64,000 bases of DNA from a bacterium (GTDB taxonomy: Bacteria; UBA8248; JACPRG01; G963555815), in the NCBI GenBank assembly GCA_965261595.1, contig CBDHDG010000005.1, positions 800,001-864,000 on the forward strand, read 5' to 3'. The notes under the pieces were generated by a model. That model was not told where the DNA came from and searched no databases. It saw only the letters and a program-made list of their open reading frames with translations. Position 1 is the first letter of the stretch, and every line of letters starts with the position of its first letter. This document shows positions 1-64,000 of this stretch, in pieces. The translations under genes and the position numbers were made by a program.

Positions 1-459
1 GTTCCGGTGGCCGTTTAGCGCCTGACGGGAATTTCAAACACCCTGTTGCGCTCTTCCCCGAGGATTGCCGAAATCCTGCCGGGATTCGCGCGGTTCTGCG
101 AAGGAGCCGTATTGGTCGCCCACAACGCCCCGTTCGACCTGCGAATCCTTCAACGGGAGGCCGCACCGTTGGGAGTCGCCTTGCCGGAATGGTCGTTTTG
201 CACATACAGTTTGGCTCGGAGGTTGTTGCCGGAGCTGGAAAGTTATCGTCTGGGCGACCTTGCGCGCAATCTCGGGTTTCCGGATGAGGGCAGCCACCGC
301 GCCCTTCCCGACGCAAGGACGGCGGCCAGGCTGTTCAGCCGGCTGATGGTTGACCTGCTCTCCCTCGGAATCGAAACCCTGGGCGGCGCGCTCCGCTTCC
401 TGCAAGCCAAGCGTCCCCCGCGCCCCGGCGATGCGCCGCGCCGGCGTCGCGTCTCTTGA
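1..459 (+). CDS. DnaQ/DEDDh 3'-5' exonuclease, C-terminal part (truncated by window start; in-frame TAG at 16-18)
   Basis: Motifs RLTGIS, LVAHNAPFD, CT..LAR and HRALPDA are typical of DNA polymerase III epsilon-like exonucleases. Confidence 0.85.
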
Positions 460-486
460 GCCGAAAACAACTGTAACCGTCCCGGA

Positions 487-963
487 TCATGAAGATTCGC
501 CTTCTTTGCTGACCGGATCTCCGGGACGGATGACCCCGCCTTCGAGAACCTCGGCGAACAGACCGCATCGGTGCAGGAGGAGCTTGACGACCCTCTTTCC
601 GGTTACCTCTTCGAGGTGTTCGCAGGGTTCGTTGAGGCGCACCCCGCGCAGTGTCGCCCCGCCCACCCGAAACGTTTTTCCGACCAAGTGGGTGAGTGGG
701 ACTTCAGACGTGATGATGTTCATGCGGCATTCGTCCGCGGAGAGCTCGAAGTCGTCATCCCGCTTCAAGGTTTCCAGAACCTCGCTCTCGAAGAGCGTCA
801 CTTGGCGATGCGGCCCCATGTTCTTGGAAAAAAAGCCTTCCCCCTTGAAATACCGGTCTCCCTCGATGCCCTTTCCCGCCACGGCGAGGATCTCTTCAAA
901 GGTCTGCATGGGTTGTTCGGCCTCGTGGGTGATATGAACCGAGACCACTTCACCTTTCCACAT
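487..963 (-). CDS. MOSC domain protein
   Basis: GIEGDRY, RQVTL, CRMNI and EPCEHL (conserved Cys) motifs; GGAGG RBS before ATG at 963. Confidence 0.85.
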   Translation of the reverse strand: MWKGEVVSVHITHEAEQPMQTFEEILAVAGKGIEGDRYFKGEGFFSKNMGPHRQVTLFESEVLETLKRDDDFELSADECRMNIITSEVPLTHLVGKTFRVGGATLRGVRLNEPCEHLEEVTGKRVVKLLLHRCGLFAEVLEGGVIRPGDPVSKEGESS

Positions 964-1112
964 GTCGTCCGGGCCTCCCTCGGCAATTCCAGCGTGTGTT
1001 TCCCCGCCAGGCAAAGTTCAGGAAAGAAATGAGTCCTCGAAAAAAGCCGAATGCGTCAAAAACGTTATCGTCCCCAAAGTGATTTCGCGAATCACAACGG
1101 CGATGCGCCGCG

Positions 1113-1883
1113 TTAGGCGGATCCGGGTGAACTTGTGAACCTCTCCCCCCCCTCCTGACCGGCGTTCGCGGTTCGCTCGTGGTGTCTCTGGATGACGTAG
1201 CGCCCGATCATCTGTCCCAGGGCGATGCCGCCGACAGCGTCGCTGAGCCAATGTCGGGTGCGGTAAACCCTTCCGGCGGCGACGAGGCCCGCGATTCCGT
1301 ATGCCGCCCCCGCCACCCAGGGATTCTTGGACCGGGCCGCGATGACTGTGGCCAGCGCAACGGCCGAGGTCGTATCTCCGGATGGAAAAGAGCTGTTCTT
1401 GAGGCTGAAGAGAGAGAAATCAAACGGGTTTTCGGCGTTGCGGGGGCGTTTGCGCCCGATCACCCCTTTGAGTGGCAAGACGACGGCCGCTGTCAAAATG
1501 AGAGATTCGAGGCCCAACATGCCCGTGTCCACCCACTCGGGTTTGTTCCGGAGCTTGCCCGCGGCCAGAAAGGCCCCGATCACCCCCAACTGGCCCTCGG
1601 TTCGTCCGAAAGGGCCGATGTATTTCCTGAAAAATCCGATCCGGTCGAATCGATGGGCGACGGCGCCGTCCCGAATCCCTTCATCCCACGTTGAGCTGGC
1701 CGCCGTTCCGGCCAGAATTCCCCCCCGGATCAGCCAGTCGGGCCCGCTCCAGCGGGGGGGGCGCTTGGCCGCCAGAAGGATATCCTCGCGGACCCGTCCG
1801 GGAATCTCACGGAGCCTCCGCTTGATGGAAATTTCCGGAGCGCCGGGCGTAGAGGGCGTGGGGGGGGGGGGGGGGGGGCTCAC
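1113..1883 (-). CDS. PAP2-family phosphatase (true start uncertain because of the G19 tract)
   Basis: C1 KGVIGRKRP, C2 SFPSGD and C3 GRVYRTRHWLSD motifs; hydrophobic helices. Confidence 0.85.
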   Translation of the reverse strand: MSPPPPPPTPSTPGAPEISIKRRLREIPGRVREDILLAAKRPPRWSGPDWLIRGGILAGTAASSTWDEGIRDGAVAHRFDRIGFFRKYIGPFGRTEGQLGVIGAFLAAGKLRNKPEWVDTGMLGLESLILTAAVVLPLKGVIGRKRPRNAENPFDFSLFSLKNSSFPSGDTTSAVALATVIAARSKNPWVAGAAYGIAGLVAAGRVYRTRHWLSDAVGGIALGQMIGRYVIQRHHERTANAGQEGGERFTSSPGSA

Positions 1884-2262
1884 CGCTGGATGGGTCGCCG
1901 GTTGGCGAGCCCGGCGGGGGAGGACCGGGGACTGTTCTTGCGGCGGGTTCAGGCTCGGGCGGAAGGTCGGGGATGACGCCTCTCCCGCACGTGGCCGCGC
2001 CGCTGGAGGAGGGTGCGGGGTCGCCTGGATTCTCCCTCGGGGAGGGCCCCGTCCGCTGAGGGAGAAGGGGGGAGAGAGGGGAGGGGGGAGGGAAATGTGA
2101 TGACCCGTTTTCTCGGAGGCCGCCTTTGAGATGGCCGGGGACTCCGGATTGCGGCGGTTTCCCCTTGACGGCTCCCGCCGATCCGGCGAGCCTTCTGGGT
2201 CCGAATAACAGGAGCGCGGCGGCCAGGATTACGAGGAGTTCGGCCGAGCCGAGTTCGGGCAT
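1807..2262 (-). CDS. TatA/E-like N-terminal helix plus Pro-rich region, possibly the N-terminus of the PAP2 protein
   Basis: MPELGSAELLVILAAALLLFGPRRL matches the TatA transmembrane helix and FG hinge; no clear amphipathic helix follows. Confidence 0.5.
   Translation of the reverse strand: MPELGSAELLVILAAALLLFGPRRLAGSAGAVKGKPPQSGVPGHLKGGLRENGSSHFPPPSPLSPLLPQRTGPSPRENPGDPAPSSSGAATCGRGVIPDLPPEPEPAARTVPGPPPPGSPTGDPSSGEPPPPPPHALYARRSGNFHQAEAP
1860..1878 (+). repeat. G19 homopolymer tract
   Basis: Counted directly from the sequence. Confidence 0.9.
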
Positions 2263-2349
2263 CGATTCATTTCATCTTCCGCGGCCGGTGTCCGGGTCAA
2301 GAAGGCTCGGCGCATGGGTCTCAGCGGGCGTCGCGGCGTCCGGGCCGGC

Positions 2350-3033
2350 TCAACGCAGCTCAAGCAGATGGAATCCTTCGGCGAATTGGAGTCCACCCTT
2401 CTTTCCGACATCCGCCGCCCGCCGGCGGACGCGATCCCGCCAGCCGTCGAGGCGGGTCATCTGGGATTCATGGAAGACGATGGAGTCAATCTTGGTGTCC
2501 AGGGTTCCCGAGATGTCCATGAAAAAATTGGGATTGTCAGCCCCCGCGAACAGGGCGTTGGGCGTGTGGTGAGGCTTGAGGTCGATGACCGAAAGGGCGG
2601 GTAGAAACAGGTGATCGCGCGCGGCGATAATTCCGTCCGTGACAGCCGTGCCCAGCGCCCGGTGATCGGGGTGAGGCTGATACAGGCGCCAGGGGTCGTG
2701 GGTCACGATCGCGTCGGGCCGGTAGTGGCGAAAGAGGATCGCGAGCTGAATCTTCAGGCCGTCATCCGCCCGGAGCTCGCCGTCATTGTACCGGAGGAAC
2801 ACCACCTCGTTCACACCGAGAAAGTCGGCCGCCGCTTTCTGTTCGGCCTCCCGGGTGTCCGCCAGCCGGTGGGGGGAGATGGTGATGTCTTTGGTCCCTT
2901 TGTTGCCGTTGGTGGCGATGACGTAAGTCACCGTTGCGCCCTCGCCAATCCACCGCGCGATGCTGCCGCCGCTGCCGAGCTCGGCGTCGTCCGGATGGGC
3001 CACGACAATCAGGACGCGTTTCCACTCAGCCAT
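2350..3033 (-). CDS. PIG-L/LmbE family N-acetylglucosaminyl deacetylase (MshB/BshB-like)
   Basis: AHPDDAE and HPDH zinc motifs; start overlaps the glycosyltransferase stop. Confidence 0.9.
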   Translation of the reverse strand: MAEWKRVLIVVAHPDDAELGSGGSIARWIGEGATVTYVIATNGNKGTKDITISPHRLADTREAEQKAAADFLGVNEVVFLRYNDGELRADDGLKIQLAILFRHYRPDAIVTHDPWRLYQPHPDHRALGTAVTDGIIAARDHLFLPALSVIDLKPHHTPNALFAGADNPNFFMDISGTLDTKIDSIVFHESQMTRLDGWRDRVRRRAADVGKKGGLQFAEGFHLLELR

Positions 3034-4381
3034 GAATGGCGATCCCTCTTCGGGACCCTTCGTCGTTCCGGGTCCTCCCTGGGCCCGGGCGATCGTCGAT
3101 GAGCGATCGATAAACCTCCTGGAGTTTCAGGGCCGTATCTTTCCAGGCGAAGCGGCGGCCTACGGCGGGGGCGCGCTGGCGCAGGTCTTCCCGCAAGGCC
3201 GATTCCGCGCAAACCCGGTCCAGGGCCTTGGCGAGAGCGTTACCGTCTCCCGCGGGCACCAGGAGTCCCGCCCTTTCCTGGGCCATCATCCGCGGATACC
3301 CCCCGACGTCCGAGGCCACAACCATCGCTCCGCAGGAAAGGGCCTCGATGACGGCCAGGCCGAAGGTTTCATAGCGCGACGGGAACACGCAGCAGTCGGC
3401 GGCCGCGTAGTAGTCGGCCAGGACTTTTTGGGGTTTGGACCCGAGGAAAGTCACCCGGTCCGACATCCCGAGGTCATCGATCAGCTTCCGGATTTTGCCC
3501 GGATAGGACTGTTCGTCGGCTCCGGAGGCGGGCATCCCGTTATTGCGCGGCGCCCCGTTTTGAGCGGGATGAGGGCTCCCGCCGATGATGACAAGATTCC
3601 AGTTGCAGTGATCGCCTTCCTGCCGGCGCAGGAGGGTCAAGGCCTGTATCAGGGTTTCGAGTCCCTTGACGGGTTCGATGCGGCCCACGAACAGAACCAC
3701 CTGGCCCTTGGGCAGACCGGCCCGGGTTCGGGCGACGGCCTGGTCTTGCGGGGAAAAGACGTCCGGGTTCACGCCTCCCGGGACGATGTGTATCTTCCCG
3801 GCCGGGATTCCATAATCGGAGATCAAGCTCTCCCGGTCGCGCCGGCTTCCTACCGTCAGCACGTCCGCGGAGCGCCACAAGGAATCCTCCTCGCCGCTTC
3901 GCCGGGCGTTTTCGATGTGCAGGTCGCCAAGCAGCCGGCGCTTGGTCCGCTCCATGGTGTGGAACATCTGGACGAAGGGGGTTCCGCTTCCGGCGGACCA
4001 GGACCGGCCGGCGACCCCGGAGACCCAGTAATGGGCGTGTATCACATCGTAGGCGTTGGCCGGCCATTCCATCAGGGCTTGGATCATTTGGGGGATGTGG
4101 CGGGAGATCTGGTCCCTCGATCGGGCCTCCGCGGGGCCGGCTGTGAGGTGAATGAGCCGCACGCCCTCGTCGATCTCGACAACGGCCGGTTGGTCGGGAT
4201 GGTCCCGCCGGGTGAAGACGTCCAGGCGGTGTCCCATGCGCCCGAGCTCGCGGTTGACTTCTCGCAGGAAGACGTTCATCCCCCCCGCGATTTCTCCCCC
4301 CAGCTCCGCCAAGGGGGAGGAATGAAGGCTCAACATGGCGATTCGAATCGGACGGTCCTCCGCGCTCCATGAAGTGTTCAT
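3026..4381 (-). CDS. mshA: GT4 glycosyltransferase, MshA-like
   Basis: RIAMLSLHSSPL..GGMNVF, HAHYW, FHT, VGRIEPVKG and PSRYETFGL closely follow the MshA pattern. Confidence 0.75.
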   Translation of the reverse strand: MNTSWSAEDRPIRIAMLSLHSSPLAELGGEIAGGMNVFLREVNRELGRMGHRLDVFTRRDHPDQPAVVEIDEGVRLIHLTAGPAEARSRDQISRHIPQMIQALMEWPANAYDVIHAHYWVSGVAGRSWSAGSGTPFVQMFHTMERTKRRLLGDLHIENARRSGEEDSLWRSADVLTVGSRRDRESLISDYGIPAGKIHIVPGGVNPDVFSPQDQAVARTRAGLPKGQVVLFVGRIEPVKGLETLIQALTLLRRQEGDHCNWNLVIIGGSPHPAQNGAPRNNGMPASGADEQSYPGKIRKLIDDLGMSDRVTFLGSKPQKVLADYYAAADCCVFPSRYETFGLAVIEALSCGAMVVASDVGGYPRMMAQERAGLLVPAGDGNALAKALDRVCAESALREDLRQRAPAVGRRFAWKDTALKLQEVYRSLIDDRPGPGRTRNDEGSRRGIAIHG

Positions 4382-4403
4382 CGATGAGGGCGCCGGTTTT
4401 TTG

Positions 4404-5414
4404 TCAAGGGTTTGGCCGAAGGTTGAAGTGGACCAACGGTCGGTCGCGTCCGCCGAGGCGATATTTGTACGTTTCGTTTCCTCGGAGAAAATCAAAGGTC
4501 CGCCGGCCGTCCCGGATCGCTTCGCGGATGGCGTACCCAAAAAGCGCGATGCCGGGGCTGGCCGCCGAGAGGCCCGTGTCATAGCCCGAATTGTAAACCA
4601 GGAGCGCACCGTCGATATCAAAACAGAGCAGGGCCGCCGCAGGGGTTCCGTCGAGCTCGAGGAATGTGAGGCGAAGCCATCCCTCCGCCGCCAGGGTCCG
4701 GCCGGTTTGGCGGAAAAACTCCCGCATGCGGTCATCCATGAATTCGGATTTTTCCGGGGCGCTGATGGCGTGCAGTCTCAGGAAGACATCCATGTCCTCC
4801 TGGAGCTCGGCGGGCGAGCTGTTCCGAATCTGGAGGGCGCCGAATTCCTCGGCGCGGCGCATTTTTCTGCGCAGCTCGTGGCGGTCTTTTCCCCGCAAGG
4901 TTTCCAGATACTCTTCCCACGTGGGGGGAAGGAGGATAAAGGGAGAGGTTTCTTCCGCCTCGAGGGTGACCTCCCATCCCATCCCTTCCGCCGCTTCCCG
5001 CAGGGGGGAGAGGGTTTTCGAGTCCTCGGGGATAAAGTGAAGATCCAGTTCAACGGGCTCGGGGAGGGAATCGGCCAGGGTCTCCAGGATTCCACCGGCC
5101 ACCGTTTCTTCATGACCCGGCCGGGCGAGGACATCGAGGTGATCGCAGAGGTCTTTGCCGCCCAGAAACTCGAATCGTCCTTCCGCCTCGGCCAGGGAGC
5201 ACAGGCCCAGCAGCTCCCCCTCCTCGGAACGCACGGTCAGGATTCGCAGGTTGAGGCCGTCCGAAAAATTGTCCCACCAGAGGTTTTGCCACTGAGGGGT
5301 TTGGAATATCGAACGGGGAGCGCTCTGGGCGAGAAGGTCCATCCACTCCGGTTTCAGCTCTACGAATGCCGAGGCATGCGCATAGATATCAGTTTTCACA
5401 CAGTTGATTCCCAT
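4404..5414 (-). CDS. FemAB/CelD-BcsL-like tandem GNAT (Acetyltransf_6-type)
   Basis: FQTPQW, DHLD, PTWEEYL..RHELRRKMRR, YNSGYD and FDFLRGNETYKYRLG. Confidence 0.8.
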   Translation of the reverse strand: MGINCVKTDIYAHASAFVELKPEWMDLLAQSAPRSIFQTPQWQNLWWDNFSDGLNLRILTVRSEEGELLGLCSLAEAEGRFEFLGGKDLCDHLDVLARPGHEETVAGGILETLADSLPEPVELDLHFIPEDSKTLSPLREAAEGMGWEVTLEAEETSPFILLPPTWEEYLETLRGKDRHELRRKMRRAEEFGALQIRNSSPAELQEDMDVFLRLHAISAPEKSEFMDDRMREFFRQTGRTLAAEGWLRLTFLELDGTPAAALLCFDIDGALLVYNSGYDTGLSAASPGIALFGYAIREAIRDGRRTFDFLRGNETYKYRLGGRDRPLVHFNLRPNP

Positions 5415-5494
5415 TGATCTTCCACGAATGGTGAAGCGGCTTCCCGAGGGGACCCATGCGGCCGATGATCCGGGTGGGCCAAGTGAACTTCCGT

Positions 5495-5523
5495 AATCTA
5501 AGAGAGCCGACTTCCATTGTCAA
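5495..5523 (-). promoter_or_regulatory. sigma70-type promoter for the GNAT-mshA-deacetylase operon
   Basis: Minus strand reads TTGACA-17 nt-TAGATT. Confidence 0.7.
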
Positions 5524-5546
5524 AGAAAACGCGGATCCTGGAATGC

Positions 5547-6110
5547 TCACAGCGGTTTGAAGACGGGGGGGCGTTGTTCATGCAGGGGCTCCGAGTAACG
5601 GTTGAAGGGAATCCCGAGAATCGATAAATGCGTGAACACCTGGAATTCCAGGAAGCCCGCCTTCAGAACGCCCCGCCTGGAGGCCGTGTTGCCGGCGGCC
5701 ACGAAGATGAGCGCGCGTGAAAAATCGTTCATCCCCGCGTAAAGCAACATTTCCCGCAAGACCACAGGGTAAAGCCCTTTCCCCCGCCAAGGCTCCAGGG
5801 TGAAGGCGTCATAGAGATAGACCTCGCCCGGAAGCGTGGAGATGGCGAGGTGGATCTCCTCGATCCCGATCTTCCCCTGTGCCATCCAGCAATAGGAAAT
5901 GATGTTTCCCTCATGAATCGCCGCGAAGCAGATCTCGCCCCGGTCGAGGCGCCTTTGGACGAGATTCGGGTCCAGGGCCTTGGCCAGCTGATCTGCCGCG
6001 GGGTCTCCCTTCTTGACCCGGATCAGGTCCACCTCGATGGAAGACTCCTGCGGCCGCAGGGACCCCGGAAGGGGAAATACATAAAGAACTAGACGGATGA
6101 ATTGGAACAC
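5547..6110 (-). CDS. GNAT family N-acetyltransferase
   Basis: YLYDAFTLEPWRGKGLY acetyl-CoA motif and NTASRRGVLKAGF; probable GTG start overlapping the kinase 3' end. Confidence 0.8.
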   Translation of the reverse strand: MFQFIRLVLYVFPLPGSLRPQESSIEVDLIRVKKGDPAADQLAKALDPNLVQRRLDRGEICFAAIHEGNIISYCWMAQGKIGIEEIHLAISTLPGEVYLYDAFTLEPWRGKGLYPVVLREMLLYAGMNDFSRALIFVAAGNTASRRGVLKAGFLEFQVFTHLSILGIPFNRYSEPLHEQRPPVFKPL

Positions 6111-7219
6111 GACAACGGTCCTTCGGCGGCGCAGGCCGCGAAATCGGCGGAATCGGGCAACAGGGGAGCGAGGATGACCCAAAGGCCGGCAAGCTCGGGA
6201 AGGCGCCCGCAATGGTCCCGGACATACTCGAGCGTTGGCGGGATGGAGGCAAGGTAGCGATTTTTCCCCAGGACTCCGGCCTGGTAGGCGAAGGTTCCCA
6301 CCGCCTTCAAGTTTCGCTGTGTCGCCGCGATCCACAGGGAGCGGTTGAACGTCTCCCGGTCCGATCTCTCGCCGGTCTCACTCTCCAGGCGGCTCCGATA
6401 ATACTCGATGAGCGCATCCCGGATTTCACCGGGAAGCGTCACATAGGAATCATACAGGAGCGAGGCTACGTCGTAGGCGGGGGGGCCCAGACGGGCGTCC
6501 TGAAAGTCCAGAATGCCCAGCTTGGGGAAATCCGTGAGAACCATCAGGTTGCGGCTGTGATAATCGCGATGCACGAAAACGGAGCCTTGCGAGACCAACG
6601 CTTCCGAGAGCCGGCGGAACTCGCCCGTGAGCGCCGCCCGGTCCCGAGGCGATACTTCTCTTTTCCATAGACCTTCGACGGCATGTTCAAGAAAAAAGGC
6701 CAATTCCGACTCGAATTTCTCCGATGTGAACGCATGGGTGAAGGCGGAGCAATCCCCCTCCCCCCGGTCCGTTTGCATCCGGATCAGGGATTCCAGGGCC
6801 TCCCGGCGCCAGGCTTCCGCTTCGGGGCGCGAAGCGGACTCGAGCGCCGTCTCCAGGGTCTGATCGCCCAGGTCTTCCAATGCCACAATCCCCTCCCGCG
6901 GCATGGAGAAATAATGGCCGGGAACGGGAAGACCCAGACCCGCCAAGTGCGACCGGACGTTCAGGAAAGGGAGGTCCATAGGTTCCGGCGGACAGGCTTC
7001 CGGCAAGACCATCAGGATGGCCGAGGCGGGATTTCCTCCAACGAGGGAGACCCGGTGGTATTGTCTCGTCGAGGCGTCGCCGGGCATGGGTGTCACGCGC
7101 AGATCGAGGATGTTTTCGTCGAGATGAGTCCGAAAGGATTGAACGAGGTTCTCTCGGGAGACCCCGCGGAGGCCATCGGGCCAAGCGGGTTCGGGCGCCT
7201 TTGGGATTTGGGGTTTCAT
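6089..7219 (-). CDS. APH-family phosphotransferase, AmgK-like anomeric MurNAc/GlcNAc kinase
   Basis: GDASTRQYHR, LEDLGD, HRDYHSRNL, LDFQDARLGP and QRNLKAVGTF. Confidence 0.85.
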   Translation of the reverse strand: MKPQIPKAPEPAWPDGLRGVSRENLVQSFRTHLDENILDLRVTPMPGDASTRQYHRVSLVGGNPASAILMVLPEACPPEPMDLPFLNVRSHLAGLGLPVPGHYFSMPREGIVALEDLGDQTLETALESASRPEAEAWRREALESLIRMQTDRGEGDCSAFTHAFTSEKFESELAFFLEHAVEGLWKREVSPRDRAALTGEFRRLSEALVSQGSVFVHRDYHSRNLMVLTDFPKLGILDFQDARLGPPAYDVASLLYDSYVTLPGEIRDALIEYYRSRLESETGERSDRETFNRSLWIAATQRNLKAVGTFAYQAGVLGKNRYLASIPPTLEYVRDHCGRLPELAGLWVILAPLLPDSADFAACAAEGPLSCSNSSV

Positions 7220-7485
7220 GGCTCTTCTTGCCGCTCCAGCCGAAGCGTGTTCCGGGTTGAATGCCGGCCGGTGCGTTCGGTCCTGAAAGATTGCGGCTGT
7301 TCCGGCTCGATTCACTGATCCAATGATAACACGGCGGGGGCCTCATTTTCCCCCGGCCCGGCATTCTTCAGGGCATGCTCGCGAGAGATTGGCTGTTTCC
7401 TGTCTCCTCTCTGATAACCACTTTCGGGGAAGATGGGGGGGTATTTTGTTCAATGGGACATGCCCATCCGGTTTTCGGCCGGGCC

Positions 7486-8514
7486 TTATGGCCCGTATAT
7501 CACCTCGGCCACGACGCGGGCGACCTCCTCCAGGCTTTGGGGGCTGACTTTATCCAATGTGTCCCGCGAGGTGTGCCATGCGGGATAATCGAAGTCGATG
7601 ATGTCCGCGGTGGGGAGGCCCGCGTCGTTCAAAGAAATGTGGTCGTCCCGGATGTAGTTCTTGACTTCGGGATAGAAGGAAAGGGCGCCCACGCGCTTGG
7701 CCGCGGCCAGGATCTTCTCCACGACCCGGGGGGCTCTTCGTGCGGAAAACCCTTCCGTGTAGATGTTCAAGTCCCGGTCCCCCACCATGTCCAGGAGGAT
7801 TCCGTAGTCGATGCGTGGTTTCTTCCCGTCCTGGACCCAGGTCCGGGCGAAGCGCTTGGAGCCGATGAACCACTGTCCCCCGAGGCCGTAGTCCTCGGCG
7901 TCGAACAGCACGAGCAGGACATTGCGGGGAGGCCGGACCCTGCGCATGCCCCTGGCCAGCTCCAACAGGATCGCCGTCCCGGAGCCGCCATCGTTCGCTC
8001 CAGGGACCGGTAGGCGGCGGCGGGACCGGTCGGGATCGCGCGAGGCGTACGGATGCGTGTCCCAGTGGGCGGAGAGAAGGATGGCCGGGCTGTCGCCGGC
8101 CCGGCCCGGACACGGCTCTTTCGACCCGGGCGGGGCGGCGGGAGATTCATCCGCGGAAACCTCCTCCGCGCAGATCCACCCGATAAAGTTCGTGAGATCG
8201 AAATCCCGCCACCGAAAGTTCCGCACGGTGACGTAATCGGCATAAAGTCGGAGCTCTCGTTCCAGGAAGCGCTTGGCGGATTCATGTCCCGGCCGTCCGA
8301 TGGCGCGGCTTCCGAAGGAGAGCTGCTTCCGGATGAGACCCAGGGCCCGGCGGGCATTGAAGGGGGGCCGCTCGGGTTGTCCCTTTTCGATCTGACGATG
8401 GCCGGGGGTGGTTTCAGCGGCGGTTTGGGGCTGGGGCGGTCCGATAGCGATAAAAATCATCACCGTGAGAAAAATGATAAAAATTCTGATTATGCTTTGG
8501 GAATTAGGAATCAA
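7486..8514 (-). CDS. Exported M28 family peptidase (bacterial glutaminyl cyclase-like)
   Basis: N-terminal hydrophobic segment; AHWDT, GANDGGSG, FDAED, LDMVG, DDH and WHT motifs. Confidence 0.85.
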   Translation of the reverse strand: MIPNSQSIIRIFIIFLTVMIFIAIGPPQPQTAAETTPGHRQIEKGQPERPPFNARRALGLIRKQLSFGSRAIGRPGHESAKRFLERELRLYADYVTVRNFRWRDFDLTNFIGWICAEEVSADESPAAPPGSKEPCPGRAGDSPAILLSAHWDTHPYASRDPDRSRRRLPVPGANDGGSGTAILLELARGMRRVRPPRNVLLVLFDAEDYGLGGQWFIGSKRFARTWVQDGKKPRIDYGILLDMVGDRDLNIYTEGFSARRAPRVVEKILAAAKRVGALSFYPEVKNYIRDDHISLNDAGLPTADIIDFDYPAWHTSRDTLDKVSPQSLEEVARVVAEVIYGP

Positions 8515-8841
8515 CGGATTGTGGGCCGATCACATACGATTTACAGCTTCAACGAGTGTGGAAGTCGTTGTTCTCTAATGCTTTTCTGGAATATTGGCGG
8601 ATTTCGCACCGCCGCTGTGGTTTGAAACCCGGACTCGTGAGGCGCGGGTGAATCACCTCTTGATGGATGGCCAGCCTCGTGGGGAAGTCCCTCTCTCTCC
8701 GGTGTGATCATACCATCATTAGAGACGGCTGGAGAGATTCCGGATCCGTCGGATAATTTCTATGCATCAAGCGGATAGTTGGGTATAAAAGAGAGAATTG
8801 ACGTTGAGAAATCCTCTTCCAGGCGGGGGGACCCCGGTCCG

Positions 8842-9480
8842 ATGGATGCCATCAGGTTGAAGAGTTATGTCATCGCGGATGAAGGCCTCGTGGAGAGATC
8901 CGACCAGCCGTCTTTTGAAGCCCTCATATCGGCGATTCTCAGGGGCGGGGTCACGGCCATTCAGTTGAGAGGGAAGACCGTCTCCGCGTGCGATCTGGTG
9001 GCCCACGGAAAGCGAATCCGCGCGTTGTCGGGCGACACGGGCACCCTGCTGATCATCAACGACCGTCTGGACGTTGCGTTGGCCTCAGGGGCGCACGGCG
9101 TCCACCTGGGCGCCGACGACCTTCCCCTCGCCGCGGCCCGAAGGATTTCACCGGCGGGGTTTATCATCGGCGCCTCGGTGGACACGCCGGACCAGGCCCG
9201 GGAGGCGGAAAGCCTGGGGGCGGATTATCTGGGGGCCGGTCCGGTCTTTCCCACCGAGACCAAGACCACCTCGAATCCGGTCATCGGCCCGGCGGGTCTG
9301 GAGGCCATCGTGAAGGCGGTGTCGATCCCTGTCGTCGGGATCGGGGGAATCGGTCCGGAGAACATCCAGGAGGTGACGGCGAGGGGAGCGGCCGGGGCGG
9401 CGGTGGCGTCCGCGGTGGTCTTGAGTCCGGACCCCGAGGCCGTCGTGCGCGCTTTGCGCTCATCGGCCGGGAGCGGCTGA
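8842..9480 (+). CDS. thiE: Thiamine-phosphate synthase
   Basis: IQLRGK, IINDRLDVA, GVHLGADD, GPVFPTETK and GIGGI. Confidence 0.93.
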   Translation: MDAIRLKSYVIADEGLVERSDQPSFEALISAILRGGVTAIQLRGKTVSACDLVAHGKRIRALSGDTGTLLIINDRLDVALASGAHGVHLGADDLPLAAARRISPAGFIIGASVDTPDQAREAESLGADYLGAGPVFPTETKTTSNPVIGPAGLEAIVKAVSIPVVGIGGIGPENIQEVTARGAAGAAVASAVVLSPDPEAVVRALRSSAGSG

Positions 9481-9696
9481 CGGGGATGCCCGCGACGCCG
9501 GGGCGGGAAGCGATAAGAATTGACACCCCCGGGACGGAGTTGTATCTCTCCTTGGTTCTCTGTGATTTACAAGGCCGATTCGGGTTCAGCGTGCAATTTC
9601 TGATTTGAACGTTGCCGGCTGGCCGGCGTTCATCCTTTGCGCCTGGAATCCAGGCGACGGCGTGGTCGGGTGGTCTTTAGGAAAGGATTCTCTCCC

Positions 9697-10479
9697 TTGA
9701 AGGTCATTGTCCTTGGATGCGGGACTTCAACGGGGGTTCCGAACATCGGATGCCGCTGTTCGGTCTGTACGTCGGAAAATCCAAAGAACAGGCGGTTGAG
9801 GACATCGGTGTGGATGTCCTGGGATGGGAAAGGGGTTCTGGTGGACACCACCACCGACCTGCGGAGTCAAGCCCTGAGGCATAAGATCTCCAGGGTGGAC
9901 GCGGTCCTTTACACCCATTCTCATGCCGATCACATTCATGGGATCGATGAGCTTCGGGCCTACAACGCCCTCCAAAAATCGGAAATCCCTTGTTTCGGAT
10001 CGGACCGGACCCTGGCTTACCTGAGACGATCCTTCGCGTATATTTTCGACCCGGAAGAAAACGGAATGACTTACATCCCCCGCCTCCGCGGGCGGGTGAT
10101 CGACGGACCGTTCGATTTGTTCGGACATCGGGTCGTTCCCTTGCCCGCCGACCACGGTCCGGGAGGGCCGGTGTATGGCTACCGAGTGGGCCCTTTCGCC
10201 TATTTGACGGATGTCGCTTCCGTCCCTGAGGAAACGGTGGAGCTCATGCGAGGGTTGGAGGTGCTGATTCTCGACGCCCTCCGTCCTTCGTTTCACCCCT
10301 CTCACCTGACGATTGATGGGGCTACGGAAGCGGCGCGGCGCATTGGAGCGAAGCGGACGTACTTCACCCACATGAGCCACGATGTGGATTATGACGAGAT
10401 CAATCCCGGTCTTCCCGCCGGCGTGGAGCTGGCCTATGACGGGCTTCAGTTCGATTTCGGCGACCCGGATCCGGACTGA
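9697..10479 (+). CDS. MBL-fold hydrolase, PhnP/YycJ-like
   Basis: LGCGTSTGVP..GCRCSVC, THSHADHIHG, YLTD, HPSH and THMSH. Confidence 0.9.
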   Translation: MKVIVLGCGTSTGVPNIGCRCSVCTSENPKNRRLRTSVWMSWDGKGVLVDTTTDLRSQALRHKISRVDAVLYTHSHADHIHGIDELRAYNALQKSEIPCFGSDRTLAYLRRSFAYIFDPEENGMTYIPRLRGRVIDGPFDLFGHRVVPLPADHGPGGPVYGYRVGPFAYLTDVASVPEETVELMRGLEVLILDALRPSFHPSHLTIDGATEAARRIGAKRTYFTHMSHDVDYDEINPGLPAGVELAYDGLQFDFGDPDPD

Positions 10480-10693
10480 CGGAGTTTTGCGGGCGGGCCG
10501 GTTGCGGGTGTCGATCAATGGACGCGTCCTTCGGTCCATCACGTTCGGGTGAAGACTTCGACCGGCGCGGGATTGACTTTCCGGGAGAAATGACGATATT
10601 GTCGGGGGATAGTGATCAGGACGCGGTGAGATTCGTGGGGGCGGTTCAGGCGCCGCTCAGGGTTTTTCTCGGCAAACATCGGAAGGAGAGAGT

Positions 10694-10894
10694 GTGGCAG
10701 ACCCACTCGCGGTCAAGGTGGACGAAAATCTCGAACGGGCGATCAAATCCTTGAAGAAGAAGATGGACAAAGAGGGAATCTTCAAGGAGCTTCGCAAGCG
10801 CCGCAGTTACGAGAAACCCAGTGTCCGCCGCAGAGCCAAACGAGCAAGGGCCATTCGCGCGCAAAGGCGAAACGCGGCCGCGCGGACAACATAG
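10694..10894 (+). CDS. rpsU: 30S ribosomal protein S21
   Basis: ENLERAIKSLKKK..GIFKELRKRRSYEKPSVRRR; AAGGAG RBS. Confidence 0.93.
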   Translation: MADPLAVKVDENLERAIKSLKKKMDKEGIFKELRKRRSYEKPSVRRRAKRARAIRAQRRNAAARTT

Positions 10895-10980
10895 CCCAAA
10901 GCGTCACTTGATGTCTCTTCTCTGACGGACCCATTCATCCAACGCGAGGCCGGGAGTTCTCGCAGGGGGAGACGTTTGTC

Positions 10981-11265
10981 TCAAGCCCCCGACGCGGAAT
11001 TCTCCGCTTCTCTCACCGCCTTGTTCAAAAGCCGTCTCAGCCGTCCGGACTCGACACGATACTTGAACACCTTTTCCCCGTTTAGAAAACCCACGGGAAT
11101 CTCTTCGCCGAACCGGGCGAGGATCTCCGGATTTTGGGTGATGTCCATTTCCTCCAGCCACACGCCGAAGCGGGCGCAAACGGGCCGTAACGCTTCCTTC
11201 GCCTCGTCGCACAGCCCGCAATCCTCTTTTGAGTAGAGCACCAGCGTTGGCGTCCGCTCGCCCAT
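10981..11265 (-). CDS. Glutaredoxin-like protein (DUF836 type)
   Basis: LYSKEDCGLCD CxxC motif and EIPV. Confidence 0.85.
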   Translation of the reverse strand: MGERTPTLVLYSKEDCGLCDEAKEALRPVCARFGVWLEEMDITQNPEILARFGEEIPVGFLNGEKVFKYRVESGRLRRLLNKAVREAENSASGA

Positions 11266-11354
11266 GCGTTCAGCCCGCGGGAAACTTCTGGTTTTGGTTC
11301 ATGGAGACGGCCGGGAGGGCGTTGATCCCCTTCCCCCTTGGTCTTCCAACCGGC

Positions 11355-12386
11355 CTACAGGAAGTGGGGGACGACCTCTTTGGCCAGAAGCTCGATGGCG
11401 TCCAGGCGGTTCGGGCCGAGGACCTGATAGCAGGCGGGGGCCTTGAGGCCTTCCGCCGCGAAGGCGTTGAATTTCTCGCAGACATCATCCGGCGTGCCGG
11501 AGGCCGCCAGCTTGTCCACCCAGGCGTCGGGGACGCACGCCTCCGCTTGTTTCGCGTCGCCTTGGTCAAAATACTTCCGCATCCGGTCGCCTATCTCGAT
11601 GCGCTCCTCATCCTCGATGCCTGCCGCCTGGTAGCGCAGCGGCTCCGAGGCGCCCCGGGCGGTGTAGGACGCGATAAGCCCCCGGGCCGCGTCGTTGGCG
11701 GCCCGCCGGTCCCGGTCCACCGAAGTGATGATGTAGGAGCGGATGTCGTAGCGGTCCAGGTCCTTTCCCGCCCGTTCGATCCCCTTGCGGATGGCGGGCA
11801 TGGCGATGTTCTTCAGGAACGCCGGCGTCAGGAAGAAGTTGAGCAGGATCCCGTCCGACGCCGCGGCGGCCATCTCGAGGGTCTTCGGTCCCATGGATCC
11901 CACATAGATGGGCAGGTCGCGGCGGACAGGCTCCATCGTGAGGGACACGCCCGAGCCGCCGAAGGTGAAGACCTTGCCGGTGTAACTGTCTCCTTCGCCC
12001 CGGATCAGCATCCGGACCATCTCGATGGCTTCCCGCAGGGCTGTGATGGGCTTGGCGTCGCGGACCTGATGCTTGTTGAGCTGGGCGTAGGCTGTCCCCA
12101 GGCCCAGGGTGAATCGCCCGCCCGAGACCTCGTCCAAGGTCGCGGCCTCCATGGCGAGGATTCCGGGATGCCGCGTGTAAGGCGAGATGATTCCCGTTCC
12201 CAGGCCGATGGATTGGGTCTGTTGGGCCACGACGGCCAGGTTCGTAAAGGCCCCCCGGGCGTGGTAGCTCTCGGCGATCCAGACCCTTTGGAAGCCCAAG
12301 CGCTCGGCGGCCTGGGCGCAGGGGATGATGACGTCCAGCGGAAGGACGCCGCTGAGGCCGATATCAAATCCGGTGAATTTTGCCAT
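11355..12386 (-). CDS. LLM-class oxidoreductase (Mer-like, possibly F420-dependent)
   Basis: RVWIAESY, ATLDEVSGGRFTLGLG and PIYVGSMGPKTL. Confidence 0.85.
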   Translation of the reverse strand: MAKFTGFDIGLSGVLPLDVIIPCAQAAERLGFQRVWIAESYHARGAFTNLAVVAQQTQSIGLGTGIISPYTRHPGILAMEAATLDEVSGGRFTLGLGTAYAQLNKHQVRDAKPITALREAIEMVRMLIRGEGDSYTGKVFTFGGSGVSLTMEPVRRDLPIYVGSMGPKTLEMAAAASDGILLNFFLTPAFLKNIAMPAIRKGIERAGKDLDRYDIRSYIITSVDRDRRAANDAARGLIASYTARGASEPLRYQAAGIEDEERIEIGDRMRKYFDQGDAKQAEACVPDAWVDKLAASGTPDDVCEKFNAFAAEGLKAPACYQVLGPNRLDAIELLAKEVVPHFL

Positions 12387-12424
12387 GACGGAGCCTCTCT
12401 GGTGCGCGGGCGCACGGCGGGTTT

Positions 12425-13642
12425 TCAGGGATGGGCCGGTTGCGCCCGTTTTTCGGGCGCGGCAACCTCCGGAAAATGGAGATCGTGAATGGACGCCCCC
12501 TCGACGCCCCGGCTCACGAGGTCTTTCATGTCAAGCAAGCCCTCGGCGGCCCGGACTTCCTCGATGCGGCACCGGGTGGCGGGGTGTTTGGGCACGAACA
12601 GGGTGCAGCAGTCCTGATCCGGCTGGATAGAGGTCTCATAGGTTCCGATGCGCTCGGCCTGGGCGCTGATCTCATTCTTGTCCATGCCGATCAGGGGACG
12701 GAAGATGGGCAGCTCCGCCGCCTCCTCGACGACGCCGATGTTGGTCAGGGTTTGCGACGCCACTTGGGCCAGACTTTCCCCGGTCACCAGAGCCTGCGCC
12801 CCGTGACGCCGCCCCAGCGCCTCGGCGATGCGAATCATGAGGCGGCGATACAGGATGACCCGCAGGGGGGGCGGGACGGCCAGGACCACCCGCCGCTGAA
12901 TCTCGCCGAAGGGCGTCGAGTAGAGCGTGCTGTGGTGCTGGTGAAAGGTGAGAAGCTCGGCCAGGTCCATGGCCTTCTCGGCGGACGCCTTGCTGAGGTA
13001 GGGGGCCCCGTGAAAATGGACGAACGTGGCTTGGCATCCGCGCTGGAGCATCCGGTAGGCGGCCACCGGAGAATCGATCCCGCCGGAGAGGAGGACGCAC
13101 ACTTGCCCGCTGACCCCGACCGGAAGACCGCCCGGGCCCTGGACCTTGTCGAAATAGAAGAACGCCTCCCGGGGGATCACTTCGAGATGAACGGTGAGAT
13201 CGGCATGGTTCAGATTGACTGACGCGCCGGTCAGCTCTTGGAGGTGCGCGCCGACCTCGCGGTTGATCTCCGGGGAGGAAAGCGGAAATTGCTTGAAGGC
13301 GCGGCGCGCGGAGACGCGGAACGTCTTGAAATCATCGCCCGCTTCGCGACGCGCCAGGACGGCCCGGCCGATGTCCCGTTTGAACGAATCGAGGTCGAGT
13401 TGGACCTGCTTGGCGAGAGAGAAGTTGGCGATGCCGAATGTCCCGGCCAGCCGCGCGCGGACCGTCTCCCAGGCGGCTTCCTCCTCCAGCTCCATCACGA
13501 GTCTGCCCCAGACCTTCCGCACCCGGCGGACGGCCAGGTCGGATGTGGCCTGCCGTAGGTTTCCGGCCAGGCGCTCGATGTAGTAGGGCCGGTTTCCCTT
13601 TTTGAGGGCGATCTCGTGGTAGTGGACGATGACACATCGCAT
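12425..13642 (-). CDS. thiI: tRNA 4-thiouridine synthase ThiI (no rhodanese domain)
   Basis: HYHEIALKKGNR, THUMP region, SGGIDS PP-loop, GESLAQVASQT and DQDCC. Confidence 0.93.
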   Translation of the reverse strand: MRCVIVHYHEIALKKGNRPYYIERLAGNLRQATSDLAVRRVRKVWGRLVMELEEEAAWETVRARLAGTFGIANFSLAKQVQLDLDSFKRDIGRAVLARREAGDDFKTFRVSARRAFKQFPLSSPEINREVGAHLQELTGASVNLNHADLTVHLEVIPREAFFYFDKVQGPGGLPVGVSGQVCVLLSGGIDSPVAAYRMLQRGCQATFVHFHGAPYLSKASAEKAMDLAELLTFHQHHSTLYSTPFGEIQRRVVLAVPPPLRVILYRRLMIRIAEALGRRHGAQALVTGESLAQVASQTLTNIGVVEEAAELPIFRPLIGMDKNEISAQAERIGTYETSIQPDQDCCTLFVPKHPATRCRIEEVRAAEGLLDMKDLVSRGVEGASIHDLHFPEVAAPEKRAQPAHP

Positions 13643-13787
13643 ACGGACGAAGGGCTCCTTCCCTGATGGCCGCGCCGCGGATTCGGCAAATCATTATATG
13701 ACGGAATCCGCTCAACCCGCATTTCTCACAAAGACGTGCGATGGGGCCGCCCCACACGCTCATGGCACACGCGCCGGCTAACGGGGA

Positions 13788-13884
13788 GGGCCGGTGCGGG
13801 AGTCAACCGACTCGCGCCCGGCCCCGACATGGGAAATGTGCGCACGTTCGCTCCAGTGTAGGGGCGGGGCTCTGCACCCGCCCC
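13788..13884. repeat. GTAG-type REP doublet, family 1, copy 1
   Basis: GTGTAGGGGCGGGGCTCTGCACCCGCCCC at 13856-13884 with an inverted partner at 13788-13830; near-identical to 47037-47110. Confidence 0.75.
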
Positions 13885-14141
13885 AGCAAACGCCCAGGGA
13901 GACACTCTGTCTATATCCGATTGAAATCCTCCTCTCTGGTAAGGCGTTGACCGGCAATGAGTTTACCGATCATAGGCGGCTTGACTTTCTAATGGTGGAA
14001 ATTCAGCTTAACCCCGCCGACCGGGAGCGCCGGGCCGGGATGCGGACATTCGGTGTCTTTCTTGGGGCGTTGGCCGGAGGGGGCGGCGCGGCATGATTCC
14101 GTCGGCTTGGGAAAAGCGATGAAGCCGGGCGGCGGAGCGCC

Positions 14142-15092
14142 TTAGCCGCAAACCACCCGGGTCCCCGTTTCTCCGCGAATGGCCTTCGGGAGGGATTCCA
14201 GGGAGGTGATAAGGACCTCCCCCGAATTCCCTTCCAGGAACTCCAGCGCGGCCTCGATCTTCGGTCCCATGCTCCCGGCCGGAAACTGGCCGTCGGCCAG
14301 GTGCGCCCGGGCCTCGCCGGTCGTGAGCCTGATGAGCGGCCGCTGGGTCGGTTTGGCGAAATCCAGGCACACCTGCTCGACGGCCGTCAGGATGATGAAC
14401 GTATAGGCGTTCAGGTCCCTGGCCAGCATGGCGCTGGCGAGGTCTTTGTCGATGACCGCGTCCACGCCGGCGTAATCCTCGTCTTTCAGCACGACCGGGA
14501 TGCCGCCGCCGCCGACGGTGATCACGATCGTCCCCGCGTTCACGAGCCGCCGGATCACCGGGAGCTCGATGATTTTCACCGGGCGTGGAGACGGGACCAC
14601 GCGGCGGTATCCCCGGTTGGCGTCGGGCACGAGCCTCCAGCCGTGGGCCCCACCGATGGTTTTGGCCTCCGATGGGTCATAGAAGGGGCCGATTGGCTTG
14701 GTGGGGTTCTGGAAGGCGGGGTCCGCCGGGTCCACTTCAACCTGCGTCACGATGGTGGCGATGGGATGATCGCGCCCGGCCCGGCGAGTCATGTTGAGCA
14801 GGCTTTGCTGGATCATGTAACCGATGGCTGCCTGCGTGTCGGCCACGCAAACGTCCATCGGCATCGGCGGGAGGGTCTTCCGGGTCTGCTCCATCCGGAT
14901 GAGGAGGCGGCCGATTTGGGGTCCGTTGCCGTGCGTTAGAACCACCCTGTAATCTTCTTCCAGCAGCATCATGACGCACCGGCAGGCGCGGCGGACGTGC
15001 TCCCACATCTCTTCGGCCGTACTGTTTCCGGTCGGATCGACGGCGTTTCCGCCGAAGGCGACGACCGCGATTTTTCGGTCGGACTCAGCCAC
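14142..15092 (-). CDS. arcC: Carbamate kinase
   Basis: VAFGGNA, THGNGPQIG, PTKPIGPFY, RRVVPSPRP, AVIDKD and GSMGPK. Confidence 0.93.
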   Translation of the reverse strand: MAESDRKIAVVAFGGNAVDPTGNSTAEEMWEHVRRACRCVMMLLEEDYRVVLTHGNGPQIGRLLIRMEQTRKTLPPMPMDVCVADTQAAIGYMIQQSLLNMTRRAGRDHPIATIVTQVEVDPADPAFQNPTKPIGPFYDPSEAKTIGGAHGWRLVPDANRGYRRVVPSPRPVKIIELPVIRRLVNAGTIVITVGGGGIPVVLKDEDYAGVDAVIDKDLASAMLARDLNAYTFIILTAVEQVCLDFAKPTQRPLIRLTTGEARAHLADGQFPAGSMGPKIEAALEFLEGNSGEVLITSLESLPKAIRGETGTRVVCG

Positions 15093-15117
15093 GAAGGCCC
15101 TTCCTACGCCGGAGGCG

Positions 15118-16524
15118 TCAGGAATCGTTTTCCGCCAGCGCCCGGACCGCGGCCTCGAAGGGGGCCATCGGCGCCCGGAGGAGTCCCGCGCCGACCTGCC
15201 CGACGCCGGGAAGCCGGTGGGCGATCCCGGTGTTGATGGCCGGCGTGATGCGCGTCTCGACGACCTTGCGGATGTCGATGCCGGTGGGCGTCCCCGCGAA
15301 ATTGAGACAGGGAAGCGTGAGCGTGGGGTTCTGCGCCCAGGTGATCTCGAGCATTTCCCGCGTCATGGCGATGGCGCGATCCACCGTTCCCCCGACGAAC
15401 TGCACGATGGCCGGCGCTGTTCCCATGGCGAATCCGCCGATGCCCGCCGTCTCGGTGATTGTGCTGTCGCCGATGTCGGGGTTCGCGTCTTCGGGTCCGT
15501 ATCCCGGGAAGTAAAGCCCCTCGACGTATCCGGCCGGCGCGGTGAACCACCGGTCGCCCAAACCGCTCACGCGGATGCCGAACTCCGTCCCGTTTCGAGC
15601 CATGGCCGTCACGATAGAGGCGCCCCGCACGCCGTGCGCCGCGTCGGCGGACGCCTTGCAGGCGGGCATGCCGAGGTTCAGGAAGAAGTGGTCGTTGCCC
15701 GCGATAAACCGGTAAACCCGCTCGAGGACCGCGCGGCGCTTGACCCCCTTGGCCAGATGAGGCGCCAGCGTTCGGATGAGGGTCGCCGTCGCGGCGACGT
15801 TGCGGTTGTGGCATTCATCGCCCATGTGGAGCGCCTTGGCCATGATGGATTTGAGGTCGACGCCCCCCGCGTCCTCCACGGCCGCCTTCATGGCCGGAGC
15901 GAGCTCTCTTTCCATCCAGCGCAGCCGCGTAATGACCTCCCGGTCGTTAGCGCCGTAGCGCAGGACCTTTCCCAACCCCTCGTTCAACGTGGCGAACGAG
16001 CGGTTTCCCGCGTGGGCGTTGCGTAAGATGAAAACCGGCATGCTCGGAGATATGACCCCCGCCATGGGACCCACCGCCCCGTGGTGGTGGCAGGGATCGA
16101 ACCGGATTTTCCCCGAGCGGGCCAGGCGTTCCGCGCCGCCGGGGGTCCGGGCGCGTTTTTCGTAGATCAGCGCTCCGATGACGGCCCCGCGCATGGGGCC
16201 GCACATCCGCTCCCACGTGACGGGGGGGCCGGCATGGAGGATCGTGTCCTCATCCATCCCGGGAATCGCTTCCCGGGCGGGGGCGACGTCTTCCCAGACG
16301 GGCCGCGCCGAGACCAGACTTTCGACGGCCCGGTCGTTGGGGGAATCGCAGCCCTTGAGACGGTCCAGCAGGGCCGCCAGGTCGGGGTCGCCGCCCGCGG
16401 GGGGGGTCCAGTCCACGGAGGTCACGTCCGACCCTTGTTTTCCGAGCGAGTCGGCGAAATCTTCAACCCCCAGGTTGATCACGCGCAACGGACCCCGAAG
16501 AATGTCGGGTCGCTCCTGGGTCAT
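15118..16524 (-). CDS. DUF1116 (YahG/YlbE/AllG-like) protein with an N-terminal FdrA C-terminal-like segment
   Basis: VINLG..DWTPPAGG, LHAGPP, PCHHHGAVGPMAG, MGDECHNRN, DIGDS and INTGIAH. Confidence 0.88.
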   Translation of the reverse strand: MTQERPDILRGPLRVINLGVEDFADSLGKQGSDVTSVDWTPPAGGDPDLAALLDRLKGCDSPNDRAVESLVSARPVWEDVAPAREAIPGMDEDTILHAGPPVTWERMCGPMRGAVIGALIYEKRARTPGGAERLARSGKIRFDPCHHHGAVGPMAGVISPSMPVFILRNAHAGNRSFATLNEGLGKVLRYGANDREVITRLRWMERELAPAMKAAVEDAGGVDLKSIMAKALHMGDECHNRNVAATATLIRTLAPHLAKGVKRRAVLERVYRFIAGNDHFFLNLGMPACKASADAAHGVRGASIVTAMARNGTEFGIRVSGLGDRWFTAPAGYVEGLYFPGYGPEDANPDIGDSTITETAGIGGFAMGTAPAIVQFVGGTVDRAIAMTREMLEITWAQNPTLTLPCLNFAGTPTGIDIRKVVETRITPAINTGIAHRLPGVGQVGAGLLRAPMAPFEAAVRALAENDS

Positions 16525-16691
16525 ACGACGCTCCTCTCGATGGGTGAGCGAGCCGGTCCGGAACAGTGTCCGAATTCAGCAAAGAATTGTCAGCCGGATT
16601 GGACCCCAATCATTCTAACCCAAATCCCGGCGGACCGGATCCTGAAGGCAGGACGATGGGGAGCTGCCCGGAGGGGGTTTTCGCTGCGGGC

Positions 16692-17951
16692 TCAGGTGAC
16701 TTCGGAGACGCCGGGAATCTTTCCCGATTGCCGTTGAGGCCGGAAGAGGATCCGGACGGCCAGGGCGGAGGCCGCCGTCAGGGCGGCCATGAAGTAGAAC
16801 GTGACGCCGAGTCCCCATTGGTCCGCGATGACCCCCGCGATGAGGGGGGCTATCCCGGTGAAGATCTGGTTGAAACTGAAGAGGAAGCCGACCGTGGACC
16901 CGCCCAAATCCGGAGGGGTGACGTCGAAACCGGAGGCCATGATGATTGGACGAAGGGAGATCAGGCTGAATCCCAGGACGGAGATGGCCGCGCCGAGCGG
17001 CAGGCCGACGGGCAGGAACGGGATCAAAATCAGGGCGATGGTGGAAATCAGGAGCCCCCCCACAAGGATTCCCTTCCGTCCGATCCGGTCCGACAGGAGT
17101 CCGGAGACGGCCTCCGGGATGGTGCCTGAAAAAATGAGCAAAAAGACATAGAAGCCGACTCCGGCGGGACCCATGCCGAAATGAAAAGCGAGATACAAGG
17201 GGAGGAAGCTGTCGAGCGTCCGGTAGCTCATCGTCCGCAGGCAGGAGACAGCCGCCACGGACAGGAGGGCCCGGTTTTTCCGGAAGCCCCGAATGAGATC
17301 CGAGGAGTACTGCCGGACGCTTCCGCTCGCTGCGGTCAACATCGGAGGCAGGAGAAAGAAAACCAGGACAGCCGAGATGAGGGTGGGGAGGAGGTGGATT
17401 TTCATCACCTCCCGCCAGGTTGTGAATTGCAGGAGATATCCGATGACCAAGGGGGCGATGGACTGCGCCAGGCTGGCGCCGCTGCCATGCAATCCCAGGG
17501 CGAATCCCCGGTGGTTGGGATAGAGTCGGGACAGGGTGGACATGGCCGGGGGGTGCCAACTGGAATTGAGCATTCCCGTCAGCAAAAACGGGACAAAGAG
17601 AAACGCGAAGGTGTTTGCGTATCCCATCGATGCGTACATCGCGCCCATCACCGCGAGGTTCACGACCAGCAGGGGCTTTCGTTTGCCCAGCAGGTCCGTC
17701 AGCACACCCGCCGAGGCCCCGCCGAACGACGCCCCCAAGGAGCGCAGGGTGAGCAAAAGACCGATTTGGGTGAAGCTCAGATTCAGGTCCCGCGCGATCA
17801 GGGGGAGGACGGGCCCGAGAACGCCCAGGAACCAGTGGGTGTTCGCGTGGCCGAAGGTGAGGGTGGCCAGGGTGCGCACCTTGGACGCGCGGGTTTGCTC
17901 GGGGTCCGCGGCGCGCTCGCCCGGCGGCAATCTCTCAGGATGCTTCGTCAA
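16692..17951 (-). CDS. MFS transporter
   Basis: About 12 hydrophobic segments; GVLTDLLGKR and GLLSDRIGRK motif A. Confidence 0.9.
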   Translation of the reverse strand: MTKHPERLPPGERAADPEQTRASKVRTLATLTFGHANTHWFLGVLGPVLPLIARDLNLSFTQIGLLLTLRSLGASFGGASAGVLTDLLGKRKPLLVVNLAVMGAMYASMGYANTFAFLFVPFLLTGMLNSSWHPPAMSTLSRLYPNHRGFALGLHGSGASLAQSIAPLVIGYLLQFTTWREVMKIHLLPTLISAVLVFFLLPPMLTAASGSVRQYSSDLIRGFRKNRALLSVAAVSCLRTMSYRTLDSFLPLYLAFHFGMGPAGVGFYVFLLIFSGTIPEAVSGLLSDRIGRKGILVGGLLISTIALILIPFLPVGLPLGAAISVLGFSLISLRPIIMASGFDVTPPDLGGSTVGFLFSFNQIFTGIAPLIAGVIADQWGLGVTFYFMAALTAASALAVRILFRPQRQSGKIPGVSEVT

Positions 17952-18174
17952 GGTCGGCTCCGGCCGGTATGGGCGTCTGGAAATCCGATGGCTTCAGACA
18001 TTCGAAGGGTCTCGTCGGCCTGGGTCCGGTTCGGGGGCCGGTTGTTTCGGCGGAGAGGTTTGGGGCGCAACACCCCCCGTATTTCCCGGGGCAGATCCGG
18101 CACAGCCGGGCCGCCGGGGACCGGGCCCTGGAGAAGGGCCGTCGAGGAGGCCGAGACAGGTGACCGGTTGCGCG

Positions 18175-19074
18175 TCACCCGCTTTGTAAGAGGGTTTTGA
18201 GGATCCGGCGGACGTTTAGACGATAACTTGATTCGTGCGCGGAATCGGGCCGAATCGTCTTTCGATAAGCCCCCACCAACTGATTGGAGTCCGACCGGAA
18301 TTCCAGCACCTGGATGACGTGGTCGACTTTTCCGTTGCTCCCGACATCAATGAATTCGTCATGGTAGACGCTTCGGAGCTCTGTGTTGCTCAGCCATCGC
18401 GCTTCCTGTTCGCTTGCGAGGATGGCGGTTTTCTTTCCAGGCATTTTCAGGGTGAGGGTTCGCCGGCTCCAGGGCGAGTCATGCACCCTGGCCTCGGCTT
18501 TGGAGCCGTCAAAATTCAAACGGAGTTGGTGATAGCTGGGTTCGAAGTGGCCGGGTTCTTTCAGCGCGCCCCGCTCGATCACGGCGGCGGCCAGCAGGCC
18601 GAAGGGGGTCTGGTTGCGGGATTTTTGAAGATTCCGCCAACCGAGGAAGATCGCCAGGATGAGAACGGCGACAGTCAACGTCGCCCCGCTCCGGCTGCCC
18701 AGGAATTGCCGGAAACCCGACAGCAGGGACAGTTCGACGGCCTTGCTGAGTTGCGGCGCGAATCCCCGCTCCATTTCGAGGTCCGGACGCATCGCGGAAA
18801 GATCGGCGAAATCGGGGATGTCCTTGGCGCGTTTTCGGCGGGTCTTCCCCTTGTCGTCATCCACCTTCTGATCGAAGACATTTTTTTCGAGAAAGGTCTT
18901 CTTGATGTTGAAGACCTTGCCTTCCTCGCTCTTGATGAGGCACAGCTCTCCCTTCCAGATTTGGCTCAGGGAGACCTTGGCGCCTTTTTTGAACTCATGT
19001 TCTTGGGGCTCCTGCCCCTTTTTCATCCGCGTATAAGCCGTAAAATCTTCTGCGACGGTCGCCTCGATGGCCAC
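18175..19074 (-). CDS. Hypothetical membrane protein (small N-terminal beta domain, one transmembrane helix, C-terminal domain)
   Basis: Protein-like composition; AAAGGA RBS; segment TLTVAVLILAIFLGW. Confidence 0.65.
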   Translation of the reverse strand: MAIEATVAEDFTAYTRMKKGQEPQEHEFKKGAKVSLSQIWKGELCLIKSEEGKVFNIKKTFLEKNVFDQKVDDDKGKTRRKRAKDIPDFADLSAMRPDLEMERGFAPQLSKAVELSLLSGFRQFLGSRSGATLTVAVLILAIFLGWRNLQKSRNQTPFGLLAAAVIERGALKEPGHFEPSYHQLRLNFDGSKAEARVHDSPWSRRTLTLKMPGKKTAILASEQEARWLSNTELRSVYHDEFIDVGSNGKVDHVIQVLEFRSDSNQLVGAYRKTIRPDSAHESSYRLNVRRILKTLLQSG

Positions 19075-19368
19075 GAATCAACGTCCTTTCTGGTTCAGAT
19101 TGAGCTTGCGCCCGGGCAATTGCCGGTGCGGCCACCCATCCCGGTTCATATTTATGTAATGGATTCGGGTGAGACAGTCAAATCCAAGAAGAAATATCTT
19201 GCGCCGGGTGACGGCCGCCGGTCTTCGATCCCTGTTGGAATCACGGTCGCGGCGGCCCCCGCGATAGGGGATCGGGGGGCGGGGACGGCGGCTCAGGTTG
19301 ACCTGCGCTTTGTGGTTATGGTGGAATGCCTGCCTTGGAACCGCCGATGTCGAAAAGGAGGTCGGAGA

Positions 19369-19665
19369 ATGAAGAGCGCGCTGGAATTGGCCATGGAAAA
19401 GACGGAAAAGCTGGTCTCGGAAGAGAGCGCCGGCCTTTCCGATGCGCAGAAAAAACGGATTGCGGAGATCGAAGCGGAGTGCCGGGCGAAGGTCGCCGAA
19501 GCCGAGATCATGCTCGATGGAAAGATGCGGGATGCGGTCTCCGGCGATCCGGGGTCCGCGGAGGCCGCGGTCCTGGCCCTGCGAGAGGAGCACCTGAGAG
19601 ACAAAGAAACGTGGGCGGCGAAGCGGGATCGCGAGGTTGCCAAAGTGAAAGAGAAAAGGGGCTGA
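19369..19665 (+). CDS. Helical hypothetical protein (MKSALELAMEK N-terminus)
   Basis: AAGGAGG RBS; recurring bacterial N-terminal motif; coiled-coil composition. Confidence 0.75.
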   Translation: MKSALELAMEKTEKLVSEESAGLSDAQKKRIAEIEAECRAKVAEAEIMLDGKMRDAVSGDPGSAEAAVLALREEHLRDKETWAAKRDREVAKVKEKRG

Positions 19666-19668
19666 CGT

Positions 19669-19782
19669 ATGAGCGATGAGAGCGCCCGGCGGCCGCAGGC
19701 CGATCGGCCGCCCCGTGAAACATGGCAGAACCGCGTAGCGCAATTCCTGAAGCGAATTCGGCAGATGTTCGGAGGCCAGTGA
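19669..19782 (+). CDS. Possible 37-aa small protein with an amphipathic C-terminal helix
   Basis: ATG 3 nt after the upstream stop; purine-rich RBS; translates to MSDESARRPQADRPPRETWQNRVAQFLKRIRQMFGGQ. Confidence 0.4.
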   Translation: MSDESARRPQADRPPRETWQNRVAQFLKRIRQMFGGQ

Positions 19783-20088
19783 GGGACCCAGGTTTGACCC
19801 AACTCGACTCCAGGTCTGGAGTCCGGTGAAGAGGAAAGACCGAGACCCGAGCCGGACGTAAAGGATTCTTCTCCCTCCGCGTAAGGCCTTGGAAGCGTTC
19901 GCCCGCACCCTTGCGATTCATGGGTTGGCCCTGGGCGATTCCGCCTGACCGTCCCGCGGCGGAATGAGGACGTGGGCGCCGGCCGCTCTGCGCCCCTCAT
20001 AAGTCTCCATCACGCAAAGCGCTGGATAATCCCCCGGTTCTGTCGGACCCCGGCGGCTGGGAATCTCCTGGGTGTGGAGGTGGTGTCG

Positions 20089-20628
20089 TTGAAGCTGGAG
20101 GAGACCCTGATTACGGCCGAGGAAATTCGGCGCCGGGTGGAGGAGTTGTCCGATCGGATCCGAGCCGATTACAAGGGCCGGGACCTTCACCTCGTCGCCG
20201 TGATGAAGGGTTCGCTGTTTTTCACGGCGGATCTCATCCGGGCCTTGGAACGTCGGGTGACGCTGGGCTGCTTGATTGCGTCCAGCTATCGGGAGCGGAC
20301 GGTCAGTGAAGGCAATGTGGAGCTTCTGACCCAGGGGATGGGCGAGGTCAAAGGCCGCCACGTTCTGGTTGTAGACGATATCGTGGACACCGGGTATACG
20401 CTGGAGAAGATCCGCGAGGTGTTGATGGCCCACGAACCCGCTACGTTGAAGTTCGCCGTATTTCTGGACAAGGTGGAGATGCGCAAGGTTGCGTTCGATG
20501 TGGATTATGTCGGATACACCATTCCGCCGAAATGGGTCGTGGGGTACGGGCTGGATTGCGCCGAGCAGTATCGGGAGCTGGGCTCGATCCGGGTGATTGA
20601 CCCCGCCGGGGATGAGAACGGGGCTTAG
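20089..20628 (+). CDS. hpt: Hypoxanthine phosphoribosyltransferase
   Basis: VMKGS, ASSY, VLVVDDIVDTGYTL, FLDK and WVVGYGLD. Confidence 0.92.
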   Translation: MKLEETLITAEEIRRRVEELSDRIRADYKGRDLHLVAVMKGSLFFTADLIRALERRVTLGCLIASSYRERTVSEGNVELLTQGMGEVKGRHVLVVDDIVDTGYTLEKIREVLMAHEPATLKFAVFLDKVEMRKVAFDVDYVGYTIPPKWVVGYGLDCAEQYRELGSIRVIDPAGDENGA

Positions 20629-20740
20629 GGAATTCCCTGCTACGGTGGATGGCCGTCCTGAGTCATTTCAGGAGGAAGCCCGCGTGTCGCGGCGTCAGAG
20701 GGGAAGTCGGCGGCAACCCCCCCCCTCCCCCCAGATTCCA

Positions 20741-20817
20741 GCCGGGCAAGATGCCCGGCCTACCGGACGGCGGAAACCTGGTTTCTCCAATACAGGTAGG
20801 GCGGGCATCTTGCCCGC
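20741..20817. repeat. GTAG-type REP doublet, family 2
   Basis: GCCGGGCAAGATGCCCGGCCTACC and the inverted GGTAGGGCGGGCATCTTGCCCGC, between convergent genes. Confidence 0.7.
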
Positions 20818-20822
20818 GTTCT

Positions 20823-21517
20823 CTAGTCCGTTGAGGGAGCGGAGCGGCGAAGACGCCACATGTGGACCAGGGTCTTGATGTAGGGCCAGGCGAATTTGGC
20901 GATCCGCGCCTTGGAAGAGCCGTGGAGCCGCGGCTTGTACGTGAAGGGAACTTCACGAATAGACCCGCCCCCGGCCTGAATTCTGACGAGAATCTCAAGA
21001 AGGCCGTCATAGTGGGACGCCTCGCACGCGATGCCCTCCAGGGCCGCCGCCCGGTAGAGGCGGAAATTGCTTGAGAGATCATGAACCGGCAGGGAGAGCA
21101 GGGTGCGAAAGGTTCCGTTCAGGAGGCGGCTCAACAGCCACCGGGAAAAAGGCATTTCGGCCTTTCCACCGGGACATAGCGGGAGGCGATGACTACATCC
21201 GCGTTTTTCCGGTCCGCCCAGAGTCTCTCGATGTAGATGGGATCGTGGGAATGGTCTCCATCCATCGTAAGCACATAGGCCCCCCGGACGCGAGAGAAGC
21301 CTTCAAAGATGGCGCGGGTCAAGCCCGGGCGGGTTTGGGTCCAGCAATCGGCGCCGAAACGTTTCGCCACCTCGGTGGTTTCGTCGGAAGAGCCGCCGTC
21401 CACCACGAGGATCTCGAAATTCGGCGTGAGCTTGGACAGGGCTCGTTGCAGTTGTTCCAACAATCCCGGAAGGGTGCCCGCCTCATTCAAAGCGGGCAGG
21501 ATGATGGATAGGTCCAT
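20823..21517 (-). CDS. GT2 polyprenol-phosphate glycosyltransferase (DPM1-like), frameshifted near 21170
   Basis: LSIILPALNE, VDGGSSD, MDGDHSH and ASRYVP in one frame, then DLSSNFRLY and EVPF in another; adding 1 nt restores SRYVPGG. Confidence 0.85.
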
Positions 21518-21732
21518 GGGATTGTCCGAGGATGTGAGAGAAGCTTGAGTCCGGTTCACACCCTTTTTTATTGGATGGCTTTGGGTAAGTCAACTTTTTG
21601 GAATGGGACGCCGTATTTCGCCGGGCCGCTTGATTGTGCGGGGCGAGCGCGAAAGAAGCGGGAAGCCATGAGAATGGATCGAACACCGGACCCGCTGACG
21701 ATGCGCCTGCTTGTTCGGAGGCGGGAGAAGCC

Positions 21733-23508
21733 ATGACCGGGAAACAGAAACACCTCGAGGCCGCCGCGGGGGTCTCCCAGGGCGGAAGCGCCCGCCCCGG
21801 ATTGATTCTCGGCGGAATTCTTCTGGGCGCGTTCATCCTCAGGACGGTTGGCGCCAATCAGGTTTTCTCGGCTGTCGAGATGCCGGTGACCTCCTTGCTG
21901 GCCGGCTTCAGGCTCACCCTGGCCCCCTGGTTGGGCGGGGACGCCCTCCTGGAGAACTTTTTCGTTCAACTTGTTTTGTTCTACCGGGGCGTATCGGCCC
22001 CTTTGATCCTCTACATCGATCTCTCTTTGTTGAGGCTGTTCGGGATTCGCATTTCGGAATTTCTTTTGGTGTTGCCGTTTATCCTGGCGGGTTTGCTGGG
22101 GGTGGCCGCCATTTATGCGCTGGGGAAGCGATTCTTCGGGGTGCGGGCGGGGCTTTTGGCCGCGCTTTTTATGGGATTGGCTTCTTGGCACGTAGCCAAT
22201 TCTCGGACCCCGCAGTCTTTGGTGGTCGTTTTTCTGATCCAGGTTCTCGTCTTCCTGGCGGTGGATAAGCTGATTGAGACGCGCGCCCGCCGGTGGGCGA
22301 TAGGGAGCGCCCTGGCCCTCGCCTTGGAGGTGATGAGCAACAACGGGTTTCCCTTCACCCTTCTGGTGGTCGCTTTTTTCTTCGTCGCCCGCGCCCGGCG
22401 GAATGGAGGGGATTGGAAAGGCCGGTTGGGCGAGGTCGTCCGCAAATCCGGTTTTCGTTATTGGGCAATGATTCCCATCCTGGCCGTTCTCTTTCAGGGC
22501 GTGGTTTTCATTCTTGCGATGTGGAGGAACGAGCTCCTTGGCCTTCTGGCGTGGTCCAACCAGCACAGCCGGTATTTCTTCGATGTCGGACCGTCGGTCA
22601 TTATTCATGAAGCGGGGTCCCCGCTGACCCAGAGGATGTTCGGAAGCATTCTCAACATCGGGATTGGGTTGAACCTCCTTTTCGCATTGACTTGTTTGGT
22701 TTCCCTGGTGTTGCACATTCCAAGGCTTTGGCGCTTCGACACCGCGGGGGTCCTGGTGTTCTGGTATGGGGTTCTGGGTCTTCCGCAAATCTTTTTCTTC
22801 TACACCTATCCGGAGATTGCGGCGACCAACATCGCCGTGCCGCTCTGCCTTCTGGGCGCGAAGCTCATGAGTGACCTTTGGGAGCGACGGCGGGTTTTGG
22901 GCATTGCCCTGGTGGTGTTGGCCGCGGCCGATGGACTGTCGGGGGCCCTTTATACGAACCTGTTTTTACCGACGCCGAACTGGGGCCTCTATATCCGGGC
23001 CGAGGCGGAAAATGCCTGGGGCGCATCCCGCGGATTTCGTGGAATCAAATCGGCCGCGTATTTCGTCCGGGCCCGGATGCCGAAAGACGATACGGTCTAC
23101 GTCAATCTGTATGGCGAGGCTTCCGAGCTCTACTTCAACCGGCAGCTTTGTGAATGCGGGGGCAGGGGAAAAAAGGCGCTTTACCGCAACGCGGAGGATC
23201 AGGGGAATCCGGGCATCGACTGGTTCATCGAATACAACCCGTGGATGGACCCCCTTGGGCGGGTGACCGGAGGAAGTGATTATGAAAAGTGGGTCGGGTG
23301 GACGACGAGATTGAATGGCGGGCCGGGCCATCTGGCCGCCGTCGGGCGCGATGGAGAAACCGTCCTGTGGAAGGTGTTCAGCCGGAAGCCGGCCGAGACG
23401 GAAAACCTCCAGCACGGACCCCTCGTCTCCAGATTCAACAGGGAGTATATGACCCCCGATCGATTCTTCACGAACCGATTGGGGGGGATGACCTTCTGGA
23501 TGAACTGA
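21733..23508 (+). CDS. GT-C (ArnT/PMT-like) polytopic membrane glycosyltransferase
   Basis: Many transmembrane segments; AIYALGKRFFGVRAGLLAALF..WHVANSR pattern; soluble C-terminal domain. Confidence 0.7.
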   Translation: MTGKQKHLEAAAGVSQGGSARPGLILGGILLGAFILRTVGANQVFSAVEMPVTSLLAGFRLTLAPWLGGDALLENFFVQLVLFYRGVSAPLILYIDLSLLRLFGIRISEFLLVLPFILAGLLGVAAIYALGKRFFGVRAGLLAALFMGLASWHVANSRTPQSLVVVFLIQVLVFLAVDKLIETRARRWAIGSALALALEVMSNNGFPFTLLVVAFFFVARARRNGGDWKGRLGEVVRKSGFRYWAMIPILAVLFQGVVFILAMWRNELLGLLAWSNQHSRYFFDVGPSVIIHEAGSPLTQRMFGSILNIGIGLNLLFALTCLVSLVLHIPRLWRFDTAGVLVFWYGVLGLPQIFFFYTYPEIAATNIAVPLCLLGAKLMSDLWERRRVLGIALVVLAAADGLSGALYTNLFLPTPNWGLYIRAEAENAWGASRGFRGIKSAAYFVRARMPKDDTVYVNLYGEASELYFNRQLCECGGRGKKALYRNAEDQGNPGIDWFIEYNPWMDPLGRVTGGSDYEKWVGWTTRLNGGPGHLAAVGRDGETVLWKVFSRKPAETENLQHGPLVSRFNREYMTPDRFFTNRLGGMTFWMN

Positions 23509-24320
23509 TGGGCGCATTGCTTGAAACCCTGTTCGGCGCGCCGAACCCGCTTGTGGTGATGGTGCATTTGCTCCCGCTGCCGGGAAGCCCTTTTCACGAT
23601 GAAGGGGGGGGCGGGCTGAAGGCCATCCTCGACCGAGCGGTTGCGGACGCGGAGGCCGCGCGGGAGGGGGGCGCGCACGGAATTGTCGTCGAGAATTTCG
23701 GCGATATGCCGTTCCTGCCCGTCGCGGTGGAGCCCATCACGACGGCCTGCGTCGCCCGGGCCGTCGGCGACGTGCGCGAGGCCGTCGACCTGCCCTGCGG
23801 CGTGAGCGTTCTTCGTAACGACGCGGCCGCGGCCCTGTCCATCGCCTCGGTGGCCGGGTGTTCCTTCATCCGGGTCGGCGTCCACACGGGGACGATGGTC
23901 ACCGACCAGGGGATCATCCGGGGGACGGCCCATGAGACCCTCCGTTTGAGGAAGCTTCTGGGATCGAACGTCCGGATTTTCGGCGACTTTCAGGTGAAGC
24001 ACGCCGCCGCCCTCGCGCCCCCCGACCTGGATCGGGACGCCCGCGATCTGGTCGAGCGGGGGCTGGCCGACGCCGTTGTGGTCTCTGGAATCGGGACGGG
24101 AATTCCGGCCGAGCTGGACATCGTTCGGCGGGTCAAGCGGGCAATCCCCGGAACGCCGGTTCTTCTGGGGAGCGGCGTCGATGCGGAGAACGTGGCCGAC
24201 ATGCTCGCGGCGGGCGATGGGGCCATCGTGGGCTCTTCCGTTAAAGAGGACGGGAAGCTCGGACAACCGGTGAGCGCAAGCCGGGTTCGGGAGTTGGTCC
24301 GCCGGGGCGGGGGGGGCTGA
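23508..24320 (+). CDS. BtpA/SgcQ family TIM-barrel protein
   Basis: MVHLLPLPGSP, VENFGDMPF, VLRND, VKHA and LGSGV; TGATG overlap with the upstream gene. Confidence 0.9.
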   Translation: MGALLETLFGAPNPLVVMVHLLPLPGSPFHDEGGGGLKAILDRAVADAEAAREGGAHGIVVENFGDMPFLPVAVEPITTACVARAVGDVREAVDLPCGVSVLRNDAAAALSIASVAGCSFIRVGVHTGTMVTDQGIIRGTAHETLRLRKLLGSNVRIFGDFQVKHAAALAPPDLDRDARDLVERGLADAVVVSGIGTGIPAELDIVRRVKRAIPGTPVLLGSGVDAENVADMLAAGDGAIVGSSVKEDGKLGQPVSASRVRELVRRGGGG

Positions 24321-24356
24321 CCGGGTGAGCGTCTCCCGCGAATTCCTCCTCCGTGG

Positions 24357-24776
24357 ATGCGTGAATTGAAGGCTGTGGAAGTCTTTCAGCTTGCGGAAGA
24401 AGTGAGCCGCCTGCGCCGGTCGGAGGAGAAAATTGGCCACCGGGACTTGGTCGTGCGCCCGGAGTACCGGGCGGGGATCGTCGTCTTTCGAAGCCCGGGC
24501 GCCCGGCCGGATGACCCGGGGGATCCCAAAGAGATCACCCACGCGGACCTGGACGTCCTGGTCCACGTCCTCGGGGGCGGTGGGACGTTGACGGTGAGAG
24601 GCGAGGCCCGGGACCTGGTTGCGGGAATGGCCGTCCGGTTGCCGGCCGGGACGCCGCATGATTTCGCCGCCGGGGAGGGGGAGGGGGGGGAGGACCTGGT
24701 TCTGTTCTACGCCATGATTCGCGTGAAAGCCGAGACGCCTGAATCTCTCACAACGGATTCCCGCCAAACCGGATAG
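24357..24776 (+). CDS. Cupin domain protein
   Basis: H..D..VHVLGG.G and LPAGTPHDF cupin motifs. Confidence 0.75.
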   Translation: MRELKAVEVFQLAEEVSRLRRSEEKIGHRDLVVRPEYRAGIVVFRSPGARPDDPGDPKEITHADLDVLVHVLGGGGTLTVRGEARDLVAGMAVRLPAGTPHDFAAGEGEGGEDLVLFYAMIRVKAETPESLTTDSRQTG

Positions 24777-24788
24777 ACCGGCCCGGTC

Positions 24789-25817
24789 TTATGGATCGAC
24801 CCCGATTTCCTTGAGCATCCTTCTGTACTCGATGGCGGCCGCGTCCGGCGTCTTGACGTGTAGCTCCTCGGTCAAGTCCAAGGGAAGTTCTTCGGGACGC
24901 TGGCGCTCGACGATCACCAAGTCCTGTTCAAAGACGATTTCGTGATTCCGGACGACCTCCCGCACGGTCTCATCGAGAACCTCGGCCTTCACGTCGTCAT
25001 CGGTGACGATGATGGGTCCATGAATGATGTCGTTTGTTTCCAGATCGTAGTTGCGAATCCCAATCAGGAACCGTGTGCTCAACCTGGCCGAGTGGGGCAG
25101 GCCCAACACGAAGAGCACTTTGGTCCGTCCGTCGTGTTCCGCTTTCGACATGTGACATGTGAAGGGCAGGTTGACGCGGTAGGTTTGACGGTGAGGGAAT
25201 GGGGCGATGGGGGTCGGGATGTTCTCGAATCCGCACACGAACTCTTCACCGTTGCGGTTCAGGTCCATTTCGGGCGCCAGGGTGTCGGAGCGGTCGCCGA
25301 GAATGCCCTCATGGACCCAGGCGAAGTGGGATTGGTCCAGGAAGTTTTCCATCACGCGGGCCGCGCTGCCCTTCCAGAATTTTCTTTGGAACAGGAACGG
25401 CCGATAGCTCGGGTCGTCATACTCCGGGCACTGGGGAATCGGCGCCCGGGGGGTCTCGGACAGGCAGACCCACACGAGGCCGTACTTCTCGCGGGCCCGG
25501 AAGGACTTCAGGCACGCCTTCTTGGGGATGGGATGCTCCGCCGGGACCGAGGGAATCCGGACGCACCGGCCGTCCTCCCCGTAAGCCCAGCCGTGATAGG
25601 CGCAGACGAGATTTTCGCCTTCCACCCATCCCATGGAAATGGGCGTTCCCCGGTGGATGCACAGGTCTCGGAACGCCCTGACCCGGCCCGCCAGCCGGCA
25701 GACCGCGATGCGCTCGTCCAGAAGGGTGACCGCGATGGGCCCATCGCCGAGCTCCCCGGATAACGCGACAGGATGCCAGTAGTGTCGCAGGACGGGCCAA
25801 AGGTCGCTCTCTTTCAA
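24789..25817 (-). CDS. Rieske non-heme iron oxygenase alpha subunit (VanA/NdmA-like demethylase group)
   Basis: CIHRG..CAYHGW Rieske motif, ENFLDQSHFAWVH iron motif and VFEQD. Confidence 0.9.
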   Translation of the reverse strand: MKESDLWPVLRHYWHPVALSGELGDGPIAVTLLDERIAVCRLAGRVRAFRDLCIHRGTPISMGWVEGENLVCAYHGWAYGEDGRCVRIPSVPAEHPIPKKACLKSFRAREKYGLVWVCLSETPRAPIPQCPEYDDPSYRPFLFQRKFWKGSAARVMENFLDQSHFAWVHEGILGDRSDTLAPEMDLNRNGEEFVCGFENIPTPIAPFPHRQTYRVNLPFTCHMSKAEHDGRTKVLFVLGLPHSARLSTRFLIGIRNYDLETNDIIHGPIIVTDDDVKAEVLDETVREVVRNHEIVFEQDLVIVERQRPEELPLDLTEELHVKTPDAAAIEYRRMLKEIGVDP

Positions 25818-25896
25818 AGGCCTTTCTCCCGGGCGTCCAGGTCCGGCAGTTTTTTCATCCGTGAATGTTCGAGGGAGGGAGAAAAGGGTCCCCGGT

Positions 25897-26742
25897 TCAA
25901 TCGCTGTGGCTCAGGACGGCCGTATTGCGGCCTTTCAGCTCCTCTTCCACCAGACGGGTCGCTTCGCGCCGAACGAGGTTGAAGTCCGGTGCGGTGACAT
26001 CGCGTGGGCGCTCGAGGGAGATGTCGATGATCTCTTTGATGCGTCCGGGGCGCGCCGTCATGACGACCACGCGGTCCCCCAGGAAGACGGCCTCTTCCAC
26101 GTTGTGGGTCACGAACAGAATGGTTTTGTGGGAATCCTGCCAGAGCCGGATCAACTCCTTCTGCAAGTCCTTGCGGGTTTGCGCGTCCAGGGCCGCAAAG
26201 GGCTCGTCCATGAGCAGGATCTCGGGGTCGTTGGCGAGCACGCGGATGAGCGAGACGCGTTGTTTCATTCCCCCGGACAGCTCGTGGGGATAACGGTTCG
26301 CAAACTCTTCCAGGCCCACGGCGTTCAGGTAGGTCTCGGCGATGCCGATCTGCTCCTCCTTGGGCAGGCCTTTTTCCTTCAGTCCGTAGCAGACGTTGTC
26401 CAGGACCGTCATCCAGGGGAACAGCGCGTACTCCTGAAACACGACGCCCCGATCGGCGCCCGGCTTCGTGATGGGGCGGCCTCGGAGCGTCACCTGGCCC
26501 GCGGTTGTTTCCTCGAACCCGGCGATGATGTTGAGCAGGGTGGATTTTCCGCAGCCGCTCGGCCCGAGAATTGTGAGGAATTCACCCTCCAGGACCTCGA
26601 AGTCGAGGTCCTGGAGGGCGATGATTTCGCGCCCTTCGGAAATGTCGTGAAAGCTTTTCTGGAGGCCCCGGCAATGGATGAGGGCTTCCCCCCCCCGCTC
26701 CCCCGATCCGCCCGATGGAGAGGATTGCGTCGCATCTGTCAT
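25897..26742 (-). CDS. ABC ATP-binding protein (NitT/TauT family)
   Basis: GPSGCGKS, LSGGMKQR, LMDEPF and VTHNVEEA. Confidence 0.93.
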   Translation of the reverse strand: MTDATQSSPSGGSGERGGEALIHCRGLQKSFHDISEGREIIALQDLDFEVLEGEFLTILGPSGCGKSTLLNIIAGFEETTAGQVTLRGRPITKPGADRGVVFQEYALFPWMTVLDNVCYGLKEKGLPKEEQIGIAETYLNAVGLEEFANRYPHELSGGMKQRVSLIRVLANDPEILLMDEPFAALDAQTRKDLQKELIRLWQDSHKTILFVTHNVEEAVFLGDRVVVMTARPGRIKEIIDISLERPRDVTAPDFNLVRREATRLVEEELKGRNTAVLSHSD

Positions 26743-26746
26743 GGGT

Positions 26747-27529
26747 TCAGGTTCCTTCCGCCCACCGGAGCGCGCGGTCTCGAATGAAGACGATGATCCG
26801 GTCGGACAGGAAACCCATAGTCCCGATGCTCACCATGGCGGCGACGATCAGGTCCATCCGGATGAATTCATAAGCGGTCCACAGGGCGCGCCCGAGGCCG
26901 GCGTCCACGGCCAGCATCTCCGCGACGATCACCAGGACCCAGGCGAGGCCGATCCCGAGGCGCAACCCGGTGATGATCGACGGGAGCGCCGAGGGAAGGA
27001 CGACGCGTCGAAGGAGCTGGCTCTGCTTGGTCCCCAACATCAGCGCGGCCCGAATCAGGACTTTCGGAACATGTTGCGCTCCGGCCGTTGAATTCACCAC
27101 AATCGGGAAAAACGTCCCGAATGCGATGAGAAAGATGGCGGAAGTGTCTTGGATCCCGAAGAAGACGATGGAAAAGGGGAGCCAAGCCGTAACCGGAATG
27201 GGCCGCAAAAGCTGGATAAAGGGGTCGAACAAATTTGACATCAGCCTGAACCACCCGATCAGGACGCCGAGGATGACGCCCGCCACCGCCGCGATGATAA
27301 AGCCGATGAGGACCCGGTAGAGGCTGTCCAGCAGGTGTAGGAGCCAGGTTCCGGAGTACCATACATTGGGATTCGTCGGGGACCCGAAGATCCACTCCCA
27401 CCATCCGGTCACCACCTGGATGGGGGAGGGGGTGTACCTGGGCTCCATCAGTTCCAGCCAACTGATCATGCTCCACAGAAAGACGAACACAACCGGAACG
27501 ATAAACTTTTGGAGAGTGTCACGCTTCAT
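26747..27529 (-). CDS. ABC permease (NitT/TauT family)
   Basis: LRPIPVTAW, RAALMLG..VVLPSALPSI and VIVAEM. Confidence 0.92.
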   Translation of the reverse strand: MKRDTLQKFIVPVVFVFLWSMISWLELMEPRYTPSPIQVVTGWWEWIFGSPTNPNVWYSGTWLLHLLDSLYRVLIGFIIAAVAGVILGVLIGWFRLMSNLFDPFIQLLRPIPVTAWLPFSIVFFGIQDTSAIFLIAFGTFFPIVVNSTAGAQHVPKVLIRAALMLGTKQSQLLRRVVLPSALPSIITGLRLGIGLAWVLVIVAEMLAVDAGLGRALWTAYEFIRMDLIVAAMVSIGTMGFLSDRIIVFIRDRALRWAEGT

Positions 27530-27637
27530 GAATCACCACCCCGGTCAACAAGGGGGAGGGGGCCGGCAACGCGCCAAGCCCGCGGGCTTCCGGCGGCTCA
27601 GCCGCCGACCGAACGGTTGGTTCGGAAATCCTCCGCG

Positions 27638-28597
27638 TCATTTGAATTGCGGCATCACTTTCTCCGCGATGACCCGCAAAGACTCTTTGCACCTTTCCCA
27701 TGGGCAGAAGGCAAAGTGGAACTCTTCGACGCCGATGTCGATCCATTCCTGTATTCGGGCGGCGATCTTCTCGGGGGGGCCGATGAAAGAGTTGGTGTGC
27801 ATGAATTCCATGCCGATGTCCATTTGGTGATGCTCGACAAAATAGGACAGCGCCGGCTGGATGGCCGATTCGGCCCGCTTGACATCGTCATCGACGGCGC
27901 ACCACGCCTCGCAGATGAACCGGAAGCCGTTCAGGTCGCGGCCCTCTTTTTCAGCGGCCGAGCGAATGGCGGCTATCCCTTCCCGCATGTGGTCGAGGGT
28001 CGGCGCCCAGGGGCCCCAGCCGCATCCGATGCGCGCGGCGCGCTCCCAGGTTTTGCGAACCCCGCCCCCGAACCAGAGCCCGGGATAGGGCTTCTGGATG
28101 GGCTTGGGCTCCAGGGTGACGTTTTCCAGTTGGTAGAACTCCCCGTCATACGTCACGTTGTCCTCGGTCCAGAGGCGGATCATGACCTCCAGCGCTTCGT
28201 CATAAGCCCGGCCCCGGGTCTTGAACGCGTTGCCCGTGTTCTTGTAGTCCGGTTCGTACGCGCCGATGCCCACGCCCGTGTCCAACCGGCCGCCCGAAGC
28301 GCGGTCCAGCGTCGCGAGCGTTTTCGCCAACATGTAGGGATGGCGAAGGGGCACCAGAAGCACACCGGCGCCGAGATGAATTTTCGTGGTGACGGCCGCC
28401 AACTGGGATAGGGTGACGATGGGGTCATAGAGCCCCTTGTGGCCGAAAGCGGCGAGCCCTTCGGTGTAAATTGGGTGATCCGCGACCTGAAGCGTATCGT
28501 ACCCCAACGCCTCCGCTTCCTGGGCGGCTTCCTTCAGGTACTCCATCGTGATCGTGGGATATCCGAACGCCGGAAGAAAAACCCCGAACCTGGCCAC
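27638..28597 (-). CDS. LLM-class oxidoreductase (possibly F420-dependent)
   Basis: VADHP, ATLDRASGGRL, PKPIQKPYP and WFGGG; GGAGG RBS before GTG at 28597. Confidence 0.88.
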   Translation of the reverse strand: MARFGVFLPAFGYPTITMEYLKEAAQEAEALGYDTLQVADHPIYTEGLAAFGHKGLYDPIVTLSQLAAVTTKIHLGAGVLLVPLRHPYMLAKTLATLDRASGGRLDTGVGIGAYEPDYKNTGNAFKTRGRAYDEALEVMIRLWTEDNVTYDGEFYQLENVTLEPKPIQKPYPGLWFGGGVRKTWERAARIGCGWGPWAPTLDHMREGIAAIRSAAEKEGRDLNGFRFICEAWCAVDDDVKRAESAIQPALSYFVEHHQMDIGMEFMHTNSFIGPPEKIAARIQEWIDIGVEEFHFAFCPWERCKESLRVIAEKVMPQFK

Positions 28598-28845
28598 TTC
28601 TGAATTCCTCCATGAAGAATATGCACACACCGATTATTCGAAATCCGGTGTGTTCCCACTCGGCTCGCGGGACCACTTCGGACGTGCGGGGCGAACGTTA
28701 TCATTTTTTCAGGGGTTCGACAAGCGATGCGCGTCCCGGGGCGGGGATTGAAGCGTTCCTCGGGTTTCCTCTAGTATGGGGTAGTTCGATGCCGTCTCCC
28801 CGGTCGCGTCGAGCTTGGAAACTCTCATCGAGTGGAGCCACCGCC

Positions 28846-30147
28846 ATGGATCTTCTCATCCGGAATGCGCGTCTTCGAGACCGGACGGGTCTCGTTTGCG
28901 TCGGAATCCGAGACGGACGGATTGACCGGATTGCCCCGGACCTGCCGCCGGCCGGCCGGCGGGTCATCGACGCCGCCGGGTCGTTGACGACCCCCGCCTT
29001 TGTCGAACCCCACACCCATCTGGACAAGGCCCTCATCAGCGACCGGATGCCGCCCAACGTGAGCATGTCCTCGGAGGAGGCCCGAACAAACCTTCGGGAG
29101 GAGAAGCGCCGTTTCACCCTGGCGGACGTCGAGGAACGGGCGGGCCGGGTGCTCGGCTGGGCGCTCGGGGCTGGGGTGACGGGGATGCGGACCCACGTGG
29201 ACGTGGACACGGCCGCCGGCCTCACGGGGCTGGAGGGCGTCCTGGCGCTCAAGGAGAAGATGGCCGAATACGTGGACCTTCAGCTCGTCGCCATGCCCCA
29301 GCACGGCATTGACGCCGATCCCGGTACGGGGGAGCTGCTGGAGGAGGCCCTGCGGATGGGGGCGGATGTGATCGGCGGTTTCCCGGAAGAGGAGTTTCAT
29401 GAGGAAGCGGGCCGCCGCCACATCGATTTCATCTTCGACCTCGCCAAGCGGTTCGACCGGCCCATCGACATGCACATCGACATCCGTTACTCGCCGGAAG
29501 TCCGTTACCTTCACTACTACGCCCACAGGGCCCTCCAGGAGGGGTTCAGCGGCCGGGTCGCCGCGGGTCACGTGACCGCGCTGCCCTACTACGACCCCTA
29601 TCATGCCGCGCACGTCATCGAGGCGGTCAAGCGGGCGGAGATGAGCATCACCACCTGTCCGCCCACAACGATGATGCTGGGCGCGCGCCTGTATCCGGAG
29701 CCGAGGGGACGCGGGGTCACCCGGGTGAAGGAGTTCCTGCGGGCCGGCGTCAACATCACCTTCGCCCAAGACAACGTCCTGGATCCGTTCAACGAGAATT
29801 TCGGCGACGCCGACCCTCTGAAGAACGGTTTCCTGGCCGCCTACGCCGCCCAGCTCGGGAGCAAGGACGAGCTGGATGTTCTCTATGACATGGCGACGGA
29901 GAAGGCCGCGAAGGTCCTGGGTCTTCCGGACTACGGGATGGATCCCGGCTGCCGGGGGGACCTGGTCGTCACGCCTGTGACCTCCGCCCGGGACGCCTTC
30001 CGCCTCCAGCCCCCGAGACGGTTTGTGATTCGGCGGGGGAGCGTCATCGCCGAGTCGGAGGTGGACCGCCGCTTTGCGTGGGAGACGGCGGACGGCGCGG
30101 CCGATTTCTTCGGGGCGGTCGGGGCGTCCGCGGGGAGGGCCGTATGA
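28846..30147 (+). CDS. Cytosine deaminase (CodA)-family amidohydrolase
   Basis: VEPHTHLDK, RTHVDV, VAMPQHG, DMHID, AGHV and AQDNVLDPF. Confidence 0.85.
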   Translation: MDLLIRNARLRDRTGLVCVGIRDGRIDRIAPDLPPAGRRVIDAAGSLTTPAFVEPHTHLDKALISDRMPPNVSMSSEEARTNLREEKRRFTLADVEERAGRVLGWALGAGVTGMRTHVDVDTAAGLTGLEGVLALKEKMAEYVDLQLVAMPQHGIDADPGTGELLEEALRMGADVIGGFPEEEFHEEAGRRHIDFIFDLAKRFDRPIDMHIDIRYSPEVRYLHYYAHRALQEGFSGRVAAGHVTALPYYDPYHAAHVIEAVKRAEMSITTCPPTTMMLGARLYPEPRGRGVTRVKEFLRAGVNITFAQDNVLDPFNENFGDADPLKNGFLAAYAAQLGSKDELDVLYDMATEKAAKVLGLPDYGMDPGCRGDLVVTPVTSARDAFRLQPPRRFVIRRGSVIAESEVDRRFAWETADGAADFFGAVGASAGRAV

Positions 30148-31514
30148 TGGGGGGGGAGGGCAGAGATGAGATCCGGCGACGCGAGGAGAAAACTTTCTCG
30201 GAGCGGAACCCGGGCTCCAAATCCCTTTACGATCGGGCACGCGCGGCGCTGCCGGGAGGCAACACGCGCACGCTTACGTACTATGCGCCTTTCCCGCTGT
30301 ACATGGCGCGGGGAGAAGGTCCCAGACTCTGGGACGTGGACGGCAACGTCCGGATCGACCTGTTCAACAACGCGACATCTCTCGCGCACGGCCATGCGCA
30401 CCCGGACGTGGTCCGGGCGGTTCAGGAGGCCGCGGCGCTGGGGACGGCCTTCGCTTCGGCTACGGAGTGGGAAATCCGCTTGGCGGAAATGCTCATCGAG
30501 CGGCTTCCGTCGGCCGAGCGCGTTCGCTTCTGCAACAGCGGGACCGAGGCCAATATTTGCGCGGTACGGGCCATGCGGGCGTTCACCGGCAGGTCCAAGA
30601 TTGCCAAGTTTGAAGGGGGCTACCACGGCTCCTTCGATGATGTCACCATCAGCATCCACCCATCGGCGGAAGCGGCCGGGGACAGAAGGTTTCCCGATCC
30701 GGTTCCCGATTCCGAGGGCATTCCGCCCGAGGTGGTGGGGAACGTCGTGATCCTTCCCTTCAACGACATCGAAGCGATCGCCGAGCGTCTGAGGCCCCTG
30801 CGGGACGAGGTGGCGGGAATCCTCGTCGAGCCCCTGATGGGCGGAGCGGGCATGATCCCGCCGAAGCCGGGTTTTCTCCAGGACCTCCGGGACCTGACCC
30901 ATGAGCTGAAAATGGTCCTGATGTTCGACGAGGTGATGATGTTCCGGCTCTCCAGGTCCGGCGCGCAGGGCCTGTTCGGCGTGACGCCCGACCTGACCAG
31001 CCTGGGGAAGATCATCGGGGGAGGGCTGCCCGTCGGGGCGTTGTGCGGGCGTGAGGACATCATGGCCCTCTTCGACCCCTCTGAGGAGGGAGGGGGGGGG
31101 GTGCGGGTTCCTCACGCCGGGACGTTCAACGCCAACCCGGTGACCATGGCGGCCGGCGTGGCGACGCTGGAAAACCTGGATGACGCGGCCTTCGAGCAAA
31201 TGGCCTTCGACGGGGATTATCTGCGCCGGAACCTGATGGAGCTCATCCAATCCACCGGGGCGGCCGTGCAGGTGACGGGGGAGGCGTCCGTATTCAAGAT
31301 TCATTTTACGATGGAAGATCTCGTTGATTCCCGCTCGGCCCACACCAGCGACCGGGGGCTGGAGCGCCTTCTGTTTCTTTATGGGCTGAACCGGGGCGTG
31401 TTCACCAATACGCTTTCCCGGGGCTGCCTTTCGACGGTGACGCGCCAATCGGAGATCGACCCCTTCCTCGAAGTGGTGGAGGGGTTCTTGCGGGAGATCG
31501 CCAATTCAGCCTGA
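30144..31514 (+). CDS. Class III PLP aminotransferase (GSA-aminomutase-like), copy 1
   Basis: NSGTEA, GGYHG, FDEVM, LGKIIGGGLP and GTFNANP; ATGA overlap with the deaminase. Confidence 0.9.
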   Translation: MMGGEGRDEIRRREEKTFSERNPGSKSLYDRARAALPGGNTRTLTYYAPFPLYMARGEGPRLWDVDGNVRIDLFNNATSLAHGHAHPDVVRAVQEAAALGTAFASATEWEIRLAEMLIERLPSAERVRFCNSGTEANICAVRAMRAFTGRSKIAKFEGGYHGSFDDVTISIHPSAEAAGDRRFPDPVPDSEGIPPEVVGNVVILPFNDIEAIAERLRPLRDEVAGILVEPLMGGAGMIPPKPGFLQDLRDLTHELKMVLMFDEVMMFRLSRSGAQGLFGVTPDLTSLGKIIGGGLPVGALCGREDIMALFDPSEEGGGGVRVPHAGTFNANPVTMAAGVATLENLDDAAFEQMAFDGDYLRRNLMELIQSTGAAVQVTGEASVFKIHFTMEDLVDSRSAHTSDRGLERLLFLYGLNRGVFTNTLSRGCLSTVTRQSEIDPFLEVVEGFLREIANSA

Positions 31515-31546
31515 GATTCAGGCGGGAATGAAGGGAGACTCAAGGC

Positions 31547-32809
31547 ATGGCCAGAAGCGCCCCCAGGACGAAAGTCATCCGGAACGCGCGCCTCCTCGAC
31601 GGGACCGGCGCGCCTCCCATCGACCGGGCGACGGTCGTCATCCGTGATGACACCATCCGGGCGGCGGGCCCGGCCCGGGAGGTGGACGCTCCCAAAACGG
31701 CTGAGGTCATCGACGCCCGGGGCAAGACGCTGATGCCCGGGTTGATCGACGCGCACCTCCATCTTTTCGGCATCCGGAATTACGAGTTTTTCGCCTGGTC
31801 CATGGAGTCCCCCGGGATGCACGCCATCCGGAGCGTCGATGAGGTGCGGCGCCTCCTGGAGGCCGGCTTCACGACGGTCTCCGATCTGGGGAGCGACAAT
31901 GCCCTGTTGATCAAGCAGGCCGTCGAGGAAGGAAGCATCGTCGGGCCCCGGGTGCGCGCTGTCGGGCGGTTCATGTGTCAGACGGGCGGCATCCCCGACC
32001 TGTTTTTCCTCCCCATCGAAACGATGGAGGGACGGCGGGGGCGCGGCTTCTGCCGGCTGGTGGACGGTGTGGGGGAATGCCTGAAGGCCTCGCGCGAGCA
32101 GCTTCGGGACGGCGCGACCGAGCTCAAAATCGGAACCACGGGCGGGATCGATCCGTCTTTCATCGTCGCGGAGTCGGCCTTCACGGTCGAAGAGATTCAG
32201 GCTGTCGCCTCGGTCGCCCACAACGTCGGGAAGATGCTCCGGGCGCACAACAACGTTTTGAAGGGCGAGCCGCTGACCGGCATCCGCAAGGCCATCGAGG
32301 GCGGGGTCGACGCCATCGAGCATGGTTACTGGATAGACGACCCGACGCTGGAGCTCATGGCGGAAAATGACGTGACCTGGGTCGTCACCACGGGTTATCT
32401 CCAGCGGGTGGTCGATTGCGGAACGGAACTCGACCTGCATCCGGTCTATGTAGAGAAGTGCGGGAGGGCCCTCGAGTCCATCGCCGACACCCTCCCCCGG
32501 GCCAAGAAGATGGGGGTCAAGCGCGCCGCCGGGAGCGATTTTCTGGGGACCCCGGCGGACCCGCACGGCGAGGAGGCGTTCGAGCTGGAGATGCAGGTGC
32601 GCTGCGGTCTGACCGAGATGGAGGCCATCGTCGCGGCGACGAAGCTCAACGCCGAGTTCTTTGGCCTGAACACCGGAACGGTGGAAAAGGGAAAGCTGGC
32701 CGATTTGATCTTGGTGGACGGCGATCCCTTGAAGGACATCAAGGTTTTCCAGGACGTAAACAACGTCAAAATGGTCATGCTGGAGGGGCAAGTCAAGGTC
32801 CGGCGCTGA
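31547..32809 (+). CDS. Amidohydrolase family protein (prolidase-like)
   Basis: PGLIDAHLH, KIGTTGG, RAH, IEHG, GSD and GKLADLILVDGDP. Confidence 0.9.
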   Translation: MARSAPRTKVIRNARLLDGTGAPPIDRATVVIRDDTIRAAGPAREVDAPKTAEVIDARGKTLMPGLIDAHLHLFGIRNYEFFAWSMESPGMHAIRSVDEVRRLLEAGFTTVSDLGSDNALLIKQAVEEGSIVGPRVRAVGRFMCQTGGIPDLFFLPIETMEGRRGRGFCRLVDGVGECLKASREQLRDGATELKIGTTGGIDPSFIVAESAFTVEEIQAVASVAHNVGKMLRAHNNVLKGEPLTGIRKAIEGGVDAIEHGYWIDDPTLELMAENDVTWVVTTGYLQRVVDCGTELDLHPVYVEKCGRALESIADTLPRAKKMGVKRAAGSDFLGTPADPHGEEAFELEMQVRCGLTEMEAIVAATKLNAEFFGLNTGTVEKGKLADLILVDGDPLKDIKVFQDVNNVKMVMLEGQVKVRR

Positions 32810-32877
32810 GCCGGCCCCTTGAATTGCGGTGAGTCCGAAACAGCCCTCGGCATCGAGTGTCAGGGAGGAGGCGGTCC

Positions 32878-33723
32878 ATGAAGTTGGCCCTTTGCCAGTT
32901 CATCGGCAATCATGAGAAAGAGCCGAACATACAGAACGTATTGAAATACGCGAAAGAGGCGGGCGAGAGCGGCGCGAACCTCCTCTGTTTTCACGAAATC
33001 TGCACGACCTCGTACTTTTGCTACGAAGAGAACTACGACCACTGCGCCCTCGCGGAGCCCGTCCCCGGACCGGCGACGGACCGGGTCGCCGAAGTCGCCA
33101 AAGAGTACGGGATGGTCATCGTCCTCCCGATCTATGAAAAGGTCATGAAGGGAGAGCTCTACAACTCGGCCGTGGTCATCATGCCGGACGGGAAAGTCCA
33201 GGGGGTGTACCGGAAGACCAACATCCCCATGGCTAAACGCCCCGAAAACCCCTTCGGCAACGAGAAACTCTACTTCAAGCCCGGCAACCTGGGCTATCCG
33301 GTGTTCGACACCCCCTGGGGCATCCGTTTCGGCGTGGTGATCTGCAATGACCGACACTTCCCGGAGGGTCCCCGGATAATCGGAATCAGCGGCGCGGATC
33401 TCCTCCTCGTCCCCACCGCCTCCTTTGGGAAACACTACCGGCCGCTGTGGGAGATCGAGCTTCGGGCTTACGCCTACCAGAACGTGTACTACGTCGGCGG
33501 GCTCAACAAGGTGGGGGTCGATCGGGGGGTGAACAACCAGAACCACTACTTTGGAAGCTCGATGATCGTCAACCCCCGCGCGGATGTTCTCGCCTGTGCC
33601 GGGGACCAGGAAGACGAAATCGTATACGGGGATATCGACCCGGGCATGATTGAAGAGCTGCGCAACGTGTACGGCTTCTACCGGGACCGCCGCCCCGAGT
33701 TCTATGGCGAGCTCGCGCGTTAG
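32878..33723 (+). CDS. Nitrilase-family C-N hydrolase (beta-ureidopropionase-like), copy 1
   Basis: E-K-C triad: FHEIC, YRKTNIP and ICNDRHFPE; C-terminal RDRRPE. Confidence 0.9.
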   Translation: MKLALCQFIGNHEKEPNIQNVLKYAKEAGESGANLLCFHEICTTSYFCYEENYDHCALAEPVPGPATDRVAEVAKEYGMVIVLPIYEKVMKGELYNSAVVIMPDGKVQGVYRKTNIPMAKRPENPFGNEKLYFKPGNLGYPVFDTPWGIRFGVVICNDRHFPEGPRIIGISGADLLLVPTASFGKHYRPLWEIELRAYAYQNVYYVGGLNKVGVDRGVNNQNHYFGSSMIVNPRADVLACAGDQEDEIVYGDIDPGMIEELRNVYGFYRDRRPEFYGELAR

Positions 33724-33943
33724 CGCTGAATCCGCGCGCGCTTTGAGCGCCCCTTGTCGGAATGACAACCGCGGCTTCGTGTCCCGCCTTCGCGTCATTT
33801 ATGGCAGGCGTCAAGCCGCCCCCCCGAGCCGTGTGTGGGTGCGAGCCAAGCGCTCCACGTCCGCTGAACCGCATCCGACAGCGAATTAAGAAGGTTTCGG
33901 AAATTTTCCCATGACCTGACAACATCCACCGGAGGAACACCGC

Positions 33944-34381
33944 ATGAGCGAATCCGCCGCCCCCCCTCCCCCCCCCCCCTCCCCCCCTTACAACCGCAAA
34001 GCCCTGGCGCGGGGGGCGAAGAACTACGGCGAGGAATATACGAAGCGTCTTCTCGACCGGCTGAATGCGATCGACCCTGAATTTTCCCAGCTTTTTCAGG
34101 CATTCGTGTATGGGGGCTTGTACGACCGGGACGTCATCGACCACAAGACGCGGGAGCTCTGCGCCGTCGCCGGTCTGGTGGTCGGGGGGTACTTCCCGCA
34201 GCTTCGCGCCCACTTCGAGGCCTGCCGCAGGTACGGAGCCAAGGATGAGGAAATTCGGGAGGTCATCCTCCAGATGTCGGTCTACGCGAGCATGCCGGCC
34301 GCGCTGACCGCGCTCAATGAGTTCGAGAGCTATCGCGCCGCCGAGAACCCGGCGCTCGGATTCGGCGATCCGGGAAATTGA
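33944..34381 (+). CDS. Carboxymuconolactone decarboxylase (CMD) family protein
   Basis: TRELCAVA..QLRAH..EEIREVILQMSVYASMP; GGAGG RBS. Confidence 0.85.
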   Translation: MSESAAPPPPPPSPPYNRKALARGAKNYGEEYTKRLLDRLNAIDPEFSQLFQAFVYGGLYDRDVIDHKTRELCAVAGLVVGGYFPQLRAHFEACRRYGAKDEEIREVILQMSVYASMPAALTALNEFESYRAAENPALGFGDPGN

Positions 34382-34533
34382 AAGGCGGATCGCGGAATGT
34401 ACGGGCGACCCGCGCCATGGCCGCTTGCGTGCGGCCCTTTTCTCATGTCAAATCCATGTGTTGGACATTTCCGGATTTCTTGCCGCAGGGTGCGCTCCAT
34501 GAATGATTTCGCCGTCTATGAGGGCGCGTTAGA

Positions 34534-35892
34534 ATGATGCAACCGATGGGCGCGCTGGATCGACTGTCTCTGGACGCGTTGTTGCGCGCGTATGAGAAGG
34601 CCACGCCCAAGTCCAGGGCGATGGCGCAAAAGGCGCGCGCCTCTATGCCCGGCGGGAACACCCGGGCGACGGTCTTCTACGACCCCTATCCTGTCTTTAT
34701 GAAACGCGGCGAAGGCTGCCGGTTGACGGACGTGGACGGCTGCGTCCGCCTCGATTTCAACAACAACTACACGACCCTGCTCCTCGGCCACAATCCGCCC
34801 GCTGTCGCCGAGGCCATCCGGGCGCAATTGGAGAATGGAACGGCCGCCGGCGCCCCCATGGAGATTGAGGAGGCGCTGGCCTCGCGGATTTGCGCGCGGT
34901 TTTCCTCGGTGGACAAGGTCCGGTTTTGCTCCACGGGGACCGAGGCCAATATGAACTGCATCCGCGCGGCGAGGGCCTTTACGGGGAAATCCAAGGTGGG
35001 CAAGTTCCTGGGACACTTCCACGGCTCCAGCGAGCACATGGAGGTCTCGATCTTTCCCGCCGCCGAGGAAATGGGCGACCCTTCCCGGCCGAACAGTGTT
35101 CCCTCCTCGCCGGGAATCCCCGAAGGCGTGGTCCGCGATGTCGTGACGCTTCCGTTCAATGATCCGGACGGGGTGGAGGCAATCGTTCGCGCTCACCGGG
35201 ACGAGATGGCGGCGGTCATCGTCGAGCCCATCGCGGGCGGCGGCGCCATCGAGCCGCACGACGGTTTTCACCGGGACCTCCGGCGCATCTGCACGGAGAA
35301 CGATGTCCTCCTCATCTTCGATGAGGTCATGATGTCACGCCTGGCGCACGGCGGGGCGCAGGCGTTCTTCGGGGTCGGGGCGGACCTCACCGCCCTGGGC
35401 AAGGCGATCGGCGGCGGCCTGCCCATCGGGGCCTTCGGCGGACGGGACGACGTGATGGCGCTCTTCGATCCTTCCGGCGGCGGCCCCGCGGTCCGGCACT
35501 CCGGGACGCACAGCGGCAGTCCCCTGCCCCTGGCGGCCGGCGTGGCGTGCCTGGACGCGATGACCCCGGACTTGTATCCCCGGCTGAACGCCCTCGGCTA
35601 CAGGCTCCGAGCGGGTCTGCGGGAGGTGTTCGGCGAGATGGGCGTTCCGGCGCGGGTGACCGGGGCGGGCTCGGTGTTCTCCGTTCACTTCACCGAAGGG
35701 GAAGTTTGGGACTATCCCGGCTACCTGCGGGGAGACAAGACGGCCCTGAAGAAGATGTTCATGGCGTGGCTTCTTAACGGGGTCTTTATGACGTCCCGAG
35801 GGCTGGGCTGCCTCTCCGCGCCCATGCGGGAAGCCGATATCGATGAATTCCTGGGAGCGACCCGCGACATCCTGGCCCGAGGGGTTTCATAG
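34534..35892 (+). CDS. Class III PLP aminotransferase (GSA-aminomutase-like), copy 2
   Basis: STGTEA, GHFHG, FDEVM, LGKAIGGGLP and SGTHSG. Confidence 0.9.
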   Translation: MMQPMGALDRLSLDALLRAYEKATPKSRAMAQKARASMPGGNTRATVFYDPYPVFMKRGEGCRLTDVDGCVRLDFNNNYTTLLLGHNPPAVAEAIRAQLENGTAAGAPMEIEEALASRICARFSSVDKVRFCSTGTEANMNCIRAARAFTGKSKVGKFLGHFHGSSEHMEVSIFPAAEEMGDPSRPNSVPSSPGIPEGVVRDVVTLPFNDPDGVEAIVRAHRDEMAAVIVEPIAGGGAIEPHDGFHRDLRRICTENDVLLIFDEVMMSRLAHGGAQAFFGVGADLTALGKAIGGGLPIGAFGGRDDVMALFDPSGGGPAVRHSGTHSGSPLPLAAGVACLDAMTPDLYPRLNALGYRLRAGLREVFGEMGVPARVTGAGSVFSVHFTEGEVWDYPGYLRGDKTALKKMFMAWLLNGVFMTSRGLGCLSAPMREADIDEFLGATRDILARGVS

Positions 35893-35985
35893 GGCCGGAG
35901 CGGAAAGGGTGTTGGGATTTCGACCGGCGGCCCGCGGAGAGCGGCCGGTTTCACCGTCGAAGGAAAGAGGAAGGAGTCTCTCGAG

Positions 35986-36816
35986 ATGGTGAAGGTGGGT
36001 TTGATTCAAATGTCCTGTGTGGACGAAAATCGCTCGGAGCCCAACCTGGAGAAGGCGTTTCGGATGATCGACGAGGCCGCCGGGAAGGGCGCCAACATCG
36101 TGGCCTTGCAGGAGTTGTTCAACACCCCGTATTTTCCCAACCGCCCGCGGGACAGCCGGAAGTATTTCGAGATGGCGGAGACCATCCCCGGGCCGACCAT
36201 CGAACGGGTGGCCGACAAGGCCAGAGAACACAAGATGGTCATCATGGCGCCCATCTACGAGCGGGAGATGGCCGGGGTGTATTACAACTCGGCCGCCGTC
36301 ATCGGCCCCGACGGCGAGCTCATCGGCGTATACCGGAAGATGCATATCCCCCACAGCGAGGATTTCATCGAAAAGTATTACTTTAAACCGGGCAACCTGG
36401 GATTTCCTGTGTTTGACACCCCCTTCGGGAAGATCGGCATTCTGATTTGCTACGACCGTCACTTCCCGGAAGGCGCGCGCGCCCTGGGTCTTGCGGGGGC
36501 GGAGATCCTCCTGATCCCGGTGGCCAGCCCGCGGCCCACGGCAAGCGAGGTCTTCGTCAAGGAGTTGATGGGGATGGCCATCGCGAACCAGTATTTCTTG
36601 GCGGCGGTCAACCGCGTAGGGGTCGAGCTGAAAGAGGAGTTTTACGGGACGAGCCTGGTGTGCGACCCCCGGGGAAATATTATCGCCCAAGCCGGCAGTC
36701 AGGAAGACGAGGTGCTCGTCACCGAGATCGACCTCGCCCAGGTGGAGACGACCCGGAACAACTGGTTGTTCTATCGGGATCGCAGGCCGGACGCTTACGA
36801 TGCCTTGCTGTACTGA
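35986..36816 (+). CDS. Nitrilase-family beta-ureidopropionase / N-carbamoyl amidohydrolase, copy 2
   Basis: LQELFNTPYF, YRKMHIP, EKYYFKPGNLG and ICYDRHFPE. Confidence 0.9.
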   Translation: MVKVGLIQMSCVDENRSEPNLEKAFRMIDEAAGKGANIVALQELFNTPYFPNRPRDSRKYFEMAETIPGPTIERVADKAREHKMVIMAPIYEREMAGVYYNSAAVIGPDGELIGVYRKMHIPHSEDFIEKYYFKPGNLGFPVFDTPFGKIGILICYDRHFPEGARALGLAGAEILLIPVASPRPTASEVFVKELMGMAIANQYFLAAVNRVGVELKEEFYGTSLVCDPRGNIIAQAGSQEDEVLVTEIDLAQVETTRNNWLFYRDRRPDAYDALLY

Positions 36817-36909
36817 GCCGAACCTCTCTGTCCTTGATCAGAGAACACATTCGATGCACCCGACCCCGCGCGCGGCCCGTCCGCCCGAGGGTGTGAAACC
36901 GCTTCCCTT

Positions 36910-38343
36910 ATGGACCTTCTGCTGAAAAACGGGACCGTCGTGACGCCCGATGGGGTGGTGCGGGCCGATCTGGGGACCGGGGGAGAGCGGATCGTTTACC
37001 TCGGCCGTCCGGAGGCCGGCGGGAACGTACACCCCCGTGAGACCCTGGATTGCTCGGGATGTCTTCTGTTCCCCGGCGCCATCGACGCCCACGTTCAGCT
37101 CGAGGTCTCCTTCGGCCAAGGGGAGCTCGGGGATGATTTTTACACCGGCAGCCGGGCGGCGGCCTGCGGCGGGGTGACCACCCTGATCGATTACGCCCGC
37201 CAGCAAAAGGGGGGCGGCCCGCTCGAAGCGCTTCGGGCGAGAAAAGAGGCGGCGGACGCCAAGGTCGGGATCGACTACACCCTTCATCTCACTTTGGTCG
37301 ACCCGACGCCCGAGGCCATCGCGGAGGCGCCCCGCGCCTTGGAGGAAGGGATCTGCAGCTTCAAGGTCTACATGGCGTACGGCAAGCAGGGCCGGCGGAC
37401 GGACGACGGCGCCATCCTGGACATCATGCGGGCCATCGCGGGCGCCTCGGAACCCGGAGGGGAGGGCGGGGGTCTTCTGGGAATTCACGCGGAGGTGGAC
37501 GAGCAGATTGTCCGGGCCTCGGAAGCCCTCCTTCGCGCGGGAAAGGTTCTGCCCCGGTATCACGGGGAGGCGCATCCGCCCATCTCGGAGGTGGCCGCCG
37601 TTGAATCGGTGATTCGCTACGCCCGGTTGACGGGCTGTGAGACCTACATCAAGCACGTCTCGACGGCCGAGGCCGCCCGTCTCATCGGGGAAGCCCGGAG
37701 AGGGGGGGAGGAGGGGGGGAGCGTCCGTATTTGGGGTGAAACGTGCCCACACTATCTTATTCTGGACGAATCCCGCTACCTGGGGGAGGATGCGCCCCTG
37801 TTTGTCATGAGCCCGCCCCTGCGGCGCAAGGACAACCAGGCGGGGCTCTGGGAGGCCCTCGCATCGGGGGATCTTCAGGTGGCCGCGACGGATCACGCGT
37901 CGTACAGCCGGGCGCAGAAGTTCCATGAGGTTTCGACCTTTGAAGACGTGCCGCCGGGAATCCCTGGGATCGAGACGCTCCTTCCGCTGATGTACACCTA
38001 CGGGGTTGATGAAGGTCGTTTGTCCCTTTCCCGTTTCGCTCAGGTCTTGGCCGAGGAGCCCGCGCGGATCTTCGGCCTTTACCCCCGGAAAGGGGCGCTT
38101 CAAATCGGATCGGACGCGGATATTGTGGTGTACGATCCCGGGCCGGAAGATTCGATCGACGCCTCCCGGCTCGCGACGAATTCAGACTTCACCCCCTTTG
38201 AAGGGATGCGCGTCAAGGGGAGGGTCCGGGAGACCTTTTGCCGAGGCCGCCTGGTCGCCCGCAATGGGCGCTGGGTTGGGGGTGACGAGTGGCGGGGCCG
38301 GTTTATTCCGGTCCGGCGGAACCAGGGACCGGAACACACATAA
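36910..38343 (+). CDS. Dihydropyrimidinase / hydantoinase
   Basis: GSRAAACGGVTT, SFKVYMAY, IHAE, KHVST, ETCPHYL, MSPPLR and ATDH. Confidence 0.88.
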   Translation: MDLLLKNGTVVTPDGVVRADLGTGGERIVYLGRPEAGGNVHPRETLDCSGCLLFPGAIDAHVQLEVSFGQGELGDDFYTGSRAAACGGVTTLIDYARQQKGGGPLEALRARKEAADAKVGIDYTLHLTLVDPTPEAIAEAPRALEEGICSFKVYMAYGKQGRRTDDGAILDIMRAIAGASEPGGEGGGLLGIHAEVDEQIVRASEALLRAGKVLPRYHGEAHPPISEVAAVESVIRYARLTGCETYIKHVSTAEAARLIGEARRGGEEGGSVRIWGETCPHYLILDESRYLGEDAPLFVMSPPLRRKDNQAGLWEALASGDLQVAATDHASYSRAQKFHEVSTFEDVPPGIPGIETLLPLMYTYGVDEGRLSLSRFAQVLAEEPARIFGLYPRKGALQIGSDADIVVYDPGPEDSIDASRLATNSDFTPFEGMRVKGRVRETFCRGRLVARNGRWVGGDEWRGRFIPVRRNQGPEHT

Positions 38344-38355
38344 GGCGGGGTCATC

Positions 38356-39111
38356 ATGAACAGATTAGAAGGGCGCGTAGCGCTGATTACGGGCGGCAGC
38401 CGGGGGCTCGGGCGGGGAATCGCCCTGGCCCTCTCCGGGGAAGGGGCGAAGGTCGCCTTCAACTACCTTCAGGCGGAAGATGCCGCCCGGGAGGTCGTCC
38501 GCGGGATCGAAGAGAAGGGGGGAGGGGCCGAGGCCCTCGCGCGGAAGGCCGACGTGACCGATTCCGCCGAAGTGGAGGGTCTGGTCGACGCCGCGCTCAG
38601 CCGGTTCGGGCGGATCGACATCCTGGTCAACAACGCGGGGGTCGCCGCCCCCCGGGCCTTCACCGAGATGACCATCGATGAGTGGGACGGTCTCCTGGCG
38701 GTCCACCTCAGGGGGATGTTCCTCCTCAGTCACTTCGTGGTTCCAGCCATGTTGAAGCAGGGGAAGGGGAACATCATCAACATGGTGGGGTCGTTCGGGA
38801 TTCAGCCGGAGGCCGACTGGACGCACCTCTCGACCGCCAAAGCGGGGATGATCGGGTTCACAAGGTCGCTGGCCAGGGAATTGGGCGATCGAGGGGTTCG
38901 GGTCAACGCTGTGTGTCCCGCGATGACGAGGACGGAGATGATCGATAAATTTGATCCGGACGTCCTGGAAGGGCTCAGGCAGCGTTACCCGCTGAAGCGG
39001 TTGGGAGAGGTCAAGGACGTGACGGCGACGGTCCTTTTTCTCGCCTCGGACGATTCGGATTACTTCACCGGCCAGACCCTCGCCCCGTGCGGCGGTGACG
39101 TGATGGTTTGA
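38356..39111 (+). CDS. Short-chain dehydrogenase/reductase (atypical active site)
   Basis: TGGSRGLG, NNAG, HLSTAK and FTGQTL. Confidence 0.88.
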   Translation: MNRLEGRVALITGGSRGLGRGIALALSGEGAKVAFNYLQAEDAAREVVRGIEEKGGGAEALARKADVTDSAEVEGLVDAALSRFGRIDILVNNAGVAAPRAFTEMTIDEWDGLLAVHLRGMFLLSHFVVPAMLKQGKGNIINMVGSFGIQPEADWTHLSTAKAGMIGFTRSLARELGDRGVRVNAVCPAMTRTEMIDKFDPDVLEGLRQRYPLKRLGEVKDVTATVLFLASDDSDYFTGQTLAPCGGDVMV

Positions 39112-39194
39112 TAGAGGCCTCCCCAGGGTCGAGCGGGATAGGTCGGTTGATCCGCGTTCGCGCCGCAAGGCATTAGACAGTTGAGAAATCGTGC

Positions 39195-39965
39195 TTAACC
39201 GATGACGCCTTCCGGGTGACGCTCCAGGACCTTCCAGTCGTGGCCGGGCAGGACGATCCCGTCCCGCTCCTTGATCCAGTCGAGCGCCCGGAGGGCTTCC
39301 AGTTGGTTGTAGCCGTTGCTGGGCCAACCGAGCTCGAGGCTTTCGTAGAACATGGCCGCGTCGCTGGCGAGGATGACTTCTCCGGCGGCGGTCTCGACGG
39401 TCACCGCCGTCAGGTCGGGGCTGTGGCCGCCCATCCGGAAGCATCGGACCCCGGGAAAGACTTCCGCGCCTTCTTCGACCAGACGGAACCGCTTCCCCAG
39501 CTCGCCTCGGAGGAAGTCGATAACCGGATAGGGAAACTGGCTGGGCGGGATCAGGCCGGGATGGGCCGGGGCGCTGATGGCCTCCCAGGAGGTTCGGACC
39601 ATGAGGATCTCGGCGTTGGGAAAATTCGTGATGTTGAGGCAGTGGTCGCCGTGAAGGTGCGTGAGAATGACGTGCCGGACCCCTTCAAGCTCGATGCCCA
39701 GGGTGGCCAACTGTGTCTCGGGGCTTTTTTCCGGGGGGATCTTCCAGGCCGCCTCCTCGCCGAACCGCTCGACGATTTCTTTGTTCAGCTCCACGGCCTG
39801 CTTCGCGCTGACCCCCACGTCGACCAGGACGGCGCCCGCTTCGCTTTGTATCACCCAGAAATACAGGGGGACGTGCAGGACCTCTCCGAAACGGCCCATG
39901 TAAAAGAAGGCGGGTCCCGGAAAGCCTTGTTGCCCGTACTGGATGATCCGAACCCGATTGCCCAT
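39195..39965 (-). CDS. AHL-lactonase-family MBL hydrolase
   Basis: THLHGDH, GGHS, LASDA and LPGHD. Confidence 0.85.
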   Translation of the reverse strand: MGNRVRIIQYGQQGFPGPAFFYMGRFGEVLHVPLYFWVIQSEAGAVLVDVGVSAKQAVELNKEIVERFGEEAAWKIPPEKSPETQLATLGIELEGVRHVILTHLHGDHCLNITNFPNAEILMVRTSWEAISAPAHPGLIPPSQFPYPVIDFLRGELGKRFRLVEEGAEVFPGVRCFRMGGHSPDLTAVTVETAAGEVILASDAAMFYESLELGWPSNGYNQLEALRALDWIKERDGIVLPGHDWKVLERHPEGVIG

Positions 39966-40021
39966 GTTGCGCGTCCTCCTCGCCCATCGGCGGATGCCGT
40001 GGAACCGGATTCGCCCGGCGC

Positions 40022-41324
40022 TTACTCCGCCGCCGAATTCCCGCCGGTTTCAGGGGTGTCCGGCTTTTTCCGGGGCGCCGAAAGGGCCGGGTCCCCGGAT
40101 TCTCTCAACAGGGTGTCCAGGCTCACGCCGGTCCAGACGGCCTGGTTGGCCCGATTCGCATTTTGGATCAACCTCATCAGACCGCTGTTCATGGGGTCCT
40201 CCGCCGGGTCCGGGACGACGGGGGTGAAGTCGCCGGCCGCCGCGATAACATCCTCCGCCTGGATGATATCCGGGGCCTTGGCGAGTAGATAGGTCTGATC
40301 TCTCTCGCCGGAAAGAACCAACAGCCTCGCCGCCGCCAATCGCTCGAGGATGGGGAACATGTCATTCCGGTTCAGCTTCAAGCGGTCCGCCAAGTCCTGA
40401 AGCCGGAGCGGCGGCTCCCCCCGATCGAATCCGCGGGCGATGTGAAGCATGGGCCTGCAAGGCGTAGCGCCACCGATGATTTTCGATCTCCGGCGGGATC
40501 GTCTCCCGATTCGGTGCGGGCTGATCGGCCCGACAGGCCAGCTCGGCGCCGAAGAGGATGAACCCCCAGGTCAGATACAGCCAGACGAGGAAAACGGGAA
40601 TGACGCCCAGGGAGCCGTAGACCTGATCGAACGTCGAGAAATGTCTCACGTAAGCCTCGAAACCCAGTTTGGCGCCCTCCCAGAGGCTTCCGGCGACGAT
40701 GGCCCCCGTCAGCGCCCCCCGCCAGGCGACGTCCGCTTTGGGAACGAACCGGTAGAGGCAAAAGAAAGCCGACCAGGTCAACAGAATCGGGAGGATGACC
40801 TCGCTCCAGACAATCATAGCGGGAATCCCGGCGACGGATCGGAACCAGGAGGACAGATAGATCGAACCGGCCATCAGAAACGGCGCCAGGGTCAAGACGG
40901 TCCAGAATGTGACGAACTCTTTGAAGGAGGAGCGGTTTCTCGCGTAGCCCCAGACCCGGGTGAGCGCGTGGTCCAGCGTCCGGAGGAGCGAGTAGGCCAT
41001 GACGATGAGGAAGAGCAGGCCGAAGACGGAAAGCGTCCCGGCGTTCTCGGAGAAGGTTTGGATGTGCCGGTAAATCACGTCCCCCGAGCTTACGATGAAA
41101 TGCGAAAGGAGTATCCGCCGGACCTGCTCCAACGAGGCCGTTGATTCGGGAAAGGCGCTGAAGACGGAGAAGGACAGAACGACGATGGGGATCAAAGAAA
41201 GGAGGCTGGTGTACGCGAGGGCCATCGCCCAGTAGGGGCAACCGTCCGCGAAAAACTTTTTCAGGGAATCCCCGGTCAGGATGCGGGCCTGTTGTAAGAA
41301 TTGGCGGACGGGCCGGACGGCCAT
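40022..41324 (-). CDS. YihY/BrkB inner membrane protein with a C-terminal HTH-like extension, frameshifted near 40452
   Basis: ALAYTSLLSLIP and VYGSLGVIPVFLVWLY..LFGAE; removing one C joins it to ORF 40022..40450. Confidence 0.85.
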
Positions 41325-41431
41325 TCAGAAAGATCCTCCTGCGGGTATTTTAGAAGAATTGGATGTGAATATTCGAGGGTTCGGGCGATTATCCGAAGAA
41401 AGAATCACTCGATGGCCAGGGGGCAAGTCCG

Positions 41432-41793
41432 ATGGGAAGACCGAACGCGGCCGGGATTTTGCTAGTGCTCGTTCTCGCGGCGGGGTGCGCGGGGATCCCC
41501 CCGGCCAAACGCATTTCGGACATGGCGGAGATCGCCGGAAGGTGGGAGGGCAACCTCGTGTTGAAAGCGCCGGAGCGACCTGGGTCCTGAATCGAGACGC
41601 GACGTTCGCGATGAATCACCCGTGGGGGACGGCGAGGGGAACCTGTCGGATTGTGGATGGAAGGATCCACTTTTCCAGCCGCGGCGCAACCTTCAGTGGA
41701 ATCGCCGGCCTGCGCGAGGGCGGCGGAGGGCGAATGCTGCTGAGTTGGCACGAGGACGGCGTCGCCTCGGGAGAATGGACACCGGCCCTGTAG
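41432..41793 (+). CDS. Small lipoprotein, frameshifted near 41565
   Basis: MGRPNAAGILLVLVLAAG-C lipobox; adding one A to the AAA run joins it to the GATWVLNRD...EWTPAL frame. Confidence 0.6.
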
Positions 41794-41817
41794 CCCCACC
41801 CGGGAGGGCGCTCCCGC

Positions 41818-43298
41818 TTATCGCGTATGCGTGAACCGGACCGACCGTTGTTTCAGATTTTTTCCGTTCGCGTCGTGGATCTGAGCAACCGCTTCCAGTT
41901 TATGTTTTCCTTTGCCCCGATTGAACTCGATGTTCGGCATGAAAATCTTGAAATCGGCGAATCTTGTGCTCTTGAATTTGGGCGTGAACGTTTCCTGGAC
42001 CGTAATGTAGCCGCTGCGCGTTTTGTATTGATTGGTCGCCGATTTGCGCGCATTGAGCCAGGCGGTTTGTCCCTCATACCTGAAAAAAACCGTGAACCGG
42101 CCTCTCCGGCCTTTATGGTTCATAATCAAGAAGTTCGTGTGGATCCACATGCCTTTTTTCTTGGCCTGGTATTGGTTGTGGACCAGCCAGACGCGCTTGA
42201 TCGCCGCCGTCGCCTTTTTCTCTCCCAGGCTGGCTACGCTCCCCCGCGCCCGCTGGGCGCCGCCCGTTCTTGTAATGTTGACCCGGAAGTCCACCTTCTT
42301 CGATGTCAGATCCTTCGCTCGGTCGTCTTGAATTTCCAGAACGGCCACCAGGTTGTGCCAACCTCTGGCCAGATTCAGCTCGTTGTACGGCATGAAGAGC
42401 TTGAAGTTCGGAAAGGTCGTACTCTTCTGTACTTGGGTGTAAACGCCTGTTGCATGGTGGCGGCGCCGTTCGGACTTTTGTAAATCGAGGACCCCGGCGT
42501 CGGGAGCGCCTTGATCCAGCCGCTTTGTCCTTTGAAGCGGAAGAAGGCGGCAAACCGGCCTTTCCGGCCCACAAAATTATTGATGGTGAACTTCCCGTGA
42601 ACGCGGATGCCCCGCCGTCCGCTCACGGTGACGTCGCGTTCGACCCGGGCCGTCTTAAACGCGGCATAGGGGCGAAGGGCGGGTTGAGGCTTGCGTGGCG
42701 TAGGTTTGGGCGCCCGCACGACGGGCTTTCGGGGAGTTCTCGGTTGGGGAGGCAGCTTTTCCACATAGGTCCTGCCCGCGATGACGTACGCCAGCTGCCG
42801 GCACATGTTCGAGATCTCGTTTACGCTGTTGCCCCGGATGTTCTTCCCGATTCGCGTGATGCCGGTCTGAACGTCGATGAAACGGGAATTGAGGGTGAAG
42901 GTGGTGCCCAGCTTGACGATGCTTCCGATGACGACGAGCTTAGCCCCGGAGAGCCGCCCGATCTTCACGGCCGTTTTCTCGTCGATCACGTCCTGGAGCT
43001 GGAGTTTTTGTTCTTTGAGGAGGGCTTCGATCTGGCCGCGCTCGACGAGCTCGAAGCCGCCGACGTCCACGAGCTCGGTCCTGAGAATCTCCGCAACAGC
43101 CTCGCCCATCTCTTTGGGCGCCCCGATGGACTTGAACGTCAGAACCGCCACCCGCTCGACCTTTTTTCTTTGGGCGAGGGCGGGCGCGGCCGCGATCGAC
43201 AGGACCAGAAGCCCCGTGACGAACACCGCAAGCCGGCGCAGGGAGGGGAGAGCGGGATTCTTCCGTCGGGAATGATTGAGTCGTCCGAGATTATCCAT
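41818..43298 (-). CDS. Exported CsgG/FlgO-like domain protein with a Pro-rich linker and two tandem repeats, frameshifted near 42425
   Basis: Signal peptide; RVAVLTF..LVERGQIEALLKEQKL..IGRLSGA; the repeat alignment continues across the two ORFs. Confidence 0.75.
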
Positions 43299-43727
43299 TT
43301 CCGGATGATCCTCGATTGGGGCGGAGCGCTTGCCGATTCTTCGGAGCGCTATCGCCGCGGCGACCTGAATGATAAAAATCCTACCTGGAATTCCCTGTCT
43401 GCGTCAATGCGAAATCCATCGAATTTTCCTGGGACATTTTCCATCCTTGCGGGCGGTGTTGTACACCCGAGGGTTACAAAACCAACCCGGCGGAATCCCA
43501 TCATTCAGTTGGACAGACCTCGGCGGGTTCAGGTTCTGTATCTTTTTATGAAATTTTCCTGGACTTCGACTGTGGTCGGGAGTCATTTTCCAATGAAGGG
43601 GTATTTGGCGGGCGGGGGGGACGAGGGAAACGCCGCCATGTGGATAGTCGTTCGTGTGGGAATCACAGGGAGTCAAAGGGATGACTGTGCATTTGAAAAA
43701 CAGGCCTAAACCAACAGGGGACGAATT

Positions 43728-44801
43728 GTGACCGTCGGGTCTGTCACCGGAGCGGCGGGCCTGACTCGGGAATTGCGCGACGCGCCGTTTCTCAAGGCCT
43801 GCCGCCGGGAGGAAACGGACCGCACGCCGGTCTGGCTGATGCGTCAGGCGGGCCGGTACATGAAGGAATACCGCGAGGTCCGCGCGAAGACTTCCTTTCT
43901 GGAGCTTTGCAAGAACCCGGCGCTGGCCGCCGAGGTCACCGTCCACGCGGCCGGGCGCATCGGGGCCGACGCGGCCATCCTCTTCTCCGACCTGCTGCCC
44001 ATCCTCGAACCGATGGGTCTCGGCCTCGAGTACACCCGGGGCGACGGGCCCGTCATCCACCGGCCGGTCCGGGACAGGGCCGACGTGGACCGTTTGTCCG
44101 AGGTGGCGCCGGAGGAATCGTTGGCCTTTGTATTCGAGGCCGTTCGCCTGTGCCGGGCCGAGCTGCCCTCCCACGTCCCGCTGATCGGTTTCGCGGGCGC
44201 GCCTTTCACGCTGGCGTCCTACGCCATCGAGGGCGGCGGCTCGAAGAGCTACGCCCACACGAAGGGCTTGATGCACCGGGATCCGGGCGCGTGGCGCGCG
44301 CTGATGGAAAAGCTGGTCCGGGCGTTGACGAAACACCTCAATGGACAGATCGCCGCCGGGGCGCAGGCCGTTCAGTTGTTCGACAGTTGGGTGGGCTGTC
44401 TCTCGCCGTCCGATTATCGGGAGTTCGTTCTGCCCCACAGCCGCGCCCTCATCCAGGGCCTGACGCCCGGAGCGCCGGTGCTCCATTTCGGGACGGGGAC
44501 AGGACTGTTCCTGGAGGACATGAAAGAGGCGGGCGGGGATGTCATCGGCGTGGACTTCCGGACGGAGTTGGACGAAGCCTGGGCGCGTCTTGGCGACGTG
44601 GCGGTTCAGGGAAACCTCGATCCGGCCGTTCTCCTCGCGGACCTGCCCTACATCCGAAAGCGGGTGGCGCGCGTCCTGGAGCAGGCCGGCGGGCGGATCG
44701 GCCACATTTTCAACCTCGGTCATGGCATCCTGCCGGAGACGCCGGTAGACAACGTGATTGCCCTCGTAGACATGGTTCATGAGATGAGCGGGCGCGGATG
44801 A
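43728..44801 (+). CDS. hemE: Uroporphyrinogen decarboxylase
   Basis: [36 protein letters not shown] and FNLGHG. Confidence 0.96.
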
Positions 44802-45730
44802 GCGGCGCCATCGATGCCGTGTTGTTGATCGGGTTCGGCGGCCCGACAAAGCGGGAAGAGGTCCGTCCGTTCCTCGAGACCGTCCTCCGGAACCGGAAAG
44901 TCCCCCCCGGCCGGATTGATGAAGTCGAGCATCACTACGAGGTGTGCGGCGGGTATTCCCCCTTCAACGAGTTGACGTTCCGGCAGGCGGAGGCCCTGAA
45001 GGCCCGGTTGGAGGAATCGGGAGCGTCGATTCCGGTGTATGTGGGGATGCGCAACTGGCATCCGTTCATCAAGGACGCGGCGGGGCGGATGGCGGACGAC
45101 GGCGTCCGGAACGCCCTGGGCGTCATCATGGCCCCCCACCGGGCGAAGGCGAGTTGGGAAGCTTATCGGCAATCGGTCATCGAGGGTCTGAGGCCCCTGG
45201 GGGAGCGCGCCCCCGTTTTCGATTATCTGGACGGGTGGCACGGCCATCTCGGGTTCGTCGAGGCGGTTGCGGACCGCGTCCGGGAGGCGATCGGCGGGCT
45301 CGATGAGGCGAGGAAGGAAAAGGCCCTTTTGATTTTTACGGCCCACTCGATCCCGACGGGGATGGCCCGGCAGTCCCGTTACGCCGAGGAGTTCGCCGAG
45401 TCCTCGGCCGCCGTGGCGGAATCCCTGGGGATGAAGGCGTGGACGACGGCGTACCAGAGCCGGAGCGGCAGCCCGAGCGAGCCTTGGTTGGAGCCGGACG
45501 TGGAGGACGTGATCCGCAAGGCGGCGGGGCGCGGCGTCCGGGACATCGTCCTCGTCCCCATCGGTTTTCTATGCGACCACATGGAAGTTCTGTTCGACCT
45601 GGACGTCGAGGCCGTGGAAATCGCGAAAGAGTCCGGCGTTGGCCTCGTTCGGGCCGGGACAGTGGGGGACCACGCGAAATTCATTGGGATGCTGGCGGAG
45701 ATGATCCGGGCGAAGGCCGTGTGCGACTGA
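44798..45730 (+). CDS. hemH: Ferrochelatase (coproporphyrin/actinobacterial-like type)
   Basis: [29 protein letters not shown] and [14 protein letters not shown]. Confidence 0.92.
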
Positions 45731-45901
45731 GGCCGATGCCTCAGGGATTCACGCCGATGATTTTCGCCCGTCCCATGTCCAAATCTTTAGCCGCCGGATT
45801 GCCGGAATCCAAGGCTTGACTCCGTCCCAATGCCTTTTCCTGGACTGGGGGAGGAGGGGGGATTTGTGGGCGCACGCTGAAGCGCATCGGGAAAGAGGCC
45901 C

Positions 45902-46996
45902 TTGGCCATCCCTTCGGACTTGATAGTCGAGACCGGCCTTTCGCCCTCTCTTAGCGCGGCCGCGGACAGGTATTTGTTTTCCCGCCCGGGAGGGGGGGGA
46001 GGGCATCGGACCGGAACACGGCCGATTCTCCGCATCTACACGCTGGATCGGCCTTCTTTGTTGCTTGGCCGGTATCAACCGCTCCCGAATGGTTTTCCGC
46101 GAAACAAGAGCGTAGAGGAGATCGGTCGGCGCCTGACCGGCGGGCGGGCGGTCCCGGCGGGCCGCGGATTTATTGGGATTGCCTTCTTCCTGCCGAGCGC
46201 CTGGGATTTGACCGGAGACCCGAACCGCATCCTTTCCCCGGATCGCGTTCTGAATCGCTATGTTCGCGGCGTCATGCGAGGGTGTCACCGCTTCAAAGTC
46301 AGGGCGCTTTACATGGGCCGGGACGTCCTGACGGTGAATCACAAGAAGATCGCCCTTGCGGGCTTCACGTTATCGAAAGCCGGAGGCGTTTTGTTCGAGT
46401 GCCATCTGGCTCTTTCGGGAAACCTGGGAGAATTGGACCCGTCGTTTGATGGGGCGCCGAACCGGGAGAGCATCCTTTCCAGTCTCCTCACCCCTCCCGT
46501 TACGTCCGTGAAAGCGGAGGCCGGGCGGGATATCTCCCCGCGGGAGATGGCCGAATCCATCTGCGAGGGATCGGAGAGCCGATTGGGTCTCGTGTTTGAA
46601 GAGCGGGCCTGGACCACGCAGGAAAAGGAGGAGATCAGCCGACTCCAAAGAGCAGAGATCGAAAACGGGGGTTGGATCGAAGAAAGGGAGCCTCGCCCTT
46701 CGGAAACGAGCCGGGCCGATAGCGAAATTCAGCTTGGGCGGTTTTCCGTTGCCCTGGCCCTGGATAAGGACGGGAGCATTGCTTCCGCAACGCTGGCCGG
46801 AGACTTTCTGTCGGACGACAGAACGGTGTCCGAGCTGGAGACCGCGTTTCGCGGGGAGGCGTGCGAGTGGACGACACTCGATGCGCTCACCAAGCGGGTG
46901 CTCAACCGGCCGGGTCGCTTTATCCTGGGATTGGGGAATCTGCGGGTTGTGCCGGACACCCTGGTTGAAGCCGGGATGAGAACGGACAGCTATTGA
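45902..46996 (+). CDS. Lipoate-protein ligase family protein (start uncertain)
   Basis: LLGRYQ, RRLTGGRAV and DVLTVNHKKIA; C-terminal GDF domain. Confidence 0.75.
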   Translation: MAIPSDLIVETGLSPSLSAAADRYLFSRPGGGGGHRTGTRPILRIYTLDRPSLLLGRYQPLPNGFPRNKSVEEIGRRLTGGRAVPAGRGFIGIAFFLPSAWDLTGDPNRILSPDRVLNRYVRGVMRGCHRFKVRALYMGRDVLTVNHKKIALAGFTLSKAGGVLFECHLALSGNLGELDPSFDGAPNRESILSSLLTPPVTSVKAEAGRDISPREMAESICEGSESRLGLVFEERAWTTQEKEEISRLQRAEIENGGWIEEREPRPSETSRADSEIQLGRFSVALALDKDGSIASATLAGDFLSDDRTVSELETAFRGEACEWTTLDALTKRVLNRPGRFILGLGNLRVVPDTLVEAGMRTDSY

Positions 46997-47036
46997 TCTC
47001 TATATTATTAATGACCTATCTGCGTATTGCGTGAAA

Positions 47037-47110
47037 GGGCCGGTACAGAGCCCGGCCCCTACATGTCCATTCCGAAATCGCGTGTAGGGGCGGGGCTCCG
47101 CACCCGCCCC
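47037..47110. repeat. GTAG-type REP doublet, family 1, copy 2
   Basis: GGGCCGGTACAGAGCCCGGCCCCTACAT and the inverted GTGTAGGGGCGGGGCTCCGCACCCGCCCC. Confidence 0.75.
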
Positions 47111-47202
47111 AGAAGTGTCGGGGACCCCTCCAGGCTTTTTGTTGAGTCGCTCCGTGTAGGACATTATTTATGCCTTCCTCAATAGACGACGGATCAGGGC
47201 AT

Positions 47203-47233
47203 AAAAAACCTCCCGCCCTGCAAGGCGGGAGGT
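47203..47233 (-). terminator. Intrinsic terminator after the ferredoxin gene
   Basis: 10-bp stem ACCTCCCGCC/GGCGGGAGGT ending in a T6 run on the minus strand. Confidence 0.75.
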
Positions 47234-47254
47234 CTCCTGCGAAGCGGCGGCCGT

Positions 47255-47557
47255 TTATGTCCGAAAACGGGACAGGTCCGGAGTCAGGTCTTCCAGGTTC
47301 GGAACGTCCATGTCCGGATGAATGGCCTTGGCGCGGGTAAGAAGGACTTCTTCGGTTTCGTCGTTGTTGGGGTCCGCGACGCAGCAGTCCACCGGACATA
47401 CCACCGCGCATTGCTCTTCGTCGTGGAACCCGACGCACTCGGTGCAAGTGTTCGGGTCGATGACGAAAATGTCCTCGCCCTCGGTGATGGCCTCATTCGG
47501 GCATTCCGGCTCGCAAACCCCGCAATTGATGCACTCATCCGTAATCATCGTAGCCAT
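47255..47557 (-). CDS. YfhL-family 2[4Fe-4S] ferredoxin
   Basis: CINCGVCEPECP and CTECVGFHDEEQCAVVCPVDC; GGAGG RBS. Confidence 0.93.
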   Translation of the reverse strand: MATMITDECINCGVCEPECPNEAITEGEDIFVIDPNTCTECVGFHDEEQCAVVCPVDCCVADPNNDETEEVLLTRAKAIHPDMDVPNLEDLTPDLSRFRT

Positions 47558-47709
47558 GAAACCCACCTCCCGGCTTGAATTAATCTCATGTTTAGCGACT
47601 CCCCAACCCCTCGCCCCCGGTGGGCGATGAGCACCGGAAATATCGCTCTTCTCAATTATTGGGTCTGGTGTCTCTCTATGTCAATTCAACCCTCTTGATT
47701 TCGGGATTA

Positions 47710-48736
47710 CTAGAGAAGCCCCAGCCGTGCGGGGCGGGGTTTTCGGGGTGCGGGCCCGCTCCAGTATTCTCGGAGACCCTGATAGAGGACCTCGCAAAAC
47801 GACTCGATGAGCGGGACGCCGACGGGGTCGGTGTGGAGGCGGCCGCGGGCGGTCGCGTTTTCCGTCATCGAGACGGCGGCCTCGGCGGAGATGTCCAGCC
47901 GGCGCAAGACCCAAAGGGCCAATCCCGCGTTGACCGAAGGCTCAGTGTACCGGCCGTGGCCGCTGACCTTCCGGTCGTCGCCCGCCAGCCGCAGGACTTC
48001 CCCCACGGCGGCTCCCGCCAGAACCCCCTCGATGAGAGGGAACTGCTCCATCCCGTAGCGATAAGAGGTCCGCGGCCGAGGTTGGCAGGACGGCTTGCCA
48101 ATCGTTCTCGGCCATCATCCGGCAAACGCCCGCGGAGTACAGCTTATATCCGCTCATGAAGTCGGGCGGCTCGGCGTAAGCGGACAGGAACCGGAGGTCG
48201 AGGACCCGGCCCTCCGCGGCGAGGCGGTGGGTGAGGGCGGCGAGGGTCAGGCGATTGAGAAGAGCCTCGAACTCCCCGCGAATCCACCCGATGCTTCGGT
48301 GAACGTCGACGCGCCGTCCCGCGACGATGATCTCTCCCTCTACTCCCTGCGTCCGCATCCACTCCATGCACCGGTAGAGGTGCTCGATGTCTCCGACGTA
48401 ATGATCTCCGTCGCCGTCGCGAACCATGGCATAGGAAAAAGATTCCTCGCGCAGAAGCTCCCTGAGGCCGGCCGCCAGCGCGGCGCCCTTGCCACTGTTC
48501 TCTTCGCGGATGACGAGGCGAAAGGAAGCGCCGCCTCGCCGCTCGAATTCCGGTCGCAGGGAATTGAGAATCTCGGCCGAGCGGCCGTCTCCGTCCACAA
48601 CGAGGGCGACCTTGCCTGGGAGGACGTAATGCTCCACGCCGGTTAGGGTTCGGAGGAGGCGGTCCCGGATGATGTCTTCCGGGACCGCCTCGCTGAACCA
48701 GACCGGGATGACCATGGCCAAGTCGGAATAGGTCAT
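47710..48736 (-). CDS. Divergent GT2-family glycosyltransferase, frameshifted near 48063
   Basis: MVIPV, VVDG, NSGKGAAL, DGDGDH and DFMSGYKLYS; removing one T restores YRYGME. Confidence 0.7.
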
Positions 48737-48803
48737 GAAGGGGTTGCCGGCTGATCCGCCGGAAGGAGCGGACGGGACGGTCCGCCGAGATCCGAGGCGG
48801 TGA

Positions 48804-49268
48804 TCATTCCTCGATAATGTCTCCCGTGTACTCGATCTCGATCCCCCGCCTGACGCTCTGGGAGGCGGTGCATTTGCTTTCGTGGACGTCGAGCGCGCGC
48901 TCCGCCTCCTCGCGCTTGCCCTTGGGGATCTTGACGGTGTAATGGACGCGGATTCGGGTGATATAGGTCTTGCCGTCGATCCGCTCGATATCGCCTTCCA
49001 CCTGTGAAGAGAGCTTATCCGGGTGGCTCGGGATTCCGCGCGCTTCCAGCGCGCCTCCAAAGTTTCCCGTCATTCAGGACGCGACGGCGGTCACGATGTG
49101 ATCGAGCGTCGCTGGAAGGTCTTCAGGCGTCTCGATTCCGTAGATCGCCCTGATTCCGGGATGCATCCCGTAGCGGATGGGTTCAGGGAAGTCTTCGATA
49201 TAGCCCCGCCGGACGACGCCGGCGTCCTTTTCGACCCGCGAGTGGATGGTGTGAACAATTTCGCCCAT
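48804..49268 (-). CDS. OsmC/Ohr-family protein with selenocysteine (UGA at 49074-49076), 154 aa
   Basis: Two abutting in-frame ORFs read DHIVTAVAS-UGA-MTGNFGGAL; second Cys in KCTASQS; hairpin downstream of the UGA. Confidence 0.8.
49029..49069 (-). promoter_or_regulatory. Putative bacterial SECIS element
   Basis: CGGGA...GCGCGC-UGGAA-GCGCGC...UCCCG stem-loop with a G-containing apical loop about 26 nt after the UGA. Confidence 0.65.
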
Positions 49269-49429
49269 TGAGAAATCTCCTTTTCATCAACTGGAAATTG
49301 AATAAAGGCATGTTACAAAAGAACCCGTCGAAAGGAAAGGTTTGACGAGACATCCCGGGATAGAGAGCCGGCGGGCCGGCAACGCATTCATTCGTGGATT
49401 TCGCTCGGACGCCCGGACCAGCCCCGTGC

Positions 49430-49458
49430 TTGCTTTTGCGGGAATGGCTGATTATATT
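49430..49458 (+). promoter_or_regulatory. sigma70-type promoter for the bS22-like gene
   Basis: TTGCTT-17 nt-TATATT. Confidence 0.55.
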
Positions 49459-49609
49459 GGAACCATTGGAACAGTAGGTTCCTCTTTGTCCGGCCCTTCG
49501 CGCCGGGTGAAGCGCCTGTGTTCATTGGAAGGTGCGTTGGGTCGGCCGAGCCGGCTCCGGCGCGGTAAAAAGCGCGGCCCTGGCAGGGGTTGGAAAGGGA
49601 TTCCCGTTC

Positions 49610-49702
49610 ATGAGCAGTGTCGTCAAAAAGCGACGCAAGAAAATGCGCAAGCACAAGCATAAAAAGTTGATGGCGCGCAACCGTCATAAGAAGAAGAAAT
49701 AG
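49610..49702 (+). CDS. bS22 / AURKAIP1-COX24-domain small ribosomal protein (30 aa)
   Basis: MSSVVKKRRKKMRKHKHKKLMARNRHKKKK; AAAGGGA RBS; below the ORF track length cutoff. Confidence 0.88.
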   Translation: MSSVVKKRRKKMRKHKHKKLMARNRHKKKK

Positions 49703-49848
49703 TCATACGGATTGATTTCCGGTTGTCATGGATGAAGGGGACGGGGGTGCACGTTCCGGGTGACTTTTCGCCCGCGCGTGGCGACCGTCCCTTTCTTCTT
49801 TTTGGCGTCCGGGGGTCTCGGCGCCGCACGCCGGTTGTCGTTTTGGAT

Positions 49849-51179
49849 TCAGGCCGAGGTTGAGGCCAGCAGGTCTCTGAGCGCCGTTGCGCTCGTGGAA
49901 AAATCCATTTCCCGGCCGGCCCGCCGCGCTGCCGCTCCCATGGATGCGAGCGCCCCCCGGTCCGAGAGCATTTCCTGAAGGACCTCCAGAAGCCGCTTCT
50001 CTCCGCCCCGCCCTTGAAGCTCCACCTCTTTGCCATAGGCCGGCTGAACCAGGTGACGGGAGCCGGAGGTGACGCTCGACACCACCGGGACCCCTTGGCG
50101 CAACGCCTCTACAATCGTCAATCCGTAGCTTTCGTGCCTGGAGGGGGACACGTAGAGGTCCGCAAGCCGAAAGAGCGCCCGTTTCCGCGCGCCCCCGCGT
50201 GCCCCGGAAACCGGACGCGGATTCGGCGAAGCCGTGCGGCCGTTTTTCGTAGCACGGCCGCGTAGGCCTCGCCGCCCATGAACGCCGCGCCCCCGCAAAT
50301 CAGGACCCGGACATCCTCCAGCCCGGCGGCGGTCGCGTCCCTTTCCCATAGCAGAAGCGCCTTCAGGAGGCGGTCGAGGCCCTTTTCCGGGGAGATCCGG
50401 CTGAGCGTCAGCAGGACGGGAGTGTCCGGCCGGAGGTCGTAATCCCGCCGGGCGGCGGCCATCTCCTCTCCGACCTCCCGCTCCGCTACGTCCTCATCCC
50501 AGCCGCCCCAGGGAAGGACCGTCGTCTTCCGGAGCGCCCGGAGGCTGTAGCAGCGCCCCAGCGTCCGGGCCATCCCGGCGGATGGAACGACGAGTCGGGA
50601 CGAGTGCCGGACGCAGCGCGACTGCTTTTCGAAGACCAATCGCAACACGTCCGGACACAGCGCGGAAAGTCCGGAAGACACGAGAGCGCGGTGGATGCCG
50701 ATGGGAATCGCGGGGGAGGCGTTGAGCCGCAGATACATCCGGGAGAAGAAGTGGGCGACGTCCACGTGAAAGATGGTCACGATAGGATGGCCCATGGCCG
50801 TCACCGCGCGGAAGTCGACGCCCTCGGAGATGTCGTTGCTCAACACCACGAAAGGCTCGGGCGCCGGCCGGGCCGTCATTCCCCGGAGGTGGTCGGTGGC
50901 GGCGGCTTCGAACCGGTGGCAGAAACGCGCGTATTCTCTCCGGCTCAGGCGGGCGGGGTGGTCGTCGTCCCCCAGGACCGGGAGGCGGACGTACTCCACC
51001 GCCGGGGGGGTGTCGGGCGGTCTCCTTCCCGGCGCGAGGAGGGTGAGGGAGATTTTCCGGTCGGCCGCCCAAAGATGAACGAGACGCCGGCAGACCGAAG
51101 CGCCCCCGCCGAGGGGCAGCCTCTCCGGGTGATAGCCCCCGTGGGCGGCGATATAGACGATGCGAAGCGGTGACGCCAT
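49849..51179 (-). CDS. GT4 glycosyltransferase, frameshifted near 50193
   Basis: LSRISPEKG in one frame, then ADLYVSPSRHESYGLTIVEAL in another; G5 to G6 restores the frame. Confidence 0.85.
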
Positions 51180-51224
51180 CAGTCCCGGAACATCAGTTGA
51201 ACGCCCCCCGAAAGCCCCCGCCTC

Positions 51225-53549
51225 TCAGGCATCGGATGGGCCGTCCCCGGTGTCCGCGGCCTCCCGGAGCGCCGCCCAAACGACCTCGGGAGTCAGCGGG
51301 AGGTTATTGAAAGGGATGCCCACGGCGTCGAAGATCGCATTGGCGATGGCGGCGGCCGTCGGCGCGAGGGCCGGCTCCCCCACGCCCTTGGCCCCGAACG
51401 GCCCGTCCGGGTGGGGGACCTCGACGACCCGGGCCGTCAGGTCCGGAACGTCCAGCGTCGAGCAGATGTGATAGTCGACGAGCGTGGGGTTGAGAAACTT
51501 CCCCTCGTCCAGCGCGACCTCCTCGATCAGCGTGCACCCCAGGCCCATGGCCAGGGCGCCTTCGAGCTGCTGCTCGCAGGTCTTGGGGTTGATGGCCCGG
51601 CCCACGTCATGTGCGGCGACGAGGCGCAGGACCTTGACGGATCCGGTCTCCGCGTCGACCTCGACTTCCGCGGCCTGGGCCCCGTACATCCAGAAGGGAA
51701 CCGGACGGGTCCCCTGCCCGGTTTCCGGATCGAGGGGCGTGGCGTCTTCCATGTGGTACTCCCCCCGCCCGAGGATGGGTCTTTCGCCGCGCGCGCCGAA
51801 GACGAGCCGGCCGAGGGAGATGCTTCTTTCCGGCGATCCGTCGACCGACACCCGGTCGCCTTCCAGCGCGAGATCTTCGGGCGCGGCTTCCAGGACTTGG
51901 GCCGCGAGATCGAGGATCTGGCCCTTCGCGTCGGCCGCCGCTCTTTGCACGGCCAGTCCCATCGAGAAGGTTGTCCGGCTCGAGGTCGTGGACCGGTCAT
52001 AGGGGGTCACGTCTGTGTCCGGCGCCGCCAGGTGGATCCGATCCGGGTCCAGGCCCAGCTCGGCGGCGGCGATCTGCGTCAGGATGGTGTGGGCGCCCTG
52101 GCCCACCTCCATGCTGCTCGTGAGGACCTGGACGGTTCCGTCCTCGTTGATCTTCAAAAACGCCGATGAGGCCGCGTAGGCGGTGGCCCCCCCTTTGTGC
52201 ATGGCGGCGATCCCCCGGCCCCGGCCCGGCGGCTTCGGCGTCTCCCAGCCGATGGCCTCGGCGGCGGAGCGCAGAGACTCGCACACACCGACGCTCCGGA
52301 GGGTTTCGCCCGTGGCGGAGATGTCTCCCTCGACGAAGGCGTTGCGGAGGCGAAGCTCCAAGGGATCGATTCCGAGCGCGCGGGCGATGTCGTCCATCTG
52401 GCGTTCGGAGGCCCACGTGACCTGCGGTATGCCGTACCCTCGGAAGGCGCCCGCCACCGGGTTGTTGGTGTAGACGCAATAACTGTCGATCTTGAGGTGA
52501 GGAATCCGGTACGGGCCGGCCGAGGAATAACCGGCGTTGGTGGCGACGGTCGGACCCTTTTCGGTGTACGCCCCTGTGTCCCAGTAGACCCGGACCTCGC
52601 GCCCCAGCAGCAGACCGTCCCGCGTGACGGCCGTTTTCAGGTATTGGACGGTGGCATGCCGGATGAGGGTGGCCGTGAACACCTCCTCCCGGGTGTACAC
52701 GACGCCGACCGGCCGTCCGTGGGCGTGCAGGGCGAGCAGGACCGCCAGGGGCTCGGCGTTCAGGCCCCCCTTTCCGCCGAACCCCCCGCCCACCGGCAGG
52801 GAGGTCACGCGGAGCTTCGTCATCGGGATGCCGAAGGCGGCCGCCAAGTCCCGCCGGCAACGGTAGGGGGCGTCATTGTGCGTCCAGACGACCAGCTTGC
52901 CGCCCGCCTCTTGCGCCATCGCGGCATGGACTTCCAGGGGGACGTGCTGGACGGGATGGCTGAAATACCGGTCGGTGAAGACCCGGTCCGCTTTTGAGAC
53001 GGCCTCTTCGATGTCTCCGCGGCGCAGCTTGAAATAAGTGCAGATGTTGGTTCCGGCGACCGGGCGGCCGGCGTTGTCCCGGACGTACGTCATCATCTCT
53101 TCGTGGACGATGGGCGAATCCGGCGTGGCCGCTTTCTCCACGTCGCACACCACGGGAAGCTCTTCATAGTCGACCTCGATCCGTTCCAGGGCCTCCAGGG
53201 CGGCGTCCTCGTTTTCCGCCGCCACCGCCGCCACCGCTTCCCCCTGGAAGCGCACCTTTTCCGCGGCGAGGACCGGCCGATCCAGGATGGAGGACCCGTA
53301 CAGCCCCGGGTTGTCCCGGCCCGTCAGGACTGCGGTCACTCCGCGGACATTCCGCGCCGCCGAGACGTCGATGCGCCGAATGAGCGCGTGGGGGTAGGGA
53401 CTCCGCAGGGCGCGGCCTACGAGCATCCCCGCCAGGCGGAAATCCGCCCCGTAAACGACCCGGCCGGTGGATTTGTCTTCCACGTCGACGCGGAGCAGCG
53501 AGCCGCCTACGCCGTGGTCATCGGTCGAAATTTCGGAATTCGGTCCCAT
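51225..53549 (-). CDS. Xanthine dehydrogenase family molybdopterin-binding subunit
   Basis: RSPYPHA, GGGFGGK, AFRGYG, GQG, DVGRAINP and AKGVGE. Confidence 0.92.
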   Translation of the reverse strand: MGPNSEISTDDHGVGGSLLRVDVEDKSTGRVVYGADFRLAGMLVGRALRSPYPHALIRRIDVSAARNVRGVTAVLTGRDNPGLYGSSILDRPVLAAEKVRFQGEAVAAVAAENEDAALEALERIEVDYEELPVVCDVEKAATPDSPIVHEEMMTYVRDNAGRPVAGTNICTYFKLRRGDIEEAVSKADRVFTDRYFSHPVQHVPLEVHAAMAQEAGGKLVVWTHNDAPYRCRRDLAAAFGIPMTKLRVTSLPVGGGFGGKGGLNAEPLAVLLALHAHGRPVGVVYTREEVFTATLIRHATVQYLKTAVTRDGLLLGREVRVYWDTGAYTEKGPTVATNAGYSSAGPYRIPHLKIDSYCVYTNNPVAGAFRGYGIPQVTWASERQMDDIARALGIDPLELRLRNAFVEGDISATGETLRSVGVCESLRSAAEAIGWETPKPPGRGRGIAAMHKGGATAYAASSAFLKINEDGTVQVLTSSMEVGQGAHTILTQIAAAELGLDPDRIHLAAPDTDVTPYDRSTTSSRTTFSMGLAVQRAAADAKGQILDLAAQVLEAAPEDLALEGDRVSVDGSPERSISLGRLVFGARGERPILGRGEYHMEDATPLDPETGQGTRPVPFWMYGAQAAEVEVDAETGSVKVLRLVAAHDVGRAINPKTCEQQLEGALAMGLGCTLIEEVALDEGKFLNPTLVDYHICSTLDVPDLTARVVEVPHPDGPFGAKGVGEPALAPTAAAIANAIFDAVGIPFNNLPLTPEVVWAALREAADTGDGPSDA

Positions 53550-53740
53550 GAGATGTTCTTATCCGAGAGAGAGGCGCTTCCCTGTTCCGGCGGCGGTTTT
53601 GGGACATCGAGACGCGGGACGGTCAGGTAATGCAACGCGGGCAGTATACACGAAGGTCCCTTCTCCCCCGGAACACGGCCTCCGCATCCCGGAGGAGAGC
53701 CGGAGGGGAGGGAGAGGAAAAAGGGGGGGGCGGTCGCGAA

Positions 53741-54940
53741 TCAGGTCAGCAGGTTCAGACACAACGTGGCGTAAATCTTGATCGTATCGATGTAGTCTTC
53801 GAGGTTTTGGTGTTCGTTCTGGCCGCTATCGAAACTCTTGAGGCAGAACTTGGCCGTCGGGATGCCGGCCTCGACTCTCAGGAAGCGGGCGTCGCTGGTG
53901 CTCATCACCCCGCCGATCTCGATGGGCTCCTTCCTCACCTCCTCGTAGGCCCGTTGGAGGGCCTGAACGATGGGCTCATCCGGATGGATGGTGGAGGGCG
54001 AGCCCTCGAGGTGGATGGAGAGGTCCGCGCGAAAATCCGGATCTTCGGCCCGGAGGCGGTCGAGGACGGCCCGCACGTCGGTGAGCACGTTGTCCGTCGT
54101 CTGCCCCGGAAGCGTGCGGCAGTCGCAGCGAATGACACACCGGTCGGCGCAGATCGTGTCGGAGAATCCGGCGTTGAACCGGTTGACGCTTAGCAGGGGC
54201 GCGCCCGGGACGAAGGCATGGGGCGCCCACCCGGTGAACTCCATCCGCCGCAGCGCTTCCACCGCCTTCATCGCCTGATAGATCGCGTTCACCCCCTTTT
54301 CCTGGCGGGTGGTGTGCGCGCCGACGCCATATACGGTCACGTCGAACAGGACGATTCCCCGGTGGCCGATTTCCACCTTGACCGGACGATCCGACTCCGT
54401 GTAGACGCCGTAGTCGGCCTCGATCATCCCTTGCTCGACCATCACCTTGATCCCCTTGTAACCGAACTGAAGCTCGTCCGCCGTCTGGGTCAGGAGGATG
54501 TCCCCGCGCAGCTTGACGCCGCAGGCCTTCAGGGTCCGGACGGCGAACATGGCCGCGGCCAGACCCACTTTCATGTTGTTCGAGCCGATGCCCCAGAGAT
54601 GGCCATCGTGGATCTCTCCGGAAAGCGGCGGGTGCGTCCAGTTCGATTCGTCGCCGGGGTGGACGGTGTCGAGGTGGGAGTTGAAAAGAAGGACCGGCGT
54701 CCCTTCCGACCCGCGAAGCCGGCCGCGATTGCTCACGCGGAGGGGGTGCGGCTCGATCTGGTCCACCTCCATTCCAAGCTTTCGCATGATCTCGGCGCAG
54801 AAGTCGGCAACCTCTTTTTCGTTTCCGGGGGGATTGAAGCTGGGAATGCGAACCAAGTCCTGAAAGAGCCCGACGGCCTCGTCTCTGAGCTCTTCGACTT
54901 TCCGTCGGACAGTCTCCTTCAACGAATCCATGTCGGACAT
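53741..54940 (-). CDS. M20/ArgE-DapE family protein with altered metal ligands
   Basis: LVRIPS.NPPGNE, NSHLDTV and GVNAI; NNMK and ADEL replace DMK and DEE. Confidence 0.85.
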   Translation of the reverse strand: MSDMDSLKETVRRKVEELRDEAVGLFQDLVRIPSFNPPGNEKEVADFCAEIMRKLGMEVDQIEPHPLRVSNRGRLRGSEGTPVLLFNSHLDTVHPGDESNWTHPPLSGEIHDGHLWGIGSNNMKVGLAAAMFAVRTLKACGVKLRGDILLTQTADELQFGYKGIKVMVEQGMIEADYGVYTESDRPVKVEIGHRGIVLFDVTVYGVGAHTTRQEKGVNAIYQAMKAVEALRRMEFTGWAPHAFVPGAPLLSVNRFNAGFSDTICADRCVIRCDCRTLPGQTTDNVLTDVRAVLDRLRAEDPDFRADLSIHLEGSPSTIHPDEPIVQALQRAYEEVRKEPIEIGGVMSTSDARFLRVEAGIPTAKFCLKSFDSGQNEHQNLEDYIDTIKIYATLCLNLLT

Positions 54941-55051
54941 CTCCGCGTCAGGGATCAGGCTGGATGGGCTCGCCCTTTTTCTTCGCGGCCGTAATGGGTC
55001 CCGCGGGCGAGGGGGTGGGGGGGCGACGCGGGCCGGGCGCCGGGCCGACGT

Positions 55052-56050
55052 CTACAGTTTCAGGAGTCCGGCCGCGTTGCCGCCCAGGATCTTCTCGCGC
55101 GCCGGTCCTTCCGGGACGACGCGGCGCACTTGTTCGACGCAGCCGAAATCCGCCATGTCGAAGGGATAGTCGCTTCCCAGGTAGACGTGGTCCTCTCCGA
55201 CGGTCTCGATCAGAAATTTCAGCGCCGGGTCCCAGTGGGTGATGTTGTCGAACCACACCTGCGCGAGATAGGCGCTGGGCTCTTTGGGCGCGAGTTTTCG
55301 GACCTCCGGGCGCTCCCGGTAGCCATGGTCCAGCCGCCCCCGGATAAAGGGGTACTGTCCGCCCGCGTGAACCAGACAGACCTTCAGCTTCGGGTGTCGC
55401 TCGAACACCCCGCCGAGGAGCATCCGGGCGACGGCGATCGTTGTGTCCAGCGGGTTTCCGATGAGGTTGGTGAGGTAATAGTCCTGGTACCGCTCCTTTC
55501 CCGCCGTGTCGTGGGGATGCAAAAACAGCGGCGCGTCCAGCGTCTCCAGCCGGTCGTAAAAAGGCTCATAGACCGGGTGGTCCAGGTCCCGGCCGCCGAA
55601 ATTGGTCTGAATCATCACGCCCTTGTGGCCCAGGGTCCCCACGGCGTAGTCGAGCTCCGCGATTCCCAGGCCCACGTCCTGAAGGGGAATCGTCGCCAGG
55701 GCGGCGAAACGATCCGGGCGCTGTGCGGCCATCTCGGTCATGGCTTCGTTCTGGATTCGGGAGAGCCGGACGGCGTCCTCGCCCTCGGCCCAGGCGTGAT
55801 AGGTGAGCGGAGAGGCGGACAGGACGGAGAGGTCTATCCCCATGCGGTCCATGTCGGCCAGCTTGGTCTTGACGTCCGCCATGCCCGGTTTGAAATCCGT
55901 AGGAAACTTCTTCCGGTTCACCTCGGCGGATTCGGGTCCCTGAAAATCCGATCCCGCACCGCTTGGGTAGCGGGGCTTCAACTCGGCGGCCAGGCGCTCG
56001 GCCTCGGGCACGAGGATGTGTGAATGCGCGTCGATGACGGACTGGCTCAT
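55052..56050 (-). CDS. Amidohydrolase_2 family protein (ACMSD-like decarboxylase/hydratase)
   Basis: IDAHSH, FLHP, VHAGG and GSDYPFDM. Confidence 0.88.
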   Translation of the reverse strand: MSQSVIDAHSHILVPEAERLAAELKPRYPSGAGSDFQGPESAEVNRKKFPTDFKPGMADVKTKLADMDRMGIDLSVLSASPLTYHAWAEGEDAVRLSRIQNEAMTEMAAQRPDRFAALATIPLQDVGLGIAELDYAVGTLGHKGVMIQTNFGGRDLDHPVYEPFYDRLETLDAPLFLHPHDTAGKERYQDYYLTNLIGNPLDTTIAVARMLLGGVFERHPKLKVCLVHAGGQYPFIRGRLDHGYRERPEVRKLAPKEPSAYLAQVWFDNITHWDPALKFLIETVGEDHVYLGSDYPFDMADFGCVEQVRRVVPEGPAREKILGGNAAGLLKL

Positions 56051-56257
56051 GGAGATTCCTCTTGGACGTCGAGTGGGGCGGAACCGGTTTGCGCGGACAA
56101 AGCCCGGGCGCCGCCGCCGGGCGGAGACGGGCCGCGCGGGCTCGATGGACGTTGCCGCGGCCTCAGGATTTTATTGTTTCCGATTATGACGGTTCAGTCA
56201 AATAGGCGATGCCAATGCGGGGCCGATCCGGACGGTTGTACAAAAAGTTCGGGCGGG

Positions 56258-57607
56258 TTACTGAAATCGGTAGATGGCGCCCAGTTTCAGGATTCGGGTC
56301 AATTCATCGAGGGCGCTCCGGCTTTCCTCCGCCAGGCTCGGGTCGGCCAGGTCATCGGGATGCAGACGGTCGCGATAGTGCCGCTCGACCCAATCGACCA
56401 GTTCATCATAGCGTTGATCGGTCAGGAGTGCTGATGGGTGAATTCGCGCAATTTCGGATTCAGTCAGCGCCACCCGAAGTCGAAGGCAGGCGCCCCCCCC
56501 CCCATTTAGCATGCTCTGGCGAATGTCCACAAATCGCACCGTTTGAATGGGGTTATTGTCTTGAACGATCTCTTCCAGAATTTTCCCCGCATTCTCGTTC
56601 TGTTCGCACTCCGTCGGCGCAATCAAGCACATCGCGCCTTCCGGTAAGCTCACCAACTGGCTATTGAAGAAATAGGTTTCCACCGCTTCCATGAGGGAGA
56701 GTCGGTCGGGGCCGATTTCGATGAGCGCGAGTTCGTCCCCGGAACAGCGCGAAAATTTTTCCTTCAATTCATCAACGACCGCCGCTCCTTCCGTGAATGC
56801 CTGGGCGTGATAGAGAAACACCCGGGTGTTTCCCACGGCGATGACGTCGTTGTGGAAAACACCGGCGTCGATCACCTCGGCGTTTTGCCGGGCGAAAACC
56901 GTTCGCTCCGGACTCAACTGATGCATCCGGGCGATGAGGACGGATGTCTCCTTGGCCTGGCGGGCCGGGTGGCGGCGGGGAAGAGTCCGGGGCGGGTCGC
57001 TCGACCCTTTCCCATAGACGAAAATCTCAACGCCGGGCTCGGCATGCGTCCGGCACAAACGTGTATGGTTTGCCGCCCCCTCGTCCGCGTATTGAAGGCA
57101 AGCCGGCAGGGGCGGGTGATGTGCGAAGACGGTCTCATCCGGAAAGATGATCTTCAACAAACGGGCCGTGAACGGGGATTCGAGCGATCGATGAAACTGG
57201 CTCAACAGATTGGCGGGGGTGATATGCACCTTGCCGTCGTCGGTGTCCGCGCCGGGGGAGACCGTCGCCGCGTTCGCCGCCCACATGCTGGACGCGCTCC
57301 AGCAAGCCGCCAGAATGACGGGCGCCTGCCGCCGGGCGCGCTCCAGGACTTCCGCGTCGCTTCCATAAAAGCCTAACCGCCTCAGCGTTTCGAAGTCCGG
57401 CCGGTCTTGTGGGGGAAACACACCCTGCTTCAAACCCATGTCGAGCAGGAGCTTCATTTTACCAAGCCCCTGCAAAGCGGCCTCCTTGGGATGGGAGACC
57501 GTTTGCCCGTAGGCCATGGAAGCAAGATTTCCCGTGGAGAGACCCGCGTAGTTGTGTGTCGGACCGACAAGACCGTCGAAGTTGACCTCGTATGCCCTTT
57601 CCTTCAT
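56258..57607 (-). CDS. astB: N-succinylarginine dihydrolase
   Basis: EVNFDGLVGPTHNYAGLS.GN, SASSMWAANAA, DEGAANH, GVFHNDV and NGGGGACLRLRV. Confidence 0.95.
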   Translation of the reverse strand: MKERAYEVNFDGLVGPTHNYAGLSTGNLASMAYGQTVSHPKEAALQGLGKMKLLLDMGLKQGVFPPQDRPDFETLRRLGFYGSDAEVLERARRQAPVILAACWSASSMWAANAATVSPGADTDDGKVHITPANLLSQFHRSLESPFTARLLKIIFPDETVFAHHPPLPACLQYADEGAANHTRLCRTHAEPGVEIFVYGKGSSDPPRTLPRRHPARQAKETSVLIARMHQLSPERTVFARQNAEVIDAGVFHNDVIAVGNTRVFLYHAQAFTEGAAVVDELKEKFSRCSGDELALIEIGPDRLSLMEAVETYFFNSQLVSLPEGAMCLIAPTECEQNENAGKILEEIVQDNNPIQTVRFVDIRQSMLNGGGGACLRLRVALTESEIARIHPSALLTDQRYDELVDWVERHYRDRLHPDDLADPSLAEESRSALDELTRILKLGAIYRFQ

Positions 57608-57712
57608 CGGCGCCACCAGGAAGAAGATTGCAAAAGACTCCCCCCTCCCCCCCCCCCGACACCGTGCGGTTTCCGGCGGTTTGGGGGGAAGTTCCTTTAA
57701 AATATTGCGCGA

Positions 57713-58735
57713 TTACCGGGCCCTAAGCGGGGAAAAACACATTTCGCCTCCCGCCTTCAGGAGGAGCGCCTCCGCGGTTGTTTTGTTGATTCGAGCGCCG
57801 CCATCGGGAACGAAAGCGATGGGCGCCACGCATGCCCGGAAGTCCGGGTCCGTGTTCGTGAGGAGCAACCCCTCAGACGGAACACCCTCATTCGTGATCT
57901 CCGAAACGGTAGTCTTCGCCCTCTCCCGCACCGTGCGGATGTTCTCGAGCGGGGAAGTCATAACGGGTCCACCATCGAAGATATCCACCATCCCACTGAA
58001 CTGAAAACCCTCTTTTTGAAGCATTCGGAGTGCGGGCCGCGTCTTCGGATGCACCTCGCCGATGACGGCCCGCGCATCCTGGGGAAGCAGGTCGATATAG
58101 ATGGGATGGGTGGGCATGAGCTCGGCGATGAATCGCTTATCCTTCATACTCAGATAGTCCGCTCTGGGAAAATCGACATCAAAGAAATGCCGTCCGAGGG
58201 CCTCCCAGAAAGCGGAACCTCCATTCTCGTCGATGACGCCGCGCATCTCGGCAATGACTTGGGACTCGAACCGCTCTCGGAACTCGGCCATGAACATAAA
58301 GCGGCACAAAGACAATAGTCTCCCATTGCCGCTCTTCCGGTATTCGGCCGACAAGAAGAGGCTTCCGATTTCGGAAGGACCGCTGTGCTCCTGCAACAGA
58401 TGGAGCATGCGTATCTCTTTGCGGATGTTCAGGACCTTCGATTCGTGCAGGGTGGTCTCGATCAGATAGGCATAGAACGGCTCGAAGCCCCCCACTTTGG
58501 CGTCGATCCCGCACGTGCCGACGACCCTCCCGGTCTGTCGATCCTCCATAACGAAGAGGTAGGTTTCCCCGCGCGGTTTCTTCGTCTTGCTTTCAAAGCT
58601 CCGGCGGGACTCGTGGATCCGTTCCCGGAGAAGCTCTCGGTCCCGGGGCAGCGTCGTGAGGCCGAATAAAGTCAGGTCCGCCAAGGCTGAGAGCGAGTCC
58701 AGATCGGAAGGTTCAATGGGACGGATGATGATCAT
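57713..58735 (-). CDS. astA: Arginine N-succinyltransferase (in frame with the upstream aminotransferase, no stop between)
   Basis: IIRPI..DL, LTTLP, SEIGSLFL, IAEMRG, FIAELMP.HPIY and DIFDGGP. Confidence 0.9.
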   Translation of the reverse strand: MIIIRPIEPSDLDSLSALADLTLFGLTTLPRDRELLRERIHESRRSFESKTKKPRGETYLFVMEDRQTGRVVGTCGIDAKVGGFEPFYAYLIETTLHESKVLNIRKEIRMLHLLQEHSGPSEIGSLFLSAEYRKSGNGRLLSLCRFMFMAEFRERFESQVIAEMRGVIDENGGSAFWEALGRHFFDVDFPRADYLSMKDKRFIAELMPTHPIYIDLLPQDARAVIGEVHPKTRPALRMLQKEGFQFSGMVDIFDGGPVMTSPLENIRTVRERAKTTVSEITNEGVPSEGLLLTNTDPDFRACVAPIAFVPDGGARINKTTAEALLLKAGGEMCFSPLRAR

Positions 58736-60144
58736 GGCCGCCGCCCATTCGATCGTCGCGGCGACTTCCGCCAAGGTTTTCTCAACGATGGCCGAAACAT
58801 TATCAATGTCCTCGATAGAGACGACGCCGACCGGGATCAAAAATCGCACGCGCGCCGGATCCATGCCGGCGTAAAACCCCATCACGCCGGCTTCGAAAAG
58901 GGAATGCAGAAACTTCTTGGTTGTCTCGAGATTGCCGTCAAAGACAGTCAATGCAATCATCGCGCCGATTCCAAAGGGGCCGCTCACCCACGCTGGATGA
59001 CGTTTTTCAATGGCCTTCAGGCATTTTTTAAAATGGGCGTGGAGTTGAAAGATTTTCCCGGCTGGCCCGAAATACCCGCCGCTGAGCAAGGTGTCGACAA
59101 TCACCTTGGACGCATAGATGGACGATGTACTGCCGGTGAAGGTCTGGCTGATCAAACCGGGCCCTGGTCGGTATTCCTCCCGAATCAACGTCGCGCAGAC
59201 CTGGCTGAGCTTTCCGATTGTCACCACGTCTACATAGGCATCCAGTCCGAAGTGCTGAAAAGCGAAGAGATCCGTCATGCGGCCGAAGGTCTGAACTTCA
59301 TCGATCAGAACGGCGGCGCCCGCCTCTTTCACGATCCTCATGAGGGCGATGAAAAATTCCCGCTCCCCCGGATAAAAACCACCTCCCCCCTGCACCAGCT
59401 CAAAAACCATTCCGGCGTAATCACCGGGATGTCGGGCGAGATGGCGTTTGAGGGTCGCCACGGATTTCGCGGTGCTCTCCGCCGGACGGCTGGAATCGTA
59501 GAAGGGGACATAATCGACGTCGAGTGTGGCGGGAAGCCCTTGCCGATATGCGGGATTGTCCGTTACCCGCGCCAGGGCCAAGGTGCGGCCCATGAAGCAG
59601 GATTCGAAGGCCAGGAGACGGCTCGCGGGGTGGTTCCTCTGAAAGATCAGCTTGAGGGCGTTTTCGTTGGCCATGGCCCCGCTTGTGGATAGGAAGCAGT
59701 GTTTGAGAGAGTCGCCCCTTTGCGGTTCGAGCCGTCGAGGAGGGTCTGGACCAGCGGGACGACCAGCGCGTCTTGCTGGAGATTTCCCTGCATGACGACG
59801 CCGGTTAGCGCGGCGTCCAAAAGAGTGCGCACGATGGCGGGGTTGCAGTGGCCGAAGGAGTGCACGCCGATGCCCGTGATGAAGTCGTACTTGACGCTGC
59901 CATCGGCGAGTTCCACCAGGGAGTGATTCCCGAAACCGCTGCCCAGATAGGGGAAAAATAACGGACTGCCGCGCCGTTCGCTGAAATGTGCGATGAGTTC
60001 AGCATACGCTGTCCGCAGGTCCGGGTTGGAGGGCCGAATACCAACGACCCGCTCTTGGTGATCCGCCAGGGCTTCAAGGACCAGTCGTTTCGCTTCGATG
60101 ACGCGTGGATCATCAGCAAGCTGATTTGCCGAAAGGTCGCGCAT
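58736..60144 (-). CDS. Class III aminotransferase (succinylornithine transaminase-like), frameshifted near 59705
   Basis: YDFITGIGVH.FGH in one frame, then SGAMANENA, DEVQTFGR and TIGK in another; removing one TC restores ATLKHCFLSTSGAMA. Confidence 0.8.
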
Positions 60145-60280
60145 GGCCGTGTCCCTCAGAGCTTGAGTTCAGATTCCGCGATGAGCCGCGGCTTCAGCCG
60201 GAATCTTTTTCTTCGTCGAATTCCCCTCGGTTCGAGCCTTCAAGAAACCGCCGCTCTCTTCCTCTTTCAGTTTCAAGGGC

Positions 60281-61630
60281 TCAGCGTCCCAACGCGGTGA
60301 GTGCTGTCGCGCTCATTTTGATGCCGGTGATGAAGTGATCGATGCGTAGATGCTCGTTCGGCCCGTGCTGACCATTGTTCGGCTGGGCATACGGAACCCA
60401 GATGGTGGGCAGGCCGAGCGTTTCGGTGAAGATGTCGTTGCCGAGGCTCCCGCCCAATGTAGGTTGAAGAACGGGCGGCGCTTCGAGAATGCCCTCCGCA
60501 TGCATATTCTCAAAGGCATCGAGTACGGTTTGGACGAATGGATTGTCGATCGGCGTCTTCGTTGGAGGATAGCTGGAGAACTGTGTGAGCGTGGCGTGGG
60601 GGACGCCCCGGGCCTCAATATGGCCCTTGATTTTCCGGAAGGTGTTCTCAGGCGTCATGTCTTTCACGAGGCGGGCATCGAGGTAGGCCGTCGCGTGGCC
60701 GGGAATGATGGTGGACTCCATCCCGCAGTCGAAGCCTTCCAGTGTGAAGGTGGGCCGGAACATGAGCTTTTCATTGACCGAAAGACCCTCAGGGCCGTAG
60801 AAGCGCTCGATACCCAGACTGCGCCGAATCTCCTCTTCGCCGGTGTTCATGTTACTCAGTGCTTGGCGCTCGAGGGGCGATGGCGGCGCGACGTCATCGT
60901 AGTATCCCGGAATCAACACCTCTCCCTCGGGCGACTTCATCGAATGGAGGAGGTGCACCAGATCCCAGGCGGGGTTGCGGATGATCTCTCCGAAGTTCCC
61001 CGAGTGGACGTGCGCTCCGACTTCGTTTCGCACCGTGAGGCGCATTCTCAGAAGCCCCCGAAATCCGAGAAACACCGTGGGTCTTCCACTGAAGTGGCGG
61101 GGGCCGTCCGAAGCGTAGAGCAGGTCCGTCTTCAATTCCTCCCGATGGGCTTCGGCGAAAGAGCGGAGGTTCTTCGAGCCCACCTCCTCCTCTCCTTCGA
61201 AGAGAAAAATGACCTTGACCGGGAGCTTTTCCATCTCATGAAGGGTGCGGACGGCGAGGGCGTTTGCGAGAAGCTGCCCCTTGTTGTCCGTCGCCCCGCG
61301 CGCGTAGATACACCCGTTCCTCTCCACAGGCTCGAAGGGAGGCGTATCCCATTCAGAGAGATCTCCCGGTTGTTTTACGTCGTAGTGTCCGTAGATGAGC
61401 ACGCTTCGGGAGGCCGAGGGCGGGGAGAGGGCGCCGAGAACGACGGGATGCCCTCCGGTGGGGACAACGCGGGTCGCGACCCCCCAGCTTTCGAGCCAAT
61501 TCCGCAAGTGCTCGGCGCATTCGGCCACGCCTTCCCCCGTGTAGCTCACACTCGGACGGCGGAGGAGCTCTTTCAGCGCGTCGAGAAACTCACCTTTCTT
61601 GCAATCGACGGCTTCGTAAACTTTTTTCAT
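60281..61630 (-). CDS. M20 family dipeptidase-like metallohydrolase
   Basis: YGHYDV, RGATDNKG, EGEEE, ASD and QHGPNE, all intact. Confidence 0.9.
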   Translation of the reverse strand: MKKVYEAVDCKKGEFLDALKELLRRPSVSYTGEGVAECAEHLRNWLESWGVATRVVPTGGHPVVLGALSPPSASRSVLIYGHYDVKQPGDLSEWDTPPFEPVERNGCIYARGATDNKGQLLANALAVRTLHEMEKLPVKVIFLFEGEEEVGSKNLRSFAEAHREELKTDLLYASDGPRHFSGRPTVFLGFRGLLRMRLTVRNEVGAHVHSGNFGEIIRNPAWDLVHLLHSMKSPEGEVLIPGYYDDVAPPSPLERQALSNMNTGEEEIRRSLGIERFYGPEGLSVNEKLMFRPTFTLEGFDCGMESTIIPGHATAYLDARLVKDMTPENTFRKIKGHIEARGVPHATLTQFSSYPPTKTPIDNPFVQTVLDAFENMHAEGILEAPPVLQPTLGGSLGNDIFTETLGLPTIWVPYAQPNNGQHGPNEHLRIDHFITGIKMSATALTALGR

Positions 61631-62094
61631 GCGGTTTTGCCATTCGGTGGCGGACAATCCAATCCTGGAAGTTCTTGAGATGGATCGGGAAAGCGCGCAA
61701 AGCATCGCCCATTCGATTCTTGCCCGGTGTGGCAGTGAATCCGGCCATCCATACCGGCCCTTCAATTATAAGATCGGTTCACGCCGCACGCTATGGACAG
61801 CCGCGGCTGATACCGTCTAATACCGCAATCGCGGGCTGAGTATCCAAACCTTTTGCATTGGTACAATAAACCCTTCGACCCTTTTGACGGACGATGGGGC
61901 AAAAAGATTCATCGGTGATCTGAATCCTTACGGTGAGTCAATCAGTCTAAACTAATGAGATTCGGTGAATCGCATCTCAAGCCGGTCGTGATCCCGTTGA
62001 ATATCTCAACGGCCTAAGCTGAATCGATCAAGAAAAAGGATCCGACCCAAGAGCGCTCGAGAGGTCATGGCCTCCGCCTCGGGAGGGATTGACC

Positions 62095-63606
62095 ATGAAA
62101 GCCAATATCCGGTTGAAAATAGAGGGCGGCGACGCCCTGAAGTTCCATTCGGAGCGTGTTGAGATCGGCTCCGAGAAGGCTTTGGACGTTTCTTTTGACC
62201 CGAATCCGTTTCCCATGGTTTCGGAGAGACACGCCCACCTCGCTTTCGAGTGTGGAATCCATGTCCTTTACGACAACGCATCCGCCCAGGGCACATTTGT
62301 CAACGGGGAGCGAATCTCCGTGGCGAAGCTCAAGAGTGGAGACCGGATCCGGCTTGGACAGGGCGGCCCGACCCTTCTCTTCGAAGACGGGTCCCCATTC
62401 ACCTCACGACTGAAGTTCGTTCTCGGCCGGTGCGGGGTCGATGGGAAGATGCTTCAGGCGATGGTCTCGGACTCCCTGGCGGAGGTCACGACGGGCAAAG
62501 GGAAAAAACCGGAAAAAGCCTCCGGGATCGTCCAGGAGGTTCTGGGGCGGGTGAAGCTTCAACAGTCGATCCGTCTCCTGACGGCCGTGTTTGTGGGACT
62601 CCTCCTCACGGCCGGCTCGGTTGCGGGAATCCTCCTTTGGACGGGGAGGCGCCTGAAGGGTCTCGAGGAAGTGACGTTCCGGCGGGCGTCCGAGCGGGCG
62701 ACCCTCATGGAAAGCCGCGAGAGGGATTTCCGCCGCCGGATTCGAGGCCTGAAGTCTGAGCTGGTCCGCAAAGAAGCCTCCGCTTCGACCGAGGTTGACG
62801 CCCTGCGGTCCAACCTGAAAAACCTCAGAGAAACCCTGGAAGAGAACAGGCGGGGATTTTGGGCGATCGCCGAGCGGAATCAAAAGGCTGTGGTCCTCCT
62901 CCAACACACCTTTCAGGTGTTCAACCTGAAAACGGGCCGCACCGTGAGGGTCGTCAGCCGCCGGACCAACGGGGCCCCGATGTTTTCCGAGGGTCCGGTG
63001 GGCGTCCCCGTGACCCTCAGTATCCAGGGCACGGGCTTTGTGATTGACCCCCGGGGAACCATCCTGACGAATCGCCACGTCGCCGAGCCTTGGCGGGAGA
63101 ATGACCGTCTGCGGAGCGCAGGGTGGTCCGGACGGACCGTCCTTCTGAGCGCCACCTTCGCCGATACGGACCGCCCGGTTCCCGCGAAGATCCTCAAGGT
63201 TTCCCGGGAGGTGGACGCGGCTGCGCTTCGGATCGATCCATTTCCCGGCATGCCGGTTGTCCAGGCCATCGAGCCCAACCCGAAAAAGGTCCGCCAGGGG
63301 CTGCGCGTCGCCATCATCGGATTTCCCAGCGGGGTCATGATGGAGGGAAAGGCCAAGACCACGCTCACGACGGGAGTCCTCAGCAAGGTCAACCTCCGCA
63401 AGGAACTCCAGTTCGACGCCCCCGTGAACCCGGGAAACAGCGGAGGGCCCATCTTCAATGAGCGGGGACATGTGATCGGCATCGTCCATGCGGTGGGTGT
63501 GGGCCCCGGGGGCGCCAGGCTCCATGGGATCAGTTACGGAGTCCCCATCCGGTTTGCGACGAGCCTCGCGGCGGCGCCTGACCGGGTTTCGGGCCTGGGT
63601 CCCTGA
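62095..63606 (+). CDS. FHA domain - transmembrane helix - coiled coil - trypsin-like serine protease
   Basis: VSERHA..GTFVNG FHA pattern; LLTAVFVGLLL helix; triad TNRHV, VDAA and GNSGGP. Confidence 0.88.
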   Translation: MKANIRLKIEGGDALKFHSERVEIGSEKALDVSFDPNPFPMVSERHAHLAFECGIHVLYDNASAQGTFVNGERISVAKLKSGDRIRLGQGGPTLLFEDGSPFTSRLKFVLGRCGVDGKMLQAMVSDSLAEVTTGKGKKPEKASGIVQEVLGRVKLQQSIRLLTAVFVGLLLTAGSVAGILLWTGRRLKGLEEVTFRRASERATLMESRERDFRRRIRGLKSELVRKEASASTEVDALRSNLKNLRETLEENRRGFWAIAERNQKAVVLLQHTFQVFNLKTGRTVRVVSRRTNGAPMFSEGPVGVPVTLSIQGTGFVIDPRGTILTNRHVAEPWRENDRLRSAGWSGRTVLLSATFADTDRPVPAKILKVSREVDAAALRIDPFPGMPVVQAIEPNPKKVRQGLRVAIIGFPSGVMMEGKAKTTLTTGVLSKVNLRKELQFDAPVNPGNSGGPIFNERGHVIGIVHAVGVGPGGARLHGISYGVPIRFATSLAAAPDRVSGLGP

Positions 63607-63759
63607 CCACCGGCTGACAGCGCCCGGGGTATTGAACGGTTGCCATCTGGATCAACTCCCGGGCGTCCTCTCTCCTCCACCGGAATTCAATAGACGCGTG
63701 GTGGAGAGGTGGATAAAGGAACGGAAAGGCGCAGTGGTCAAGCGAAGCGCGCATCTTCC

Positions 63760-64000
63760 CTACAACGCGTTCTCGAACGGCGTGTGCCTGCGTTCGAGGT
63801 ACTCTCCGTGCGGTCCTCCGGCCGTCACCCGGCCGTCTTCCACGATCGTCCGGCCCCTGAGGATGACCCTTTCGAGCTTGCCGCGGACGCGCATGCCTTC
63901 CAGGAGCGATACGCCCAGGAGGAAGTCCCGGTTCCGGAACGTGAACGCGCGGCCCGGATCGAGGATCACGATGTCCGCGTCCGCGCCGACGCCGATATGC
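63760..64000 (-). CDS. C-terminus of a cyclic amidohydrolase (dihydropyrimidinase/dihydroorotase-like), truncated by window end
   Basis: IGVGADADIVILDP..EGMRVRG..VILRGR. Confidence 0.75.
   Translation of the reverse strand, partial: HIGVGADADIVILDPGRAFTFRNRDFLLGVSLLEGMRVRGKLERVILRGRTIVEDGRVTAGGPHGEYLERRHTPFENAL

Follow-up and report, generated by a model that had tools for sequence, protein, structure and literature searches.

A conserved gene block for a candidate mycothiol-type thiol pathway with a Fem-type transferase in the place of MshC

A block of genes encoding an AmgK-like kinase, a small GNAT, a double-GNAT protein of Pfam Acetyltransf_6 (working name, Fem), an MshA-like GT4 glycosyltransferase and a PIG-L deacetylase lies on the minus strand of the bacterial DNA stretch analysed here (the window, 64,000 nt), and may specify a mycothiol-type thiol pathway in which Fem stands in the place of MshC. 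The probability of this reading is put at about 0.5. It draws on what was observed: which genes are present and how they are conserved, the fold class of Fem, the phyletic distributions, and the lack of a known thiol ligase in the assembly. If true, several little-studied bacterial phyla may make a protective thiol by an undescribed route, because a probably tRNA-dependent enzyme of cell-wall type would stand at the cysteine-ligase step.

An earlier note on this DNA had placed six genes (GNAT, FemAB-type GNAT, GT4, PIG-L, PAP2 and MOSC) on one minus-strand run, and this was borne out by Pfam and NCBIfam profile searches, the small GNAT being recognised through an alignment of its orthologs (A2). 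In minus-strand order, the features are:

6089..7315, minus strand: APH-family kinase, AmgK-like (Pfam APH, E 7.6e-25)
5547..6110, minus strand: small single-domain GNAT, 187 aa, GTG start (ortholog alignment A2)
5495..5523, minus strand: promoter-like site TTGACA-17-TAGATT (10/12 matches)
4404..5414, minus strand: Fem, double GNAT, 336 aa (PF13480, E 5e-31)
3026..4381, minus strand: GT4 retaining glycosyltransferase, MshA / sucrose-phosphate-synthase type, 451 aa (TIGR03449, 280 bits)
2350..3033, minus strand: PIG-L/LmbE-type zinc deacetylase, 227 aa (PF02585, E 4.2e-32)
1807-2262: TatA-like, Pro-rich ORF, between PIG-L and PAP2
1113..1883, minus strand: PAP2 membrane phosphatase (PF01569, E 1.1e-16)
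487..1014, minus strand: MOSC-domain protein (PF03473, E 2.9e-12)

The GNAT start overlaps the stop of the kinase gene directly upstream, the GT4 has an in-frame ATG at 4381, and the overlap of PIG-L with the GT4 stop, already reported, amounts to 8 nt (PIG-L start at 3033, GT4 stop at 3026-3028). Two points were absent from the earlier note: the kinase, and the TatA-like ORF together with a C21 homopolymer between PIG-L and PAP2. Since the C21 run follows the GTG of PAP2, the start of that gene is uncertain.

Fem-GT4-PIG-L is a conserved unit. The neighbourhood of GNAT, GT4 and PIG-L, proposed earlier as a point to check, holds as Fem-GT4-PIG-L in all 14 loci from the phylum of the window, 12 of which also carry the kinase (missing from the previous account) and the GNAT upstream of Fem, with identities down to about 31-40%. 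Among 72 loci with room from other phyla (records labelled Chloroflexota, Nitrospiraceae, Nitrospinota, Rokuibacteriota, Methylomirabilota, Entotheonellaceae and Thermodesulfobacteriota), a GT4 directly follows Fem in 60, but Fem is without an adjacent GT4 in 11; in a set of 53 other loci, 33 have PIG-L downstream and on the same strand, 10 of them as the immediate neighbour. Given the 14/14 and 60/72 recurrences, the gene order is far from chance. Beyond Fem-GT4 the flanking genes vary, and outside the window's phylum they are unrelated housekeeping genes. The small GNAT also occurs in L014, L015 and L017 among 80 loci from other records, its orthologs aligning from residue 1, and L014 has an AmgK-like kinase upstream of GNAT-Fem as well. 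PAP2, previously put forward as the pathway phosphatase, recurs only in the two closest of 94 loci compared (L014 and L108) and counts as a neighbour specific to the lineage rather than as part of the core. The MOSC protein, formerly counted as a member, is in none of the 94 (no tblastn match of at least 50 bits in the 80 loci, nor of at least 40 bits in the 14 own-phylum loci) and is probably unrelated to the pathway.

A search of the window's genome (assembly 96.7% complete) for MshC gave only a CysRS at 279 bits (cut-off 485), in agreement with the earlier statement that a canonical MshC is lacking; BshC, GshB and GshA (two types) were sought there and not found, while ino1, also named for checking, is present. 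The genome has members of TIGR03083, for which 'mycothiol-dependent enzyme' is an NCBIfam annotation label and not a test; among 14 control genomes only Corynebacterium glutamicum passes its cut-off. The 51 genomes of the window's phylum include 48 with Fem, 47 with ino1, 44 with TIGR03083 over cut-off and none with an MshC-like protein. In another phylum, sampled with 151 genomes, Fem and the MshC-like protein (a short CysRS paralog) largely exclude each other: 9 genomes have both, 48 Fem only, 74 the MshC-like protein only and 20 neither (odds ratio 0.05, Fisher p 1.5e-14, with related genomes treated as independent), the corresponding numbers at a stricter MshC-like threshold being 7, 50, 64 and 30. 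Of the 131 genomes with Fem or the MshC-like protein, 106 have an MshA-like GT4, versus 2 of the 20 with neither; at the threshold used, this GT4 is missing from 9 of the 48 with Fem only. The gene ino1 gives no discrimination, as it occurs in 137 of the 151 genomes and 7 of the 14 without it carry Fem.

Mycothiol biosynthesis in Actinobacteria employs MshA, MshA2, MshB, MshC and MshD. The block resembles it in its GT4, which is of the MshA family and shares the conserved acceptor-site columns, in the PIG-L-family deacetylase encoded immediately after the GT4, and in an acetyl-CoA-type GNAT in the operon, besides the ino1 and TIGR03083 genes of the genome. It differs in that a Fem-type double GNAT takes the place of MshC, the acetyltransferase is a single-domain GNAT whereas MshD is a tandem GNAT, the genes lie in one operon with a kinase, and the carriers are, by record labels, outside Actinobacteria. 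The GT4 and PIG-L proteins, like the MshC-like proteins of the sample, also score under the NCBIfam equivalog cut-offs. Bacillithiol synthesis (BshA, BshB, BshC) likewise has a GT4 and PIG-L pair followed by a cysteine-adding step, and BshB1 is the top NCBIfam match of the block deacetylase (94 bits, cut-off 182.5; MshB, 41 bits); however, the match of BshA to the GT4 is confined to the C-terminal half (88 bits; PDB 5d00, E 3.3e-12), and BshC was found neither in the window's genome nor in the 151 sample genomes.

The AlphaFold model of Fem (pLDDT 94.5) has its best Foldseek and VIA-align matches in Sba18/Sbb17, FemX, FemA and MprF. In the VIA-align ranking, places 1-23 go to aminoacyl-tRNA-dependent transferases, apart from one DUF2156 protein (Z 17.2-22.6, rmsd 3.2-4.0), and the set includes Sba18/Sbb17 in complex with streptothrisamine, an amino sugar; tandem GNATs that use acyl-CoA come lower (Z 14.0-16.8, rmsd 4.2-7.0). 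Judged from the model, fold likeness does not fix the donor of Fem, and acetyl-CoA-dependent MshD also matches (Z 16.5). Fem shares with FemABX (FemX of Weissella viridescens, FemA/FemX of Staphylococcus aureus) and the MprF aminoacyl-phosphatidylglycerol synthases the double-GNAT fold, an aromatic residue paired with Lys close to the C terminus and, where GNAT domain 2 starts, a basic helix that is conserved; unlike them, it lacks a coiled-coil arm, a membrane domain and, outside the window's phylum, a peptidoglycan gene context. It falls in Acetyltransf_6 and not FemAB. The amide-forming role proposed earlier is favoured by the fold of aminoacyl-tRNA-dependent enzymes and the exclusion with the MshC-like protein. 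To our knowledge, tRNA dependence has no proof among Acetyltransf_6 members in exopolysaccharide loci. Secondary Pfam matches of the 26 Fem homologs are weak (FemAB_like 20, FemAB 7, LPG_synthase_C 2). Invariant or nearly so across these homologs are the pair Y316-K317 and R178-H179-E180-x-R182-R183-K184 in the basic helix 176-187, which, by sequence, appear to be similar to what the available part of PMC12945691 describes for FemX and DhpH-C, a catalytic Lys and a helix that binds tRNA. Sba18/Sbb17 are the best Foldseek matches (E about 1e-12, TM 0.60-0.73; VIA-align Z 21.1-21.3), and their chemistry, an amide on an amino-sugar amine from aminoacyl-tRNA (PMC12945691, same portion), is that proposed for Fem. 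Yet they are only 14-15% identical to it, and are Streptomyces secondary-metabolite enzymes that use Gly-tRNA and have no GT4/PIG-L pair linked; we take them to belong to a different sequence family. Fem is proposed, with these reservations, to be an aminoacyl-tRNA-dependent transferase that would make an amide on the freed glucosamine amine, the step of MshC.

The amino acid need not be cysteine. If the steps stay as proposed and Fem is tRNA-dependent but adds another amino acid, the outcome would be an aminoacyl-glucosaminyl conjugate that is not a thiol and might serve, for instance, as a compatible solute or in signalling or storage; this reading seems unlikely overall while having several points in its favour. 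Fold and motifs speak for an aminoacyl-tRNA donor but leave the amino acid unspecified; the closest structural precedent, Sba18/Orf11, transfers glycine according to the available part of PMC12945691; a CysRS-Fem fusion was sought and none found, a weak negative; and only 10 of the 48 Fem-only sample genomes have TIGR03083, which is missing from the other 38. Against it, the exclusion is with a cysteine-ligase-like paralog and with no other ligase, TIGR03083 is widespread in the window's phylum where MshC is absent, and the searches of the window's genome turned up no other thiol pathway.

Somewhat more doubtful is that Fem is an acyl-CoA-dependent N-acyltransferase, the deacetylated glucosamine being re-acylated to an N-acyl-glucosaminide (a solute or glycolipid head group), a deacetylate-then-reacylate logic known from teicoplanin and lipid A biosynthesis. 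The Pfam label of Fem is 'Acetyltransferase (GNAT) domain', the lower-ranking acetyl-CoA tandem GNATs include a glucosamine N-acetyltransferase as well as MshD, and a lipid-phosphate-type phosphatase (PAP2) adjoins in the closest genomes. However, the top 23 structures have clearly lower rmsd, the secondary sequence matches lead to the Fem and MprF families and not to CoA-using GNAT families, the second, canonical GNAT of the operon would have no obvious amine to acetylate, and the exclusion with the MshC-like ligase would be left without explanation.

The MshA model TIGR03449 covers the GT4 over its full length at 280 bits, under the curated cut-off of 462.5. Its PDB sequence matches include 6kih (E 2.4e-63; the Tll1590 protein, presumably a sucrose-phosphate synthase) and MshA 3c48 (E 2.3e-59), whereas PimA and other lipid-acceptor GT4s match at about 1e-14. 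Since the protein is no nearer to MshA than to a structure of sucrose-phosphate-synthase type, a different phosphate ester could be the acceptor. Among 69 GT4 family members, residues N36, Y118, H141, T142, R161 and E165 do not vary, or do so in one row only; these columns align with what we take to be the phosphate and inositol contacts of MshA, and are invariant in both partner groups (Fem and MshC-like). The two partner types are intermingled in a tree built from 75 GT4 sequences: the partner label has to change 4 times, and well-supported branches make at least 3 of these changes necessary. The proposed role of the GT4 is to place HexNAc on a phosphorylated acceptor, most likely inositol phosphate. 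The PIG-L translation contains AHPDD and HPDH motifs, and the enzyme is proposed to remove the N-acetyl group from the HexNAc conjugate. The small GNAT of the window has no Pfam match of its own; it is the sole exception among the 16 members of A2 (itself plus 15 orthologs), the other 15 matching Acetyltransf_1 (best E 2.7e-10), and the A2 profile matches GNAT structures such as 1on0 (E 1.8e-4). It is a candidate for the N-acetylation step, the role of MshD, and is not an MshD homolog in architecture.

The kinase matches NCBIfam AmgK (NF045759) over its full length at 131.9 bits, far under the cut-off of 550, and its closest PDB sequence is 3csv (E 8.6e-29). Enzymes of the AmgK kind are N-acetylmuramate/N-acetylglucosamine anomeric kinases, and AmgK and NagZ are peptidoglycan recycling enzymes (Pseudomonas-type). 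A role in HexNAc salvage or in supplying a phosphorylated substrate would suit the block's kinase. A NagZ-like GH3 follows PIG-L in all 4 further relatives checked, but the window shows no adjacent MurU-like gene. The presence of these cell-wall recycling types, one a member and the other a flanking gene in some relatives, counts against the thiol-pathway reading. Least probable is that the block serves the cell envelope, by FemX-like amino-acid addition to a precursor of peptidoglycan or of another wall component or by an aminoacylated glucosaminyl-phosphatidylinositol-type lipid (GPI-like first steps, PIG-A + PIG-L being the GPI paradigm, with MprF-like chemistry): FemX, FemA and MprF are among the closest folds, the AmgK-like kinase and the NagZ-like GH3 speak for it too, PAP2 adjoins the block in the window and a CDP-alcohol phosphatidyltransferase lies upstream in L017, but the GT4 is far closer to soluble-acceptor MshA and 6kih than to lipid-acceptor enzymes, Fem is without a membrane domain, the neighbours outside the window's phylum are not wall or polysaccharide clusters, and neither the exclusion nor the TIGR03083 distribution would be expected.

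To return to the mycothiol-type pathway, the earlier mapping of the locus onto mycothiol steps is supported in part, by the conserved trio, the lack of MshC and BshC in a genome with ino1, the fold of Fem and the exclusion, but not as regards PAP2 and MOSC; its chemistry, that is every substrate (donor, amino acid, acceptor) and the tRNA dependence, is what we infer. First, the MshA-like GT4 would glycosylate a phosphorylated acceptor, most likely 1L-myo-inositol-1-phosphate from the genome's Ino1, with an N-acetylhexosamine; the sugar is probably GlcNAc, with UDP-GlcNAc as its donor. Some phosphatase, to which no gene of the block is assigned, would take off the phosphate, and the PIG-L enzyme would strip the N-acetyl group. 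Fem (FemX/MprF/Sba18-type) would then pass an aminoacyl group from aminoacyl-tRNA to the freed amine, with cysteine from Cys-tRNA(Cys) proposed, replacing MshC, an ATP-dependent CysRS paralog. The small GNAT may acetylate the new alpha-amine, like MshD, and the AmgK-like kinase probably feeds salvaged HexNAc to the donor pool.

The TTGACA-17-TAGATT site reported in front of the FemAB-type gene is present (minus strand 5523-5495, 80 nt before Fem begins). Of the 4 promoter-like sites that 9 kb contain it has the best match, where shuffles give 1.4 +/- 1.4 sites, and on its own it is weak evidence for a promoter. As one RNA-library contig (X16 record 15, 5195-5702) spans it, the site need not be the sole start. 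Seawater metatranscriptome contigs of at least 95% identity, which may derive from DNA, bridge the GNAT/Fem, Fem/GT4 and GT4/PIG-L junctions.

The genes considered here lie on the minus strand near the beginning of the window, in a source assembly of 6.17 Mb (completeness 96.7%, contamination 5.6%), and are listed in the direction in which that strand is read.

Genes of the locus and its neighbours (window coordinates)
6089–7315, minus strand: APH-family kinase, AmgK-like (full-length AmgK match, 131.9 bits)
5547–6110, minus strand: GNAT, 187 aa; starts with GTG, overlapping the stop of the kinase gene
132-nt gap between the GNAT and Fem genes, minus strand: holds TTGACA-17-TAGATT at 5523–5495
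4404–5414, minus strand: Fem, a double-GNAT protein of the Acetyltransf_6 family, 336 aa
3026–4381, minus strand: GT4, an MshA-like glycosyltransferase, 451 aa; begins 22 nt past the Fem stop
2350–3033, minus strand: PIG-L deacetylase, 227 aa; 8-nt overlap between its start and the stop of GT4
1807–2262, minus strand: TatA-like, proline-rich ORF (weak Pfam TatA match, E 2e-4, residues 4–30; Pro-rich tail)
1113–1883, minus strand: PAP2 (GTG taken as start)
487–1014, minus strand: MOSC

The gene list and promoter site given by the earlier note for this strand were correct in every item, but its gene run omitted the AmgK-like kinase at 6089–7315. The TTGACA-17-TAGATT site is the best of 4 promoter-like sites in 9 kb, where shuffled sequences give 1.4 +/- 1.4. 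The start of PAP2 is uncertain, because the presumed GTG is directly followed by a run of 21 C (1851–1878, minus strand) inside the proline-rich, low-complexity ORF. RNA-library contigs of 31 nt and very high depth pile up at this run, which may come from misassembly or be prone to slippage. Two other loci have a clear TatA gene slightly further downstream of the block (E 3.5e-20 in L014, 2.3e-19 in L109).

Conservation of this neighbourhood, which the earlier note had proposed as a check, was examined with an alignment of 26 of at least 120 Fem homologs. In the resulting search of public genomes, 571 of 580 pattern-matching stretches encoded a relative, and the best 80 loci were used. Downstream of Fem, 72 of the loci offer 1.5 kb or more of sequence; in 60 of these a full GT4 gene starts between -200 and +700 nt of Fem on the same strand, in one (L071) GT4 is fragmented, and in 11 there is no GT4 beside Fem. 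Among the 53 loci that have a GT4 and 3 kb or more of sequence for the comparison, PIG-L lies further downstream on the same strand in 33, in 10 of them immediately after GT4. The record labels among these best 80 loci include Dehalococcoidia, Anaerolineae, Chloroflexia, Caldilineales, Thermoflexus, Nitrospiraceae, Nitrospinota, Rokuibacteriota, Methylomirabilota, Entotheonellaceae and Thermodesulfobacteriota. The flanks outside the Fem module consist of unrelated housekeeping genes (Pfam on 140 ORFs from 15 of the 80 loci). Within the phylum of the window, Fem occurs in 48 of 51 genomes (29/29 of those of high quality), and Fem-GT4-PIG-L is present in all 14 loci compared, drawn from 10 of the 15 genera of the phylum; the kinase and small GNAT stand upstream in 12 of these, being missing in L109 and L110. 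From this adjacency and these counts, the conserved core is therefore Fem-GT4-PIG-L and the unit of the phylum is kinase-GNAT-Fem-GT4-PIG-L, with PAP2 and MOSC as local neighbours. Among the 14 loci of the phylum PAP2 was found once (L108), an M28 gene twice and MOSC never. The earlier note had listed MOSC in the gene run and had cast PAP2 as the pathway phosphatase, in the role of MshA2; both were rejected as core members, since MOSC recurs in none of the 94 loci compared and PAP2 only in L014 and L108.

At four more distant loci of the same phylum (L111, L113, L115 and L117) the block is flanked on both sides, in 4/4 checked: ahead of the kinase lies a xylose-isomerase-like TIM-barrel gene (AP_endonuc_2), and past PIG-L a GH3 NagZ-like gene.

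Genes flanking the block at the four loci
First coordinate set: L111:10771–11697, L113:10838–11776, L115:10800–11651, L117:5450–6286
Second coordinate set: L111:4732–5928, L113:4735–6090, L115:4771–5892, L117:10973–11989

A link to cyclitols through the TIM-barrel gene is possible, as its family includes inosose isomerases and dehydratases. The kinase of the window matches the AmgK model (NF045759) over profile positions 19–322 of 324, at a score below the equivalog cut-off of 550. Together, the AmgK-like kinase and the NagZ-like GH3 point to amino-sugar recycling, which fits the supply of a sugar donor but also keeps alive a reading in terms of the cell envelope. Two single cases were seen elsewhere: an inositol monophosphatase family gene just past Fem-GT4, on the opposite strand, in a Thermodesulfobacteriota-labelled locus (L059:4144–4926), and a CDP-alcohol phosphatidyltransferase upstream in a Nitrospinota-labelled one (L017:590–1300). 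Both of these neighbours touch inositol phosphate metabolism. In two annotated Dehalococcoidia-labelled records (L022 and L036), GTP cyclohydrolase I lies directly upstream of Fem, and homoserine dehydrogenase and a SurA-like gene are also upstream; a cluster of genes, likened to this cyclohydrolase gene by the size and position of its representative, occurs in 21 of the 80 loci. The idea of a pterin glycoside, which this neighbour prompted, was set aside, the neighbour being read as lineage synteny in Dehalococcoidia-labelled records.

Fem itself belongs to Pfam family PF13480; the window protein has no match to FemAB (PF02388) at E <= 1. Among the 26 homologs the secondary Pfam matches of note were FemAB_like (20), FemAB (7, all weak, best E 0.0079) and LPG_synthase_C (2). 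A Fem profile found nothing significant among PDB sequences; fold comparison alone was informative. The AlphaFold model is confident (pLDDT 94.5, pTM 0.90), and Foldseek placed Sba18 and Sbb17 at the top, followed by FemX, FemA and MprF (E about 1e-11 to 1e-12). The PDB titles of Sba18 and Sbb17 read 'aminoacyl-tRNA-dependent peptide synthase ... complexed with streptothrisamine'. With VIA-align, ranks 1–23 were taken by aminoacyl-tRNA-dependent transferases and one DUF2156 protein of unknown function (Z 17.2–22.6, rmsd 3.2–4.0, 265–295 aligned residues), Fem superimposing on the double-GNAT fold of FemX/FemA at Z 20.6–22.6 and of MprF/aaPGS at Z 17.2–18.6. Tandem GNATs using acetyl-CoA ranked below (Z 14.0–16.8, rmsd 4.2–7.0); they comprised MAB_4324, MshD, glucosamine N-acetyltransferase, VipF, a clavulanate tandem GNAT, and 3tt2 and 3iwg, for which no substrate is named. 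MshD, at Z 16.5, cuts against a dependence on tRNA, and in this model-based ranking the tRNA users and the CoA-dependent GNATs form a gradient with no cliff between them.

Residues invariant in all 26 homologs include the pair Y316-K317 close to the C terminus, and R178, H179, E180, R182, R183 and K184 on the long helix with which the second GNAT half begins. According to a 2026 review (PMC12945691), Lys305 of FemX and Lys329 of DhpH-C are essential, the latter directly preceded by Phe328, and the second GNAT domain binds tRNA through a positively charged helix. K317 may be the counterpart of this essential lysine. The same review describes Orf11 of the BD-12 pathway as Gly-tRNA-dependent and as acting on the amino sugar streptothrisamine, and thus provides a precedent for a Fem-type amide on the amine of an amino sugar. 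Fem is likened in its workings to Sba18/Orf11 and FemX, although its Pfam family is a different one. A search for longer, fused forms of Fem gave two matches and no CysRS-Fem fusion, a weak negative; one of them, P0125, joins a generic GT4 to an Acetyltransf_6 domain of 31% identity. Fem is probably the amide-forming step after PIG-L.

The GT4 protein scored 280 bits over the full length of the MshA model (TIGR03449, D-inositol-3-phosphate glycosyltransferase), below the equivalog cut-off of 462.5, and its Fem-linked relatives scored 235–394 bits. It is the sole close MshA relative in the source genome, where the next match reaches 101 bits. Two PDB structures match it about equally well, Tll1590 (6kih, E 2.4e-63) and C. 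glutamicum MshA (3c48, E 2.3e-59), and a BshA structure matches its C-terminal half only (E 3.3e-12). The protein of 6kih is a cyanobacterial sucrose-phosphate synthase; both best matches are enzymes with a phosphate-ester acceptor. The acceptor contacts of MshA in the C. glutamicum structure, N25, K78, Y110, H133/T134 and R154, align with N36, R89, Y118, H141/T142 and R160/R161 of GT4 (vs 3c48). N36 is kept in 68 of 69 family members, and Y118, H141, T142, R161 and E165 in all 69; at position 89, 53 of them have K or R (33/49 Fem-linked and 20/20 from genomes with an MshC-like gene). These positions are different in six outgroup GT4s from the source genome, and 6kih shares several of the residues. 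The MshA-type phosphate- and inositol-binding residues are thus present, which supports a phosphorylated acceptor and is compatible with inositol phosphate. An N-acetylhexosamine donor would be expected because the PIG-L gene adjoins. PIG-L is a general member of its family (PF02585, 111.8 bits against a cut-off of 28.2) and lies below the equivalog cut-offs for BshB1 (TIGR04001, 94.1 vs 182.5) and MshB (TIGR03445, 41 vs 224.35). The small GNAT is a single-domain protein of 187 aa, unlike the tandem-GNAT MshD of about 300 aa (TIGR03448), and the 262-aa ORF holding it has no NCBIfam match at E <= 0.001; its function could be analogous to that of MshD.

The earlier note had also suggested looking for mshC, bshC and ino1 in the source genome. 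For MshC (TIGR03447, cut-off 485.1) the lone match there, at 279.5 bits, is a 534-aa CysRS frame, the next being at 26.7 bits, and MshC-like proteins were found in none of 51 genomes of the phylum at E <= 1e-95. Neither BshC, GshB nor either of two GshA-type families was found in the source genome, and BshC was rejected as an alternative ligase, being found in 0/151 genomes of a further sample as well. The source genome does have ino1. The further sample represents the phylum to which a Dehalococcoidia-labelled carrier (G001) belongs, with a completeness of 90 or more requested. Strong Fem matches (E <= 1e-44) occur in 57 of its 151 genomes, and 83 have exactly one MshC-family match at E <= 1e-100, here called MshC-like, scoring 337–410 bits and hence below the cut-off of 485; of 14 control genomes, only C. 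glutamicum reaches this level. The eight MshC-like proteins examined (388–412 aa; for example L094:8004–9170, L095:8004–9209 and L106:8022–9233) fall short of the C-terminal portion of the CysRS model and occur alongside a normal CysRS; by score, 7/8 fit the MshC model better than that of CysRS. In G001 both CysRS-family genes score best as CysRS. Sequence comparison suggests that a mycothiol-like ligase is widespread in the sampled phylum and missed by current annotation.

The two genes tend to exclude each other. Both were present in 9 genomes, Fem only in 48, the MshC-like gene only in 74 and neither in 20 (odds ratio 0.05, Fisher p 1.5e-14, with genomes treated as independent). When only MshC-like hits of at least 355 bits were admitted, the figures were 7/50/64/30 (p 1e-11), and omission of one unpublished genome (G031), which is included in the sample tallies for ino1, MshC-like, MshA-like GT4, TIGR03083 and MshD, gave 9/48/73/20. 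An MshA-like GT4 (E <= 1e-55) is found in 108 of the 151 genomes: 9/9 with both genes, 39/48 with Fem only, 58/74 with the MshC-like gene only and 2/20 with neither, so that 106/131 genomes with either gene compare with 2/20 with neither (p 9e-10, genomes again treated as independent). Three of the nine carriers of both (G012, G047 and G065) have two MshA-like GT4s, one beside Fem and one elsewhere, and may run both routes in parallel. In 13 neighbourhoods (12 MshC-like loci and one CysRS locus of G001) no adjacent GT4 or PIG-L was found.

A quick IQ-TREE analysis of 75 GT4s comprised 49 Fem-linked rows (34 with GT4 adjacent, from L014–L093, taking every second Chloroflexota-labelled locus; 14 from the phylum of the window; and the window itself), 20 rows from MshC-like-only genomes (taken from the best 30 GT4 hits, without G031) and 6 outgroup rows from the other GT4s of the source genome. 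The partner types interleave, the MshC-genome label needing 4 changes, at least 3 of them forced by well-supported branches. Such interleaving is the pattern that would be expected if either enzyme serves the same GT4-initiated pathway. One locus on this tree, L092 (genome G004), is titled Candidatus Solibacter sp., yet the genome was drawn into the phylum of G001 and its GT4 nests among sequences of that phylum; its public label may be wrong.

Other markers of the pathway were of mixed value. As ino1 is near-universal (137/151 sample genomes and 47/51 of the phylum of the window), its co-occurrence was uninformative as a test of the acceptor; of the 14 sample genomes without it, 7 carry Fem, two of them on megabase-scale contigs. 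Canonical MshD exceeds its cut-off in 5/151 sample genomes and says little about Fem, because all five are MshC-like-positive. TIGR03083 is named by NCBIfam 'maleylpyruvate isomerase family mycothiol-dependent enzyme', a name that is annotation and no measurement, and C. glutamicum alone of the 14 control genomes has a member over the cut-off. Two such members occur in the source genome, and 44/51 genomes of its phylum have the family. In the sample it is found in 10/48 Fem-only genomes, 4/9 with both genes, 28/74 MshC-like-only and 1/20 with neither (p 0.014).

In the pathway proposed, GT4 would attach HexNAc to an acceptor that bears a phosphate, most likely inositol phosphate; a phosphatase would strip the phosphate; PIG-L would remove the acetyl group; Fem would aminoacylate the amine from a charged tRNA; the small GNAT would acetylate the new amine; and the kinase would supply salvaged HexNAc. 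Cysteine is proposed as the residue transferred by Fem on two grounds: Fem excludes a cysteine-ligase paralog, and client enzymes of the mycothiol type are present. To this pathway as a whole, which draws on the observed conservation, fold class and phyletic patterns and in which every substrate is a proposed one, we assign a probability of about 0.5. More tentative is the wider possibility that a FemX-like enzyme cysteinylates glucosaminyl-inositol, or a related glucosaminide, via Cys-tRNA(Cys), completing a tRNA-dependent route to mycothiol or a near analogue; in place of MshC, this route would then yield the main low-molecular-weight thiol of a whole marine phylum and of much of Chloroflexota, Nitrospirota, Nitrospinota and Methylomirabilota. 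The likeness to mycothiol biosynthesis is one of workings, but MshC is absent here, the architecture of MshD differs, and GT4 and PIG-L lie below the MshA and MshB equivalog cut-offs.

Mycothiol is regarded as an actinobacterial hallmark, and we know of no established main low-molecular-weight thiol for Chloroflexota, Nitrospinota-like bacteria and several other phyla. The 2009 amidoligase survey of Iyer and colleagues may already treat Fem-like ligases that neighbour glycosyltransferases. That survey apart, the literature searched on PF13480, on MshA/PIG-L/thiols, on mycothiol in Chloroflexi/Nitrospina and on FemX/MshC, including passages of bioRxiv 10.1101/325027, PMC6003095 and PMC8581802, gave no description of the module. 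Passages of a 2010 Biology Direct paper (PMC2922099) treat MshC and the Fem/MprF ligases as separate solutions and draw no link between them. If the proposal is true, mycothiol-type thiols would be much commoner across bacteria than thought. Their key amide bond would have two unrelated makers, an ATP-dependent CysRS paralog in some lineages and a tRNA-dependent Fem-type transferase in others, and so offer a clean example of non-orthologous displacement. The proposal would also give aminoacyl-tRNA a further role in primary metabolism, assign a biochemical function to the large, poorly understood Acetyltransf_6 family, and provide a genomic marker of redox-buffer type for uncultured marine and subsurface bacteria.

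Four seawater metatranscriptome runs contain contigs of at least 95% identity over parts of PIG-L, GT4, Fem and GNAT. Contigs bridge PIG-L/GT4 (record 11 of contig set X16 and record 17 of X17) and Fem/GT4 (record 3 of X15), and one crosses the GNAT-Fem gap including the promoter-like site (record 15 of X16, 5195–5702). As the runs were selected with the window's own stretch and the contigs may derive from DNA, this gives weak support to the block being transcribed together in nature. RNA-library contigs were not found at about 900–1800 and about 6600–8700 of the window, which was not counted because the runs were chosen by the block itself.

Elsewhere in the window, two adjoining weak MshA-family matches, each to its own part of the model and in frames of 214 and 368 aa, lie at 49867–50618 (G000:C5:849867–850618 of the source genome), where the ORFs scanned had no Pfam match at E <= 1e-6; they may represent a split or degraded GT4. 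Genes of the arginine succinyltransferase pathway (56258–59674) include AstB and an aminotransferase-AstA frame of 653 aa, which may be two genes read through, and thiamine genes flank the region (ThiE 8779–9480, ThiI 12425–13642). The arginine succinyltransferase and thiamine genes are ordinary metabolism, unrelated to the block.
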